This document shows, piece after piece, positions 1-64,000 of a stretch of DNA of 64,000 nt. The notes beneath the pieces were generated by a model. The model saw nothing but the letters and a program-made list of their open reading frames with translations, ran no database searches and was not told where the DNA came from. A program made the position numbers and the translations under genes. Positions within the stretch are counted from its first letter, which is position 1. Each line of letters starts with the position of its first letter. Source of the DNA: Thermoplasmata archaeon (lineage in GTDB: Archaea; Thermoplasmatota; Thermoplasmata; Thermoplasmatales; ARK-15); assembly GCA_039794005.1 (NCBI GenBank), contig JBAMMA010000001.1, forward strand, positions 64,001 through 128,000. The letters run 5' to 3'.

Positions 1-64
1 AGAGAACGGAAAAAAAGGTTTTTTTAAACGATAGATATTAATAAATTAAATATTTTTTAATTCT

Positions 65-961
65 ATGCTTCCTAAGGAGGTAGTGGAAAGGACGATATAT
101 TCTGTAACATCGGTTTATTCCGAAAAGTTAATAGGTGGTATTAAAAAAAAGGAAGAAATAAGCAGTGGAACTGGATTTTTTATTGACAGGAATATAGTGG
201 TTACAAACATGCATGTAATTTTAGATACAAATAATATATTAATTAAAACATATGAAGGTGAAGAGATAAATCCAAAATTTATAGATGGCGATATTAATTT
301 AGATTTGGCATTTTTGGATCTGGGCGACGTATCCTATATTCCATTATTACTCGAGGATTCGGATTTAGTTAAGATTGGCGAATACGTTATTGCAATTGGA
401 AATCCTTTGGGCATATTTTCTAGTCCAACCGTTACTTTTGGAATAATAAGTGCTAAAAACAGAAATGCAATGGTCAATGATATTTTATTTGAAAATTTAC
501 TTCAAACCGACGCTGCAATAAATCCTGGCAACAGTGGAGGTCCATTATTAAACATGGAAGGCAGAGTTTTAGGAATAACATCATCGATGATTTTAGATGC
601 ACATGGAATAGGTTTTGCAATTCCATCCAATACTATAAAAATCGCATTTGAAACTTTAAAGAAAAATGGCAGATTGCCAAAATTAAAATTGGGAATCTCA
701 GGCATATCAATAGATGAATCTACGCCGAAAAGGATAAGGGATGAGTTAAATTATGGAGTTTATGTCATAGATGTAAAACATGGCTCAATAGCTGAAAAAA
801 ATGGAATCATGAAAGGAGACATAATACTGGAATTCAATGGAAACAAGGTATACAGTATTGAAGATTTAAGATTTAAATTGTCTATGGTTCTGGAAACACA
901 GAAAGTTATTTTAACACTTTTGAGAGACAGAAAATTAATAAATATAGAGATAAATATTTGA
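65..961 (+). CDS. htrA: HtrA/DegP-like trypsin serine protease with C-terminal PDZ domain
   Basis: SGTGF, TNMHV (His), DLA (Asp), TDAAINPGNSGGPL (Ser) motifs; PDZ-like C-terminus (GDIILEFNG). No obvious signal peptide. Confidence 0.9.
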   Translation: MLPKEVVERTIYSVTSVYSEKLIGGIKKKEEISSGTGFFIDRNIVVTNMHVILDTNNILIKTYEGEEINPKFIDGDINLDLAFLDLGDVSYIPLLLEDSDLVKIGEYVIAIGNPLGIFSSPTVTFGIISAKNRNAMVNDILFENLLQTDAAINPGNSGGPLLNMEGRVLGITSSMILDAHGIGFAIPSNTIKIAFETLKKNGRLPKLKLGISGISIDESTPKRIRDELNYGVYVIDVKHGSIAEKNGIMKGDIILEFNGNKVYSIEDLRFKLSMVLETQKVILTLLRDRKLINIEINI

Positions 962-2128
962 ATGATGTACCTGGATAAAGAAGAGGAATCAATGCTGTCC
1001 GGTGAAAAAGGAGAGGCATTAAGGCTGGCAATGGAAATTATACTAAAACTTGGAGAATTTTACAATGCAGAGAGAACCATTAAAATAACGAGTTCACAGA
1101 TTTCTGGTGTATCTTATAAAAATATTGGTGATGCAGGTATAGATTTATTAAGAAAATTTAAGAATGTTAAGGTATCAGTTAAAACATTTTTAAATCCAAT
1201 CGGCTTTGAACTGGATTTTCCCTATGATTTTACACATGATGAAAATTTTATATCTAAGCAGATGGAAATAGTGAAGATATTTAACGATCTTGGAGTTTAT
1301 GAATCTTTGACATGCACCCCTTATTATTATTACTCTCCATCCTTTGGTGAGCATATTGCATGGGCAGAATCTTCAGCTATTGTATATGCAAATAGTGTCC
1401 TGGGAGCAAGAACAAATAGAGAAAGTGGTATTTCAGCACTTGCATCATCATTAACAGGAAGAACATCATATTATGGTATGCATTTGGAAGAAAATAGAAA
1501 AGCAACAATTTTGGTAGAAACCGATTTTAAACCAGATTATTTTACTTCGACAGTCCTCGGTTTATATTTAGGAAAAAATTTTAATGGAAAGATTCCATAT
1601 TTTAAAACAGTTGAAAATGATTTGGACACCTTAAAGCAGCTAGGTGCGGCCATGAATGCATCGGGCAGTATACCTATGTTTCATGTTGAAAATATAACCC
1701 CAGAATATAAAAATGGCCTCAATACAGATCATGAAAAGATTCACATTGAATTTTCAGAAATAGAAGAATTTAGAGAAAAAATAAATTCCAATATAGAACC
1801 TGAGGTATTAATGGCCGGATGTCCTCATTTATCCTCAAATGAAATAAGAAAAATTGCAACATTCGTAAAAAATAAGAAGGTAAAAAATGGAAAAAGTGTA
1901 TATTTCTTTACTTCAAGAAAAATTAAAAATGAAAATCAAGAATTAGTGAAAATAATTGAAAATACGGGTGCTAAAATTTACACGGATACGTGTATGGTTG
2001 TAAGTCCTTTAAAGGATAAATTTAATACCTTATATCTATCCTCTGGCAAATCTTCATACTACATTGGAAAGGAGAAGAAAATTGTTCTTTCTGACCTATT
2101 TGGAATCTTGGAGGTCATGATGACATGA
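962..2128 (+). CDS. Aconitase X catalytic large subunit (DUF521; phosphomevalonate dehydratase large subunit-like)
   Basis: SGVSYKNIGDAG, CTPY, AWAESSA, NSVLGARTNRE, GCPH and DTCMVV motifs, giving three Fe-S ligand cysteines; adjacent to a DUF126 gene. Confidence 0.9.
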   Translation: MMYLDKEEESMLSGEKGEALRLAMEIILKLGEFYNAERTIKITSSQISGVSYKNIGDAGIDLLRKFKNVKVSVKTFLNPIGFELDFPYDFTHDENFISKQMEIVKIFNDLGVYESLTCTPYYYYSPSFGEHIAWAESSAIVYANSVLGARTNRESGISALASSLTGRTSYYGMHLEENRKATILVETDFKPDYFTSTVLGLYLGKNFNGKIPYFKTVENDLDTLKQLGAAMNASGSIPMFHVENITPEYKNGLNTDHEKIHIEFSEIEEFREKINSNIEPEVLMAGCPHLSSNEIRKIATFVKNKKVKNGKSVYFFTSRKIKNENQELVKIIENTGAKIYTDTCMVVSPLKDKFNTLYLSSGKSSYYIGKEKKIVLSDLFGILEVMMT

Positions 2129-2880
2129 GATTCAAGGGGAGAGCAATTTATAAAGGTAAGGTGGAAGGTGAAGCTTTGGTATACAATTCTGGATTATCAT
2201 TTCTTGGGGGAGTAGCTCCTGAAAAGGGAGAAATTATAGAAAATCATAAAAGTATAACGGATAAAATATTTTCATTTGAGAGAAGTGTTGGAAGCACTGT
2301 AGGTTCATACATTATATACGGTTTAAAATATTACAAGAAAGCGCCTCGCGCAATGATCGTAAATGTTCCAGATGAAACTTTCATAACGGGATCATTGATC
2401 TCTGAAATACCTTCAATTGCTTACATCTCCTCATACATATTTCAGGATGGGGATATAGTTTATTTAGATGGAGATTACGTTGAACTGGACGTCGATGTAA
2501 AAGAAGTTGTTACATCTATATTAGTACATGGAGACGAAATGCTATTGTTGAAGAGGAGTGGAAAAGTTTCAACATATCAGGGTAAATGGGCGGGTGTTTC
2601 CGGATATATTGAGGACCTTGATCCCCTCTCTACAGCAATAAAAGAAATTAAGGAAGAGACTGGAATAGAAAATCCCGTCCTATTAAGGAATGGAGGCAAA
2701 ATTTACGTTAGAGATAATAAGAGGTTATGGATAGTACATAATTTTCTTTTTCACGTAAAAAATAAAAATGTCAAAATAGATTGGGAACACGTAGAATTTA
2801 AATGGATTAAAATAAAGGATTTCAAAAATTTTGATACCGTTCCGGGCCTAGACAGGGTTGTTCAAAATTTATTGTTATAA
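2125..2880 (+). CDS. Aconitase X small (swiveling, DUF126) subunit fused to a C-terminal Nudix hydrolase domain
   Basis: N-terminal GKVEGEALV..SFLGGV..GSTVGSY motif of DUF126; C-terminal LLLKRS..GKWAGVSGYIE..KEIKEETG Nudix box and DWEHVEFKW. Start overlaps the upstream stop (ATGA). Confidence 0.88.
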   Translation: MRFKGRAIYKGKVEGEALVYNSGLSFLGGVAPEKGEIIENHKSITDKIFSFERSVGSTVGSYIIYGLKYYKKAPRAMIVNVPDETFITGSLISEIPSIAYISSYIFQDGDIVYLDGDYVELDVDVKEVVTSILVHGDEMLLLKRSGKVSTYQGKWAGVSGYIEDLDPLSTAIKEIKEETGIENPVLLRNGGKIYVRDNKRLWIVHNFLFHVKNKNVKIDWEHVEFKWIKIKDFKNFDTVPGLDRVVQNLLL

Positions 2881-3069
2881 TTTTTGAATTGTTATAGAAC
2901 CCGTTGGGCAATTATTCATGCATTCTTGACATCCATCAATACATGCTTCTGGATGTACAACTTTGCTTACATTTTCAATTGTAAATACTACTGGATTCGC
3001 CGGACAAACTGATGCACAAATACCGCATGCAATACATGTTGATTCATCAACAACTGGTTTTTGAGGCAT
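2875..3069 (-). CDS. 2[4Fe-4S] ferredoxin
   Basis: CIACGICASVCP and CIDGCQECMNNCP motifs; GGTGA SD upstream of ATG 3069. Confidence 0.9.
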   Translation of the reverse strand: MPQKPVVDESTCIACGICASVCPANPVVFTIENVSKVVHPEACIDGCQECMNNCPTGSITIQKL

Positions 3070-3136
3070 TATCAATCACCTTAATATGTTAAAAGGCAAA
3101 CTTATTATAAAAGTTTCTTTCATTTTATTTACTACA

Positions 3137-4126
3137 ATGATATATGTTAAAGTACAAAGGAAAAAAGTTGAAGATGTAAAGGAAAGGATGTTCGAGATGG
3201 GTAATTTGGAGGATAATTATAAAATAATGGTTGATGATAAATTCGGTTACATTCCCGTAAAAAAATTTGTTGATGGATATGAAATAGTTGAATTTGAAGG
3301 TGAAAGGAGAAAAAAAATTTTGAGTCCCTACGAAAAAATAAAGGAACTTTTTCCATTGAAAAATTATTCTTTATATCTTCCAGAAAAATGGGAAAAATAT
3401 GGAGATATTCTGTTAATAAAATTGCCGGATGTTTTAAATCCCTATAAAGATATCGTTGGAGAAACATATTCAAAGGTATTAAATGTTAAAACAGTTATAA
3501 ATTATAAAAAGGTAAAAGGTGAACTAAGGGAACCTGAAGGTGAAATCATATATGGCAAAAATTCTGAAACCATACACCTTGAAAATGGCATATATTACAA
3601 ATTTGATGCATTAAAAATAATGTTTTCATCCGGAAATGTTGATGAAAGAATCAGGATGTCAAAATTAAATTTTGTAAATAATAAAATTGTTGATATGTTT
3701 GCAGGAATAGGTTACTTTTCTCTACCTATTGCAAAATATTCATTTCCTGAAAAGGTCATAGCCATTGAAAAAAATCCAACATCATTTGAATATTTGTTGG
3801 AAAATATTAGAATAAATAATATTAATAATATTATTCCCATTTTTGGAGACAACAGAAACATAAAAATAAAGGACTGGGCAGATGTTGTAATAATGGGGTA
3901 TATACACACAAAAGAATTCATACCATACGCGATTAATATGTTAAATAAAAAGGGTATATTAATATACCATGATACATTTAGAAAGGATGAAATTAAAAAT
4001 TTTGAAAAAATTATTGAGAATATTTTTGGAAATTATCAATTTCATATAATAAGAAAACATATTTTGAAATCATATGCTCCATCAATTTATCACGTAGTTT
4101 TAGATATTTTTATAAGAAAAGTTTAA
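3137..4126 (+). CDS. Trm5/Taw2(TYW2)-family SAM-dependent tRNA G37 modification enzyme
   Basis: WEKYGDI, ENGIYYKFD..MFSSGN..ERIRM, VDMFAGIGYF, EKNP, KSYAP..HVVLD. Start placed at ATG 3137 rather than 3086. Confidence 0.85.
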   Translation: MIYVKVQRKKVEDVKERMFEMGNLEDNYKIMVDDKFGYIPVKKFVDGYEIVEFEGERRKKILSPYEKIKELFPLKNYSLYLPEKWEKYGDILLIKLPDVLNPYKDIVGETYSKVLNVKTVINYKKVKGELREPEGEIIYGKNSETIHLENGIYYKFDALKIMFSSGNVDERIRMSKLNFVNNKIVDMFAGIGYFSLPIAKYSFPEKVIAIEKNPTSFEYLLENIRINNINNIIPIFGDNRNIKIKDWADVVIMGYIHTKEFIPYAINMLNKKGILIYHDTFRKDEIKNFEKIIENIFGNYQFHIIRKHILKSYAPSIYHVVLDIFIRKV

Positions 4127-4152
4127 AATTATCTAAAAGTTAAAGGTTATGA

Positions 4153-4413
4153 ATGAGTAAAGGCAGTGAAAAGAAGAGAAAATTAGATATGTCAAAAAAT
4201 TCAATTATACGTCATTTACTTTTAGAGGCGGTAAAAAATTTACCGGAAAATATAAGAGGTTCTATTGTGGGCACTGTTTATTCCAAAGGTTCTAAAATAG
4301 ATATTTTTGCCGCAAGAGATTATGTTGTAGAATTAAAAAATAAGGGAATAATAGATGAGGAAACTGCCAAAAACATCATTGATATTATTTTTAAATATAG
4401 TAAATATTATTAA
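4153..4413 (+). CDS. Small hypothetical protein (86 aa)
   Basis: Clean ORF filling the gap, with normal composition; no motif recognised. Confidence 0.7.
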   Translation: MSKGSEKKRKLDMSKNSIIRHLLLEAVKNLPENIRGSIVGTVYSKGSKIDIFAARDYVVELKNKGIIDEETAKNIIDIIFKYSKYY

Positions 4414-4703
4414 TTTTTTAAAGTAAATCTGATATGATCATCCTTTACATCGAAAAGGCCAAGTCTTGCACCCGCATCAATCCACCCGTATGCATAGGAT
4501 AGTGATGCCAAAGCATTTACATAATCTCCTTTTTCAAAGAAATAAAATGCATCATTTGTATAATCTTCCGCCATTCTCTTAAAATCAATAGCTATATCAA
4601 ATAAATGCGAATTTTCAGGAACTTTAATTTCAATTATTTTCAGGGCCGTTTTATTTCTCTCCATATAATTTAAAATTTTCTCTTTTTCAATTATCTGTGA
4701 CAT
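4410..4703 (-). CDS. DUF357 family protein
   Basis: MAEDYTNDAFYF..GDYVNALASLSYAYGWIDAGARLG signature; GGAGGTGA SD before ATG 4703. Confidence 0.85.
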   Translation of the reverse strand: MSQIIEKEKILNYMERNKTALKIIEIKVPENSHLFDIAIDFKRMAEDYTNDAFYFFEKGDYVNALASLSYAYGWIDAGARLGLFDVKDDHIRFTLKN

Positions 4704-6156
4704 TAACGCCTTCACCTCCATGTTTAGTTTCTCTAGGTCTTATATCAACGAATAATGGAAAAGAGAGATCTGGATTGGTAACTAAAGCCACACCTATAGG
4801 CAATCTCTGAATATCATCTAAAGAATGCTTTGTTAATCCCTCTACCGATTCCCCTATGGTTTTTAAATCGTTAGGGTTTGTGATTTTCAATATTATCTGT
4901 GTATTGCACTGGCTTAAAACATTTTTATCGACCTTAGCAGGTCTCTGGCTAATTATTCCTAAACCGAGGCCAAATTTTCTCCCTTCACTTGCTATTGTTC
5001 TCAAAATATCCGATGATAGTGATTTACCTTGCTGGGGTATATAATTGTGTGCCTCCTCCAAAATCAATATTAAAGGAGGAATTTCATTTCTTTTCCTCAA
5101 TTCAAATAATGAATATGACAATCTGGATACTAACATTTCCTGTACCTTTGGAGGAACCCCCTTAAGATCTATAATGCTTGCCTTGCCCTTTTTAACTATA
5201 TCTGAAATTTTTGTTCCCTCATTTGCAAAAATATTAAGGGATTCCAAAGATTTAAGTTGATTTATCAAAACTGTGGCAGACATGGAATCTTCTTCTTTTT
5301 GCAATTCATTAATAACATCGGATAATTCAAACAATTTATTTTTTGCCTTAGCCTTTTCCATCGCATTTCTTAACATGTTGAAATATATTCTGTCATTGGA
5401 ATCAAGCATTGTCAATATATCTCTTGGTGAAAATTGAGCAAGTGTAAATTTTATATTATTATATTCCTTATTTTTATTAAAAATTGAAAATAGTATAATT
5501 TTATCCTTATAACTTTTTGGTTCTACTTTAAACCTTTCCATTGAAGCATTCTTCTCAGCTGGAATTGAAAGTGAATAATATTCCCCGTGAGGGTCAATGA
5601 TTATGGTTGTAACGTTATTTTTCAATAATTCTTCAACCAGTATTCCGGTGAAATAACTTTTGCCTCCTCCAGTTTTTGCTAAAATACTTATATGCTTCTG
5701 AACGAGTGAATTTATATCTAAATATATGGGAATTTCATGGTTATGTAAAAACCCAATATATGCAGAATGTTCCTTCTTTTCACCTAGTCCTAACGTTTCC
5801 CTTATAAGATCATCATCTGCTATATATACTGGTTCTCCGGCTTTGAATGGAGTTTTAGGTCTTTGTAATATTTTATTATTGTCTCTATATCCAATTACAT
5901 TTATTTCACCTATCAGAACATCCTGTATTTTTACATCCACACCAGCATTAAGCAATAATGCCTTATCTATGGATAAATCCGTTTTTCTTTCTAAATATTC
6001 AATCACACCTAAAATCCATCCAGCATTTTCATGGAATATTTTTACAAATTCCCCCTCCTCTACAGAACCTGTAACGGTCATTTGTAAATTTGTTGTTCCC
6101 ACATCTCCAAATAATAAACCTACCTTGTTCTTATTTTCATCAATCTTAGATTCCAT
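4687..6156 (-). CDS. HerA/FtsK-superfamily ATPase (HAS barrel + DUF87)
   Basis: KHISILAKTGGGKS Walker A, IIDPHGEY, LEEAHNY, EGRKFGLGL, SQRPAK. Confidence 0.9.
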   Translation of the reverse strand: MESKIDENKNKVGLLFGDVGTTNLQMTVTGSVEEGEFVKIFHENAGWILGVIEYLERKTDLSIDKALLLNAGVDVKIQDVLIGEINVIGYRDNNKILQRPKTPFKAGEPVYIADDDLIRETLGLGEKKEHSAYIGFLHNHEIPIYLDINSLVQKHISILAKTGGGKSYFTGILVEELLKNNVTTIIIDPHGEYYSLSIPAEKNASMERFKVEPKSYKDKIILFSIFNKNKEYNNIKFTLAQFSPRDILTMLDSNDRIYFNMLRNAMEKAKAKNKLFELSDVINELQKEEDSMSATVLINQLKSLESLNIFANEGTKISDIVKKGKASIIDLKGVPPKVQEMLVSRLSYSLFELRKRNEIPPLILILEEAHNYIPQQGKSLSSDILRTIASEGRKFGLGLGIISQRPAKVDKNVLSQCNTQIILKITNPNDLKTIGESVEGLTKHSLDDIQRLPIGVALVTNPDLSFPLFVDIRPRETKHGGEGVNVTDN

Positions 6157-6194
6157 AAATTTTTGAATTAAACTATGAATTTAAAATTTTCACA

Positions 6195-7085
6195 TTAAAT
6201 AAATAAAAATATAATGAAAAGGATTGGACCCAAAACAGCAAATTTCCTTATATTAAAAAATAAAATTGTAGAGAATACAGACATTGAGAGAATTGTATAA
6301 ATAATACTCCAATTAATATAAAATATATTGAATATCGAAAATATGCCAATATATATAGTAGAATATAAAATTGATTCACCTATTAGATTATTAATACCCA
6401 TTGATAGAAATCCTTTTTTTGACCATATAAGAGATATTATAATCTCCGGTAAAGCTGTTCCTAATGGTATTAACAAGATAGATAATATCAATATATCTAT
6501 TCCAATTGCATATGATAGTTCAATTAAACTGTTTAATAAAAGACTTGATCCAAAATAAATGCCAATGACCGATAAAAATATTTGAAGAACAATCACATAA
6601 CTATTTTTAAAGATCTTTTTAAATATTGGAATTTCTGGAAATTCAATGTAATTTTTATTTGATTTTCTGATATGATAATTAAAGTAAAAATATATAAATA
6701 TTAAAATTACTCCTGTAATAAAATTATTAATTAATTTTAATAGCGAAATCAACAGAGAAATTGCTAAAAATAGAAATGCATAATTTTTTTCAGTATTTTT
6801 TTTAAATATTAATAATAAAATGGGAATAAAAATCATAACTACGATAAATATATCTCCAAAAATGGTGCCTATTGCTTCATTCTGTCCATTCATTCCTTTA
6901 ATGATAAAAATTGCTATCAATACTGTAATAAGCTCCGGAAAAGATGTAAAAAGAGGCGAAATTATTGATGAAAGAAATTCTCGTGAAATTTTAAACTTAT
7001 CTGCAATATAATCGGTACTATTTACATACAAATAAGATGATATAAAAATGATTGTTAAACCTAATATTATATTCAATAAATACAT
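6195..7085 (-). CDS. CaCA-family sodium/calcium exchanger
   Basis: Hydrophobic protein with two alpha-repeats, TSFPEL and GTALPEI. Confidence 0.8.
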   Translation of the reverse strand: MYLLNIILGLTIIFISSYLYVNSTDYIADKFKISREFLSSIISPLFTSFPELITVLIAIFIIKGMNGQNEAIGTIFGDIFIVVMIFIPILLLIFKKNTEKNYAFLFLAISLLISLLKLINNFITGVILIFIYFYFNYHIRKSNKNYIEFPEIPIFKKIFKNSYVIVLQIFLSVIGIYFGSSLLLNSLIELSYAIGIDILILSILLIPLGTALPEIIISLIWSKKGFLSMGINNLIGESILYSTIYIGIFSIFNIFYINWSIIYTILSMSVFSTILFFNIRKFAVLGPILFIIFLFI

Positions 7086-7182
7086 AATAAGTGAAATTAA
7101 TTCCAGCTATATAAATAATGATTTTATCTTAATTTAAATATTGAATCATTAAATTTATTATATTTATTTATGATATTTTTTT

Positions 7183-7680
7183 ATGTTACATGTTTACACA
7201 GGTGATGGAAAGGGTAAGACCACAGCTGCATTTGGCCTGGCTTTGCGCGCATTTGGAAGAAATAAAAAGGTCGCAATTATACAATTTGCAAAACCTGAAA
7301 AATCTGGTGAATTTTTAGCATGTGAAAAGATTGGAATAGAGGTATACAATTTTGGTTATCCGGGATTTATTATAAGAAGTCCAAGGAATGAGGATTATGT
7401 AGAAGCCAAGAAAGCATGGGAAAAAGCAAAGGAATTGATGAATTCAAATTATGATGTAATAATTTTAGACGAATTAAATATAGTTCTCTATTATAATTTA
7501 ATAGAAATTCCAGAGGTTATAAAGGTATTGTTAGATAAAAAAGAAAAGATGGAAATTATTATAACAGGTAGATATGCTAAAAAGGAGATAATTGATATTG
7601 CAGATTTAGTTACAGAAATGAAAATGGTAAAACATTATTTTGAAAAGGGAGTTCCTGCGAGGATAGGCATTGAATTTTAG
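7183..7680 (+). CDS. cobO: Cob(I)alamin adenosyltransferase (CobO/BtuR)
   Basis: VYTGDGKGKTTAAFGLALRA, ILDEL, TGR, ADLVTEM..KH, ends GIEF. Confidence 0.93.
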   Translation: MLHVYTGDGKGKTTAAFGLALRAFGRNKKVAIIQFAKPEKSGEFLACEKIGIEVYNFGYPGFIIRSPRNEDYVEAKKAWEKAKELMNSNYDVIILDELNIVLYYNLIEIPEVIKVLLDKKEKMEIIITGRYAKKEIIDIADLVTEMKMVKHYFEKGVPARIGIEF

Positions 7681-8792
7681 ATTAAATATTTTATAATATA
7701 TTCTTTTAGTATATCTGAAATATTTATAACATTATCGATATAATCACTGATGATTTCAATATTCTTTGAACTAGAAACTAATAATGAAATCTTCAAGTTC
7801 AATTTTAATTCTTTTTTAATCTTCGAAACTACTAATGCAACCATTAAGTTATAATTATCATCAGATGAAGATAATATTACCTGCTTTGCTTTTTTAATTC
7901 CTGCTATTTCTAATACTTTAGGATTGTCAGCCCTTTCATGAATTACAATATATCCATCATTTTTTAAATAGTTGGCCATCTCAGAATCTCTAACTATCAA
8001 AACCAATGGAACATCCCTATTTCTTAATTCTTCAATTAAAGAACTTATTATAGGTGTATATCCACAAAAAATTAAATGATTTTTTATACCTGCGAATTCA
8101 ACATTTTCCATAATATTCACCACCTTTTCCAATCTTTTTTGTAATATAGGCCCCAAAACCGAAACTATAGACCCTAAAAATGATACTATTCCAAAAACAA
8201 CTAAACTTGCTGTAAAAAGTCTTGCACTGGTTGTAACTGGAAGAATATCTCCGAATCCCAAAGTTGTCATGACTTCAATTGTGTAATAAAACGCAGTCGA
8301 AATGTTTTTTATGGGAGGGGAAAATTGATTGCCGAGATACAAAGATCCAGCTATGCCATAAATCAGAGACAATACGACTAAAGATAAAGCTAATATATTT
8401 TCTGAAGATATTAAATAAGCAGGAGGATATACATATTCATTCCTATATTTCCACAACAAATAAAATTCCAATATTGACAAAGAAATTCCTACAATATCAA
8501 AAATAATCAACTTTGAAATCCTAGCAAATTCATTTATAAGATAGAAAATAAGAAAACCTTGAACTGCATACCAGGAGGTCCAGGTTTTTCTTTTTAATCC
8601 AGAATATAAAATTAAAAGAAAAATTCCAAATAGTATATCTGTTGAACCAGAATATCTTGAGTTGAAAAATGACAATTGTGATATAATTGCTGAATATTTA
8701 ACATTAAAGAATATGGATCCGGCGTTGTATAAAATATAATATGTGCCTATGATTAACACTATTTGAGGAATGTATTTTTTTAATTTTTGCAT
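7677..8792 (-). CDS. Kch-like potassium channel with C-terminal RCK/TrkA-N domain
   Basis: Pore motif MTTLGFGDILP; RCK domain HLIFCGY..DDNYNL; multiple N-terminal TM segments. Start set at ATG 8792. Confidence 0.88.
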   Translation of the reverse strand: MQKLKKYIPQIVLIIGTYYILYNAGSIFFNVKYSAIISQLSFFNSRYSGSTDILFGIFLLILYSGLKRKTWTSWYAVQGFLIFYLINEFARISKLIIFDIVGISLSILEFYLLWKYRNEYVYPPAYLISSENILALSLVVLSLIYGIAGSLYLGNQFSPPIKNISTAFYYTIEVMTTLGFGDILPVTTSARLFTASLVVFGIVSFLGSIVSVLGPILQKRLEKVVNIMENVEFAGIKNHLIFCGYTPIISSLIEELRNRDVPLVLIVRDSEMANYLKNDGYIVIHERADNPKVLEIAGIKKAKQVILSSSDDNYNLMVALVVSKIKKELKLNLKISLLVSSSKNIEIISDYIDNVINISDILKEYIIKYLI

Positions 8793-8868
8793 CTTATATT
8801 TGAATGTAAATCTTAATATAAAAAATATTCTAAACAATGTTTATATTTTTTTATGCCTTATCCTATTC

Positions 8869-10731
8869 ATGAACCCAATATACTATGAAATTTTAAAAAA
8901 GTATGGTGATGAAACAAAAAAACTTTCAGAAATAGAAAATGATCAATTTTTTGAATTTTTATGGAAATATATAGATATATTAAATCCTAAAAATATCTTT
9001 ATAGTTACCGACGATGAAAAAGACAAAGAATACATAAAAAATAAGGCATTAGAGGATAAGGAAGAAAGAAATCTAAAAAAGCCAAAACAAACATACCATT
9101 TTGATAATTATTATGATCAAGCAAGGGACAAGGAAAATACAAAGATATTGGTTCCTGGAAATGAAAAATTGCCATTTATAAATACAATGAATAGGGAAGA
9201 AGGCTTAAAAGAAATACATGAAAAGATGAAAAATATGATGAAGGATAGAACAATGTATATAGGCATATTCTCTCTGGGACCTTTGGATTCACCATTTTCT
9301 GAGCTAGCCGTTCAGCTGACAGATTCATCATATGTTATGCATAGTGAGATAATTTTATACAGAACAGCATTTGAAAAATTTAAGAAAAACAAAAATGTCA
9401 ACTTTTTAAAATTTGTACATGCTCAGGGTGAATTGGATGATAGAAAGACAAGTAAAAATTTAGCGAACAGGAGAATTTACTTTGATTTGGAAACAAACAC
9501 GGGATATGCGATAAACACTCAATATGCTGGTAATTCAGTTGGCTTGAAAAAGCCAGCATTCAGAATAACAATATCTAAGGCATTAAAAGAAGGTTGGCTA
9601 TCTGAACATATGTTTTTAATGGGAGTTAATGGACCAAATGGAAGGGTAACATATTTAACAGGAGCATTTCCTTCAATGTGTGGTAAAACATCCACGGTAA
9701 TGTTGCCAGGTGAAAGGTTGGTTGGAGATGACTTGGTATTTATTAAAGAGATAAATGGTGAAGCAAAATCAATAAACATAGAAAATGGAGTATTCGGAAT
9801 TATAGATGGTATAAATCAGAAAGACGATCCAATTATATGGAATGTTTTGCATGGTGATAATGAAGTTATATATTCAAATGTTCTGGTAAGTGATGGACAA
9901 CCATACTGGAATGGAATGGGAATACCAATCCCGGACAAGGGTGAAAATCACAGTGGAGAATGGTGGAAAGGCAAAAAAGATGCAGAAGGAAAAGAGATAC
10001 CCCCATCACATAAAAATGCAAGATTCACAGTATACTTATCTTCATTCCCAAATCTAGATAAAGGGGCATTGGAAGCAAAGGAAGGGGTTTCGGTTGGTGG
10101 AATGATTTTTGGAGGAAGAGATTCAGATACATGGCCCCCAGTAGTTGAGGCTTTTGATTGGAATCATGGTGTCTATAAAGGAGCATCGATAGAATCAGAA
10201 ACAACAGCAGCCTCTCTGGGAAAGGAGGGTGTTAGGACCTTCAATGCCATGTCAATAATGGAATTTCTGTCTGTTGATTTAGGTAAATATTTGAAAAATT
10301 ACATTGAATTTGGAAAGAAGCTTAACAAGAAGCCAAAAATATTTGCTGTTAACTATTTTCTCAGGGATAAGGATGGAAAATACCTAAATGACAAAAATGA
10401 CAAGGCTGTATGGATAAAATGGATGGAATTGAGAATTCATGGGGATGTATCGGCTATAAGAACACCAATTGGTTATATTCCAAAATATGAAGATCTTGTC
10501 CCATTATTTAAAAAACTTTTCAACAAAGAATATACAAAAGAGGACTATGAAAAGCAGTTCATGATAAGGGTACCGGAATTACTGAACAAGAATGAAAGAA
10601 TAAGGAAAATTTACATTGAAATAAAAACAACTCCAAAAGAAATATTCGAAGAATTGGACAAAGAGAAAAATGAGCTTGAAAAAATTAGAAAAGAGTATGG
10701 GGATTATATATCTCCATTTAAATTTTATTAA
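8869..10731 (+). CDS. pckG: GTP-dependent phosphoenolpyruvate carboxykinase
   Basis: YAGNSVGLKK, WLSEHM, GAFPSMCGKTS, VGDD, HKNARFT, FGGRD. Start set at ATG 8869. Confidence 0.93.
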   Translation: MNPIYYEILKKYGDETKKLSEIENDQFFEFLWKYIDILNPKNIFIVTDDEKDKEYIKNKALEDKEERNLKKPKQTYHFDNYYDQARDKENTKILVPGNEKLPFINTMNREEGLKEIHEKMKNMMKDRTMYIGIFSLGPLDSPFSELAVQLTDSSYVMHSEIILYRTAFEKFKKNKNVNFLKFVHAQGELDDRKTSKNLANRRIYFDLETNTGYAINTQYAGNSVGLKKPAFRITISKALKEGWLSEHMFLMGVNGPNGRVTYLTGAFPSMCGKTSTVMLPGERLVGDDLVFIKEINGEAKSINIENGVFGIIDGINQKDDPIIWNVLHGDNEVIYSNVLVSDGQPYWNGMGIPIPDKGENHSGEWWKGKKDAEGKEIPPSHKNARFTVYLSSFPNLDKGALEAKEGVSVGGMIFGGRDSDTWPPVVEAFDWNHGVYKGASIESETTAASLGKEGVRTFNAMSIMEFLSVDLGKYLKNYIEFGKKLNKKPKIFAVNYFLRDKDGKYLNDKNDKAVWIKWMELRIHGDVSAIRTPIGYIPKYEDLVPLFKKLFNKEYTKEDYEKQFMIRVPELLNKNERIRKIYIEIKTTPKEIFEELDKEKNELEKIRKEYGDYISPFKFY

Positions 10732-10733
10732 AT

Positions 10734-12134
10734 TTATACTTGGCTAGCATTCTCTTCAATTATTTTTTCTCTTGCTATTTCTTCCAAGGGAACATTTTTA
10801 GGTTCTGGTAGCCATATTGAAATGAATGCTCCTATTAATGCAATTAAAGCGAGTATTGTTAAAAGGGTTTTTAATCCTATTACTATTAACAATGTAGGGA
10901 ACAGTAGTGTACTAATAGCTGCTCCCAATTTGCCCGAAGCTGCAGATATACCGTGGGATGTTGTCCTATAATGTACTGGAAATACTTCTGCAGGAACTAT
11001 AAATGTTGTTGTGTTTGGACCAAGATCTATGAAAAAGAATGTTAATGAATAGAGAATAAAGGCGAGATCAATGGGTATAGTGAATCCCTCTACCTTTGTC
11101 CCTTTTACTATCATTAACGTTGAAATTAAAAAATACAAAAATGACATAGCGATAAATCCTAAGATCTGAAGTTTTTTTCTTCCGATTTTATCAATTAATG
11201 CAACAGCTGAGAAATATCCAAAGAATCCTACAAGGAAAGGAACTCCTGCTAGGAATACCTTCATCGGAAGGGTAGATGCAGAAATTATATTGGATACAAT
11301 TGGCCCTGAATATATTCCTGTTCCGTAAAAGGCAATATCCATCAAGAACCATGTTGATGATGTGACAAACAGAATATTACCATAATTTTTTAAGAATACT
11401 CTGAATGGATGTTTCTCAACCTTTACAGGATTAATAGATTGTGAACCACCTACTACTTCTTTTGCCCTTTTTGCTGTATCCTTATCGTTATTTACCAATA
11501 AGGAATACCTTGGTGTTTCTGGTAATTTTCTTCTTAGATATATAACAGCAATTGCTGGTATTGCACCAAATAATAGCATTACTCTCCATGCCAAATCGGG
11601 TGGAAGTAAAACTGCGCTGGCAATCCCAACAGCCACGGCTGTGACAGAGCCAATTCCTTGATTTGCAAACAAGAGAGCAAGAAGTTTACCTCTATCTTTT
11701 GTGTTTGAATATTCGCTCATTATTGTTGCTGAAACGGGGTAATCCCCACCGATACCAAGACCAAGAACAAATCTGAATATAAATAATTCCAAAAAGTTCG
11801 TTGAAATGGCGCTCAATATTGCACCTACTGCTAAAAGTGTTGCTTCAATTCCATATACCCTTTTTCTACCAAATCTATCTGCAATTGCTCCGAATACGAG
11901 TTGGCCAATAATTGCAGCAACAATAGCTGAGGATCCAAGAAGCGAAGCCTCAATGGTGTTAATATGGAAGCTCACACTGTAAGGCCCAGTAAGAAGGATA
12001 AGTACAATTCCAATTATGAAGAGATCATATGCGTCGGTGAAAAAACCCATGCCTGCCGTAAACCATACCTTTATATGGCCAAAGTTCAATCTCACAGAAT
12101 CTATGTCACTAAATATACCATTTTTTTCTACCAT
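10734..12134 (-). CDS. MFS phosphate:H+ symporter (Pho84/PHS family)
   Basis: GMGFFTDAYDLF, GIGGDYPVSATIMSE, GPNTTTFIVPAEVFP, HGISAASGKLGA; divergent from a PhoU-type regulator. Confidence 0.9.
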   Translation of the reverse strand: MVEKNGIFSDIDSVRLNFGHIKVWFTAGMGFFTDAYDLFIIGIVLILLTGPYSVSFHINTIEASLLGSSAIVAAIIGQLVFGAIADRFGRKRVYGIEATLLAVGAILSAISTNFLELFIFRFVLGLGIGGDYPVSATIMSEYSNTKDRGKLLALLFANQGIGSVTAVAVGIASAVLLPPDLAWRVMLLFGAIPAIAVIYLRRKLPETPRYSLLVNNDKDTAKRAKEVVGGSQSINPVKVEKHPFRVFLKNYGNILFVTSSTWFLMDIAFYGTGIYSGPIVSNIISASTLPMKVFLAGVPFLVGFFGYFSAVALIDKIGRKKLQILGFIAMSFLYFLISTLMIVKGTKVEGFTIPIDLAFILYSLTFFFIDLGPNTTTFIVPAEVFPVHYRTTSHGISAASGKLGAAISTLLFPTLLIVIGLKTLLTILALIALIGAFISIWLPEPKNVPLEEIAREKIIEENASQV

Positions 12135-12258
12135 TTTTTTTTATCACCAATTCATATAAAATTTAATTTTACTTAGTTTTGATTTATATAATCTATTTAC
12201 TTATATATAGAATATATAGAAAAAATAAAAATTATATACCAAAATTAATGTAGATTAA

Positions 12259-13245
12259 ATGATGTATGAATATAGAAAAGTTCAAAAAGTAGGTAATTCC
12301 ACGTATACGATATCCTTACCTAAAAATTGGTGTAATATGTATGGAATCAATGAAGGTAAGAATGTTTATTTAGAGATTGACGAAAGCGGTAGGTTAATAA
12401 TTAATCCATCTGAAAAGGAAGAAATTCCAAGTGAATTTGATTTATACATCAATAAAGAAGAAAAATCTTACATATTAAGAAAGTTAATATCAATCTACCT
12501 CTCAGGTTACAATACAATAAAAATTATACAAAAGCCTTATTTAGATTATGATACGAGAAAAACTATCGAAAAATTTCTATTCTATACGATAGGCATGGAG
12601 ATTCTTGAAGAGACAAAAGATATGATGATTCTTCATGATATATCTAATATTAATGAAATAAACTTAATAAAAATATTGAGAAGAATTCATCACATTTTAG
12701 AAAACATGTTAATTGATTTAATAAATATTTTAAAAAATTATGATGAAAATATTGCAAAGAACATTATAGAAAGGGATTTGTATGTCGATCGATCTTTGTG
12801 GGCAATATCAAAACAGATGTACAAGATTTTAAAAAATCCAGTATTGTCATTTGAAATGAATGTTAATCTTAAAACAGTAGTTAATATAAGATTCATAGGA
12901 AAGTATATGGAAAGAATAGCAGACCATATCGGGAACATCACGATGTTTATAAATTTGATGGAGAATAATGATAGAGAAAAGATATCAAATTATCTTAATG
13001 TTATTAAAAACAACATAGATTCAATTTTTTATTCATTTTTGAACTGTGATATTGAAAAAGCCAATGTTATAATAGAAAATACGATATCAATATGCAATGA
13101 AATAAAAAGTTTATATTCCAAGTTTAAAGACTTGAAAAATCCTCAAATAATACTTGCATACGAGAGCGTTTACAGGATAGGAATGTATACGATAGATTTT
13201 GCAGAAACAGTTATGGACGAATGCATTGATGTAAACAAAAAATGA
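12259..13245 (+). CDS. Archaeal phosphate uptake regulator (AbrB-like N-terminus + PhoU domains)
   Basis: RKVQKVGNSTYTISLPKNW, ERDLYVDR, ERIADH. Confidence 0.88.
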   Translation: MMYEYRKVQKVGNSTYTISLPKNWCNMYGINEGKNVYLEIDESGRLIINPSEKEEIPSEFDLYINKEEKSYILRKLISIYLSGYNTIKIIQKPYLDYDTRKTIEKFLFYTIGMEILEETKDMMILHDISNINEINLIKILRRIHHILENMLIDLINILKNYDENIAKNIIERDLYVDRSLWAISKQMYKILKNPVLSFEMNVNLKTVVNIRFIGKYMERIADHIGNITMFINLMENNDREKISNYLNVIKNNIDSIFYSFLNCDIEKANVIIENTISICNEIKSLYSKFKDLKNPQIILAYESVYRIGMYTIDFAETVMDECIDVNKK

Positions 13246-13301
13246 TTAAACAAATCTCCAGAAAATAAAATTAATATCTTTTTTTAATTAGGAAATAGAT
13301 A

Positions 13302-14459
13302 ATGTTTAAAAATAAAAGATTTATTTGGTTTACAATCGTTATTGTTTAGTCAACGGTATCTATGAGAATTGTTAATAATATGATAGTTACTACAATTCCT
13401 CTATTTTCTAAGTATGAATTGAATTTTTACAATGATGAAATAGGGATTTTAACATCTCTGACATTTTTAATGACTCTTATATCCACAAGCCTTATAAATC
13501 CTAGAATGAATGCAAGGCTTAGAAAAATAATTTATATTTTATCATCATTTTTAATTATATTAATTCTTTTAATGATTTTTTATTCAAATGGGATAACAAT
13601 TTGGATATTTTCATTAATTGCTGGATTTTCCTATGGATTAATAACACCGAATATAATAACATCAGCTTCAATGGTTGATGATAAATTATTAGCAGAACGT
13701 CTCTTAGCAATATATTCATTATCTCTTAGTTTATCCCTGGTTTTGGGGCCATATCTCGAAACATATCTTTTAAATTTTTATAATTACAGGTACATATTTC
13801 TTTTATTCATACCATTGGCAATTCCCTTATTTATATTCTCATTTTATTCCAATTTTCCGGAAGAAAAGAATGAAAAATACAGACTCAATGAAATAAACAA
13901 AAATTCATTATTTTCAGCTGTAATAAATGTTATGATTTATAATATCCCATTTTCAATAATAACTGTTTATGCATCTATATATGTTATAGAGATTTTTCAT
14001 TTATCAAGATCAATATCATATTCAGTATTCATTCCATTTTTCACCGTTTCATTTTTTACAAGACTTTACATGGCTATTAAACCATTTAAAAATCTTAGAA
14101 TTGCAATATCCATATCTACCTTTTTGACTGTGATAGGTATAATATTTCTTTCCTTCCCATTTAATATTTATACAATATTTATTTCCATGTCATTACTTGG
14201 AATTCCTCACGGAACAATGTATCCCATTTCTACAATAATTATTTCAAGATCAACCAAAATAGAGGAAAGGAATTCAATAAATTCATATTTTGTATCATTC
14301 GGTAATCTGATAATGGTAATCGTCCCACCATTGTATGGTTATTTATTCAATTATTTCGGATATAAACTGATGATTGCCACTTTGATAATACCCGTAATTA
14401 TTTTTTATTTAATTCTCTATATGAAATATTTCAATGAAAGTTACATGTTAAACAGATAG
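13302..14459 (+). CDS. MFS transporter; first TM helix interrupted by an in-frame TAG at 13347-13349 (possible pseudogene or N-truncated allele starting at 13362)
   Basis: Highly hydrophobic ORF 13362-14459; the in-frame upstream segment from ATG 13302 reads MFKNKRFIWFTIVIV*STVS-MRIVNNM. Confidence 0.75.
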
Positions 14460-14460
14460 G

Positions 14461-14545
14461 CGCCGGGGGTGAGATTTGAACTCACGCTCCCCTTTCGGAG
14501 AACAGGCTCTCCAGGCCTGCGCCTTGTCCGCTCGGCCACCCCGGC
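14461..14545 (-). tRNA. tRNA-Ser(GGA)
   Basis: Reverse complement GCCGGGG..anticodon loop CTGGAGA..long variable arm..GTTCAAATC..CCCCGGCG; G discriminator; full CCA not encoded. Confidence 0.95.
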
Positions 14546-14731
14546 TCAATAATGTTAAGAAAAAATTTTAAATATATTTTTCGATTTTGAAAAATTAAGA
14601 AATCTATAAAATTTGAAAATTTTAATATTAAAATTTTAATGTTTTTTCACTTTGTTAGATGTAAATTATTTTCCTAAAGTGAGGATTAAATCTAATAAGT
14701 TTAATTTATTTACTTAATGATGGTATAAAAT

Positions 14732-15331
14732 ATGAAGCTTGAATTAGGTATTAGAGCAAATGCTTTATATTCTTCTTATAATTATCTTGTATTTAAAATA
14801 AAAAATCGAAGAAAGGTCATTCTTCATGAAATGATTTATGGAAAATTTAAGGGAGTATTGGTAAAGAAACATTCTGATAATTTGGAAAATCTAAGGATAA
14901 AAATATCGAAAGCATATGAAAGATTAAAAAACCACAGGTTAAATTTTAACCATAAACTATCGATATTTTATTTAAACAATTATGATTTTATTTTTTTAGA
15001 CGATCTGAAAATAAAAAACATGGTTAGAAACAATATTTTATTAATAAACATAAAAAGAGAGTCCGGGAGCGAATCCATAAACATGATATCTCACAAAGCA
15101 AGAAATGCCTGTAAGGTAGTAAAAAGGGCATATTTCAAGGATACAGTTGAATATCTTGGAATTAATTCTCCATACATGGAATACATTTCTTCGAATATAT
15201 TATTAAATATTGTTAAGGATCGCATTGATATGTTTGTGAAAGGGAGACCTTTAAGCAAAAACATATCAAATAAAGATGAATTTTTCAAGCAAGCATTTAT
15301 GGTTGATCATAAAGAGCTTCTTGAAAGCTAA
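14732..15331 (+). pseudogene. Degenerate TnpB (IS200/IS605 OrfB) remnant
   Basis: KAYERLKNHRLNFNHKLS..NNYDFIFLDDLKIKNMVRN matches the TnpB bridge-helix/RuvC-II region, but the catalytic EDL reads DDL; no RuvC-I GIDxG motif, zinc finger or RuvC-III DxNA seen. Confidence 0.7.
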
Positions 15332-15379
15332 TGGCTTTAAATATATTATAATAAAAAATTTATAATTGGAAATTGATTT

Positions 15380-16390
15380 ATGGGTGAAATAAGAATGACA
15401 GAAATAAAGAAAAAGATTCCAAAAAGAATAAAGGGTGATAAAGAAGGTTTAAGGATGAGTACACCTCCTGAGATAGCGGAATATAGGGCAAAAAGATTGA
15501 GAAATGAATCCATTGCAGATTTGGGAGCAGGTGTCGGAGTTCAAGCATATTATTTTTCACTGTATTTTAAACATGTTTTAGCGGTAGAAAATAATGAAGA
15601 GAGATTTAAAATTTTGAAAAGAAACATGAAAATAAAGAAAAGAAAAAACGTTGAATTGATTTTTGGAGACGTGTTTGATGAAAACATTATAAAGGCTGTT
15701 GAAAAATATGATATAATATTTTCCGATCCGGCTAGGTTGAGAAAATCTGAGGTGTGGGATTTTTCGGATTTATCACCGAACCCGGTTTTAATAATTTCAA
15801 AGATAAAAGGAAAATCTTACTCTTTTGATTTGCCAGTATTATTCAATAAAGATCTAATTCCAAGGGAATGGGAAAGGGAATACATAAGTTTAAATGGTGA
15901 AATAAAAAGGTTGGCCGTTTATATAGGGGATATAAAAAATTATGAATTGAGTGCCCTTTTATTGCCCTACAATGAAAGAATAGTTTTCGATGAAACAATA
16001 CCAAGGGAGATTTCATTTTCAAACCATGTGTTTGATTACATCTACGAAATCGATCCCGCTATTAAATATTCAGAATTGATTCCTGAATTCCAAAATTTAT
16101 ATCCAGATGTTTACATTTTGGAAAATGGAAAGAAAAATTTATTTGCAACTGGGGAATTGAATTACGCCGACCCATTTTTTAAAAACACGTATAAGGTAGT
16201 ATTTGAATGCGAAGATAAGGATTGTTTGATAAATGAATTGATAAGAAATGACGCTAAAGAGGTATTTTTAAGATATTCTGTTGAAAATTATTACGAAGAA
16301 AAGGCAAAAATAGAGAAAAAATTAATCGGCAAATCCAAATTTTATATTTTTCAAATTTTTAATAAATTTTATGGCTGCATTAAGGAATAA
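15380..16390 (+). CDS. Class I SAM-dependent (probable RNA) methyltransferase, Tgs1/RsmD-like, with THUMP-like C-terminal region
   Basis: STPPEIAEYRAKR, IADLGAGVG motif I, FSDPAR motif IV, EYISLNGE, YIYEIDPA. Confidence 0.75.
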   Translation: MGEIRMTEIKKKIPKRIKGDKEGLRMSTPPEIAEYRAKRLRNESIADLGAGVGVQAYYFSLYFKHVLAVENNEERFKILKRNMKIKKRKNVELIFGDVFDENIIKAVEKYDIIFSDPARLRKSEVWDFSDLSPNPVLIISKIKGKSYSFDLPVLFNKDLIPREWEREYISLNGEIKRLAVYIGDIKNYELSALLLPYNERIVFDETIPREISFSNHVFDYIYEIDPAIKYSELIPEFQNLYPDVYILENGKKNLFATGELNYADPFFKNTYKVVFECEDKDCLINELIRNDAKEVFLRYSVENYYEEKAKIEKKLIGKSKFYIFQIFNKFYGCIKE

Positions 16391-16567
16391 TTATGATAGA
16401 GCCTCCTCTATTCCAGAGTCTAGCACGATCTCTTCCTGGTTTAATTCCTCCAATAGCCTTAATATTTCTTCTGCCTTTTTAGAAAGCTTTTCATCCAATA
16501 GATATTCTTCGAGGTCATAGATAGAGTGTGTCTTCATCCATTTTTTAACCTCATGCGGTATATTCAT
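16391..16567 (-). CDS. Small acidic hypothetical protein (58 aa), absent from the ORF track
   Basis: Translated by hand: MNIPHEVKKWMKTHSIYDLEEYLLDEKLSKKAEEILRLLEELNQEEIVLDSGIEEALS*. Strong GAGGTGA SD (16574-16580) and it exactly fills the gap. Confidence 0.8.
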   Translation of the reverse strand: MNIPHEVKKWMKTHSIYDLEEYLLDEKLSKKAEEILRLLEELNQEEIVLDSGIEEALS

Positions 16568-16584
16568 TTCAGGTCACCTCTTTG

Positions 16585-16620
16585 TATGACAATAGTCATA
16601 TCAAAATATGACTATTTATA
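16585..16620 (-). promoter_or_regulatory. Palindromic operator overlapping a TATA box upstream of the 58-aa ORF
   Basis: Perfect 11-bp inverted repeat AATAGTCATAT-caaa-ATATGACTATT (16591-16616), a second TATGAC-aata-GTCATA (16585-16600), and minus-strand TATAAATA at 16613-16620. Confidence 0.65.
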
Positions 16621-17169
16621 TTTTCCCCGTTTTTTAACCATATCATAAATTTCAATTGCTCTTATATAATCATTATAAGTGTTTATATTAAAAAATGTAA
16701 AGGGTGGAAATTTTTCGGCATCTATTGAAACAAACATATTCTTGTTTAAAAGGGATTTCATATCTTTTTCATCTGAGAATTTAATTGTTTCAGGATAATA
16801 TGCATGTAAAGGTTCAAAATATCCATTTTTCCACCTTGGAATGGATATCAAATCTTCAGGGTATCTTAAAAGCAATGAAATGCTATCACATGAAACAAAT
16901 GGCATATCTCCTCCAATTAAAATAATATTTTCATTATATGTTTCTATTACATTTTTTAAAACGTTTGATACCCCCTTTAATTCATAATCTATAATAACAG
17001 TTGCATTTTTAATATCTATTTCTTTATAAGAAGAGATTATTATTTTTTTAAAAATTTGGCACTGGATTAAATTCTCTACTATAATATCGATAATTCTTTT
17101 TCCATCGATGAACATAAAATGCTTATCTTTTAATCTTTTTGATTTTCCGATAGGAATTAATGCAATCAT
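16612..17169 (-). CDS. MobA-like NTP transferase (molybdenum cofactor guanylyltransferase family)
   Basis: KSKRL..DK, GGDMPF, EPLHAYY, FFNINT; the N-terminal LAGG loop is degenerate (IPIG). Confidence 0.75.
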   Translation of the reverse strand: MIALIPIGKSKRLKDKHFMFIDGKRIIDIIVENLIQCQIFKKIIISSYKEIDIKNATVIIDYELKGVSNVLKNVIETYNENIILIGGDMPFVSCDSISLLLRYPEDLISIPRWKNGYFEPLHAYYPETIKFSDEKDMKSLLNKNMFVSIDAEKFPPFTFFNINTYNDYIRAIEIYDMVKKRGKYK

Positions 17170-17705
17170 TCTATATAATTAAAATAATCCTTTTCCTCAT
17201 CGGTTTTTTCTGAACTGATTAACATCAGATTTTTATATTCCTTAGTTGTTTGATCAAATTCATAAAATAATTTTTTACCTATCAGAGATTCGACCTCTAA
17301 TTTATTCATTATTTTTATTGCAGAATCAATATCTTCATTTTTTAATAATATTATAAATTTATTTTCATATGAAAAAAATGATGCTAACCAAATTTTGATT
17401 TTTGTGTCCAATTCTAAAATTTTCATTAAAATATTATATTCCGGAGAATTCGATGGAATATTTTCTAATCGGCTCCAAAGAAAATTTAGGGTATCGGTAT
17501 TTACAGTATAGGCTTTATAAGATGCAAGCCATATCTCCAAAAATTTGTTGATTTCAATATATTTTTTAAACGCATCAATTATTTTTGAATTTGGTTTTTC
17601 TTTTTTCATTTCATTTTTTAAAAGATATGCCATCGATTCATCCAAATATTCCAGATCTTTTTCATTTATCCCATATTTGCTATATTTATTTTCCTTTTTC
17701 TCCAT
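17166..17705 (-). CDS. Hypothetical helical protein with an internal IWLAS repeat
   Basis: Translationally coupled ORF between mtnA and the mobA-like gene; GGAGGT SD. Confidence 0.75.
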   Translation of the reverse strand: MEKKENKYSKYGINEKDLEYLDESMAYLLKNEMKKEKPNSKIIDAFKKYIEINKFLEIWLASYKAYTVNTDTLNFLWSRLENIPSNSPEYNILMKILELDTKIKIWLASFFSYENKFIILLKNEDIDSAIKIMNKLEVESLIGKKLFYEFDQTTKEYKNLMLISSEKTDEEKDYFNYIE

Positions 17706-18705
17706 ATTTAATAACCTCCTTCAGGTCTTCAGGCCTCAATATTCCAAATTCAGTTATGAAACCGGTCACATACTTAGATGGAGTAACATCAAACGCAGGA
17801 TTATATGCATTAGATCCCACCGGAGCTATTCTTTTATCATTTATATATAATACTTCCCTTTCATCCCTTAATTCTATAGGTATCTCATCACCATTTTTTA
17901 TATTTGGATCAATTGTAGAAATAGGTGCAGCAACAAAGAAAGGTATTTCATTTTCATTTGCTAAAACTGCTTTTTCATAGGTACCTATTTTATTAGCAAA
18001 ATCTCCATTTATCGCTATTCTATCAGCACCCACTATAACAATATCAACCATGCCTTTTTTCATAACATATCCTGCAGCGTTATCAGCGATAATTTTATGA
18101 TCTATACCCTCCATTAATAATTCCCATGCTGTTAACTTAGCACCCTGAAGCCTAGGTCTTGTTTCATCTACCCATACAAAAACCTTTTTACCATTTTTCT
18201 TTGCTATTCTTATAGGGGCTAATGCTGTTCCTAAATCTAATACTGCCAATGCTCCAGCATTGCAATGTGTCAAAATTCTCATTCCATCTTTTATTAATTT
18301 ATCTCCATTCTCTCCTATTTTATATTCTTTATTTCTTATCATATTTGCATATTCCAAAGCCGACTTCACAGGATCTTTTCCTTCTTTGATATTTTTCATC
18401 ATATAATTTAAGGCATAAAATAGATCATATGCCGTTGGCCTGGATTTAGATATCACATTATATGCATCATCCAAATCTTTTTTCTGCAACATTGCCTGGG
18501 CCATTCCATATGCAGCCGCAACACCTATTGCTGGTGCACCTCTGACAACCATATCTTTAATTGCAAATGCGACGTCCTTGTAATCTTTAGCTACATAAAA
18601 TTCAATGCTATCTGGAATTTTCCTTTGATCTAAAAATACAACATTTTCCCCATCCATCCAAACACTTACAATATCCTTTTTTTCACCATTAATTATTATT
18701 TGCAT
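17686..18705 (-). CDS. mtnA: S-methyl-5-thioribose-1-phosphate isomerase (eIF2B-like)
   Basis: LDQR, MVVRGAPAIG, SRPTA, LTHCNAGALA, DETRPRLQGAKLT, GADRI, NKIGTY, NPAFDVTP. Confidence 0.9.
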   Translation of the reverse strand: MQIIINGEKKDIVSVWMDGENVVFLDQRKIPDSIEFYVAKDYKDVAFAIKDMVVRGAPAIGVAAAYGMAQAMLQKKDLDDAYNVISKSRPTAYDLFYALNYMMKNIKEGKDPVKSALEYANMIRNKEYKIGENGDKLIKDGMRILTHCNAGALAVLDLGTALAPIRIAKKNGKKVFVWVDETRPRLQGAKLTAWELLMEGIDHKIIADNAAGYVMKKGMVDIVIVGADRIAINGDFANKIGTYEKAVLANENEIPFFVAAPISTIDPNIKNGDEIPIELRDEREVLYINDKRIAPVGSNAYNPAFDVTPSKYVTGFITEFGILRPEDLKEVIKYGEKGK

Positions 18706-18836
18706 ACAGCTTCTCCAGAAATAAAAAAGATATTCCCATATTAATATTTTACATCATTTAAAATTTTGAATTTTTAATATTTCAAAATTATCATTTTTTG
18801 GAAAAAATTTTTAACAATTACAATATCCATAAAATC

Positions 18837-20210
18837 ATGATTATTTACGACACATTAGATAGGACAAAGAAAGAATTAATACCTTTAAGGGACAATAGAA
18901 TAAACATTTTTGTGTGTGGTCCCACAGTTTATGATTATTCTCATATTGGCCATGCAAGAACATATGTATTTTTTGATATGTTCGTTTCATATCTTAGATA
19001 CTTAGGATATGACGTATTTTATTTACAAAATATAACGGATATTGATGATAAGATAATAAAAAAGGCAAATGAAACAAATATGAAACCCGAGGATATTGCA
19101 ATGAAATTTTATTCTGAATATATCAGGGATATGTTGTCATTGAAGGTGGATTCAATAAATATTTATGCACCAGCAACACATTATGTTGATGAAATAATAG
19201 ATCAAATAAAAAGGTTGATAAATCTTGGTTATGCATATGAGACAGATGATGGTGTATATTTTGAGGTTAGTAAATTCAAAGATTATGGAAAATTATCCCA
19301 CCAAAATTTGGATGAAATAATTGCAGGTTATAGAGTAGACATTAACGAGAAAAAGAAAAATCCAATTGATTTTGCGTTATGGAAAAAGAAAAAGGAGGGT
19401 GAACCATACTGGCCATCACCATTTGGCGAAGGCAGGCCAGGATGGCACATTGAAGATACTGCAATTACGGAACATTATTTTGGTCCTCAATATGATATTC
19501 ATGGAGGAGGATCAGATCTGATATTCCCACATCATGAATGTGAAATAGCACAAATGGAGGCCGTAAGTAATGTCAAGCCAATGGTGAGATATTGGATGCA
19601 CACAGGTCTTTTAACAATAAAAAGTGAAAGAATGGGTAAATCAATGGGTAATGTTATTAGGATAAGGGATGTACTGGAAAGATATTCTGCTGAGGTGATC
19701 AGATTTTTCTTATTATCATCCCATTATAGATCTCCTATCGATTTTTCATATGAAAATTTAGAAAAGTCAAGGGAAACCCTGGAAAGGATCATAATTTTAT
19801 ATAGAAAATTAAAGAATAAAAGGGTATTCGGGAAAGAAAACAAAATTTTGGATGATATTAAAATCGAATGGCAGCAATTCATTAAAGATATGGATGATGA
19901 TGTGAATACCCCTGGAGCTATCTCACATCTCATGAAAATAGTCAATATGGCAAACAAATACTATTCAGAAATAACCGAGGTTGAAACAAAGGAAATAATA
20001 AGAATTATCGAAGATGTTGATAGATTCTTCAAGTTTTTGCCAGAAATAACAGAAACCGAGGAAAAATTAATGGCATTCTTGCTAAATTTGAGGGAGGAAA
20101 TGAGAAAAAATAAACAATATGAAATGGCTGACAAAATAAGAAATAATCTGAAAGAATTAAATTTATATATTGAGGATTCCATAGAAGGGCCAATATGGTA
20201 CAGAATATAG
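18837..20210 (+). CDS. cysS: Cysteine--tRNA ligase
   Basis: CGPTVYD, HIGH, NITDIDDKII, DFALWK, GRPGWHIE, DIHGGG.DL.FPHHE, RMGKS (KMSKS variant). Confidence 0.95.
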   Translation: MIIYDTLDRTKKELIPLRDNRINIFVCGPTVYDYSHIGHARTYVFFDMFVSYLRYLGYDVFYLQNITDIDDKIIKKANETNMKPEDIAMKFYSEYIRDMLSLKVDSINIYAPATHYVDEIIDQIKRLINLGYAYETDDGVYFEVSKFKDYGKLSHQNLDEIIAGYRVDINEKKKNPIDFALWKKKKEGEPYWPSPFGEGRPGWHIEDTAITEHYFGPQYDIHGGGSDLIFPHHECEIAQMEAVSNVKPMVRYWMHTGLLTIKSERMGKSMGNVIRIRDVLERYSAEVIRFFLLSSHYRSPIDFSYENLEKSRETLERIIILYRKLKNKRVFGKENKILDDIKIEWQQFIKDMDDDVNTPGAISHLMKIVNMANKYYSEITEVETKEIIRIIEDVDRFFKFLPEITETEEKLMAFLLNLREEMRKNKQYEMADKIRNNLKELNLYIEDSIEGPIWYRI

Positions 20211-21451
20211 AAGAAATAGATTATTTATATTCATTATCTAGATTTGGAATTAAATTAGGTTTAGATGTTATGACAAATCTTGCAAATAAATTAGGTAGTC
20301 CTCAGAACTATTACAAAACCTTTCACATAACAGGTTCAAATGGTAAAGGATCTACATCCGCAATGCTTTATACAATTTTGAGACAAAAATATTCATCGGG
20401 TTTATATACTAGCCCTCACATCAAAGAATTTAACGAAAGAATAATGGTAAACGATAAATATATTGAAAATGAATTTATAAAAGATTGGGTAAGAAGGAAT
20501 AAAAAAATTGTTGAGGATATGGCCAAAATAGGTATGCAGCCAACATTTTTTGAATTTACAACGGCAATGGCATTTGATTATTTCAAAGAGAAAAAAATTG
20601 ATGTTGCTGTTATTGAAGTTGGAATGGGAGGAAGATTAGATGCAACGAATATCATAATACCTGAATCATCAGGAATTGTTACAATTTCTCTGGAGCATAC
20701 CGATCGTCTTGGGAACACTGTTGAAAAAATAGCATACGAAAAAGCAGGTATTATCAAAAAAGGAAAACCGGTTGTCATTGGAGTCGAGGATGAAAAGGCC
20801 CAAAGAACAATTGAAAAAATTGCAAATGAAAAAGGATCAAAGGTTTATGATGTAAACGAATTATATGATGTTTCAAATGTTGAAATATCATTGGAAGGTA
20901 CAAGGTACAGGGCCAAAAAAGATCAAAAAATATATGATGTATCTATACCGCTGATTGGAAAATATCAAATAAAAAATTCATTGATCTCCATAACAATGGC
21001 TGAGCTTTTTGATCCTTCATTAGATTATAAATTTATTAAAAATGTAAAATTTCCAGGCAGATTTGAAATTAAAAGCAGAAAGCCAATGGTGATTATCGAT
21101 GCCGCCCATAATCCTGAGGCTGCAAAGGTACTTGTTGAAAATATAAAATTGTTATTCAATAAAAATCCATTAGTTGTAATGACACAATTAAAGGACAAAA
21201 ATTCATTGGAATTTTTCAGAATTATTTCAGAGATTGTAGATCATGCAATCATAACGGAGGTAAAGGATGAGAGAAGAAAAGATGCCGAAATATTAGCACA
21301 TGAAGCAAGAAATTTTATAAAGAATGTTGAAGTAATAAGGGAATCAAACAATGCGTTTGAGCGCGCTTTCGAATCATCAGATTTTATACTAATTACAGGT
21401 TCAATATATTTATTAGGTGAATTTGAGGAATGGTATTCCAAAAGGCAATAA
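20195..21451 (+). CDS. folC: Folylpolyglutamate synthase/dihydrofolate synthase
   Basis: HITGSNGKGST, YTSPH, EVGMGGRLDATN, EKAGIIK, PGRFE, DAAHN, TGSIYL. Confidence 0.92.
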   Translation: MVQNIEEIDYLYSLSRFGIKLGLDVMTNLANKLGSPQNYYKTFHITGSNGKGSTSAMLYTILRQKYSSGLYTSPHIKEFNERIMVNDKYIENEFIKDWVRRNKKIVEDMAKIGMQPTFFEFTTAMAFDYFKEKKIDVAVIEVGMGGRLDATNIIIPESSGIVTISLEHTDRLGNTVEKIAYEKAGIIKKGKPVVIGVEDEKAQRTIEKIANEKGSKVYDVNELYDVSNVEISLEGTRYRAKKDQKIYDVSIPLIGKYQIKNSLISITMAELFDPSLDYKFIKNVKFPGRFEIKSRKPMVIIDAAHNPEAAKVLVENIKLLFNKNPLVVMTQLKDKNSLEFFRIISEIVDHAIITEVKDERRKDAEILAHEARNFIKNVEVIRESNNAFERAFESSDFILITGSIYLLGEFEEWYSKRQ

Positions 21452-22644
21452 CAGTTTCGGACAAATATGATAATGAATTCGAAAATTTGGCTAGGTCCTT
21501 ATATTATGAAGTTTTATATAGCTTTACATTTAAGCATTATTCATCGAAATATTATATTGGAGAGGGAAAAATAGAAGAAATAAAGAACTATATAGAAAAT
21601 AACAGCGTGGAAGTAATAATAATAAACGGAAAATTAAAATCATCACAATGGTATAATCTGGAAACATATTTTAAAAGAAGGGTCATAGATAAAACCATGC
21701 TCATTCTGGAAATATTCGCGGATAGGGCTAAGACGAAGGAGGCCAAATTGGAGGTAGAATTGGCAACATTGAATTATCAATTACCATTATTGAAAGAATG
21801 GATACACAGGGCAAAGATTGGTGAACACCCAGGTTTTATGGCCGGTGGTGAATATGATATTGATCAATATTATTTCCACGTTCAAAAGAGGATCAAAAAG
21901 ATAAAGGAGGAACTTGAAAAAGTTAAAATTGAAAGGAAAGAGAGGAGAAAAAACAGGCTCAGAAAAGGATATTTTCTGATAACTATAGCCGGCTATACAA
22001 ATAGCGGAAAAAGTCAATTGATGAAGACACTCTCTGGGGAGGATGTTGTAATAGAAAATAGAATGTTCTCAACACTTGTTCCCAGAACATCCAGGATCAT
22101 GAACACAAAAAAGAAAATCTTGATTACAGATACCGTGGGGTTTATAAAAGATTTACCTCCTTTAATTTTGGAGGCCTTTCGAGCTACTCTGGAAGATATT
22201 TATGATTCAGATTTGATAATATTTTTAATAGATGGTTCGGATCCCTTTGATATATTCAAAGAGAAAATTGAAGCTTCATTAAGCATTTTATCAGGTGAAT
22301 TGACAGGTAAAATATTACCGGTGATAAACAAAATTGACAAGAAGATTGAAGATATAGAAAACAAAAAGCGGTATATTAATGAAAAAATATCAGATCCAGT
22401 CCTAATAAGTGCAAAAACCGGAGAAAATATAAATCTACTTCTTGAAAGAATATATTCTATGTTAAATTATGATAGGGAATACGATCTAGAAATTGACAGC
22501 AATAAAAATTACATGCCTCTAATTTCATTTGTATATGAATATGGAGAGATTATATATTACGAAATAAAGGATAAAATTTATTTAAAATTTAAGATAAATT
22601 CGCGTTTTGATGGAACAATTAAAAAATATCTGAATTTATTATAA
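21430..22644 (+). CDS. hflX: GTPase HflX
   Basis: LILEIFADRA..EAKLEVELA, GYTNSGKS, DTVGFI, NKID, ISAKTG. Confidence 0.93.
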   Translation: MVFQKAITVSDKYDNEFENLARSLYYEVLYSFTFKHYSSKYYIGEGKIEEIKNYIENNSVEVIIINGKLKSSQWYNLETYFKRRVIDKTMLILEIFADRAKTKEAKLEVELATLNYQLPLLKEWIHRAKIGEHPGFMAGGEYDIDQYYFHVQKRIKKIKEELEKVKIERKERRKNRLRKGYFLITIAGYTNSGKSQLMKTLSGEDVVIENRMFSTLVPRTSRIMNTKKKILITDTVGFIKDLPPLILEAFRATLEDIYDSDLIIFLIDGSDPFDIFKEKIEASLSILSGELTGKILPVINKIDKKIEDIENKKRYINEKISDPVLISAKTGENINLLLERIYSMLNYDREYDLEIDSNKNYMPLISFVYEYGEIIYYEIKDKIYLKFKINSRFDGTIKKYLNLL

Positions 22645-22741
22645 TTCGAAAATAAAATTATTTAAGAACCATATAATAATTTTGGTAAAAAATATGATAA
22701 AGAAATTTTTTTAAAGAAGATCATTATAGTATTAAATTACC

Positions 22742-23962
22742 ATGACGGGGTATGAAAACATAATTGAAAAATATCTCATTGAAAATTCTGAAGAATATAA
22801 CATGTCATATTTTGAACCGTCATATGTTCCAGATAGAATTATCCATAGAGAAGAGGAAATTGACATAATAATGAAAAATCTTTCACTAATTTTTAAAAAG
22901 ATGGTTCCTAAAAATATGTTTATATTTGGAAAAACTGGAACCGGCAAGACGGCTGTTATAAAGTTTATAGGAAGGGCATTGGAAAGCTATCAAAAGGAAA
23001 AAATTAGGTTCGTATATCTCAATTGTCAAATAAATGACAATTCTTATTCACTGTTATACAGTATAGGGAAAAGTGCAGGGGCTGAGATCCCCATAACAGG
23101 GTGGTCCATGGATAGACTCTTCAATGTTGTCAAAGATGCGGTGGAACTTTATTCAGCCTATTTTATTATAGTGCTGGATGAAATAGACAGATATATTAAA
23201 AAGAACGGTGATGATATATTATATTCACTATCATTGATGAATTCTGAATTAAAGAATAGCAAAATCATAATAATTGGAATAACAAATGATGTTACAATCA
23301 TAGAAAACCTAGATGCAAGGGTAAAGAGCAGATTAAATGAAGAAAAAGTTGTTTTCCCACCATACAATCAAAATGAAATATACGATATTTTGAAAGACAG
23401 AATTGAAATGGCTAAAATGAAAAATTATATAACGGATTCGGCATTGAGGTATATATCCGCAATTGCGGCACAGGAAAATGGAGACGCTAGGAAGGCCATA
23501 GATTTATTGAAAACAACTCTGCAGATAGGAATCGAATTAAAAAATATACCAGTGGAAGAAAAACACGTAAACATAGCAAAAAGCAAGATGGAATATGATG
23601 CTGTTGCAGAAACTATAAAATCTCTCCCTTTGCATTCTAAAATTGTTTTATTATCAATTGTATTTTTAAAAGACTATGGCACAAATAACATAACAACTGG
23701 TGAAATTTATAATGCATATAGAAATCTGATCAATTTTGTGAATATTCCACCTTTGACTTCAAGAAGAATAACAGACATATTATCGGATTTGGATATGCTG
23801 GGGATAGTCAATGCAAAGGTAATATCAATGGGTAGATATGGAAGGTCTAAGATTGTAGATCTAATGGTATCATCAGGATTGATAAAATCTATACTCCTGG
23901 AGGAAGATCAATTAAAATGCTTAAGGGATTCAATGAAAAAACAGTCCCAGCTCAAGATCTAA
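22742..23962 (+). CDS. cdc6: Orc1/Cdc6 replication initiator
   Basis: HREEE, GKTGTGKT, LDEID, RVKSRL, FPPY, GDARKAIDLL, C-terminal wHTH (LDMLG..GRYGR). Confidence 0.93.
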   Translation: MTGYENIIEKYLIENSEEYNMSYFEPSYVPDRIIHREEEIDIIMKNLSLIFKKMVPKNMFIFGKTGTGKTAVIKFIGRALESYQKEKIRFVYLNCQINDNSYSLLYSIGKSAGAEIPITGWSMDRLFNVVKDAVELYSAYFIIVLDEIDRYIKKNGDDILYSLSLMNSELKNSKIIIIGITNDVTIIENLDARVKSRLNEEKVVFPPYNQNEIYDILKDRIEMAKMKNYITDSALRYISAIAAQENGDARKAIDLLKTTLQIGIELKNIPVEEKHVNIAKSKMEYDAVAETIKSLPLHSKIVLLSIVFLKDYGTNNITTGEIYNAYRNLINFVNIPPLTSRRITDILSDLDMLGIVNAKVISMGRYGRSKIVDLMVSSGLIKSILLEEDQLKCLRDSMKKQSQLKI

Positions 23963-24982
23963 ATTCAAAATAGATTTTTCATCTCCGAAAGTTGATATAA
24001 TTTTATTTTCATTTTTTATTATATTTTCCCACTGTAATTTGCATTCACATTTTGGTAATTCTTCTAAAATTTTTTCATCCTGTGTAAAAGAAAATTCCTC
24101 GATTATTTTTAAAATTATATTGTCACATTTTCCACAGTTGTGAATTCCTCTTATTTTTGAACCTGCGGTTGGGAATGATACAACCTTTTTGTATTTTGCT
24201 GTTCTCCTTAATACTTCAACAAGGCTCCATAACCACGGGGGTCTATAAAATCCTTTGTTCCAAAGATATTCAACAAGAGTATAAGATTGTACATCAACAG
24301 GATTTATGCTTATTAATTCAGAATACCCTGCAGCAAATTCGATCGATTTAATTGCATCTTCTATTGCCTCCCTTTCAGTTAAAAATGGTGGTTTTAACAA
24401 GATGTAAGTTTTCAAGGGAATGGAAAGATCATTTAAAACTTTAGCGGCCCTTACATATTCAGATGATGAAAAACCTTTATTTATTGAATATTTTAAGACA
24501 TCATCCGATGAACTTTCAAGACCGATGGCTACCATTAAATTTTCAAACTTTTTAAACCTGCTCATTCTCTCATATGTAACAAACTCAGGCCTAGTTTCTA
24601 CTATTACTCTTTCCATACCTGAAAATAGTTCCAAAATTTTCATCTGCGTATTTTCAGAAATTTCATTTGGATCAAAAAAACTTCCCGAATTAAATATTTT
24701 TATTATTTTTTCATCTTTAATTTTTTTAACTGCCTTTTCTATTTGATTCATTATATTTGAATCATTGACATCCCCCGGGTCCGTATCTTTATAATATCCG
24801 CACATTGAGCATCCAGAATGCTTAAACCAGAAACATCCCCTGGTTTTTAAAATTATTACAAATGCCTTTTCTCTCCTGTTTTTGTATGGTTCATATTCGC
24901 TCCAGACCGCAACGTATTCATCCGGATCATGGATCCTCTCCGTTTTTTCCCTTAAACTTTTAATAATTTCTTGTATGTTCAT
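23930..24982 (-). CDS. Archaeosine biosynthesis radical SAM enzyme (RaSEA, TIGR01210-like)
   Basis: TRGCFW..GCSMCGY, SGSFFD, ETRPE, YILLKPPFL, YRPPWLWS, HNCGKC. Confidence 0.85.
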   Translation of the reverse strand: MNIQEIIKSLREKTERIHDPDEYVAVWSEYEPYKNRREKAFVIILKTRGCFWFKHSGCSMCGYYKDTDPGDVNDSNIMNQIEKAVKKIKDEKIIKIFNSGSFFDPNEISENTQMKILELFSGMERVIVETRPEFVTYERMSRFKKFENLMVAIGLESSSDDVLKYSINKGFSSSEYVRAAKVLNDLSIPLKTYILLKPPFLTEREAIEDAIKSIEFAAGYSELISINPVDVQSYTLVEYLWNKGFYRPPWLWSLVEVLRRTAKYKKVVSFPTAGSKIRGIHNCGKCDNIILKIIEEFSFTQDEKILEELPKCECKLQWENIIKNENKIISTFGDEKSILNLDLELGLFFH

Positions 24983-27468
24983 TTTCTATCAATTTTCTCA
25001 ATCAATTCATAATATTTTCTCTTAAGGTCGTCCAGTTCCCTTTTCAAATTATCTATTTCATCTGTAAACATTCTACCCTTCCTTATTGTTTCTATTGCTT
25101 CCCTTATTCTTCTTTTTAATCTTCCATCTAGCTCGATTAAATATGCATATTCAAGCTCAGGAATGGCATCGCTTAATCCGCAATTCAACAATCCTTCTAC
25201 TGCACCATTTCTTACAAATAGATTTTCATCCCTCAATAAAGCGTAGAGAATTGGCAAAACATCGCTTTTCATATATCCAGACTTTCCTATTGAAATTGCA
25301 GCAATAGCCCTTAATTTCATGATATATTTTTTGTCTGTGAATTTCATTTCGATATTTATTGCTTCGTCATCTCTAAAGTAGGATAGACCTTGTAACAATC
25401 CATTTCTTATTATTTCATTTGTAGATTCAGCATCAATATATTTTTTAAGAATGTCCTTTGACTTTTCTAGTCTCAATTCTCCAATGGATTTAAGTACGCT
25501 AGATATGATGTAAGGCCTTTTTTCTTTCTCCAAAATTTTGTTTAACATGTCCAGAGATTTTTCATTTTTGTAATATTTTCCCAGGGCTTCTGCAATTGCA
25601 ACTCTAATTTTTGAATTAATATTTGTGTTTCCAATAGATTTATTGTATATTTCCTCCAATGCATTTAAAGAATATTCAGTACCAATTTTGGATAATGCAT
25701 TTATGGCTTCAATTCTAACACCATAGAAATTGTCATTTAGAGCTACATATTTCAATATATCTATTATCTCCTTTCCCCCCATTTTTATGGCCTCATTGAT
25801 GGCATCTATTCTTTCAATTATCGTATACCCATTTTTCAAGAGATATTTAATCATTTCAGGAGGTCTTGAAAATTCAATATCTTTTAATATATAATTCTCA
25901 GGATCTATTGAAATACCTAAAATATTTCCACTTTCTAATTCAAGTTCTTCAAATTCATTATCTACCTTAATCTTTTTAATGATTCTTCCATTTTCGGTGT
26001 AAATTGCAATTTCAAGGGGGAATGAAAATATCTTGACTGTATTTTCATCTTCCTGAATCTGTTCTATTTTTAATTTAGACTTTTTATCCTCTCTTTTTAT
26101 CTCTATTTTCAATTTTGGATGTCCACCATGAAATAACCACTGGTCAAAGAATTGCTCGAAAGATTTTCCAGTATATTCCTTCAATAATTTCATGAAATCA
26201 TATGTATCAACGCTTTTTCCACCATATGTTTCCAAATAATATTTAATGAATCCCCAGAATTCCTTATCTCCCATTTCATATCTGAGCATATGTATAACTC
26301 TTGATGCTTTTTCATATGCATGTCGATCAAATACTTCTGCAGGTGAATTATATACATTGTAAACTATTGGTCTCCTGTATCTTTCAGAATCCTCATTTTT
26401 ATATGCAATTTCATCCTGATACATATTATATAAGAAAGAATCGTGCCCTGAAAAATGTTCCTGGTAAACATTTTCCATATATGTTGCAAAACCTTCGTTT
26501 AGCCATATATGGGCCCAAGAAGAGCATGTAACATAATCTCCAAACCACTGATGAGCTAGTTCATGTGCAATTAAAGGTTCAGACATATATTCATTGTGCA
26601 TATTTAAATCGTGCAAAGTATATTCTGTCAAAGTTGTAGCATTTATATTTTCCATTCCACCTACAACAAAATCGTATACGATCACCTGAGCATATTTACT
26701 ATATGGATATTTAAATCCTAAAATCCTATCATAGAACCTTATCATATCTGGTGTATTTACAAATGTTCTTAGCATATACCTTCCAAGACCCTTTGGAACC
26801 AGATAAATCAATTTTATTCCATCAATTTCGTCTTCCATTATATCAAAAACACCTATTACCAAGGAGATCAAATAAACTGGATGTGGGAAATTTTCTCTCC
26901 AATGATAAACTGTTTCATTTTCCAATTCCCTTTTTTCAACCAAATCCCCATTTGACAGTGCATAAAATCCTTTAGGAACATGAGCTATGATCTCACTGGA
27001 ACTTCTTTGATTAGGGAAATCGTATGAAGGAATCCAATAACGATTATCCTCATCCTCACCCTGTGACCAAATCATTGGATATTTTCTACCCTTAGTTTCA
27101 TCGGAATCAATGAAATAAAGGCCCTTTCTCGGTGTTGAATAATATTCAATGTATATTTCTATATCATCATTTTTCTTTATTTTTTCTTCAAAATATATTA
27201 AAATATTTTTTCCATCGTATTCATAACTTTTTATTCTATGATCTGATTTAATATCCTTAATTTTGATTTCCGATGCATCCAATAAAATTTTATCCAGGTC
27301 TGAATATTTTGCATTTAGTATGATTTTTTCCTTTGCGTCAAAACTCTTTTTTTCTAAGTTTGGCCATATTTCAATATTAATGTGCTTTTGTAAAAATTCT
27401 TTATCTCTTTCATAGTTTTTCCTATAATCAGGAAAGGCAAATGATTCTCTATAACCTTTTTCAAACAT
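24979..27468 (-). CDS. M1 family aminopeptidase N with C-terminal HEAT repeats
   Basis: GGMEN, HELAHQWFG, WLNEGFA, YEKA; HEAT-like repeats (VRIEAINAL, IRVAIAEALG) and a coiled-coil end. Confidence 0.9.
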   Translation of the reverse strand: MFEKGYRESFAFPDYRKNYERDKEFLQKHINIEIWPNLEKKSFDAKEKIILNAKYSDLDKILLDASEIKIKDIKSDHRIKSYEYDGKNILIYFEEKIKKNDDIEIYIEYYSTPRKGLYFIDSDETKGRKYPMIWSQGEDEDNRYWIPSYDFPNQRSSSEIIAHVPKGFYALSNGDLVEKRELENETVYHWRENFPHPVYLISLVIGVFDIMEDEIDGIKLIYLVPKGLGRYMLRTFVNTPDMIRFYDRILGFKYPYSKYAQVIVYDFVVGGMENINATTLTEYTLHDLNMHNEYMSEPLIAHELAHQWFGDYVTCSSWAHIWLNEGFATYMENVYQEHFSGHDSFLYNMYQDEIAYKNEDSERYRRPIVYNVYNSPAEVFDRHAYEKASRVIHMLRYEMGDKEFWGFIKYYLETYGGKSVDTYDFMKLLKEYTGKSFEQFFDQWLFHGGHPKLKIEIKREDKKSKLKIEQIQEDENTVKIFSFPLEIAIYTENGRIIKKIKVDNEFEELELESGNILGISIDPENYILKDIEFSRPPEMIKYLLKNGYTIIERIDAINEAIKMGGKEIIDILKYVALNDNFYGVRIEAINALSKIGTEYSLNALEEIYNKSIGNTNINSKIRVAIAEALGKYYKNEKSLDMLNKILEKEKRPYIISSVLKSIGELRLEKSKDILKKYIDAESTNEIIRNGLLQGLSYFRDDEAINIEMKFTDKKYIMKLRAIAAISIGKSGYMKSDVLPILYALLRDENLFVRNGAVEGLLNCGLSDAIPELEYAYLIELDGRLKRRIREAIETIRKGRMFTDEIDNLKRELDDLKRKYYELIEKIDRK

Positions 27469-27606
27469 GATAGTGTAAATTTTTATTGATATTTAATATT
27501 TTTTAATTTTAAAATCTTATTTAAATTAAAAGAATATTATTATTATGCATGTAATTAATAAAGGATGAATATTTATAATAATGTTTATAATATCATAATG
27601 GTCTAA

Positions 27607-29217
27607 ATGGACTTACTCTTCTTGATTTTAGGTCTGATGCTATTTCTGGCATTCATAGGCGGAAAGATAATGGATAAAATATCCCAACCGCACATAATCG
27701 GTTATTTACTTTTCGGTTTATTATTAAGTCCATCATTGGTAGATATTTTTTTAGGAAATTCATATAATTATCAAATACAATCCAATATTGGTATTCTGAA
27801 CGTATTTTCCGAGATTGGAATCATAATATTATTGTTCTTCATAGGTTTAAATATATCCTATGAAAAATTTATTAAAACAACAAAAATTTCTTTATTAATA
27901 GGATTGATAGATATTTCAATAATGTTTGGTTTTGCATTTCTAATATCTTATTTATATAAATGGAACATTTATGAATCGATCATTTTCGGATTTATTTTGT
28001 CTTCATCAAGTGTTGTTGTAACGGCAAAAAATCTGGAAGAAACAAACAAATTATCAGATGAAGAGATAGAAACTTTACTCAATATGCTTATCATGGAGGA
28101 TATAATTTCAATAATAATGTTTGTATTATTCTATGGTTTTGTAAATACCAATTTTATATTACCAGAAAAAATGTATATAGAATATCTAGGTCTATTTTCA
28201 CTGATCGTTTTTGTATTATTTTTATCATGGATATTTTTACCGTATGTGAAAATTAAATTTTTTTCAAACAAAAATGAGGAACTTTTCACAGTCCTAATTT
28301 TATCGATAATATTTTTAATAAGTGAATTAATAGAAATATTTAACATAAATCCATCGATTGGTGCATTCTTTGCCGGCCTACTGTTCGCAAAGAGTGATTA
28401 TGTAAACGATATAAACAAATTAATGAAACCTTTAGAATATTCTTTTGGTTCAATATTTTTTGTATCCTATGGTATATTTATCAATATATTCTCCTTCTAT
28501 CAAAATTTAATTATTATTATTTTATCAATTATTTTCATACTTATAGGTGAATTTATAATAATTCCTTTTCTCTTATACACATTAGGATTTTCATCTAAAG
28601 GTTCAATTTTCATTGGAAGTGGTTTAATAGCGAGAAATGAGGATGCTTTAATATTTTCAAATTTATCAAAATCGATAGGTAATATGTTTTCCTCCAACAT
28701 AATGAACGTAATATATAACGTTACGGGAGCCATTGTATTAATAACAACTATCATAAGTGTTCCACTTATGAAATATTCCACAAAAATCAACAATAAAATC
28801 ACAAAATTTATTCCTGTATGCTTTTCTTATCCGTGGAGAGAAGTATCAAAATTTTCCAAGGAAATGCTATTTTATAAGGAAATTCCTATCAGAAAAAGAA
28901 ATTATTGGATATACATTTCTTTGATAATATATGGTGTTCTATTACTGCCAACAATCTTATTCGGTGAAGCATTATTTTTTATATTATCAACGATATCTCT
29001 GGTCATAAATATATTCCTGTTAATTACAATCATCATCAAACATTCATCCGGATCTTCAACAATTTTTTCTTCAATCAATTTTTCAATATTTTTATCCATA
29101 CCATTGACTCTGGTTTATTTATATTATTTAAAATTTTATTTCATTTTTTATTATTTATTATTAATTTTGATATTTTTAATAATGGAAGGTGTAATAATAT
29201 GCCTTTCTGAAAGATAA
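27607..29217 (+). CDS. CPA2-family cation:proton antiporter with extra C-terminal TM extension
   Basis: IIGYLLFG, EIGIIILLFFIGL, SSSVV, IMEDI, GAFFAG, FFVSYG. Confidence 0.85.
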   Translation: MDLLFLILGLMLFLAFIGGKIMDKISQPHIIGYLLFGLLLSPSLVDIFLGNSYNYQIQSNIGILNVFSEIGIIILLFFIGLNISYEKFIKTTKISLLIGLIDISIMFGFAFLISYLYKWNIYESIIFGFILSSSSVVVTAKNLEETNKLSDEEIETLLNMLIMEDIISIIMFVLFYGFVNTNFILPEKMYIEYLGLFSLIVFVLFLSWIFLPYVKIKFFSNKNEELFTVLILSIIFLISELIEIFNINPSIGAFFAGLLFAKSDYVNDINKLMKPLEYSFGSIFFVSYGIFINIFSFYQNLIIIILSIIFILIGEFIIIPFLLYTLGFSSKGSIFIGSGLIARNEDALIFSNLSKSIGNMFSSNIMNVIYNVTGAIVLITTIISVPLMKYSTKINNKITKFIPVCFSYPWREVSKFSKEMLFYKEIPIRKRNYWIYISLIIYGVLLLPTILFGEALFFILSTISLVINIFLLITIIIKHSSGSSTIFSSINFSIFLSIPLTLVYLYYLKFYFIFYYLLLILIFLIMEGVIICLSER

Positions 29218-29248
29218 TAAATAAATATAATAAAAGATTTAATGAAAT

Positions 29249-31948
29249 GTGGAAGACGAATCTGTTTATGAAACTGTACGGAAATTAGGTATAGAAAAGC
29301 TTACAGATGATCAAGAAAAGGTATTTGATTACATACTCAAAGGAGATAACGTTCTTTTGGTTGCTCCAACTGGAAGTGGAAAAACAGAAGCATCCATTTT
29401 GCCAATAATGGAAAGATTGAGAAGAGAACCAAAACCAAAAATTCATGCTATTTTCGTTACACCTTTAAGGGCATTAAATAGGGATATTTATGAGAGATTG
29501 AAGAGATATGGAGAAAATATAGGGATTAAGGTATCCTTAAGACATGGAGATTCAACAGAATCAGAAAGAAGGGAAATGATTGAGGATCCTCCAGACATAT
29601 TAATAACGACACCCGAGACGTTACAAATAATGTATTCAGGAAAAAATTTGAGAAAATTATTGGAAAATGTGAAAACCATAATTATAGATGAAATTCATGA
29701 AATGGTAAGAGATGAAAGGGGTTGGCAATTTTCATTGTTAATTGAAAAGATATCTCATATGAATGGAAGATTGCAGAGAATTGGTTTATCTGCAACTGTG
29801 GGAAATGAAGAATTAATATCAAAATTTATGTCACCAAATGAGACAGTGAAAATATTCAAAAATTATAATGCAAAGATCATGGAAATAACAGTAACGGCTC
29901 CAGAAAAGGATTATGTTGAAGAAAGCGAAAAAATGATGACAGAAATAGACTACGGATCAGCAATAATGACGGCCTTAAACCTTGTTATGCAATCAAAATT
30001 GTCATTGATTTTTGTAAATACTAGGTTTACAGCAGAAGATATATCAATGAGATTGAATAAACTAGGTTTTGGTGATATTATTGGAATACATCATGGTTCA
30101 CTATCTAAGGAAATAAGAATACAGAATGAAAAATTATTAAAGGATGGTAAATTAAAATCTCTTATATGTACATCCAGTTTGGAGCTGGGAATTGATATTG
30201 GTGAAATAGATTTTATAATACAGTTTAATTCTCCAAGACAGGTATATAGATTAATACAGAGAATAGGTAGATCAGGCCATCGTTTTGACAAAATATCGAA
30301 GGGTACAATTGTTGCAAATGATCCTCTGGAAATAATAGAATCTGCATCAATTGTAGACCTTCAAAAAAAGGGCTGGATTGAGAACTTGGATATAAGGAAT
30401 AATTCGCTGGTTGTTTTGGCCAATCAAATAATAATGTGGACATATACGGAAAAAGAACTTTTGGCCGAAGAGGTATATTCAATAGTTAAAAATTCTTATC
30501 CTTTTAAAAATTTAGATATTGAGACATTTCACAGGCTATTGAATTTTCTATCTGAAATTAGACTAATAAGATTTGATGGAAAGTACATAAAAAATAGTGT
30601 AAAAACATTAGATTATTTTTACAATAATATTTCTTTAATACCCGATGAAAAAACATATGAAGTAATTGAATCTGGGACAGGCAGGTTTATAGGAACATTG
30701 GACGAATCTTTTGTTTCTCTAGAAATATATGAGGGAAATACATTTGTGATGAAGGGAATTACATGGAGGGTAAATGAAATTTCAGAAAATAGAATATATG
30801 TGGATTATGTGGAAGATGTTGGAAATGTGCCAAGATGGATAGGGGAAGATATTCCAGTCACATATGAAGTTGCACAAAATGCAAGAAGATTGTTAAATGA
30901 GAACATCATACCTGAATTTTTAAACGAATCTGCAAAGAAAAAGTTGCAAGAATTTTACAATAAATTCTCAGAAAAGGATTATGAAATATTAATTTCAAGG
31001 AATGGTCAAGACATAATTATTCTTGACTGGTATGGTACAAAGGTGAATGAAACTATCGGACTATATTTAACAACGGTATTGAGGAGCATGAATTATAACG
31101 TATCATATTCAATAACTCCCTTCAGTATAATTATTTCATCTGAGGATATTCTAATAGATGAAAAGAAAATAAAAGATATATTATTAAAAGATGAAGATAT
31201 TGAAAATATTATTAAAAGTGGAATAAGAACAAATAGAATATTTTTAAAAATATTTTTGTATGTTTCTAAGAAGTTTGGAATAATATCAAAGGATGCAGAG
31301 ATCACATCCATAAAATTCGAAAAGATTCTGGATGCATATCAAAACACTTTAATATATGAAGAAGCAATACAAAAGACATATTTCGATTATTTAGATATTC
31401 AAAGGACGATTGAAATTTTAAAAAATCTGAGAAATAATCCACAGAAGATAAAAATAAATCAGTTTAACGATCTTTTTGAAATATATTTAAAATATTTTGA
31501 AAGGAAGAGCAATAGGACAAAAATTACAAAAACGGTATTGCAGGCTGTAATGAAAAGGCTTGAAAATCAGGAATTAACATTTTTGTGTTTAAATTGCAAG
31601 GGTACATGGACTAAAAAGGTCTCGGATGTAAATTCTTTTAATTGCATATATTGTGGCTCTGTAAATATATCGGTAATTAAAAGATATGATAGGGATAAAC
31701 TTGAAATCCTCTTAAATGGACCCAGGAATAAAAAGGATGAAGAATTTTTACAGAAGTTAAGAAATATATCAAATCTCATAAAAATACATAAAAAGGAGGC
31801 CTTATTGACGTTGGCTGGACACGGAATAAATTATGATACAGCTTTAAGGATACTAAAGAATCCACATTCAGATATCATGTATTTAATTAAAGACATTGTT
31901 GAGGCCGAATTAAATTTCACAAGGAATAAAAAGTATTGGAAATTATAA
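29249..31948 (+). CDS. lhr: Lhr-family DEAD/H helicase
   Basis: APTGSGKTE, PLRALNRD, TTPETL, DEIH, GLSAT, HHGSLS, SSLELGIDIG, QRIGRSGH, C-terminal CxxC..CxxC; GTG start. Confidence 0.92.
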   Translation: MEDESVYETVRKLGIEKLTDDQEKVFDYILKGDNVLLVAPTGSGKTEASILPIMERLRREPKPKIHAIFVTPLRALNRDIYERLKRYGENIGIKVSLRHGDSTESERREMIEDPPDILITTPETLQIMYSGKNLRKLLENVKTIIIDEIHEMVRDERGWQFSLLIEKISHMNGRLQRIGLSATVGNEELISKFMSPNETVKIFKNYNAKIMEITVTAPEKDYVEESEKMMTEIDYGSAIMTALNLVMQSKLSLIFVNTRFTAEDISMRLNKLGFGDIIGIHHGSLSKEIRIQNEKLLKDGKLKSLICTSSLELGIDIGEIDFIIQFNSPRQVYRLIQRIGRSGHRFDKISKGTIVANDPLEIIESASIVDLQKKGWIENLDIRNNSLVVLANQIIMWTYTEKELLAEEVYSIVKNSYPFKNLDIETFHRLLNFLSEIRLIRFDGKYIKNSVKTLDYFYNNISLIPDEKTYEVIESGTGRFIGTLDESFVSLEIYEGNTFVMKGITWRVNEISENRIYVDYVEDVGNVPRWIGEDIPVTYEVAQNARRLLNENIIPEFLNESAKKKLQEFYNKFSEKDYEILISRNGQDIIILDWYGTKVNETIGLYLTTVLRSMNYNVSYSITPFSIIISSEDILIDEKKIKDILLKDEDIENIIKSGIRTNRIFLKIFLYVSKKFGIISKDAEITSIKFEKILDAYQNTLIYEEAIQKTYFDYLDIQRTIEILKNLRNNPQKIKINQFNDLFEIYLKYFERKSNRTKITKTVLQAVMKRLENQELTFLCLNCKGTWTKKVSDVNSFNCIYCGSVNISVIKRYDRDKLEILLNGPRNKKDEEFLQKLRNISNLIKIHKKEALLTLAGHGINYDTALRILKNPHSDIMYLIKDIVEAELNFTRNKKYWKL

Positions 31949-32764
31949 TTTTATTTTTTTATTGTCGCACAATATTTCATATTCTTTTATTTCTATGTGT
32001 TTGCACTTTTTCTTAAGGAAGTTTTCGATCAAATATTTTCTTATGAGGGGATCTTTAGAATTTTTTATATCCTTTATTTCCTCCAAATCTCTTTCATTTT
32101 CAGCAAAACTTTCAAGTTTGCTATATTTGTTATATTTTAAATTCATTGAAGGAACAATAAATCCAAATGCAAAACCCGCTAAATGTGCCAAATGGGCAAC
32201 TCCATTATTCACATTTAACAATTCTAAAATTAACTCAAAAAGTACAAAAGCAAGAACAGCATACTTTACTTTTATCCTGGGTAAAAAAATAAATCCGAGG
32301 AACATCGGTATCTCGTCATCGGGATAAAGCCTTAAAAAAACCCCCATAATACCAAATATTGCACCAGATGCTCCTACCAGAATTACATAATTATTTAAAT
32401 TGTATAAAATGAATATAACATTGGCAAAAACTCCTGCTGTAATAAAATAAATTAGTATTTTTCTAGTTCCTATTCTTTCTTCCAATGGAATACCTATCAA
32501 TAAAAATATTATAACATTTGAAATTATGTGTAAAAATGACTCATGTATAAATATTGAGTCTAAAATGTTGAATGATATTGGATTTAAAGAGGAATAGCCA
32601 AATATATAAATTGGATTATATCCTAAATAACTTAAAAATAATTCCATGACAAAAATAATTATGAGAAATAAAGATGTATATAAAACAAATAATCTATTTT
32701 TTATATAAACTAAAAATAAAAAAATTAATATTATAAGAAATAATAATTCATTAAGGTATATCAT
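31943..32764 (-). CDS. Rhomboid intramembrane serine protease
   Basis: FIH..HIISN, GASG (catalytic Ser), AHLAHLAG (catalytic His). Confidence 0.9.
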   Translation of the reverse strand: MIYLNELLFLIILIFLFLVYIKNRLFVLYTSLFLIIIFVMELFLSYLGYNPIYIFGYSSLNPISFNILDSIFIHESFLHIISNVIIFLLIGIPLEERIGTRKILIYFITAGVFANVIFILYNLNNYVILVGASGAIFGIMGVFLRLYPDDEIPMFLGFIFLPRIKVKYAVLAFVLFELILELLNVNNGVAHLAHLAGFAFGFIVPSMNLKYNKYSKLESFAENERDLEEIKDIKNSKDPLIRKYLIENFLKKKCKHIEIKEYEILCDNKKIKL

Positions 32765-33975
32765 GCTCCAAACTTTTCAGATCTATTACTGTAATTTAAT
32801 AGTAAATTCATAACATCAGAGCCCCTAATTCTCAATGATCCTCTAATGGCCGATATTTCATCAAAACTCTCAATACCGTCCTTTCTGAGGCCTTCAGAAG
32901 ATATCAACACAGGTAGGGGATCTCCTGTATGATCTTTTACGCTGCATGGTGTTGAATGATCTCCCGTGATCATTATCACAGCCTTATCGATAATATCCCT
33001 CAGAGGTTCCATGGCTTTATCGGCTCTTTCTATAACATCCCTTTTCAATATGGGATTCCCATCATGCCCAGCTATATCTGTAGCCTTAATGTTAACTAAA
33101 ACGAAATCGTATTCATTAAGAGCATTTATAGCACCTTTGATTTTAGCTTCCATATCCGTATTTATAGTCCCTGTGACACCTTTTATTTTTAATGGTGTGA
33201 TGCCTGCCAATTTGCATATGCCGGAAATTAATGGTACTCCAACTATGCATGCAGAACGCAAAGAATATTTTTTTTCAAAATTTTCCAATTCTGGAACAAT
33301 TCCTGCCCCTCTCAGTAATACAATATTTGCCGGCATTTTATTTTGTCTTCTCCTTTCCATATTTACTGGGTGATTGTTCAATATTTCATAGCTTTTTTTT
33401 GTAAATTCATTTACTATTTTAGCCAATTTTTTCCCATCATCGTTTAAAGGTTGAGAAATCTTAACTTTAGAATTTTCAGAATGCGGATCTGTATCCGTAA
33501 TTTTGGGAGACAATCCATTTCCTCTAAAAACTATGGCTACCCTATGTTCTACACCTTCCTTTGCTAAAATTTCAACATCATCAATTTTAATATTCAAAGA
33601 TTCTGCGAGTTTGTCCGTTCCAGATTCTATTCTTCCAGCTCTTCTATCGATTACATTTAAATCATCATCAACCGTTGCAAAATTCCCCCTGAACGCAATA
33701 TCCCCTGGTCTCAGATCCATTCCAAGTCCCAGGGCTTCAAAGGGCCCTCTCCCAGTGTATATTTTATAAGGATCGTATCCCAATAAATTAAGGTGAGAGG
33801 TATCACTTCCAGGTCTTATGCCAGGGGCTATTGGATCCATTAACCCTACAATGCCATTCGATGCCAAAAAATCCATGTTTCTTTTTCTGGCAGCTTGAAG
33901 AGGAGTTTTAAAATTCAATTCCCTGGATGGTCTATCACCGAGGCCATCTAGTATGATCAATAATATCTTTTTCAT
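32761..33975 (-). CDS. apgM: 2,3-bisphosphoglycerate-independent phosphoglycerate mutase (archaeal type)
   Basis: DGLGDRP, PGSDTSHL, YTGRGPFEA, DIAGHDG, TGDHSTP, HTGDP. Confidence 0.95.
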   Translation of the reverse strand: MKKILLIILDGLGDRPSRELNFKTPLQAARKRNMDFLASNGIVGLMDPIAPGIRPGSDTSHLNLLGYDPYKIYTGRGPFEALGLGMDLRPGDIAFRGNFATVDDDLNVIDRRAGRIESGTDKLAESLNIKIDDVEILAKEGVEHRVAIVFRGNGLSPKITDTDPHSENSKVKISQPLNDDGKKLAKIVNEFTKKSYEILNNHPVNMERRRQNKMPANIVLLRGAGIVPELENFEKKYSLRSACIVGVPLISGICKLAGITPLKIKGVTGTINTDMEAKIKGAINALNEYDFVLVNIKATDIAGHDGNPILKRDVIERADKAMEPLRDIIDKAVIMITGDHSTPCSVKDHTGDPLPVLISSEGLRKDGIESFDEISAIRGSLRIRGSDVMNLLLNYSNRSEKFGA

Positions 33976-34646
33976 ATTAATAGATATGCAAAAAATGAAC
34001 TTAAAGTTATTGAAAATATATTAACTTCATGTTTATTCATCAAATTTCTATTTTCAAGCAGGGCTCCCAATAAACTATCTAAATTTGATGAAATAAATCC
34101 AAAAATGAAAATTATCAGAAAATTATACAATGATAATTCAAAAAATATATATGCAAATACTGATATTATAAATGAACCAAAAAGTGAAGATAATTCTCCA
34201 ATTATCGATATTCCACCATTCTCCCCTGTTTTTACCTTTTTTAGATTAATTATGTTGTATGTGTTCTTAGATAGAATTCCAATTTCTCCGGCCAATGTAT
34301 CAGCTAGTGCAGCTGCTACGGAAACTGAGAATACCGTTTCCTTTGTAATAATTTTCATAGGTAATAATACAACAATTGCTGGAACTAGACCTTTAGATAT
34401 TACGCTTTTGTAAGATCTTATTACATCATCGTTTTTATATTCTACCTTGAATTTTGAAAATATGTATGAAATAAATACAAATATTATTAATAAAATTAAA
34501 AAATATATATTACTTAAAAAGTATATTTCTAAACCAATAATTAAAGATAGTAATGAGGCTTTAAAGTCTAAAATTTTCAATAATACAGTTAAAATAAATA
34601 TAAGCAATAAAAATATTAAAATAAAAATTAAATATAGATTATTCAT
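33972..34646 (-). CDS. DUF92/TMEM19 family membrane protein
   Basis: ADTLAGEIG, GENGGIS..GE, DSLLGALLE, VN motifs. Confidence 0.85.
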   Translation of the reverse strand: MNNLYLIFILIFLLLIFILTVLLKILDFKASLLSLIIGLEIYFLSNIYFLILLIIFVFISYIFSKFKVEYKNDDVIRSYKSVISKGLVPAIVVLLPMKIITKETVFSVSVAAALADTLAGEIGILSKNTYNIINLKKVKTGENGGISIIGELSSLFGSFIISVFAYIFFELSLYNFLIIFIFGFISSNLDSLLGALLENRNLMNKHEVNIFSITLSSFFAYLLI

Positions 34647-35065
34647 AGAATGCTGAGCTCCTTTAAGTTGGTTTTCTCGTTGTAATTTCTTTTGAATTCT
34701 ATACCAGAATCGATTATTGTTAATTCAAGTAATGGGTCAACCTTACCTGAAATCAAATGCCCACCAATTATTTTGTGATCAGGCCCAGCCAATGCTGCAT
34801 GTATATGTAAAATAGGTTCTGTTGAGCTTATGCTTCCATGAAAAGATACCAATTCATGGTTCTTCTCCATGAATAACTCTTCATATTGTTTTCCATTCCA
34901 ATACCCAATCTTAAATTCTTTTAACATGCCTATACCCGTTAAAATAATACCTCCCTTTATGTTTTCTTCTTTAGTCAATTCGATTATTGAATCAAAAACA
35001 TCCTCATCCTTTTTTAATACTGCATAGATCATATTGTTTATTCTTCTATGTTCCATATCAATCAC
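34643..35065 (-). CDS. PPC-domain (DUF296) protein
   Basis: GIGML, ELVSFHGSI, HIHAAL, GGHL. Confidence 0.88.
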   Translation of the reverse strand: MIDMEHRRINNMIYAVLKKDEDVFDSIIELTKEENIKGGIILTGIGMLKEFKIGYWNGKQYEELFMEKNHELVSFHGSISSTEPILHIHAALAGPDHKIIGGHLISGKVDPLLELTIIDSGIEFKRNYNEKTNLKELSIL

Positions 35066-35451
35066 CTGTAAAATGTATATCTCTTAGGTAATCTTAATTT
35101 TATCCCCGTCCAATACTGACAGAATTCACATCTTTTTCCTACGTATACCTTATTACCGTCCAATGTATAGTTATAAATATCTTTTAATTCGCTATTACAA
35201 ATAGGGCATTTTTTTAAATTTTCAGAACTCTTATCCATTTCTTTATATTCAATGTTTACTTTTATTTTCATATCCCTTATTGCAATTATCCTTAATCTTT
35301 TTGGACTAATTTTTATATTTTTGTCAATTTTATTTAATTCATTTTTTATTAATTCATACAATATTTTTTGCGAGGGAATTTCAGGATATTCTTCAAATAT
35401 TTTATTCAATAAACTTTTTATTAAATCAACTTTTGCTAAATTGTATGTCAT
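35062..35451 (-). CDS. Hypothetical protein with C-terminal zinc ribbon
   Basis: CPIC..CEFC pair; basic N-terminal region; first gene of a coupled operon. Confidence 0.75.
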   Translation of the reverse strand: MTYNLAKVDLIKSLLNKIFEEYPEIPSQKILYELIKNELNKIDKNIKISPKRLRIIAIRDMKIKVNIEYKEMDKSSENLKKCPICNSELKDIYNYTLDGNKVYVGKRCEFCQYWTGIKLRLPKRYTFYR

Positions 35452-35495
35452 TCAATATAATTAAATAAATATAGTATAAAAATATTTCAAAATAT

Positions 35496-36194
35496 ATGTA
35501 TTTAATAAAATTTTCCTACTATGGTCCAGCATTTGAATCATTTTCAGAAATCAAAGGTAAATTAACGGTATCTGGAATTATAAAAGAACATATCTCAAAA
35601 TTTTGCAAGGAATACGGGATAAAATTTTCAAGTAGAACCGATAGAAATGTTAGCGCAATATCGAATTCATTTGGATTAATATGTGATAGGGATATCGATA
35701 TATTAATGAAATATCTGAATATATTAAGAGTGCCAATATTCTTCCATTCTTACGCAATCGTAGATGATGATTTTAATCCTAGGCATGCAAAATGCAGAAA
35801 ATACATATATTTATATGAGAAGGAAATAGAAATGGACGAACAAATTATCAGGAGAATTCAAGAATTGATCGGTAAAAAAGATTTTTCTGAATTTTCTAGA
35901 TTTGATAACAGGAACCCCATTCGGAATGTGATGGATATAAAGGTAAATAAACATAATGGAATTACATCTTTTGAAATAACCGGCGAAAATTTTCTATGGA
36001 ATCAGGTAAGAAGAATGGTCGGTTACATAATTTTTGGCAAAAAAAATTTATTGATGAAGGCCGAAAATCTCATATTAAAAGATGTCTGCTATGATTTTGA
36101 ATTCAAAAAGATAAATCTAGAAAATAAAAATTTGGAAAAATTCTATTTGGATTTTTTAATAAAGCAAATGATTCTGGAATTTTTAAAAGGGTAG
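35496..36194 (+). CDS. truA: tRNA pseudouridine(38-40) synthase
   Basis: SRTD.NVSA catalytic motif, FNPR..R.Y.Y, DFSEF, FLWNQVRRMVG. Confidence 0.88.
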   Translation: MYLIKFSYYGPAFESFSEIKGKLTVSGIIKEHISKFCKEYGIKFSSRTDRNVSAISNSFGLICDRDIDILMKYLNILRVPIFFHSYAIVDDDFNPRHAKCRKYIYLYEKEIEMDEQIIRRIQELIGKKDFSEFSRFDNRNPIRNVMDIKVNKHNGITSFEITGENFLWNQVRRMVGYIIFGKKNLLMKAENLILKDVCYDFEFKKINLENKNLEKFYLDFLIKQMILEFLKG

Positions 36195-36259
36195 GAGGGG
36201 AATCGAACCCCTTTAAACGAGATCTGCAGTCTCGCGCATAACCACTCTGCCACCTACCC
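36188..36259 (-). tRNA. tRNA-Cys(GCA)
   Basis: Reverse complement GGGTAGGTGGCAGAGTGGTTATGCGCGAGA-CTGCAGA-TCTCG..GGGGTTCGATTCCCC..CCTACCCT; U73 discriminator; no intron. Confidence 0.95.
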
Positions 36260-36283
36260 ATTTAAATAAATTATTACTGAATT

Positions 36284-36775
36284 TTAAAAATTTCGCTTCC
36301 TTTTATTTTTCTTTTTTAACCTTGTTAAAATCAATTCTGAACCGCAGTAGGGGCAATTCATATAATTTTTTCTGTAAATTCTTTTACATCCTTTGCATTT
36401 ATAAACCCAAATGTATACATCTTTAATACCTTCTTGAGAAAATGTCATATATTCTAAATTTAAAAATTTTAAAACGTTTTGTATCGCATAATCATCTGTA
36501 ACAACAGTATATCCGTATTTTATTGCAGCTGATATTAATTCTAAGTCAGTTTTTGACAATTTTTCAAAAATTCCAGTTTTTTTAGCAGTTTCGATTGCTT
36601 TTTTTAAGCTTTCATCGTCTATTTCTAAGATTTTGATGTTTTCTAAAATAGGATAATATTCTCTGTTTAATTTAATTTCATTAATTACACTCTCTATTGT
36701 AAAGGTCTCAACATCTGTAGGAAATGGTTTTCCTGATATTATCGCAGATGTATCCAATATTAATTTTTTCCCCAT
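36284..36775 (-). CDS. nob1: Nob1 PIN-domain rRNA-processing endonuclease
   Basis: LDTSA, LSKTD, TDDYAIQNV, C-terminal CKGC..CPYCG zinc ribbon. Confidence 0.9.
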   Translation of the reverse strand: MGKKLILDTSAIISGKPFPTDVETFTIESVINEIKLNREYYPILENIKILEIDDESLKKAIETAKKTGIFEKLSKTDLELISAAIKYGYTVVTDDYAIQNVLKFLNLEYMTFSQEGIKDVYIWVYKCKGCKRIYRKNYMNCPYCGSELILTRLKKKNKRKRNF

Positions 36776-37305
36776 ATCGAATGTTCAGTATATTCCCCAA
36801 TCTCATCCATTATTTTATAGACCATAAAATCTATTAGATCATCCAAACTTTTTGGTTTAAAATAAAATCCCGGAGAGGCGGGCATTATTATTACACCAAG
36901 GTCTGAAAGCTTTTTTAGGTTTTCCAGATGTATTGATGATATTGGTGTTTCTCTGAACAACAAAACTATTTTTCTTCTTTCTTTTAAAGCTACTTGAAAT
37001 GTTCGTGTAGTTAGCGTATCTGAAATTCCGGATGAAAATTTTGCTATTAGATCCATAGAAGCTGGTAAGACAGCATAGACATCATATTTGAATCCTCCTG
37101 ATGCTAATGGGGAGTTGAAATCATCATCTTCGTAATAATAGTTTGCTAAATTTTTTATATAATTGATGTCATATTCTGTTTCTTCCTTTATTATTCTTTT
37201 TGCCATTTTGGTTATGATCAAATACTTTTCTGATTTCAATTTTTCTAATACCTTAATTCCATAAATCACCCCTGAAGCTGCACCAATTGAGATTACAACC
37301 TTCAT
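36760..37305 (-). CDS. ubiX: UbiX-family flavin prenyltransferase
   Basis: GAASG..YG, ASG, LKERR, RETP..IHLEN, PASPGFY. Confidence 0.9.
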   Translation of the reverse strand: MKVVISIGAASGVIYGIKVLEKLKSEKYLIITKMAKRIIKEETEYDINYIKNLANYYYEDDDFNSPLASGGFKYDVYAVLPASMDLIAKFSSGISDTLTTRTFQVALKERRKIVLLFRETPISSIHLENLKKLSDLGVIIMPASPGFYFKPKSLDDLIDFMVYKIMDEIGEYTEHSIWGKN

Positions 37306-38257
37306 ATTTTTATTATCACCTTGATTTTAATTATTAATTATTAAATTTTAAATTTTTTTAATTCAAATTAATTTGAATGAACATATTGTTATTGATATTT
37401 CTTTCTAAAAATTCATGTTCAAAATGAGATGTTTTATCTGTTATGATAAAAATTAAGATCAATTCTTCTAAAATTCAAGATTTTCTTAAGCAGATCAGAG
37501 AATTTTTTATCGATTAAGTTTAGGCTGATTCTTTTTTCTAACTGATTTTACAATTCAGAATCATGTGAAGTCTGATAAAGTTATCATGGATCATATGTCC
37601 CACAATTATTGGTTTATTTTAAACATTCAATTTTTCCATAAATTTCTATCCATTTCATATTGTTTTATTTAATCTTTTAACCTTTAATGGGATATCATAT
37701 ATTGAAATTGTAAAAATTTCAAATGATAAAATGGATACCTCGAGAGCAATATAAAATAAAAAGAATCAAGCACGATTAAATTACAGAGATCGATGATTTT
37801 GTAAAAATTTTTTAATGAGAAGAGTTTTACTAGGCAACAATGATCGGAGAAAATAATGTTAATAGGAAATAAATATGAATCTTGCTCTTAAATAAAATTT
37901 GATAAGATTTTTTTATTCCATTTGAAATTAACGAACAATTTATTTCGACAGGGTGTTTTGTCATCATATTAAATGAAGATTTTACCTTTAAGATTTTTTA
38001 AAATTATTATTTGTGGAGGGTAATGATGAGAGAATTTATGTAAGAATTATTCACCTTGAGAAAGTGATAGAAGAAAGGATATTGAATAATAGAGATAAAC
38101 TCAAAAAGAGCATAGAAAAGTTTTGAGGTAAATAAAGTTTATAAAATTTGATTAATTATATAGAATTATAATAGCACCATGGTGCAGAACCTTCAATACA
38201 AGATCTTAGGATTTGACGGAAATTAAGAGTTAAAAAATTAAACAACATCTATTAAAA

Positions 38258-39235
38258 TCAAATAATTCCTTCTTTTATCCATTTTGCATAGTCTTTTGCA
38301 TGATATGTTATAATGATATCCGCCCCTGCCCTTTTGATAGAAGTTAGTATTTCTCTTACTACAGAAATTTCGTCCAAATATCCTGCCATACTAGCAGATT
38401 TTACCATGCTATATTCCCCACTAACATTATATGCCGCTATTGGTAATTTAAAGTTTTCCCTTGCCATCCTTATAATATCTAAATAAAACATAGCCGGTTT
38501 AACCATTATTATATCAGCGCCCTCTAAAATGTCCAACTCAATTTCTCTCATGGCCTCTCTGGCGTTGGAATAATTCATCTGATATGTTTTTCTATCGCCA
38601 AATTTAGGAGCAGAGTCAGCAGCATCTCTGAATGGTGAATATAAAGATGAAGAATATTTCGCACTATATGCCATAATTGGAAGATATTCATACCCATTTT
38701 TATCCAATATTTCCCTAATGGCCTTTACCTGGCCATCCATCATTCCGCTTGGTGCTATGACATCCACACCACTCTCGGCATAGCTAATTGCAATTTTTTG
38801 ATATATTTCAAGGGTATTATCATTCATTATTTTACCATCAGAAATTATTCCACAATGTCCATGAGAGGTGTATTCACACATACACAAATCAGCCATAACG
38901 AGTAGATCAGATTCATTTTTTATTTTTTTTATTGCTTTTTGGATTATTCCATTTTTATCATATGCACTAGATGCTTTTTCGTCTTTGCATGATGGTATTC
39001 CAAAAAGTAGAACAGCTTTGATTCCTAATTCTTCCAATTCCTTTATTTCATCAGTTAATTTTTCCAGAGGAAATCTGTAAATCCCTGGCATTGAATTTAT
39101 CTCCTTTTTATTTTTTATGTTTTCATCGATAAATAAGGGATAGATAAAGTCTTCAATTTCAACACATGTTTCTTCCACCATTCTTCTAAGTATTGGATTT
39201 TCCCTAAGTCTTCTCATTCTTATGGTAGGAAACAT
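38258..39235 (-). CDS. hemB: Porphobilinogen synthase
   Basis: [48 protein letters not shown]. Confidence 0.96.
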
Positions 39236-39236
39236 G

Positions 39237-40397
39237 TTAATCACCAAATATTTTCTTCAGAAATTCCAGATCTTCATTTTTTAAATATTTTTCTTGTGAT
39301 TTCAAATTTTTTATTATATTCAAATAAATCCTTTTTATTATTGAATTACCGTAAATCTGCAAAATTTCCCTTGAATTTTCACCAAGATATTTTATGGCCT
39401 TTTTTATTTCCTCATCCCTAATTTTTTCAGCCCTTTTAAACATATCAGAAATTATTTCCTCGATTTCGAGTGAGAGAATTTTATTTTCTATTTGAGGTAA
39501 TTTTTCCTCTATTATTTTTTCAGCCTTTAACATTTCTTCCTTTCTTCTTGTTATATTTTTATTTACAAAATTTTTAATATAATCAAGATCTATATATTCT
39601 CTATCATTTAATTTTTCTATGTTCCTTGGATTACCAAGATCCATGACGATATAGGGCTTTGGTAAATTAAAATTATCATTTTTTAAAAATGGTGCTTGTA
39701 TAGATATAGCAGATATAAGCGCATCATATTCATGAATCCTATTTCTTAAATTTTCTATAAAATCGATATGAACTTTGTATTCCCTTTTAATGAGGTCCAA
39801 CTTTTCTTTATTTCTTCCAAAAACTGTAATTTCGTATTCTTTATCACTTAAATATTTAAGAAGAGAATGTGCAACTTTACCAGTTCCAATAATACAAATC
39901 TTTCCATTTTTTGTAAAATCTTCTAGGATTTTAACTGCTGCTTGGGGTATTGATACTATACCGTTTCCAATCATGGTTTCCGATCTTATTATCTTTGATA
40001 TGTTAAGCGATTTCATGAAAATGTAATTAATGATTTTTCCAGAAGTATGATTTTTCATTGAATTATTAAGTGCTTCTTTTACTTGCCTTTGTACATCTTG
40101 TTCACCCGGTATCATCGAATCCATTCCTGAAGATACTTTTATTATATGCCTTACAGCATCCATATCATAGAGGACTTTTGCCTCACCGTATTTTTCAAAT
40201 AATTTTTTTATATCTTCAGTGGGATCATTTTTAGGTACAATGTAAATCTCTAGTCTATTACAAGTTCTTAAAATTAAAATTTCTTTAAAGCTATTTTTGA
40301 AATTATTAATAATCAAATCGTCATTCAAAGATGTCCATTTTTCCAATGATAGCAAATCCATCTCCCTGTAACTTGCAACCACACTAACTAAAAACAT
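39237..40397 (-). CDS. hemA: Glutamyl-tRNA reductase
   Basis: [31 protein letters not shown]. Confidence 0.92.
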
Positions 40398-41016
40398 TCA
40401 TCCCCCTCCACAGAGACATGGCATATTCATATGCATGATCCAATTCTTCATTTTTTATATATTTCCAAAAATCTTCAGAATCCAACAATTTTTTAAAAAA
40501 TTCTCTTCTTTTTTCCTGATCATGGGAATCAAGTGATTTTCTAATTTTTTCCAAGACATCCAAAGATTTAGAATATTCTTCTATTTGCGTAGATAAACGA
40601 TCTCTTATAAATGAAGAAAGTGCAGGGACTCTTCCAGAAGTTGATATTGCCAATATAATTCCATTTTTTTCAATAAATGCTGGAAATATCATTCTGCTCT
40701 TTTTATCATCTACAAGATTAAATATTTTTCTTTTTTCAATGCATACTTCCATTATCATAGAATTTATTTTTTTATCGTTTGTTGCTATTATAACTAAATC
40801 AGCATTTAAAATATATTCAAGTACATCATCCTTCTTTTCAATCTTTTTTCTTACTTTTTTTACATTTAATCTTTCTATTTCTTCTATAAAGTCTTCTGAG
40901 ACTACTGTTATATCTGAACCCAAAAAATATTCCAATTTTCTATATGCTACTCTTCCACCACCAAAAATAACAACATTTATTTTTTCTAGGTCCAACAAAA
41001 TTGGAATGTATGACAT
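40384..41016 (-). CDS. Precorrin-2 dehydrogenase/sirohydrochlorin ferrochelatase (SirC/Met8 family)
   Basis: GGGRVAYRK, IATND, NLVD, AISTSG..PAL. Confidence 0.9.
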   Translation of the reverse strand: MSYIPILLDLEKINVVIFGGGRVAYRKLEYFLGSDITVVSEDFIEEIERLNVKKVRKKIEKKDDVLEYILNADLVIIATNDKKINSMIMEVCIEKRKIFNLVDDKKSRMIFPAFIEKNGIILAISTSGRVPALSSFIRDRLSTQIEEYSKSLDVLEKIRKSLDSHDQEKRREFFKKLLDSEDFWKYIKNEELDHAYEYAMSLWRGMNVFS

Positions 41017-41020
41017 TTTA

Positions 41021-41434
41021 TCATTTCCTAAGATTCTTTACTGTTTTCATAATTTCGAATTTAACATTCATTTCAGATAATTTTTCAGCAAAATTTTTCA
41101 ATTCATTTTCATCATGGAAATGACACATAGCAAAATAGTCGTAAGGAAAATTAATGTTTTTTTCCCTCACATAAAGATGTGTTATTTTTGTTGATGAAAT
41201 TATTTTATCTATTTTATTTTCATCCTCAAGTGCCATGGCTATAAGCGCACTCATATTATATCCTAATTTTTCATAGTTCAATAATGCTCTAAATTTTATT
41301 ATCTCTCCTTCATTTACTAATTTTTTAAGGATATCTATGAGTTCTTTTTTCTCAATTCCCAAGGATTTTGCAAAATCCCCGTATGGATCATCTGATATGG
41401 GTATACCTTTCTTTAATTTTGATATATCAATCAT
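41021..41434 (-). CDS. ahbB: Siroheme decarboxylase subunit (AhbB/NirH-like)
   Basis: GIPISDDPY, THLYVR..FPYDYFAMCH; lies in the ahb cluster. Confidence 0.8.
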   Translation of the reverse strand: MIDISKLKKGIPISDDPYGDFAKSLGIEKKELIDILKKLVNEGEIIKFRALLNYEKLGYNMSALIAMALEDENKIDKIISSTKITHLYVREKNINFPYDYFAMCHFHDENELKNFAEKLSEMNVKFEIMKTVKNLRK

Positions 41435-41907
41435 AGTTGCACCTCAAATTCCGTGTTTAATTTTATTGCTCTTACTGTTTTGAAAATCAAATAGTTTTTT
41501 GAATTCAATTTTTCAGCAATTTCTTTCACCTGTTTTTCAATCTCTTCATAATTTTTTGCCATAACTGTAAACCAAACATTATAATAATGTTCCCTTAAAT
41601 AGTTATGAGATACATTTTCATATGAATTTATTAGATTAGCCGCATTTTCTATTTTTTCTTTTTCTACATTCATTGCCACTAAAGCCCTTTCATATCTATC
41701 ATAATTTTTTAATGGAATTTTTGGTATAATTTTTTTAATGTATCCATTTTTATAAAGATTTATTATTTTTTCTTTTACAGTCTCTTCCTCTAAACCAAGT
41801 GCATTTGCGATTATTTTATAAGGTCTTTCATCAATTGGAAATTCTTCTTGGATTAATTTTAAAATTTTTACATCGATATCATCAATATTATCTTTTAAAA
41901 TGGACAT
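41431..41907 (-). CDS. ahbA: Siroheme decarboxylase subunit (AhbA/NirD-like)
   Basis: IQEEFPIDERPY, VSHNYLR..YNVWFT; start ATG 41907 with GGAGG SD. Confidence 0.85.
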   Translation of the reverse strand: MSILKDNIDDIDVKILKLIQEEFPIDERPYKIIANALGLEEETVKEKIINLYKNGYIKKIIPKIPLKNYDRYERALVAMNVEKEKIENAANLINSYENVSHNYLREHYYNVWFTVMAKNYEEIEKQVKEIAEKLNSKNYLIFKTVRAIKLNTEFEVQL

Positions 41908-42968
41908 GCGGGATCCTCCTGGAGGTAATCTCCATATACAGCATAAGCTCTTGCCCTCGAACCACCACAAATATCCCTAAATTCACATCTTCCACACTTT
42001 CCTTTTAACATATTGGGATTCTTAAGATCATTGAATATTTTAGAATTTTTGTAAACATTTTTTATGTTATCTTTTCTTACATTTCCCGCTATGATGGGCA
42101 AAAAACCGGTAGGCTGAATTTCACCTACGTGAGAAATGAAGATTGTACCTCTTCCATCGGTAACACCCATGTTATTAACATCCTTTGTAATGGGTAATGG
42201 CTTCTTTATCATATCTATACCAGAATGTTTTATTAGATATTCAAAAAGGTTTCCCTTATCTAATGGACCAGATATCTTTATTCTATTATAAAAAGGAGCC
42301 TCTGTAACTTTAATCCTGAAATCCGTTGAGGTTTGAACATAATAAAGCCATGACATTACTTGCATTATTTCATCAGAATTTAATGTTAATTCAGAAGTTG
42401 CCCTTCCAGTGGGGACTATAAAAAATAGGTCCCAGGATTTGACATTAAGATTTTTTACAAGTTTAAAAATTTCGGGCAAATCATAAATATTATGTTTTCC
42501 AACGGTGGTATTTACCTGCAAATTTACCTTTCCATCAAGATATTCTAATATTTCCATAGACTTCTTGAAAGTACCATCAACATTTCTAAATGTGTCGTGA
42601 ATTTCGGCATTACTTCCATCTATACTTATTGCCACATTCTTAACTTTTTCTGATATTCTATCCAACTTTTCTTTTGTTGCAAGCACTGTACCGCTAAACG
42701 AAATGGATATGTTAAATTTGTATTTATTGAAGATATCAAGGATATCAAATATATCTTCCCTCATCAATGGATCCCCACCGGTAATTATTAACATAGGCTT
42801 AGGATTGTTGAATTCATTAAGATCCATTGCCAATTTTTCAATTTCATCTAGATTTAATTCCAGTGGATTCCTTTTTTTCTGAGCATTAGCTCTGCAATGC
42901 CTGCATGATAGCATGCAGGCCCTTGTTACCTCGTAAAATACTATTATTGGATTTTCTGCAAAGTTCAT
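41895..42968 (-). CDS. ahbD: Radical SAM/SPASM protein, AhbD-like heme b synthase
   Basis: ACMLSCRHCRA, TGGDP, VPTGR, KGKCGRCEF..CGGSRARAYA..DPAC. Confidence 0.82.
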   Translation of the reverse strand: MNFAENPIIVFYEVTRACMLSCRHCRANAQKKRNPLELNLDEIEKLAMDLNEFNNPKPMLIITGGDPLMREDIFDILDIFNKYKFNISISFSGTVLATKEKLDRISEKVKNVAISIDGSNAEIHDTFRNVDGTFKKSMEILEYLDGKVNLQVNTTVGKHNIYDLPEIFKLVKNLNVKSWDLFFIVPTGRATSELTLNSDEIMQVMSWLYYVQTSTDFRIKVTEAPFYNRIKISGPLDKGNLFEYLIKHSGIDMIKKPLPITKDVNNMGVTDGRGTIFISHVGEIQPTGFLPIIAGNVRKDNIKNVYKNSKIFNDLKNPNMLKGKCGRCEFRDICGGSRARAYAVYGDYLQEDPACPF

Positions 42969-44158
42969 TTAAAATCCTCCGGAATTTCAGTTTTTATTTC
43001 TTCTTCAGTTAGGTAACAATCAGGATCTTCAGACCATAAATTTCCATTGTATTTAAGTGCTCTTACCCTGAATCCTCCGCAGATGTCTTTGAAATTGCAT
43101 CTTCCACATTTTCCCGTTAGTAATTCCATTTTTCTATGTCTTAAATCGTATATTATTCCAGTTTCATTTCTCCATATTTCAGAAAACTTTTTCTCTTTTA
43201 CATTACCTTGTGAATAATCCCACCAAAATTGATTTGGGTGTACATTTCCCCATGGATCGATATTTCCGGCCTTTATCCCGGAATTATCACCTCCCCTCCT
43301 TTTAAGAAGTTTATATACCTCTTTTGCTCTAGGATCGTTTTCTTTTAACAATTTCAGGAAGAGATAAATACCATCTACTGGATTATCTACAGTTAAAATC
43401 TCCATTTCTATTTTATTATCATGTATTTCATATGTTTTTTCTATCAGAAAATCTATTATTTTCCTTCTTTCTTCATTGTTTATATCTTGATTTATTGATC
43501 CCCTTCCAGAAGGTACTAAATGATAAACGCAAAATCTATCTATGTTTAATTCCTTAGAAAGCTCAAATACTTTGCTCAAATCATCTTTATTATATTTTGT
43601 AATCGTAAATCTAATTCCATTCATCATTCCTGCATTTTTAACATATTTTAAACCGGATAAAGCTTTTTCAAATGCACCATTTACACCTCTAAAATAATCA
43701 TTTTTCTTTCCATATCCATCAAGGCTAATTCCAACATATTTTACACCTGCTTCCGATAATTTAAAGGCAACAGATTCATTTATCGTTGTTCCATTGGATG
43801 AAAGGGTAACTCTAATTCCTTTTTCATTCATGTAGGAAGAGATTGTGTAAATGTCAGGATGGAGCGTAGGTTCTCCACCCGAAAGAATTACAACCGGCAA
43901 TTTCATTTCTGCGAGATCATCTGTTATTTCAATAATCTTATCGGTTGATAGTTCATTTGGTGTTTTTATTTCCGTGGCATTGGCATAACAATGAACGCAT
44001 TTTAAATTACATTGTAGTGTAAGGTTCCAAAAAAGAACCGCAAGATCTATTTTTGTATATCTTAAAAGTTCAGGATTTGTTTCATATTTAAATCTATTTT
44101 CATCAACAGCTTTACTTACTGTTCCAGATTTGAACAATAATTGATTAAATGCAATCAT
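42965..44158 (-). CDS. ahbC: Radical SAM/SPASM protein, AhbC-like Fe-coproporphyrin synthase
   Basis: WNLT..CNLKCVHCY, SGGEP, YVGISLDG, YHLVPSGRG, LTVDN..DG, VHPNQFW. Confidence 0.85.
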   Translation of the reverse strand: MIAFNQLLFKSGTVSKAVDENRFKYETNPELLRYTKIDLAVLFWNLTLQCNLKCVHCYANATEIKTPNELSTDKIIEITDDLAEMKLPVVILSGGEPTLHPDIYTISSYMNEKGIRVTLSSNGTTINESVAFKLSEAGVKYVGISLDGYGKKNDYFRGVNGAFEKALSGLKYVKNAGMMNGIRFTITKYNKDDLSKVFELSKELNIDRFCVYHLVPSGRGSINQDINNEERRKIIDFLIEKTYEIHDNKIEMEILTVDNPVDGIYLFLKLLKENDPRAKEVYKLLKRRGGDNSGIKAGNIDPWGNVHPNQFWWDYSQGNVKEKKFSEIWRNETGIIYDLRHRKMELLTGKCGRCNFKDICGGFRVRALKYNGNLWSEDPDCYLTEEEIKTEIPEDFK

Positions 44159-44267
44159 AACAAATACTTGTTATTATTAGAGGTATTTTAAATTTAGTAA
44201 TAAAATTTTATTAATTATAATTAAAAAGATGAAAAAATAAATATGTTTGAAATTTATAAATTTCATA

Positions 44268-45515
44268 ATGAAATCTGAAAAATTTTTTGAAGAAGCGAAA
44301 AAAATCTTTCCAGGTGGTGTAAATTCACCTGTAAGGTATTATGATCCATACCCAATTTTTATAAAAAGTGGCAAAGGATCAAAAATATACGATGTCGATA
44401 ATAGGGAATATGTCGATTTCTGTTTAGCCTACGGGCCACTGATTCTTGGCCATTTAAATGATCAGGTGAAAAAAGCCGTTCAGAGGAAAATGGAAAATGG
44501 ATGGTTATTTGGAGCGCCAACTGAGGAGGAAATTTTACTTGGAAAATTAATCAATGAAGCTGTTCCCTATATAGAAATGATGAGATTTGTAAATTCTGGT
44601 ACTGAAGGAACTATGCACACTATCAGGTTAGTCAGGGCATTTACTAATAAAAAAAGGATAGTAAAAATTATCGGGGGATATCACGGAGCTCACGATTCTG
44701 TATTAGTTTCACCAGGAAGTGGCGCTATTGGAAAACCTTCATCGGCAGGAATTCCAGAAGAAGTTACATCAAACACTTTTGTTGTTGAATATAATGATAT
44801 TGAAACACTTGAGAATATATTTAGGAATTATAAAAATGAGATTGCTGGATTGATAATCGAACCCGTGTTAGGAAATGCAGGTGTGATTTTACCCGATAAA
44901 GAATACTTAAAAAATGTACGTGAAATTACTTCTGAAAATGATGCCCTGTTAATATTTGACGAGGTTATCACAGGATTTAGGTTTCACTATGGAACAGCAG
45001 GTCAATATTTTTCTGTAATACCAGATCTTACTATCTTGGGGAAAATCGTTGGTGGTGGATTTCCTCTTGCTATATTCGGAGGCAGAAAAGACATCATGGA
45101 AAAAATTTCGCCTCAAGGAAACGTATATCAGGCAGGTACATTTTCAGGAAATCCCATTTCTGTAACTGCAGGAATAACTACATTAAAAATATTGAAAAAT
45201 AAGGATTATCATGAACTGGAGAATAAGGTTAAAATCATTGAGAAATTTGTAAACGATTTGAAGGAAGACAAAGGGAGGGAAATACAGTTTAATTCTATGG
45301 TTAGCATGTTTCAGATATTTTTTAATAAAAATCCAGTAAAAAGATATTCGGATGCAATTAATTCAGATTCCGTTAAATATAAAGAATTTTTTAATAAAAT
45401 GTTAAAAAATGGTTTTTATTTACCTCCAAGTCAGTTTGAATCTCTATTTTTAAGTTTTGCACATACCAAAAAAGAAATATATAATTTTGGAAAGATAATC
45501 TATGATGAATTATAA
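44268..45515 (+). CDS. hemL: Glutamate-1-semialdehyde 2,1-aminomutase
   Basis: PGGVNSPVR, NSGTE, YHG, FDEVITGFR, GKIVGGG, QAGTFSGNP, PSQFE. Confidence 0.96.
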   Translation: MKSEKFFEEAKKIFPGGVNSPVRYYDPYPIFIKSGKGSKIYDVDNREYVDFCLAYGPLILGHLNDQVKKAVQRKMENGWLFGAPTEEEILLGKLINEAVPYIEMMRFVNSGTEGTMHTIRLVRAFTNKKRIVKIIGGYHGAHDSVLVSPGSGAIGKPSSAGIPEEVTSNTFVVEYNDIETLENIFRNYKNEIAGLIIEPVLGNAGVILPDKEYLKNVREITSENDALLIFDEVITGFRFHYGTAGQYFSVIPDLTILGKIVGGGFPLAIFGGRKDIMEKISPQGNVYQAGTFSGNPISVTAGITTLKILKNKDYHELENKVKIIEKFVNDLKEDKGREIQFNSMVSMFQIFFNKNPVKRYSDAINSDSVKYKEFFNKMLKNGFYLPPSQFESLFLSFAHTKKEIYNFGKIIYDEL

Positions 45516-46365
45516 GATAAGGATTGGAACACGTGGAAGCAATCTAGCACTAATTCAGGCATTAGAAGTTTCTGAAATGTTAAAGAATATAGGATTTGAT
45601 ACTGAGATAATAAAGATCAAGACAGAAGGGGATATAGATCAAAGGCCCCTTTACATGACAAGAGAGTTTGGAATTTTTACAAAAAAGATTAATGAAGAAC
45701 TTTTGAATGAAAATATTGACATTGCTGTTCACAGCATGAAGGACTTACCTGTAAAAATTGAAGAAGGATTGAAAATTGTTTCAGTTCTAAAGAGAGAACG
45801 TTACGAAGATTTTTTCTTATCGAATAAAAACATTTTTGAAATTGAAGAGGGGAAAAAGATTGGAACTTCAAGCCTAAGAAGGAAATCATTCTTGAAAATA
45901 ATCAGACCCGATATAGAGATTGTTGATGTAAGAGGAAATATTGATACAAGGATAAAAAAATATGAAAATAAAGAGGTAGATGGTTTAATTCTTGCATATG
46001 CAGGAATTAAAAGGCTTAATCTTAACCCCATAGGTCATATATTAGACCCGGATTTATTTGTACCTCAGGCAAATCAAGGTATAATTGCCATACTTTCAAG
46101 AAACGATTTTCATTTGAATGAAAAGATATCTTTAATCAATCATAAAGAAACATTTTTAATTGGTATGGTTGAAAAAGAATTTTTAAGAGAGTTAGATGCA
46201 GGTTGTCATTCCCCGGTAGGTGTTCTTGCGAGGTTAATTGATGGTAAAATTTTAATTCATGTAGCATACATAGATGATAAGAGATATGATTACTGGTCTA
46301 AATTTGAAATCAAATATCTTGATGAAGAGTTGAAAAGATTTCGAAGGTGGTATGATGCCAGGTAA
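45502..46365 (+). CDS. hemC: Hydroxymethylbilane synthase
   Basis: GTRGSNLA, AVHSMKDLP, GTSSLRR, RGNIDTR, GCHSP. Confidence 0.95.
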   Translation: MMNYKIRIGTRGSNLALIQALEVSEMLKNIGFDTEIIKIKTEGDIDQRPLYMTREFGIFTKKINEELLNENIDIAVHSMKDLPVKIEEGLKIVSVLKRERYEDFFLSNKNIFEIEEGKKIGTSSLRRKSFLKIIRPDIEIVDVRGNIDTRIKKYENKEVDGLILAYAGIKRLNLNPIGHILDPDLFVPQANQGIIAILSRNDFHLNEKISLINHKETFLIGMVEKEFLRELDAGCHSPVGVLARLIDGKILIHVAYIDDKRYDYWSKFEIKYLDEELKRFRRWYDAR

Positions 46366-47074
46366 GGTATATTTAATAGGTGCAGGTCCAGGAGATCCCG
46401 ATCTTTTGACATTGAAAGCCTATAAAATAATAAAGAGGAGTGATGTTGTTCTATATGACCGTCTTATAAATAAATCGATATTAAAAAAAATTCCCAGGGG
46501 GATAAAAAAAATATTAGTTGGCAAAAGTCCCGGTGATGATCCAGATGTTTTACAGAATAAAATTAACGAATTGATTGAAAAATATTACAATGAAGGTAAA
46601 ATAGTTGTAAGATTAAAATCTGGAGATCCATTTTTATTTGGGAGGGGTGGTGAAGAACTAGAATTCATGAAACAAAGGAAAATTGATTTTGAAGTTATAC
46701 CAGGTATAACCTCTGCAATAGGAGTTCCAACATATATAAAACTTCCTTTGACTCATAGAAATTATTCTTCTTCTGTGATGATTATTTCAGGACATCTCAA
46801 AAGAAACAAAGCTATAAACTGGGAAATAGTTTCAAGATTTGATGGAACTATTGTTATTTTAATGGGAATAAGCAATATGCAAGAAATAATGAATAATTTG
46901 ATCGTTTATGGTAAAGATGAAAATACGCCTGTTTGTGTAATTCAATATGGAACAACAAAAAAACAAAAGATTGTTAAGGGTAATTTAACAAATATTGTTG
47001 AAATCGCGAAAAAAAACAGAATAAAGGCGCCTGGAATTATTGTTATTGGTAAGGTGGTTGATTTGCTTGATTAG
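46352..47074 (+). CDS. cobA: Uroporphyrinogen-III C-methyltransferase (SUMT)
   Basis: GAGPGDPDLLT, YDRL, RLKSGDPFLFGRGGEE, PGITSA, PLTHR. Confidence 0.95.
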   Translation: MMPGKVYLIGAGPGDPDLLTLKAYKIIKRSDVVLYDRLINKSILKKIPRGIKKILVGKSPGDDPDVLQNKINELIEKYYNEGKIVVRLKSGDPFLFGRGGEELEFMKQRKIDFEVIPGITSAIGVPTYIKLPLTHRNYSSSVMIISGHLKRNKAINWEIVSRFDGTIVILMGISNMQEIMNNLIVYGKDENTPVCVIQYGTTKKQKIVKGNLTNIVEIAKKNRIKAPGIIVIGKVVDLLD

Positions 47075-47789
47075 AATAATTACATTTAGGCCAGAGGAAA
47101 AATTTGAGAATATTAATATTGAAGATGTTGAAATTACCAATATTTCAATTACAAAGATTGTAAAATTAAAATTTGATTTAAATTCAATAATAAATAAAAA
47201 TTTTGATTACATTATTTTTACAAGTACTCTTGGTGCAAAATTTTTCATGGAAGAAATTAAAAAACATAACCATGAAGAAATTCTAAAAAATAAAAATATC
47301 ATAGCGATAGGTAAAAAGACCGCTGAATATTTAAACAATGACGTTATTATTCCAGAAAATCAATCATCAAAAGGTATTATTAAATTAATTGAGAAAAATT
47401 CTGAAATTTTATTGATAAGGAGTAAAAATGGAAATCCTTATTTAGTAAAAAGGTTGCGGGAAATTGGTAATTTACAGATTATAAATGCTTACAAAAGTGT
47501 TATTATCAATGATAAAGATTATAAATATATATACACAAAGATGAAAAATAATTATTTTAATGCAGTTATATTTACATCCTCTTTTATTTTTAGGTCATAC
47601 TTAAAAGTTTTCTCCAGATATGGTAATCCTCTAGAAATCCTACCACCTTTGATAATAGCAATAGGTGAGAGGACAGCCAATACCATTAAAAGGTTTGGGA
47701 TTAAACCAATAATTATGGAAGAACCAGACATGAAATTAAGTGTGATAAAAGTAATCCAATATTACAAATCAGATACTTTATTTTATTAG
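47040..47789 (+). CDS. hemD: Uroporphyrinogen-III synthase
   Basis: TFRP, IIFTS, AIGKKTA, FTSS, AIGERTA; true start probably TTG near 47067. Confidence 0.85.
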   Translation: MLLVRWLICLIRIITFRPEEKFENINIEDVEITNISITKIVKLKFDLNSIINKNFDYIIFTSTLGAKFFMEEIKKHNHEEILKNKNIIAIGKKTAEYLNNDVIIPENQSSKGIIKLIEKNSEILLIRSKNGNPYLVKRLREIGNLQIINAYKSVIINDKDYKYIYTKMKNNYFNAVIFTSSFIFRSYLKVFSRYGNPLEILPPLIIAIGERTANTIKRFGIKPIIMEEPDMKLSVIKVIQYYKSDTLFY

Positions 47790-47874
47790 CAGGTTAAAGA
47801 ATATTGATACAATGAAAGATTTTTTAAAAATATAAATATTATAAATTATAATGTATAAATTATATTTTTCTATA

Positions 47875-48561
47875 TCAATTTATTCTATCCTTTAAAAAAC
47901 GCTGTATTGTTTTTGAAATCAATATTACAAAGGAGATTATAACAATAAATACAATTAAATCATCAAAGATGTTGAAATTTCCTTTAAATAGATTAGTCAT
48001 CGATAAAATTATTGATTTATTCGAAAAATTTCCATCAGAATATTTTGTAATATTTTCGTTTAATAATAATCCATTGGATAAGGAAAAATTTGCATAATAT
48101 TTTACATAATATTTCATTGAATTTTGAATTGAAAGAATAAACAATAAACTATTCTGTTTTCCTATATATGTGTTTGTTTTCACGATCTTCCATTTGTATG
48201 CTGGACTATATATAGAATATATACCTTTTATAACATCTGGAGAATTGTTTTTAATTTCATCAATTAATGTTGAATTTATTTCGGGAAATGGACCGTTTAC
48301 GTTCAAATTCAAAATATTTATTATAGAAAATGATGCGTTATAACTAATGTTATCATAATAAATATTGACAGAACCGTTAGGATAATCTAATTCAACTGAC
48401 ATTGTGTAATTATATTCGTTCAAAAAAATGATGTTATATTTTTCAGCATAAGAATAATGGTTGTTTATCAATACGATATAATTGGCACTAGAATATCCTG
48501 GATTAAAAAATAATGAATTTATTATAATTATCAGAGAAATAACAATAAATGTTTTAAACAT
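47875..48561 (-). CDS. Hypothetical secreted, membrane-anchored protein
   Basis: N-terminal signal-like hydrophobic stretch, Asn/Tyr-rich body with many N-x-S/T sequons, C-terminal TM helix. Confidence 0.7.
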   Translation of the reverse strand: MFKTFIVISLIIIINSLFFNPGYSSANYIVLINNHYSYAEKYNIIFLNEYNYTMSVELDYPNGSVNIYYDNISYNASFSIINILNLNVNGPFPEINSTLIDEIKNNSPDVIKGIYSIYSPAYKWKIVKTNTYIGKQNSLLFILSIQNSMKYYVKYYANFSLSNGLLLNENITKYSDGNFSNKSIILSMTNLFKGNFNIFDDLIVFIVIISFVILISKTIQRFLKDRIN

Positions 48562-48603
48562 AGAATATATTATAAATAACTTAGATAAAAAGGTGATTAT
48601 TGA

Positions 48604-48927
48604 ATGGTATATAATTTGTCAAAGGATATAAATTTAGATGATGATCTTATTTATAGAGTATTGAACCATTTCAAAAAGTACGGTGTAGATTATGCAAAAT
48701 CTGTCGGTAGAGACATTGAAATGAACAAAAGGGATGTTTGTAAAATATTAAAAAAATTATATGAAATGGGTTATTTGGAAAAAAGGCCCTCAGGGATGTT
48801 AAAAAGAACTGAGGCAAAATTAAAGAAAAGGGTTACAACTCATCCACACCATACATATTATTATTTATCAGAAAAGGGTTATGAATTTATAAAAAATTAT
48901 GAAAGTAATAAAAACAATAAAAATTGA
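48604..48927 (+). CDS. DUF2250-like winged-helix protein
   Basis: HFKKYGVDYAKS, L.EMGYLE, EAKLK..HHTYY.LS.KG. Confidence 0.75.
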   Translation: MVYNLSKDINLDDDLIYRVLNHFKKYGVDYAKSVGRDIEMNKRDVCKILKKLYEMGYLEKRPSGMLKRTEAKLKKRVTTHPHHTYYYLSEKGYEFIKNYESNKNNKN

Positions 48928-48968
48928 AAGAGTAAGCTTAAATATCCAATTTTTCTTTTAAATATAGT

Positions 48969-50459
48969 ATGAGATTAATACCTGAAGAAATTGATAAATT
49001 TTTAAACTCTGAACATGGTGTATCATTGTTGATTAAAGGGTCCCCAGGTAGCGGGAAAACAACATTTTCACTACAAATTTTAGATAGAATGAAAAGCTAT
49101 AAAAATGCAATATATGTATCCACTAGAATAGGAGATATAAGTTTATATAACCAATTTCCATGGTTAAAAGATGTAGAAAAAAACATTAAATTGATCATAT
49201 TTTCAAAAACATTTGTTGAAAAAATTAATAAAAATGTTCAGGAAAATGAAATTAAGTACATTGCCAAAGAGATGCTAACTGAAATGAGGAATAATGAAAA
49301 GCATGTATCCAGATTTATGTATAACAGATTATTCAAGGACAACTTTATTCCGGAAATAGAAAGAATTTATGATGAAGTAGAATCTAATTTACCCAAACAA
49401 TCCATCATTGTAATAGATTCCATAGAGGGTATTACAATACCAAATGGAATAGATACAGGTAATTTCATGTACATGATTCAAAAAGATATTATTGAAAGTG
49501 CAGGTTCTACTGTAATATTTGTATCAGAAAAAAATAGTATAGAACCAGAAGATTATATTGCTGATGGTGTAATTTACATGGATTATGAATATTTTGAAAA
49601 TTATGATAATATGTTAAGATATATAAATATAAAAAAATTGAGAGGATATAAAATAAAAGAAAATCGATATATTTTTACTCTTGAAAATGGTAAAGTTGGA
49701 ATATTCAATTATCCAGAATTGAGAAAATCTAAATCTGGAAAGTTTAATGCTATAAAAAATGGTGTAAAATATAGCACTGGAATAAAAGATTTGGATAATT
49801 TACTTAATGGAGGAATTAAACCAGGTAATATATTAACCATGAATGTTTCCAATAATACGACATTTTCAAATTTTTGGCTAATCAATAAACCTTTACTATT
49901 AAACGCATTATATAACAATTTTTGTATTGTTTTTCTTGCTGTTTCATCAAATACATTTTCCAATCCAATTGAAAGCTTTTGTCAGGATGTAGGTTATGAT
50001 ATTTGTGATTCTAAAGTGAGATTTGTTAATTATTTCCCATACTCATATCTAAAAAAGGGGTTAATAGAAGATATTTTAGTGGACAGGGATTCAATAGCAC
50101 TGAATGACTTTAAGGTCTTAAGTGAAATAAATAAGATTTCTGAAAATAAATATCCAATATTGTTTTATTTAGATTATCCATCTCTTGAAAACATAAAAGG
50201 GTATATGGATGCCAAAAAGGAATTAAATTATATAATAAATTACATAAGAGGGAATAATAAACATATAGGTGTAATATATAAGAATGAAAATGTAGATGTT
50301 GAAAATGAGATTAAATCTTTATCCAACTATTACATTAACATAGTAACTATAAAAGGCAATACATTCATATATGGAGTCAAACCGGAATTTCACTTGCATG
50401 GAGTTATGCCAGATGAAAATCTGGGAGAGCCCAATGTTAAATTAATACAAGTATTGTGA
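48969..50459 (+). CDS. GvpD-like/KaiC-superfamily double-domain RecA-type ATPase
   Basis: IPEEI..F, LLIKGSPGSGKTT, VIDS, DYIADGV, IKKLRG; second domain starts STGIKDLDNLLNGG but lacks a Walker A. Confidence 0.8.
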   Translation: MRLIPEEIDKFLNSEHGVSLLIKGSPGSGKTTFSLQILDRMKSYKNAIYVSTRIGDISLYNQFPWLKDVEKNIKLIIFSKTFVEKINKNVQENEIKYIAKEMLTEMRNNEKHVSRFMYNRLFKDNFIPEIERIYDEVESNLPKQSIIVIDSIEGITIPNGIDTGNFMYMIQKDIIESAGSTVIFVSEKNSIEPEDYIADGVIYMDYEYFENYDNMLRYINIKKLRGYKIKENRYIFTLENGKVGIFNYPELRKSKSGKFNAIKNGVKYSTGIKDLDNLLNGGIKPGNILTMNVSNNTTFSNFWLINKPLLLNALYNNFCIVFLAVSSNTFSNPIESFCQDVGYDICDSKVRFVNYFPYSYLKKGLIEDILVDRDSIALNDFKVLSEINKISENKYPILFYLDYPSLENIKGYMDAKKELNYIINYIRGNNKHIGVIYKNENVDVENEIKSLSNYYINIVTIKGNTFIYGVKPEFHLHGVMPDENLGEPNVKLIQVL

Positions 50460-50460
50460 G

Positions 50461-50787
50461 GTGAAAAATATGGATACAGGTATATTGGAAAATCTGGGTT
50501 TAGAGGCCTTAGCAATTGTAAGAAGGGATGGTATGTTTGTTGATGGAGTAATTCCAAACTATGTTGATAAAGAGACATTTTCTATCATGTCTGCCACAAT
50601 TTTCATGAGCACAATAAGCACATATACTGAGTTCAAATTATCACAACCTGAAAAAATTCTCGTGTACAATCAAGGACTGAACATGTTATTGTATCCAAAA
50701 AATGAAAGAGAAATCGTAGTATCACTTTTCCCCAATGATAAAAATCCAGATGAAATATATCAGAAATTAATATCGTTAATCAAATAA
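50461..50787 (+). CDS. Roadblock/LC7 domain protein
   Basis: AIVRRDG..V, ETFSIMSATI; size and pattern fit roadblock; directly follows the ATPase gene. Confidence 0.75.
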   Translation: MKNMDTGILENLGLEALAIVRRDGMFVDGVIPNYVDKETFSIMSATIFMSTISTYTEFKLSQPEKILVYNQGLNMLLYPKNEREIVVSLFPNDKNPDEIYQKLISLIK

Positions 50788-51217
50788 TCCTCTAATATTA
50801 TATTATTGATCTAGCAACTGAAATATCAATTGAAGATTTAAAAAGTCATACACAAACATATTCTCAGTGAAGATTAAAAAGTTTATAATAAAAATAATCT
50901 TCAATTTCTATTTTATTAAATTTTATATATACAATTTGATATATTTATTATGCCATTTTAACTTTATATATAAAACTTTTTATGTTGAACTGTCCATACT
51001 TGATATTAATGATCTGATCTAGGAAATTCTTGAACATAAAATTTCTCTTTCGGTATAGTTTACAAAATAAATTCTTGTAAATTTGATTTGATATAAAGAT
51101 AATGATTTAAAAAAATGAATGTGGAAGAAGAATATCTTCATTTATTATTTTTAATAATAGAGAATATTTTCAATATTTCACGATAACTTTTTATTTAAAT
51201 TATTATTCAATTGTTCA

Positions 51218-52129
51218 ATGGAAATATTTGAGATAGGCCGCTGGATAGAAACTCACAGATCAAGATATGACATGTCAAATAGCGGTATGGGTAAAAGAAT
51301 AGATTTAAAAAAATATTTAAATAATTATAAATTTAGAAGTGAAAATGAAGTTAAAGAAATTATTGCAAATCTCTATTCAATAAATTCTGAAGATATTCTT
51401 TTAACACATGGTGCAACTGAAGGATATTCAATATATCTCTTCATAAAAAGAAATAGCATAAAGTGCAAATACATATTACCTGAATATGAATTAATATTCA
51501 AAGTCCCAAAAATTTTTAACATTGAAAGTGGAGATGTACTCTGTGTAAGCAATCCCCACAACCCAACAGGTGAATTTTTGAGCATCAATGAGAGATCTAT
51601 AATTGATGAAACCTTTTTATTTTTTTATGAGGATCCATATAAAATAAAATATAAAGAGAACATTGCCAGAATTAATACATTTACAAAATTCTTTGGAGAT
51701 GAAATAAGGTTGGGTTGGATCATTTCAAATGATACCAATTCAATAGAAGGTCTCAGAGGAATACTGTTTGAAAGAGTATCTTCCATAAATTTAGGAATAG
51801 CATATGAAATGCTTAAAGATTATGACAATATAAAGGATTATTTAAGAGCAATATCAGAAGATAATTTAAATTATATCAAAAAAAATATGGGAAGATTAAA
51901 ATATTACAATGGTTCTAATCCAGTTCCAGGAACTGTTGTTTTTATTGATTATTCTTATTATACAAATTTGGATTCTGTTACTATATCTGAAATGCTTTAT
52001 AAACATGATATTTCAGTGGTTCCTTCGATTTATTTTGGCGTTAACGGAAATTATTTAAGAATATCGTACACTTCAGAGAATTTTAAAGATGGTTTTGATA
52101 AACTTTTAAACTTTTTTGAAAATATTTAA
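51218..52129 (+). CDS. PLP-dependent aminotransferase class I/II (compact)
   Basis: THGATE, SNPHNPTG, IDETF, TFTKFFG (PLP Lys), RLGW, LRIS. Confidence 0.82.
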   Translation: MEIFEIGRWIETHRSRYDMSNSGMGKRIDLKKYLNNYKFRSENEVKEIIANLYSINSEDILLTHGATEGYSIYLFIKRNSIKCKYILPEYELIFKVPKIFNIESGDVLCVSNPHNPTGEFLSINERSIIDETFLFFYEDPYKIKYKENIARINTFTKFFGDEIRLGWIISNDTNSIEGLRGILFERVSSINLGIAYEMLKDYDNIKDYLRAISEDNLNYIKKNMGRLKYYNGSNPVPGTVVFIDYSYYTNLDSVTISEMLYKHDISVVPSIYFGVNGNYLRISYTSENFKDGFDKLLNFFENI

Positions 52130-52199
52130 TTAAATATATATTTATAAAATAAAACTAAAATATTAAATTGTTCTAATCTTTAAAGGATTTGGTGATAGG

Positions 52200-53423
52200 A
52201 TGAAAGATAAGATTGAAATGGATAAGCCGGTAGTAGAAATGGACGGAGATGAAATGACAAGAATTATATGGAAATGGGTTAAAGAAAAATTACTGTATCC
52301 ATATGTGGATCTTAAAACTGAATATTATGATTTGCATGTTTTAAACAGGGATAAAACAAATGATCAAGTAACATACCAATCAGCAGAGGCTGTAAAAAGA
52401 TGGGGTGTTGGAGTTAAGTGTGCAACAATTACACCAAATAAGGAAAGGGTGAAGGAATACAATCTAAAGAAGGAGTGGCCGAGCCCAAATGCAACAATAA
52501 GGAAAATTTTAGATGGTACGGTTTTTAGAGCACCAATTATTGTAAAATCTATAAATCCTGCCGTAAGATTCTGGAAAAAACCAATCGTTGTAGCAAGACA
52601 TGCGTTTGGAGATATTTATGATGGCGTAGGTATAAGGTTTGAAGAGCCCGGTAAAGCTGAAATTATTTACAAATCAAATAGTGGAAAAGAGAAGAGAGTT
52701 GAATTCCCAGAATTCAATTCATCGGGAGTCCTTCAGGGTATTTACAACATAGATAAATCCATTGAAGGATTTGCTAGGGCATCATTCAGATATGCCTTGG
52801 AAAACAAATTGGATTTATGGTTCGCAACCAAGGATACAATATCCAAGGTATATGATGCAAGATTCAAGGAAATATTCAATGAAATTTATGAAAAGGAATA
52901 TAAGGAAAAATTCGAAAATAACAGATTAAATTATAATTATTATTTAATAGATGATGCGGTTGCCCGTGTGGTAAGATCGGAAGGTGGATTTGTCTGGGCA
53001 TGTAAAAATTATGACGGGGATGTATTTTCAGATTTTGTTTCAACCGCATATGTTGGAACATTAGCTCTGATGACATCAGAATTAATGTCCCCCGAGGGAT
53101 ATTATTTATCGGAAGCCGCACATGGAACGGTTCAAAGGCATTATTACAGATACATAAAGGGAGAAAAAGTATCTACAAATCCAACCGCTATTATATATGC
53201 ATGGACAAGAGCTTTAAAGAAAAGGGGGGAGTTGGATAAAAATGATGATTTGGTTAATTTCTCAATAACTCTGGAAAAAGCTGTTCTCAAGACAATTGAA
53301 GATGACAAGATAATGACTCAAGATATGGCGAAAATAACTGAACCTCCAATTGATAATTATGTAGATACTGAACAATTCATAAATGCCATCAAGAATAATT
53401 TAGAGAAAATGCTAAAAAAATAA
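52200..53423 (+). CDS. icd: NADP-dependent isocitrate dehydrogenase (type II, eukaryote/Thermotoga-like)
   Basis: VEMDGDEMTRIIW, KCATITP, SPNATIR, RHA, KNYDGDV, EAAHGTVQRHY, STNP. Confidence 0.95.
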   Translation: MKDKIEMDKPVVEMDGDEMTRIIWKWVKEKLLYPYVDLKTEYYDLHVLNRDKTNDQVTYQSAEAVKRWGVGVKCATITPNKERVKEYNLKKEWPSPNATIRKILDGTVFRAPIIVKSINPAVRFWKKPIVVARHAFGDIYDGVGIRFEEPGKAEIIYKSNSGKEKRVEFPEFNSSGVLQGIYNIDKSIEGFARASFRYALENKLDLWFATKDTISKVYDARFKEIFNEIYEKEYKEKFENNRLNYNYYLIDDAVARVVRSEGGFVWACKNYDGDVFSDFVSTAYVGTLALMTSELMSPEGYYLSEAAHGTVQRHYYRYIKGEKVSTNPTAIIYAWTRALKKRGELDKNDDLVNFSITLEKAVLKTIEDDKIMTQDMAKITEPPIDNYVDTEQFINAIKNNLEKMLKK

Positions 53424-53474
53424 AGCAAATTTTGCTACAAAATATTTAAATTTTATTCAATTTTTAATTTTTAT

Positions 53475-54224
53475 ATGGAAGATGTACTTGAAATAAAGGA
53501 TTTGGTAGCTGAAATTGATGGTAAAAAAATATTGGATGGCGTTAACCTAATAATAAAAAAAGGAGAAATTCATGCCATTATGGGTCCCAATGGTTCAGGA
53601 AAATCTACCTTGGCACGTATTATAATGGGGGATTTTAGATATAAAATAACATCTGGAGATATTTTGTTGAACGGAAAATCTATCAAAGAATTGCCACCAG
53701 AGGAAAGGTCAAAGTTGGGAATATTCATGAGTTTCCAACAACCGATAGAAGTTTCCGGTCTAAAACTTTTTACATATTTAAAGACGATATACTCAATTCA
53801 TAACGATCAAAATATATCATTTCAAGATTTTATAAAATACATTCAAGAGAAGGCCAACAATCTCAGGATAGATTCCTCTATTTTAAGTAGAAATCTGAAC
53901 GAGGGATTTTCAGGAGGAGAGAGAAAAAAGATAGAAATTTTGCAAATGCTCTTGGTAAGACCAAAATTCAGCATAATTGATGAAATAGATTCAGGTTTAG
54001 ATGTAGATTCATTGGAATTGGTTGCAAAATCTATTAACGATATTTATAAGAATGAATTGATAGGCATTATTTTAATTACTCATTACATGAGGATTCTAAA
54101 ATATGTAAAGCCATCTTATGTACATGTATTAATGGATGGAAAGATTGTCAAGAGTGGAGACTATTCATTGGCATTGGAGATTGAGGAGAAGGGATATGAA
54201 TGGATAAGGGAAAAGATGAATTAA
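53475..54224 (+). CDS. sufC: Fe-S cluster assembly ATPase SufC
   Basis: GPNGSGKST, NEGFSGGE, DEIDSGLD, ITHY. Confidence 0.96.
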   Translation: MEDVLEIKDLVAEIDGKKILDGVNLIIKKGEIHAIMGPNGSGKSTLARIIMGDFRYKITSGDILLNGKSIKELPPEERSKLGIFMSFQQPIEVSGLKLFTYLKTIYSIHNDQNISFQDFIKYIQEKANNLRIDSSILSRNLNEGFSGGERKKIEILQMLLVRPKFSIIDEIDSGLDVDSLELVAKSINDIYKNELIGIILITHYMRILKYVKPSYVHVLMDGKIVKSGDYSLALEIEEKGYEWIREKMN

Positions 54225-55615
54225 AATTGGATAATTTAGGGAAGGAGAATTACAACTTTGTTACAAAGGCAAAATATCCACACGTATTTGAGCCCGGTTT
54301 ATCGAGAGAAATAGTAGAAGAGATATCAGAAATAAAAAAGGAACCGGAATGGATGAAAAGAATGAGGTTAAAATCCTATGAAATTTTTGTTTCAAAACCA
54401 ATGCCGAATTGGGGTCCGCCGCTGGATATTGATTTTGATAAGATCAGATATTATGTATTGCCTGATGAAATAAAGGCAAGAAAATGGGAAGACCTTCCGG
54501 AAGAAATAAGGAAAACATACGAGATTTTGGGTGTACCTGAAGCAGAAAGAAAATATTTATCAGGGACTGTAGCAGTCTTGGATTCGGAAGGTGTATATTA
54601 TAACATTAAGAAAAATCTGGAAGAGAAAGGAGTAATAATGATGGACATGGACTCTGCTTTAAAAAAATATCCAGATTTTATAAAACAATATTTTATGCAA
54701 TTGGTTCCTCCATCTGATAACAAATTTGCCGCCCTAAATGGAGCTGTTTGGAGCGGAGGTACCTTTATTTATGTCCCCGAAAATGTAAAGATAGATCTGC
54801 CATTAATGGCCTATTTCAGGATGAACATGGTATCAGAGGGGCAGTTCGAGCATACAATAATAATAGCTGAAAAAAATAGCTATGTAAGTTATATTGAAGG
54901 ATGTACCGCTCCCATTTACAATGAAAATTCATTACACAGTGCTGTTGTTGAAGTCTATGTAAAGGAAGGTGCACATGTAAAATTCACAACAGTTCAAAAT
55001 TGGAGTAAAGATATATATAACCTAAACACAGAAAGGGCCAAAGTTGAAAAAAATGGCAGGATTGAATGGGTAGGTGGCTCACTGGGATCAAAAGTAACAA
55101 TGTTATATCCATCTTCATATCTTGTTGGAGAAAATGCATCCTCTAGCAATTTAAACATATCATTCGCGTCAGATGGTACCTGGAAGGATAACGGAGCAAA
55201 GGTTCTACATCTTGCTCCAAACACCAGCTCAAAGATAATTTCAAAGAGTATAAGCATGAAAGGTGGTGTTTCTGTATACAGGGGACTCGTAAGGATAAAT
55301 AGAGGGGCTGTAAATTCTAAATCTCACACACAATGTGACACTCTTATTTTGGATGATCAATCAACAAATTATACATTCCCACATAATGAAGTGTTAGAAA
55401 ACTCAGCCACTGTTACACATGAAGCATCTGCCGGAAAAATTGGAGAGGAGCAGTTATTTTACCTCATGAGCCGTGGATTGAGCGAGGATGAATCAAGGGC
55501 GTTGATTGTTTTGGGATTTTTGGATGATGTGATGAAAGAAATACCATTGGAATTTTCAATCGAATTGAATAGGTTAATAAGGGTAAAGTTAAAGGAGTTG
55601 GGTGGTACAGGATGA
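54200..55615 (+). CDS. sufB: Fe-S cluster assembly protein SufB
   Basis: DNKFAALN.AVWSGG, GQFEHT, EGCTAP, LHSAVVE, HEAS, FYLMSRGL; no intein. Confidence 0.96.
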   Translation: MDKGKDELKLDNLGKENYNFVTKAKYPHVFEPGLSREIVEEISEIKKEPEWMKRMRLKSYEIFVSKPMPNWGPPLDIDFDKIRYYVLPDEIKARKWEDLPEEIRKTYEILGVPEAERKYLSGTVAVLDSEGVYYNIKKNLEEKGVIMMDMDSALKKYPDFIKQYFMQLVPPSDNKFAALNGAVWSGGTFIYVPENVKIDLPLMAYFRMNMVSEGQFEHTIIIAEKNSYVSYIEGCTAPIYNENSLHSAVVEVYVKEGAHVKFTTVQNWSKDIYNLNTERAKVEKNGRIEWVGGSLGSKVTMLYPSSYLVGENASSSNLNISFASDGTWKDNGAKVLHLAPNTSSKIISKSISMKGGVSVYRGLVRINRGAVNSKSHTQCDTLILDDQSTNYTFPHNEVLENSATVTHEASAGKIGEEQLFYLMSRGLSEDESRALIVLGFLDDVMKEIPLEFSIELNRLIRVKLKELGGTG

Positions 55616-56820
55616 TTGGTGAAAGCAAGATTGTTAAAATTTCTGAATCTTTTGAGGAACCCGAATGGTTATTAAATTTAAGATTAAAAAATCTGGAAAG
55701 GTATTATGAATTGAAAAAGTTAAAAATTTCAGATTCCCCTTTAGAAAAAAGTTATTCAAATTTTAGCATAGATCGATTTTTTTCAGGTATAAGCATAGAA
55801 AGAGGTCTGGGTGGCCAAGTGTACCCTGAAGAGAATTATTTTGTTTTCGATTACAGAGATGAGGGTAATTTAAATTTTTACATAAAAACAGAATTTTATG
55901 AATTAATGGATATTAAATCAGCCATCAAAAATTATCCAGAGATAGTTAAAAATTCAATGGAATACGTTAAAGATTACAACACTGCAATATCTAATGCGAC
56001 ATTTCATGGAGGCCTTTTTGTTAAATTTTTGGATTATAAGAATATATCACATCCATTAAAAATTAAGATTAAATATACAGGGGGATTTTATTCTATTAAA
56101 AATATCATATATGTAGGTAAAAATGTAAATTCTGAATTCATAGAACATTTGCATATGGATCCTGCATTTATGGGTTTGTCGAACACTTATATTTATCATG
56201 ACATAAATTCAAAAATAAAGCATATCACCATGTTGGATGGAAATAGTTGTGAAAATTTAAACATTAAGAATAGCTATCAAGAACCTGGATCATACGATGA
56301 GTGGTATGTGGCCGTAAAGAATTCATCGAGTTCAATAATAAATTCAAACATTGTTTTGAATTCGAAATCAAAATATAAAAATATAACAGCTGTAATTTCA
56401 AAAAATCATGAAATATACGATTTGTCATCAAATATATACCATGTTGGTGAAAATTCTTATAGTGAATCTATAATGAAAATGGTAGCACTGAACGAGTCTA
56501 AAATTGTAAGCAGAGGAATCATCGATATTGATAAAAATGCTAAAGAATCTTACGGTTATTATGGCTCACATTCGATTTTAGTGGATGAAAGGGCCCGCGC
56601 ATATTCTTTGCCATTTTTAAAAATATATGGAGACGGTTCATATGCAAAACATGAATCTACAATATCAAACATCGATGACGAAACGTTATTCTATTTGAAA
56701 AGTCGTGGCCTTGATGAATCTAAATCCAAGGACCTAATAATACAGGGTTTCATTGATCCAATAGTGAGAGAAATTTTGAAATATGAAGGAAAAAGGTTTT
56801 TGGTATATGGTGAAGAGTGA
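55612..56820 (+). CDS. sufD: SufD-family Fe-S cluster assembly protein
   Basis: EPEWL, P.L.I, HES, FYLKSRGL..I.QGF; follows sufB. Confidence 0.88.
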   Translation: MIGESKIVKISESFEEPEWLLNLRLKNLERYYELKKLKISDSPLEKSYSNFSIDRFFSGISIERGLGGQVYPEENYFVFDYRDEGNLNFYIKTEFYELMDIKSAIKNYPEIVKNSMEYVKDYNTAISNATFHGGLFVKFLDYKNISHPLKIKIKYTGGFYSIKNIIYVGKNVNSEFIEHLHMDPAFMGLSNTYIYHDINSKIKHITMLDGNSCENLNIKNSYQEPGSYDEWYVAVKNSSSSIINSNIVLNSKSKYKNITAVISKNHEIYDLSSNIYHVGENSYSESIMKMVALNESKIVSRGIIDIDKNAKESYGYYGSHSILVDERARAYSLPFLKIYGDGSYAKHESTISNIDDETLFYLKSRGLDESKSKDLIIQGFIDPIVREILKYEGKRFLVYGEE

Positions 56821-57816
56821 TTATTCAAATATTATTTCTTTTATTTCCAAAATTCTATCAGGTTTGTAATAAGGATCCTTAACTATTCTCTGTGGCTTTT
56901 TATCAAATATCAATATTTTGTTTGGCTTTCCAGTAAATTTTTGCATTGTTAATGTGGAATATTCAATGACTTTCTCCTCATCGATAGAAAAGTAAAGCCA
57001 AGCTAACCTCATTTCCATCCTTATTGATGGTACTGTTATCATAGCATTATCTGTGCCTATTCCAATTTTTAATTTATCATTTTTGAATTTTTCAACATCA
57101 AATTTATGCTTGAAAAACAAGGTGGAACTTGGACAAATAATAACTGGAATATCATTTTCAATTATCTTTTCAAAATCTTCATGATCTCCATAGTACATAT
57201 GAATAATAAAATCTGGCTTCAATTTCAAAACATCATCGATATTTTCCCTGAAACCTTCACTAACGTGCATTGAAAATAATTTATTATTTTTTTTTGCGTA
57301 TTTTGATACCTTCTCCAAAAATTCAAATGGATAATCATTGATTCCGCTCATTCCAATACCAGAACTTTTTTTTATAATTTCTTCCAACTCATTTTCATTA
57401 TATTCTGAACTGGCGGGCCTGGACAATATAAATGGACGAACATTCCCAAAATCGATGTTTTCCAATAATTTAATTCCTTCAATACCAGATTCTCTAAAAT
57501 CAAAGAATGCACCTACATTTTCATTTTCCATTATTTTTATTGAATATTTTATCCCTTCCCGAATTACATTTTTATTTGTAGAACTCAACATTTTGGATTT
57601 GAAGCCACCGGGTCCTACAAGATTTTTCACATCCAATCTAGGTACTTTATCAATAAATCCATCACCTAAATGTGTGTGGGAATTAACAAAATTTGATGTA
57701 ATTGTAATTTCTGGTTCGACATCTTTCTCTCTTATATAAATGGTTCCATTCTCATATTTTAATCTACCAATAACTCCCCTTTCATAAACGGATATAAAGG
57801 CATTATCAAATATCAT
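56821..57816 (-). CDS. Metal-dependent amidohydrolase (deaminase-like)
   Basis: NSHTHLGD, DFRE, MHVSE, IH, CPSS, GTDN. Confidence 0.85.
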   Translation of the reverse strand: MIFDNAFISVYERGVIGRLKYENGTIYIREKDVEPEITITSNFVNSHTHLGDGFIDKVPRLDVKNLVGPGGFKSKMLSSTNKNVIREGIKYSIKIMENENVGAFFDFRESGIEGIKLLENIDFGNVRPFILSRPASSEYNENELEEIIKKSSGIGMSGINDYPFEFLEKVSKYAKKNNKLFSMHVSEGFRENIDDVLKLKPDFIIHMYYGDHEDFEKIIENDIPVIICPSSTLFFKHKFDVEKFKNDKLKIGIGTDNAMITVPSIRMEMRLAWLYFSIDEEKVIEYSTLTMQKFTGKPNKILIFDKKPQRIVKDPYYKPDRILEIKEIIFE

Positions 57817-58559
57817 TTTTTACCTCTCTGGACCAATTCGAATCCATATTCTGTTATTTTAAACGTTTTAACTTCAGGGTTAAATGTTGTACCTCTCATT
57901 TTTAATATCTGCAAAGTTCTTTCATCCATGTTTCTTTTAATTGTCCTTTTCAGTAATATTATACCTCCAGCTAAAATAAACTCTGGCTTAACATTTTCCA
58001 AATTTCCCTCATCTGTGAAAATTGCAGTAACACCTTTCTCAACAAAAAATCTTATGAATTTTGCCATTACAGGATTTCTTGTTTCTGGATCTGCTCCAAA
58101 TCTTTTTAATGTTGTAAATGAATCCATCACTACTCTGTTAAAATTTCTTTCTTTAAATTCCAATTCCAATTTTAACTGAAGACTTTCAAATGTCAGTTCA
58201 CCCTTTTCCATTTTTCTATTTACATTTGAAAGATCTCTAATTTCCCCTTTTGCTGTCATGTCTCTGACGCCTGCTCCAGTTGTATAAAGAGAAGGAGATG
58301 GTACAGCATCCATAACGTTCAATGATAGAAAATTCCATCCGAAAGATTCCGTTATAGGATTCAATATATCGTAGGGTGGTCGGTCTGTGGAAATGTATAA
58401 GCATCTTTCCCCCAACCTTAAACCTTCATATAAAAATTTCAGCGCAAACAATGTTTTTCCAGTACCGGAATCCCCCATTATAAAATAAACTTTATTTTCA
58501 GGTAATCCCCCATTTACCATTTCATCAAACCAATCGATTCCAACTTTTACCCTCGGCAT
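57813..58559 (-). CDS. KaiC/RAD55-like RecA-superfamily ATPase
   Basis: GIDWFDEMVNGG, GDSGTGKT, RVVMDS, LQILKMRG. Confidence 0.88.
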   Translation of the reverse strand: MPRVKVGIDWFDEMVNGGLPENKVYFIMGDSGTGKTLFALKFLYEGLRLGERCLYISTDRPPYDILNPITESFGWNFLSLNVMDAVPSPSLYTTGAGVRDMTAKGEIRDLSNVNRKMEKGELTFESLQLKLELEFKERNFNRVVMDSFTTLKRFGADPETRNPVMAKFIRFFVEKGVTAIFTDEGNLENVKPEFILAGGIILLKRTIKRNMDERTLQILKMRGTTFNPEVKTFKITEYGFELVQRGKK

Positions 58560-58564
58560 TTAGA

Positions 58565-59293
58565 TCACTCCACTGCAAAACCATTATTTTTCAACACAAG
58601 TGATATATTTGTTTTCTTTAAAATATATGATGATTTTACAATTTCTAGTGTATAATCATTTTCATCTTTATCTAACCTTAAAACACTATCCATCATTCTC
58701 ATGATAGTGTTTAAATCATCAAAATCCTCAGCAATAAAGAGAACTGTTGAATTTTCAATATATCTAAAGAAATCAACAAATGCCAGCGCAGCCTCTTCAG
58801 GATCTACGCCTGTAGTATAAAATAGCTTTAAGGATGTTAGAGAATCTATGACAACTCTGGTAAACTTATTCTTTTCCATTATGTTTTTAATAGTAGACCT
58901 GAGATTGAATATATCGATTTCCCTTCCAGTTCCCTTCATCTTTACATCTCTCATCCTAATGACGTCCGTTACCTGTGTAACTTCCCTGTACGGGGCAATC
59001 TCTTTTTTCTTGGACGAAGGAACAGCATCAATTACATTTATTATATCTAAATTCCACTGCATATTTTCAAAATCTTTCTTAACTTCGTATGCGGATTCAT
59101 CCAATGAAACGTATAATACTTCTTCACCTTTTAAAGCCCCATCTATGAGGAATTGTAATCCAATTATTGTTTTCCCAGATCCGGGTTTTCCATACAGTAT
59201 GTTTAATGAATTATCCCTTAATCCCGGATAATAGTTTTCAAGATTTAAAATTCCTAGGGAAACTGGCATTATTGTTTTTATCATAATCATCAT
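58565..59293 (-). CDS. KaiC/RAD55-like RecA-superfamily ATPase (paralog lacking the KxR finger)
   Basis: GKPGSGKT, YVSLDE, RVVIDS; C-terminal LEIVKSS instead of KMRG. Confidence 0.85.
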   Translation of the reverse strand: MMIMIKTIMPVSLGILNLENYYPGLRDNSLNILYGKPGSGKTIIGLQFLIDGALKGEEVLYVSLDESAYEVKKDFENMQWNLDIINVIDAVPSSKKKEIAPYREVTQVTDVIRMRDVKMKGTGREIDIFNLRSTIKNIMEKNKFTRVVIDSLTSLKLFYTTGVDPEEAALAFVDFFRYIENSTVLFIAEDFDDLNTIMRMMDSVLRLDKDENDYTLEIVKSSYILKKTNISLVLKNNGFAVE

Positions 59294-59411
59294 TTAAAAA
59301 TTTTTCATTTTCTGAATAAATTAATAAAGGTTGTTTATATAAAATAATTCATAATTTTCAATCCCTTTTTTAAATGGAAAAAAGTTAATATTTAATTTCA
59401 TTATTACAATT

Positions 59412-59744
59412 ATGACATCTTTAGAAGTTTTGAAGGAAATAGTGAATAAACTTAATAATAACCCAAATGCAAAGGAAGAAGTGAAGGGAACAAAGGATAT
59501 TTTTCAGTTCAAGACAGAAAATCAGAATTATTACCTACAATTTAAAGAAGATGGAAGTGCCGAAGTATATGAGGGTATACATCCATCACCATCTGTAACG
59601 TTGACAGCCAAAGATTCAGATTTCACAGACATAATGACCGGAAAACTGGATGGTGTTAGAGCATTTTTCACTGGGAAATTGAAAATTTCAGGAAACGCGA
59701 TGCTTGCAAATAAATTGGTAAATTTGATGAAAAAGCTGAAGTGA
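59412..59744 (+). CDS. SCP2 sterol/lipid carrier domain protein
   Basis: PSVTLT..DF..GKLDG..AFFTGKLKISGN. Confidence 0.9.
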   Translation: MTSLEVLKEIVNKLNNNPNAKEEVKGTKDIFQFKTENQNYYLQFKEDGSAEVYEGIHPSPSVTLTAKDSDFTDIMTGKLDGVRAFFTGKLKISGNAMLANKLVNLMKKLK

Positions 59745-59750
59745 TCATAG

Positions 59751-61751
59751 ATGGAAATCAAGAATATCGCCGTTATAGGATCTGGGGAGATGGGGCACGG
59801 TATAGCTGAGGTTTTTGCAATAAAAGGATATTCAGTCAACTTAGAGGATATTTCTGAGGAAATTCTAAAGAAAGCAAAGGATCAAATATTCGAAAGCCTA
59901 AAAAAGCTGGAAGAAAAGGGAAAACTAGGAAAGGAAAAGGCCGAGGATGTTTTGTCCAGAATAAATTTTACAACGAATTTCCAGGATGCTGTAAAGGATG
60001 CAGATTTGGTAATAGAGGCCGTACCTGAAAAGGAAGATTTAAAGAAAAAAATCTTTGCCGATTTAGAAAAATATACCAGAAATGACGCTATTTTAACAAG
60101 CAACACATCTAATATTAGAATAACGGATATTGCAAAAGATCTAAAATATAAAGATAGAGTTGCAGGTCTACATTTTTTCAATCCACCGGTAATGATGAAA
60201 TTGGTGGAGGTAATTAAAGGAGAAGAAACATCTGAAAATACAATTAATACTTTAATGGATATTGTAAAGAAAATAGATAAAACACCAGTAAGAGTAAATA
60301 AAGATTCACCGGGATTTATAGTTAATAGAATCAATGCTCCTGACATGTTATTTTTCTGCCTTTTAATTGAAAATAATGTTGCAACACCGGAAGAAATAGA
60401 TGCATTTGCTAAAATGCAAGGATTACCAATGGGACCTTATGAATTAATAGATTATGTTGGAATAGATGTTGTATACCATTCAATGGAATATTATGCAAGA
60501 ACATTGAATCCAGATTATGCAAAATGCAATGTCTATAAAGATCTTTATTCGAAGGGATATCTGGGAAAGAAGACTGGAAGAGGATTTTATGATTGGTCAC
60601 AGGGAAGGCCAAAGATCGATACAAATAAAGCCACGGACAAAGTGAGCTTATTAGATTTATTTGCAATAGAAATTAATGAAGCTGTTAAGTTAATTGAAGA
60701 GGATGTTGCGAATCCAGAAGATATTGAAACGGCTGTAAAATTGGGTTTGAACAGGCCTTTTGGTCCAATTTCAGTTGCAAAAAGTTTAACAAATGCTGAA
60801 GTAAAAGAAAAGCTTGAAGAGTTGGCTAATAGGTTTAAAAATTCCGTTTTTGAACCAGCAGAAACAATAAAGCAGGGAAAGATGAGGGATGCCATAGACG
60901 GTTTATTAAAAAAGGAAAAGAAAAAGGAAACAACGGGTATTTCAATAGCTCAGGTAAAAGAGGAAACTAAATCCAAACAGGAGTATTCCACCATCATATT
61001 AGAAAAATACCCATTTAAAGTGGCAAAAATAATTTTAAACAGACCTAAGAATAACACAATTACAGGGGAGCTTCTAGATGAATTAGAAAATGCAATAAGA
61101 TCATTATGGAATGATCCTGAGGTAAATGTAATAGTTATTGCCGGTTCAGGTGAGAGGTTTTCTGCAGGTGCAGAGTTGTCCCAGTATTTCCCAAGCAGTT
61201 TTTCATTTTTGGAGTTTTCGAGGAAAGGAGAAAGGGTTTTCAGGCTCTTATCAGAAATACCAAAAATAACCATCGCATCCATAAAAGGCGTTGCTTTGGG
61301 TGGTGGATTTGAACTCGCAATATCATGCGATCTAAGGGTAAGTAGTCCAGATGCACAGCTTGGATTTCCAGAAGTTACCTTGGGTTTGATTCCAGCATGG
61401 GGAGGAAGCAACAGACTGGCAAAATTGATAGGGATTTCTAGAGCGATGGATTTAATAATCACAGGTAGAAGGATTAATGGAAAAGATGCATATGAATGGG
61501 GGATCGTTAACAGACTTTCTGACAATCCGGATGAGGAATCGATGAATCTAGCAAAATCAATAGCTGAAAATTCTGCACCAATTTCAGCTGCTTTGGCTAA
61601 AAGAATAATAAATAAAGGAACTGAAATTCCAATGGATGTAGGCCTTGAAATGGAATCAATTGCAGCGGGTCTCGTATTTTCCACTGAAGATTTGAAGGAA
61701 GGTATATCATCATTTTTGCAGAAAAAGAAACCCGAATACAAGGGTAGGTGA
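59751..61751 (+). CDS. 3-hydroxyacyl-CoA dehydrogenase/enoyl-CoA hydratase fusion
   Basis: GSGEMGHGIA, IEAVPE, SNTS, LHFFNP, GFIVNR; crotonase FSAGA, GGGFELA, PEVTLG. Confidence 0.93.
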   Translation: MEIKNIAVIGSGEMGHGIAEVFAIKGYSVNLEDISEEILKKAKDQIFESLKKLEEKGKLGKEKAEDVLSRINFTTNFQDAVKDADLVIEAVPEKEDLKKKIFADLEKYTRNDAILTSNTSNIRITDIAKDLKYKDRVAGLHFFNPPVMMKLVEVIKGEETSENTINTLMDIVKKIDKTPVRVNKDSPGFIVNRINAPDMLFFCLLIENNVATPEEIDAFAKMQGLPMGPYELIDYVGIDVVYHSMEYYARTLNPDYAKCNVYKDLYSKGYLGKKTGRGFYDWSQGRPKIDTNKATDKVSLLDLFAIEINEAVKLIEEDVANPEDIETAVKLGLNRPFGPISVAKSLTNAEVKEKLEELANRFKNSVFEPAETIKQGKMRDAIDGLLKKEKKKETTGISIAQVKEETKSKQEYSTIILEKYPFKVAKIILNRPKNNTITGELLDELENAIRSLWNDPEVNVIVIAGSGERFSAGAELSQYFPSSFSFLEFSRKGERVFRLLSEIPKITIASIKGVALGGGFELAISCDLRVSSPDAQLGFPEVTLGLIPAWGGSNRLAKLIGISRAMDLIITGRRINGKDAYEWGIVNRLSDNPDEESMNLAKSIAENSAPISAALAKRIINKGTEIPMDVGLEMESIAAGLVFSTEDLKEGISSFLQKKKPEYKGR

Positions 61752-61755
61752 AACC

Positions 61756-62940
61756 ATGCGCGATGTATATATAGTAGACTTTTTAAGATCAGCATTCTCA
61801 AGATCCAGGCCAAACGAACCATCAAGGGATGTTTTCAATTCCATAAGAATGGATGAAGTCGTCGCAATGCTATTAAAGGAAATGATAAAAAGAAATAATA
61901 TAGATCCTCTCAGGATTGGTGATGTAATAACGGGATGTGCACTACAGGCTGACGAAAATTGGCTTTATGGTGGAAGACATCCTATATTTTTGGCAAATCT
62001 TCCAGTGGAAGTACCTGCGATGGCAGTAGATAGGGCATGTTCATCATCAATGGTAACTGCAGCAATCGGTTCATGGGAAATAATGACTGGTAATTCAGAT
62101 ATTGTATTTGCCGGTGGAATGGAGCATATGACACACGTTCCATTGAATAATAATCCGCATGTAGCACCTAATTATAAGTTGTTGGTGAGACCAGAATACA
62201 TGAAATATAAGATGAACATAGGATATAGTATGGGTTTAACAGCGGAGGAACTAGCAAAGGTATCGGGAATAACGAAGGATGAAATGGATGAATTTTCATA
62301 CAGAAGTCATATTCTAGCATCCAAAGCTTTACAGGATGGATACTTTAAAGGGGAGATATTGCCCATAAAGGTTGAATATAATGGACAGATGATAACTGTT
62401 GATAAAGATCAGAGCATAAGACCTGATACCACATTGGAGCAGATAAAAAATCTCCCACCAGCGTTTAAACCTGACGGTGTTATAACGGCAGGAAACTCAT
62501 CACCATTGAATGCCGGTGCATCAATGTTAATGTTAATGGATGAAAAAACCATGGATGAATATTCGCTTAAACCATTGGCAAGGATAGTTAGCTTTGGATG
62601 GGCAGGTGTTCATCCAGCAATAATGGGAGAGGGACCAGTTCCCGCAAGTAAAAAAGCATTGGAGAGGGCCAAATTAAAGGTAGAAGATATCGATTATTGG
62701 GAAATAAATGAGGCTTTTGCAGTAGTTCCATTGAATGCGATTAAAAAATTAAACATCGATATAAATAGGGTAAATATACATGGAGGAGGAATATCAATAG
62801 GCCATCCATTGGGGGCATCTGGAGCCAGGATAATAGGAACATTGTCTAGGATATTAAAGGAGAATAATGGCCATTATGGGGTTGCAACGTTATGTGTGGG
62901 TGGTGGCCAAGGATATGCCACCGTCATTGAAAGGGTGTGA
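61756..62940 (+). CDS. Acetyl-CoA C-acyltransferase (thiolase)
   Basis: RACSSS, TAGNSS, EINEAFA, GHPLGASG, LCVGGG. Confidence 0.95.
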   Translation: MRDVYIVDFLRSAFSRSRPNEPSRDVFNSIRMDEVVAMLLKEMIKRNNIDPLRIGDVITGCALQADENWLYGGRHPIFLANLPVEVPAMAVDRACSSSMVTAAIGSWEIMTGNSDIVFAGGMEHMTHVPLNNNPHVAPNYKLLVRPEYMKYKMNIGYSMGLTAEELAKVSGITKDEMDEFSYRSHILASKALQDGYFKGEILPIKVEYNGQMITVDKDQSIRPDTTLEQIKNLPPAFKPDGVITAGNSSPLNAGASMLMLMDEKTMDEYSLKPLARIVSFGWAGVHPAIMGEGPVPASKKALERAKLKVEDIDYWEINEAFAVVPLNAIKKLNIDINRVNIHGGGISIGHPLGASGARIIGTLSRILKENNGHYGVATLCVGGGQGYATVIERV

Positions 62941-62945
62941 TATAT

Positions 62946-64000
62946 ATGGATTTTGATTTACCGCCAGAAATATTGGAAAAAAAGAAAAAAGTGAGGGAAT
63001 TTGCCTTGAAAAATTTTGATATGGAAAAGGCAAAATATTACGATCTAAATGAAAAGTTCCCATTTGAAATTAGAAAAAAGGCACTTGAAGAAGGTATAAT
63101 TGAATATGACCCATGGGCACTTTTAGTTACTATAGAAGAACTATTTAGGGTAGATCCAGGAATGGGTTTTTCAGTATTTTCACCATTTTTTGGAAATGAG
63201 AACATAATGTTATTAGGAACAGATTATCAAAAGAAGAAATATCTTGAGCCAGTACTGAGGGGAGAAAAGATAATGGGATTTGCTGTAACCGAGCCTGTAG
63301 CCGGAAGCGATGTGGCAGGAATTCAGAGCAGAATAGAAAAAAAGGACGGCAAATGGATACTTAATGGGAATAAAATGTTTATAACAAATGGTTCCATTGC
63401 TGATTTCCTTGTTGTTCTGGCAAGGAATGGCCCACCCCCTTCACAGGAAAAAAGGCATCATAACATGACATTTTCAATAGTTGAAATGAACTGGAAAGGT
63501 GTATCAAGAAATAAATTGACAGGTAAAATGGGTATGAGGGCATCAGATACGGCAGAAATAATATTCGAAAATGTAGAAGTACCTGAAGAGAATATTTTAG
63601 GCGAAGTAGGAAAAGGATTTTACATAGCCATGCAATTCTTTAACATATCGAGAATTTATGTTGCAGCAATGGCATTGGGTATTGCTCAAGGTGCTCTTGA
63701 CAGATTATTGAATAGAGCGTACAATGATAAAGAATTTTCATCAAACGAGCATGTACAATTTACAATTGCAGAAGTTGCAACAAGAATAGAAGCTGCAAGG
63801 CTATTAACTTATAAAGCTGCAACATATCTGTTCCAAATGAATCCGGATCCAGTTCTCACAAGTATGGCTAAATATTACGCAGCTGAGACTGGGACATATG
63901 CAACAGAGAGGGCATTATCATTATTAGGACTTGACGGTGCATTGACTGAGCTAGAAAGAATTTTTAGAGATGCAAAAATAAATGAAATTTGGGAAGGGTC
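62946..64000 (+). CDS. Acyl-CoA dehydrogenase (truncated by window end; not in ORF track)
   Basis: ATG 62946 MDFDLPPE..; FAVTEPVAGSD, LNGNKMFITNG, KMGMRASDT, FFRDAKINEIWEG. Confidence 0.93.
   Translation, partial: MDFDLPPEILEKKKKVREFALKNFDMEKAKYYDLNEKFPFEIRKKALEEGIIEYDPWALLVTIEELFRVDPGMGFSVFSPFFGNENIMLLGTDYQKKKYLEPVLRGEKIMGFAVTEPVAGSDVAGIQSRIEKKDGKWILNGNKMFITNGSIADFLVVLARNGPPPSQEKRHHNMTFSIVEMNWKGVSRNKLTGKMGMRASDTAEIIFENVEVPEENILGEVGKGFYIAMQFFNISRIYVAAMALGIAQGALDRLLNRAYNDKEFSSNEHVQFTIAEVATRIEAARLLTYKAATYLFQMNPDPVLTSMAKYYAAETGTYATERALSLLGLDGALTELERIFRDAKINEIWEG

Follow-up and report, generated by a model that had tools for sequence, protein, structure and literature searches.

AcnX's large subunit and its small subunit make up phosphomevalonate dehydratase, which holds a key place in the archaeal mevalonate pathway. 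This enzyme converts mevalonate 5-phosphate into trans-anhydromevalonate 5-phosphate, and the next enzyme of the pathway needs prFMN. To our knowledge, the small subunit of every characterised phosphomevalonate dehydratase is a plain protein of about 130 aa. The closest described proteins are the AcnX type IIb small subunits of T. kodakarensis (TK1248, PDB 7cnr/7cns) and A. pernix (APE_2089), which share with the protein reported here the swivel domain, the GSTVGS motif and a large-subunit partner with three cysteines. However, these small subunits consist of one domain, whereas the protein described here carries an additional C-terminal Nudix domain of 128 aa. It is encoded in a Thermoplasmata archaeon, within the 64,000-nucleotide stretch of DNA that was analysed (hereafter, the window), where the following features are relevant:

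962..2128, + strand: AcnX large subunit (phosphomevalonate dehydratase large subunit), 388 aa, PF04412, E 3.8e-131
2125..2880, + strand: fused ORF, AcnX small (swivel) subunit and Nudix domain, 251 aa, ATG start, uninterrupted
2125..2493, + strand: AcnX small-subunit (swivel) domain, residues 1-123, GSTVGS at 56-61, PF01989
2494..2877, + strand: Nudix domain of a distinct family, residues 124-251, PF00293, family alignments A1 and A2
2602..2667, + strand: variant Nudix box GYIEDLDPLSTAIKEIKEETGI, residues 160-181
2875..3075, - strand: small 2x[4Fe-4S] ferredoxin, convergent, overlapping the last 6 nt of the fusion, Fer4_7, 5.1e-11
3086..4126, + strand: TYW2/Trm5-type tRNA methyltransferase
36760..37305, - strand: UbiX flavin prenyltransferase, TIGR00421, 196.8 bits for a cut-off of 108.9

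The start of the fused gene overlaps the stop of the large-subunit gene as ATGA. Pfam detects AcnX_swivel_put (PF01989) at residues 24-96 (E 1.1e-20, 73.7 bits for a cut-off of 27) and NUDIX (PF00293) at residues 129-248 (E 4e-12, 46.7 bits for a cut-off of 21.1). In the AlphaFold model (pLDDT 96.3, pTM 0.87), about three residues separate the last swivel strand (118-120) from the first Nudix strand (124-135), and the domain boundary lies near residue 124, i.e. nt 2494. This agrees with the preliminary description of this DNA, which had read the ORF as an uninterrupted DUF126/AcnX small subunit joined to a Nudix domain at about that nucleotide, and had also correctly reported the coupled large subunit with three cysteines, the variant Nudix box and the ubiX gene of the window. 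Its suggestion that the fusion already exists in databases for related Thermoplasmata was borne out as well, both Pfam domains being present in 119 of the 120 best database relatives. Since these relatives have two domains, most families of the class have the fusion and the model is rigid, the fusion is no artefact. A complex prediction for the large subunit and the isolated Nudix domain (124-251) speaks neither for nor against a contact between them (score 0.00, mark 0.32).

The first half of the protein has the features expected of a dehydratase subunit. It matches TK1248 (7cnr_B) in a profile comparison at 4.6e-49 and 7cnr_F in Foldseek with a TM(target) of 0.89 and 43% identity (0.87-0.89 over the known small-subunit structures); its score against NCBIfam PRK03955 (103.1 bits) is under the cut-off of 163. 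The GSTVGS motif occupies residues 56-61, with G56-G60 invariant in all 41 fused homologues aligned. The large subunit matches that of T. kodakarensis (7cnr_A) at 3e-94 and contains exactly three cysteines, C118, C287 and C344. According to a passage in PMC10040528, the [4Fe-4S] cluster of the A. pernix enzyme is ligated by three cysteines; the large subunit encoded here has the same number, and their role as ligands is taken from that passage. Furthermore, the fusion carries the sole AcnX swivel domain found in the genome. As no other AcnX small subunit was found there, the fusion is expected to serve phosphomevalonate dehydratase. From homology and established knowledge, residues 1-123 are thus predicted to be a genuine small subunit of this enzyme. 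The genome also encodes MVK, a type 2 IDI over cut-off (380.7 bits), UbiX and two UbiD-family proteins.

The canonical Nudix box is GX5EX7REUXEEXGU. The box of the fusion retains the core E-x2-EE, G and U (KEIKEETGI), but its spacing is one residue short, with D in place of the first E and K in place of R. Strict canonical boxes are rare in this family (3 of 41 fused sequences and 1 of the 31 mostly stand-alone sequences of alignment A2), and a box with relaxed spacing occurs in 23/41 and 7/31, respectively. [RK]EUxEE is found in 36 of the 41 fused sequences and in 12 of the 31 A2 sequences, the R/K of 'REU' not being conserved in the family. In the 41 fused sequences, E174 and E177 never vary and E178 is retained in at least 90%; their counterparts in A2, E52, E55 and E56, do not vary in any sequence. 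Moreover, five pocket-type residues (R144, W155, E221, H222 and W227) are invariant in fused and stand-alone forms, whereas R196 is invariant in the former and variable in the latter. Family members are about 45-54% identical, keep the same invariant residues and share the motifs G[KR]WAGVSGY and DWEHxx[YAF][KRE]W[IV]. The pattern of conservation therefore identifies the Nudix half as a predicted catalytically competent member of a distinct, uncharacterised MutT/NudI-like family. In one genome (G001), the swivel part has decayed (PF01989 without a match) and a separate canonical small subunit is present, while the Nudix part is kept, which argues that the Nudix domain is selected for itself.

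NCBIfam similarities of the Nudix domain are limited to NudB, NudI, MutT, NudG and RppH-type models, all far under cut-off. None of the ADP-ribose/NAD(H) pyrophosphatase equivalogs NudF, NudE, NudC and NadM-Nudix was over its NCBIfam cut-off (the only matches were to NadM-Nudix, with 20 bits for a cut-off of 449, and to NudE, with 24 bits for the stand-alone member L007). Foldseek matches the model to numerous Nudix structures, among which Rosa NUDX1 (6ypf) ranks only 42nd (TM(target) 0.67, 18% identity). The other two Nudix genes of the genome are NrtR/ADPR-like and CoA-pyrophosphatase-like, so the fused one is the sole small MutT-like Nudix found there. Two candidate functions were set aside. 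A type 1 isopentenyl-diphosphate isomerase is contradicted by the NCBIfam matches at E <= 0.01, which include no IDI model, and by the IDI-2 of the genome. A CoA pyrophosphatase, suggested by an LLxKRS...G stretch, is opposed by the weak profile match to 1nqy (4e-5) and by the separate CoA-pyrophosphatase-like Nudix.

Among the matches listed, the fusion spans most families of the class Thermoplasmata, Methanomassiliicoccales included; the class-wide search covered 301 genomes, and this distribution is drawn from its best matches, with 129 further matches besides. In the Nudix tree, built by a quick search on 138 columns and with moderate support, a single branch (SH-aLRT 88) has 46 of the 47 fused Nudix domains on the same side. 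These results suggest that the fusion arose essentially once in Thermoplasmata. Wherever the swivel part is intact and upstream sequence is available, the fused gene stands beside the AcnX large-subunit gene (4/4 loci). Such retention across most of a class beside its partner is a classical hint of functional coupling and goes against a nucleotide-housekeeping role. In one family (f3) that lacks AcnX, only one of 33 genomes gives a Nudix match among the matches listed; this fits coupling, although it is a single event affecting one physical gene.

Of 599 candidate stretches from genome contigs, 576 were confirmed as relatives of the Nudix family. Outside Thermoplasmata, the members are mostly stand-alone and come from Methanofastidiosa, Nitrososphaeria, Bathyarchaeia, Dehalococcoidia and others. 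The clusters found in a protein-cluster search, from Nitrososphaerota, Chloroflexota and Thermodesulfobacteriota, all bear the generic label 'NUDIX domain' and point to no function. Around 80 family members, none of the 852 ORFs matched the UbiX, either UbiD, the IDI2, the MVK, the DUF92 or the thiolase of the genome in BLAST searches, and AcnX-L was matched only beside four fused forms. The preliminary description had counted homologues that are mostly unfused and unlinked to mevalonate genes as evidence against its proposal: this is the situation of the Nudix family outside Thermoplasmata, but not of the fused form.

The Nudix family has acquired other partners. When a Chloroflexota member is compared with its 120 best long relatives, 119 of these turn out to be PncC-Nudix fusions. 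In addition, 16 loci have a PncC gene upstream of the Nudix gene, and 17 have an IF-2B-family gene downstream of it, counts that within Dehalococcoidia are not independent of one another. Stand-alone and PncC-fused members from Dehalococcoidia share one branch of the Nudix tree with other stand-alone forms. Two further proteins (L040 and L093) are fusions of the Nudix domain with an IF-2B-type sugar-phosphate isomerase; their IF-2B-type parts are 32% identical over 186 aa, no closer to each other than either is to the MtnA of the window. The fusions with a PncC-type amidohydrolase, in Chloroflexota, and with an IF-2B-type isomerase arose independently. The link of the family with NAD recycling comes from the PncC fusions, not from equivalog membership.

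The reading that we prefer, while holding it tentatively at somewhat under even odds, is that of a two-domain protein in which a genuine phosphomevalonate dehydratase small subunit and an active Nudix domain with a nucleotide-type substrate were fused essentially once. The swivel half would pair with the translationally coupled AcnX large subunit for the dehydration of mevalonate 5-phosphate. The Nudix half would hydrolyse a diphosphate linked to a nucleotide, similar to ADP-ribose/NAD or a (d)NTP, and would not be a dedicated prenyl-diphosphate phosphatase. We infer such a substrate from the ties of the family elsewhere to a PncC-type nicotinamide-nucleotide amidohydrolase, IF-2B-type isomerases and tRNA and DNA housekeeping genes. 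The TYW2/Trm5-type gene also adjoins the Nudix family in other Thermoplasmatota loci, both fused (L090) and stand-alone (L030, L032 and L063). The fusion probably formed once the AcnX large and small subunit pair came to stand upstream of a Nudix gene adjoining TYW2, and it would then have been integrated structurally, consistent with the short linker and the confident two-domain model. Our working view is that tethering would mainly fix co-expression and stoichiometry, or stabilise the subunit.

Alternatively, the Nudix half, mounted on the dehydratase, could act as a phosphohydrolase on prenyl diphosphates (DMAPP to DMAP, or IPP to IP), either supplying DMAP to UbiX for prFMN or acting as a relief valve for IPP/DMAPP. 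We consider this unlikely. The proposal, already made in the preliminary description as DMAP supply or as a valve or sensor of isoprenoid flux, draws on the fusion to a mevalonate-pathway enzyme in most of the class (among the matches listed), on its loss together with AcnX in f3 and on the presence of UbiX and two UbiD-family genes in the genome. The best similarities of the Nudix half, weak as they are, are to NudB and NudI, and E. coli NudI, NudB, NudJ and NudF dephosphorylate DMAPP to DMAP in vitro according to a passage in PMC12359138, which cites Wang 2018. Our literature searches found no paper on the source of DMAP in archaea. Moreover, Methanofastidiosa, Nitrososphaeria and Bathyarchaeia, named above as stand-alone carriers, are generally regarded as lineages with the archaeal mevalonate pathway. 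However, the scores with NudB (21.4 bits for a cut-off of 103) and NudI (20.1 for 95) are low, and the ubiX of the window is unlinked to the fusion, 34 kb away. The family is also abundant in bacteria, where UbiX is over cut-off in four of ten carrier genomes (genome completeness is not given). Genes for UbiX, UbiD, IDI2, MVK and DUF92 are absent from the neighbourhoods searched, and the partner acquired independently on a large scale is PncC, not an isoprenoid enzyme. Furthermore, in two Thermoplasmata families (f2 and f11), genomes encode UbiX and a small subunit that is not fused, yet they lack an orthologue of this Nudix domain. Beyond the fusion itself, the original proposal gained no further positive support and, as the role of the family, meets several results against it.

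It is also quite improbable that the Nudix half is non-enzymatic here and instead serves the small subunit as a structural, oligomerisation or ligand-sensing module, stabilising or regulating it. A tight, linker-less join in a confident model would suit such a role, as would the departure from canonical spacing in the clade of this protein and the variable R/K of 'REU'. Two loci (L008 and L074) keep a decayed swivel before the Nudix domain, which suggests that the domains lean on each other. However, the metal-binding E-x2-EE and the pocket-type residues are invariant or nearly so whether the domain is fused or not, and stand-alone orthologues have nothing to stabilise.

Slightly less probable still is a Nudix that makes a phosphomonoester for whichever enzyme it is fused to, which here would mean mevalonate 5-phosphate from mevalonate 5-diphosphate for the dehydratase and, in the other fusions, NMN from NAD for PncC and ribose 1,5-bisphosphate from PRPP or ADP-ribose-1''-phosphate for the IF-2B-type isomerase: the three partners do all act on phosphorylated small molecules, and R196, fixed in fused forms only, could mark a shift of specificity, but three specificities would be needed in a family with the same invariant residues at about 45-54% identity, most of whose members stand alone.

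Across much of the class Thermoplasmata, the dehydratase's small subunit carries a conserved, apparently active Nudix domain, and our literature searches found no paper that mentions, describes or characterises such an AcnX-S-Nudix fusion, in agreement with the preliminary description. Should both activities be coupled, the fusion would point to a control or cofactor-supply step in the synthesis of archaeal lipid precursors. If they are not, the case is a useful caution against reading pathway logic into a fusion because it is class-wide and involves a pathway enzyme. Were the domain a dedicated DMAPP/IPP phosphohydrolase, it would provide Thermoplasmata with a built-in source of DMAP, the first such route identified in archaea, and the archaeal mevalonate pathway would contain a loop that primes itself. 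More generally, the analysis defines an uncharacterised and very widespread Nudix family (GKWAGVSGY, DWEHxEYKW) with three independent partners, AcnX-S, PncC and IF-2B-type isomerases, which would be cheap to assay.

Among known proteins, the nearest solved structure to the Nudix half is 3grn, a 'MutT related protein' of Methanosarcina mazei (phmmer 2.2e-7, profile 2.4e-12, TM(target) 0.81). Both have RRS...GKW and EHxEYxW stretches, but 3grn is only 25% identical, has LPGGKV where the family has AGVSGY, and is stand-alone. After 3grn, the best characterised matches in sequence and structure are E. coli and Klebsiella NudI, together with NudB and NudJ, small NTP/DHNTP pyrophosphatases which are similar in size and fold. 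However, they lack the family-specific motifs, and model scores of 20-21 bits for cut-offs of 95-103 place the Nudix half outside those equivalogs. A parallel in architecture is the uncharacterised PncC-Nudix protein of Chloroflexota/Dehalococcoidia, annotated as 'nicotinamide-nucleotide amidase'. There, the same Nudix family is again found lineage-wide as the C-terminal part of a metabolic enzyme, in this case a PncC-family amidohydrolase, whereas the partner in the window is AcnX-S. Classical CinA, as presented in PMC3680494, is a fusion of PncC with an ADP-ribose pyrophosphatase (COG1058). Displacement of COG1058 by the Nudix domain beside PncC was considered, but full-length CinA also occurs in four of five Chloroflexota genomes tested. 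The Nudix-linked PncC would hence be a paralogue, and the argument drawn from PncC is weaker than simple displacement would make it. The association of a pyrophosphatase with PncC in CinA, going by PMC3680494, parallels the PncC-Nudix fusions in architecture, while the fold of its pyrophosphatase differs.

The gene at 2125-2880 (+) is an uninterrupted ORF that starts with ATG and encodes 251 aa. Two Pfam domains score above cut-off in its product: the AcnX swivel domain at residues 24-96 (PF01989, E 1.1e-20) and, C-terminal to it, the NUDIX domain at residues 129-248 (PF00293, E 4e-12). Three other genes of the window are relevant here:

65-961: HtrA-like protease gene, its stop directly 5' of the large-subunit start
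962-2128 (+): AcnX large subunit (AcnX-L; PF04412, E 3.8e-131)
36763-37305 (-): UbiX (TIGR00421, 196.8 bits, cut-off 108.9)

The large subunit matches T. kodakarensis chain 7cnr_A (3e-94), its stop overlaps the start of the fusion (ATGA) and it contains exactly three cysteines, C118, C287 and C344. According to an excerpt of PMC10040528, the [4Fe-4S] cluster of the A. pernix enzyme is bound by three conserved cysteines (122, 297, 356). Therefore, all sequence statements of the preliminary description hold: one uninterrupted ORF joining an AcnX small subunit (AcnX-S) to a Nudix domain, its coupling to a large subunit with three cysteines, and the presence of ubiX. The fusion itself is confirmed. 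Furthermore, the AlphaFold2 model built from an alignment of 41 fused homologues (mean pLDDT 96.3, pTM 0.87) has no low-confidence segment, and only about three residues separate the last swivel strand (118-120) from the first Nudix strand (124-135), so that the fusion is predicted to be a rigid two-domain unit rather than beads on a string.

The N-terminal half is predicted to be the working small subunit of phosphomevalonate dehydratase. The profile of the 41 fused homologues, in which G56-S57-T58-V59-G60 is invariant, matches TK1248 (7cnr_B, 4.6e-49) and AF0055 (2hi6, 1.4e-42), and no second swivel domain was found in the genome, whose 20 contigs total 1.10 Mb and are 87% complete. The genome also encodes mevalonate kinase (193.2 bits, above cut-off), type 2 IDI (380.7 bits) and two UbiD-family proteins. 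One is a menaquinone decarboxylase (TIGR03701, 498.7 vs 495.9); the other, a plain protein of 416 aa, is a candidate anhydromevalonate phosphate decarboxylase. This decarboxylase step of the pathway requires prFMN. Elsewhere in the window, 59412-62940 carries side by side an SCP2 protein and a fused 3-hydroxyacyl-CoA dehydrogenase/enoyl-CoA hydratase (666 aa), together with a bacterial-type acetyl-CoA acetyltransferase (PRK06445, 673 bits). Together they resemble a beta-oxidation set, here in an archaeon with a small genome, and the thiolase might additionally supply the mevalonate pathway.

The fusion is genuine and extends across the lineage. Of 1150 candidates, the homologue search retained 662 proteins at E <= 1e-3, and 119 of the best 120 (236-315 aa) carry both PF01989 and PF00293, bearing out the earlier suggestion that the fusion may already stand in databases for related Thermoplasmata. 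The sources named among these 120 are Thermoplasmata, Methanomassiliicoccales and 'Methanobacteriota' MAGs, and the existing annotations are only 'DUF126 domain-containing' or, at JGI, 'aconitase with swiveling domain / NUDIX'. Within the class, 248 of 301 sampled genomes (a tally that includes G098, flagged unpublished) have a match at E <= 1e-5, and every row among the matches listed covers both domains (query start <= 47, end >= 239). The fusion is found in 3/3 genomes of f1, the window's own family. In f3, a family of the same order whose genomes are mostly 96-99% complete, 1/33 has a match, which is weak (4.1e-8); this near-absence fits the lack of the AcnX route in Thermoplasmatales stated in the excerpt of PMC10040528. 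In families f2, f11, f19, f4 and f5 (one genome of each checked), the small subunit is unfused (134-140 aa). AcnX-L lies directly upstream in all four loci where a strong-swivel fused gene has upstream sequence (L046, L077, L083, L090).

A maximum-likelihood tree was built by quick search from 138 columns for 146 Nudix domains and rooted at the midpoint; many of its forks are unresolved. One branch (SH-aLRT 88) has 46 of the 47 AcnX-S-fused domains on the same side, accompanied by 7 stand-alone rows, of which one or more is a truncated call that matches a fused locus exactly. Another clade (SH-aLRT 97), made up of 16 stand-alone sequences from Thermoplasmatota and relatives, is placed with further stand-alone forms from archaea. 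The sole fused domain off that side, L074 (783-1649), has a weak swivel score (35.5 bits) and no adjacent AcnX-L. Similarly, a 257-aa gene of genome G001 (L008:1444-2214, -) has an N-terminal domain without PF01989 match and no adjacent AcnX-L; this genome also holds a separate canonical small subunit (L013). These decayed swivel forms show that the Nudix domain is kept for its own sake.

The Nudix half belongs to a distinct family that is widespread and uncharacterised. Among the fused sequences, E174 and E177 never vary and E178 is conserved to at least 90%, alongside R144, S145, W155, S159, G160, R196, W220, E221, H222, W227, V239 and P240. These positions are retained across 31 mostly stand-alone sequences, where E52, E55, E56, E103, H104 and W109 (numbering of that alignment) are invariant. 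The Nudix box is atypical throughout the family: [RK]EUxEE occurs in 36/41 fused and 12/31 mostly stand-alone sequences, the strict consensus in 3/41 and 1/31, and the box of the window and its nearest relatives is shorter by one residue. Since the metal-binding E-x2-EE is intact, we infer that the domain is catalytic. NCBIfam similarity (NudB, NudI, MutT, NudG, RppH, NudE) is sub-threshold only. Of 124 candidates, 119 clusters pass E <= 1e-5 as stand-alone orthologues (41-54% identity), one of them a truncated fusion (P0122), and genome_contigs encodes a relative in 576 of 599 candidate stretches. The best 80 of these, a ranking that favours stand-alone forms because the query was one, come from archaea (Methanofastidiosa, Nitrososphaeria, Bathyarchaeia, Thermoplasmatota, one Asgard archaeon and one Aenigmatarchaeote) and bacteria (many Dehalococcoidia, plus Spirochaetia, Alphaproteobacteria, Acidobacteriota, WOR-3 and Calditrichales). 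A Nudix ORF was called in 75 of these 80 loci (none in L058, L064, L066, L069 and L097): 65 are of stand-alone size (115-195 aa), six are AcnX-S fusions (five Pfam-checked, L090 assigned from length, clade and AcnX-L neighbour), two are PncC-Nudix and two Nudix-IF-2B fusions. Only two other Nudix genes were found in the window's genome (G000):

G000:C1:140333-140698 (L001:1183-1887): ModE-type HTH fused to an NrtR/ADP-ribose-type Nudix, 235 aa
G000:C7:7013-7342 (L003:1369-1896): CoA-pyrophosphatase-like Nudix, 176 aa

The preliminary description had proposed a prenyl-phosphate/prFMN role, in which the Nudix domain makes DMAP from DMAPP for UbiX. This is unlikely. NudI and NudB, the nearest characterised relatives of the Nudix half, are among the E. 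coli enzymes (with NudJ and NudF) that convert DMAPP to DMAP (excerpt of PMC12359138, citing Wang et al. 2018), and the Nudix domain was lost along with AcnX in f3. However, UbiX above cut-off was found in 1/5 Chloroflexota and 3/5 other bacterial genomes that carry the family (completeness not given). Moreover, UbiX above cut-off occurs together with an unfused small subunit in three genomes of the class that are 93-99% complete, two from f2 and one from f11; the family profile matches them only partially, at 30-38 bits at best, so they are without Nudix orthologue. These data argue that the family is not restricted to organisms with UbiX and that relatives running the same pathway can do without it, and the comparative evidence leaves the proposed role without support. 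In two f19 genomes (G021 and G033, ~93% complete), neither UbiX above cut-off nor Nudix was found; the AcnX small subunit of G021 is present and unfused.

Around ubiX itself, a PIN_6-domain gene (PRK12496-like, 36287-36775, -) shares a few bases with its 3' end, and the two are probably co-transcribed. An integral membrane protein of the DUF92/TIGR00297 family (33975-34646, -) lies 2 kb away; it could be a prenyl-phosphate kinase, because plant VTE6 phytyl-phosphate kinase belongs to the same family. The window also carries a complete-looking tetrapyrrole cluster (38261-47786) with hemB, hemA, precorrin-2 dehydrogenase-like, NirDL/AhbAB-like, two radical-SAM (AhbC/D-like), hemL, hemC, uroporphyrinogen methylase and hemD genes, a content that suggests haem synthesis by the sirohaem route.

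The neighbourhoods of the family were surveyed by clustering 515 ORFs (within four genes either side, 80 loci) and annotating representatives of the 25 largest clusters. In a group dominated by Dehalococcoidia, which includes single loci from Calditrichales and Acidobacteriota, 16 loci have a PncC-only CinA-family gene upstream, 17 have an IF-2B-family gene (ribose-1,5-bisphosphate isomerase- or MtnA-like, below all cut-offs) downstream, and 10 have RNase PH nearby. D-aminoacyl-tRNA deacylase is upstream in nine Nitrososphaeria/Thermoproteota loci. Stand-alone Thermoplasmatota have a PINA-type ATPase upstream in nine loci and a TYW2/Trm5 methyltransferase downstream in three (L030, L032, L063); the latter also adjoins the fusion in the window (3086-4126) and in L090. 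A BLAST of the genome's UbiX, both UbiD, IDI2, MVK, DUF92 and thiolase against the 852 ORFs of the 80 loci gave no match, and AcnX-L gave four only, all beside fused forms.

The other fusions of the family are:

L081:5485-6402 and L095:5482-6396 (also P0240-P0359): PncC-Nudix, Dehalococcoidia/Chloroflexota, ~305 aa, Nudix C-terminal to a PncC-only CinA-family amidohydrolase
L040:5971-7281 (Bathyarchaeota MAG) and L093:4875-6101 (Acidoferrum MAG): Nudix-IF-2B, Nudix N-terminal to a domain like ribose-1,5-bisphosphate isomerase or MtnA

The two Nudix-IF-2B proteins are nearly identical even though their taxon labels differ, suggesting either mis-binning or transfer. The window has its own IF-2B-family gene (17689-18705, -), which scores as an S-methyl-5-thioribose-1-phosphate isomerase (407.8 bits, cut-off 271) and is of a different subfamily (23% identity to the Dehalococcoidia Nudix-linked one). 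Long relatives of a Chloroflexota member number 272 at E <= 1e-10 among 647 candidates, and 119 of the best 120 carry a CinA/PncC domain (the other, MFS), which points to a second, independent and lineage-wide fusion of the same Nudix family. Because the partner of PncC in classical CinA is an ADP-ribose pyrophosphatase with a different fold (excerpt of PMC3680494), a nucleotide-diphosphate substrate would be attractive for the family. Simple displacement of the CinA pyrophosphatase by Nudix is weakened, since full-length CinA is also present in 4/5 Chloroflexota genomes tested, so that the Nudix-linked PncC is a paralogue.

A literature search of openly accessible main texts found no paper combining 'phosphomevalonate dehydratase' with 'Nudix', and 'DUF126' with 'Nudix' gave one unrelated plant paper only; 'nudix' is absent from the AcnX structure paper (PMC8184944) and the archaeal mevalonate pathway survey (PMC11052028). 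The fusion, which databases already contain, is a variant form of a known enzyme subunit and is uncharacterised. Its model resembles the 7cnr small-subunit chains (TM(target) 0.87-0.89, identity 42-43%), and among solved structures its Nudix half is closest to 3grn, the 'MutT related protein' of M. mazei, and next to NudI.
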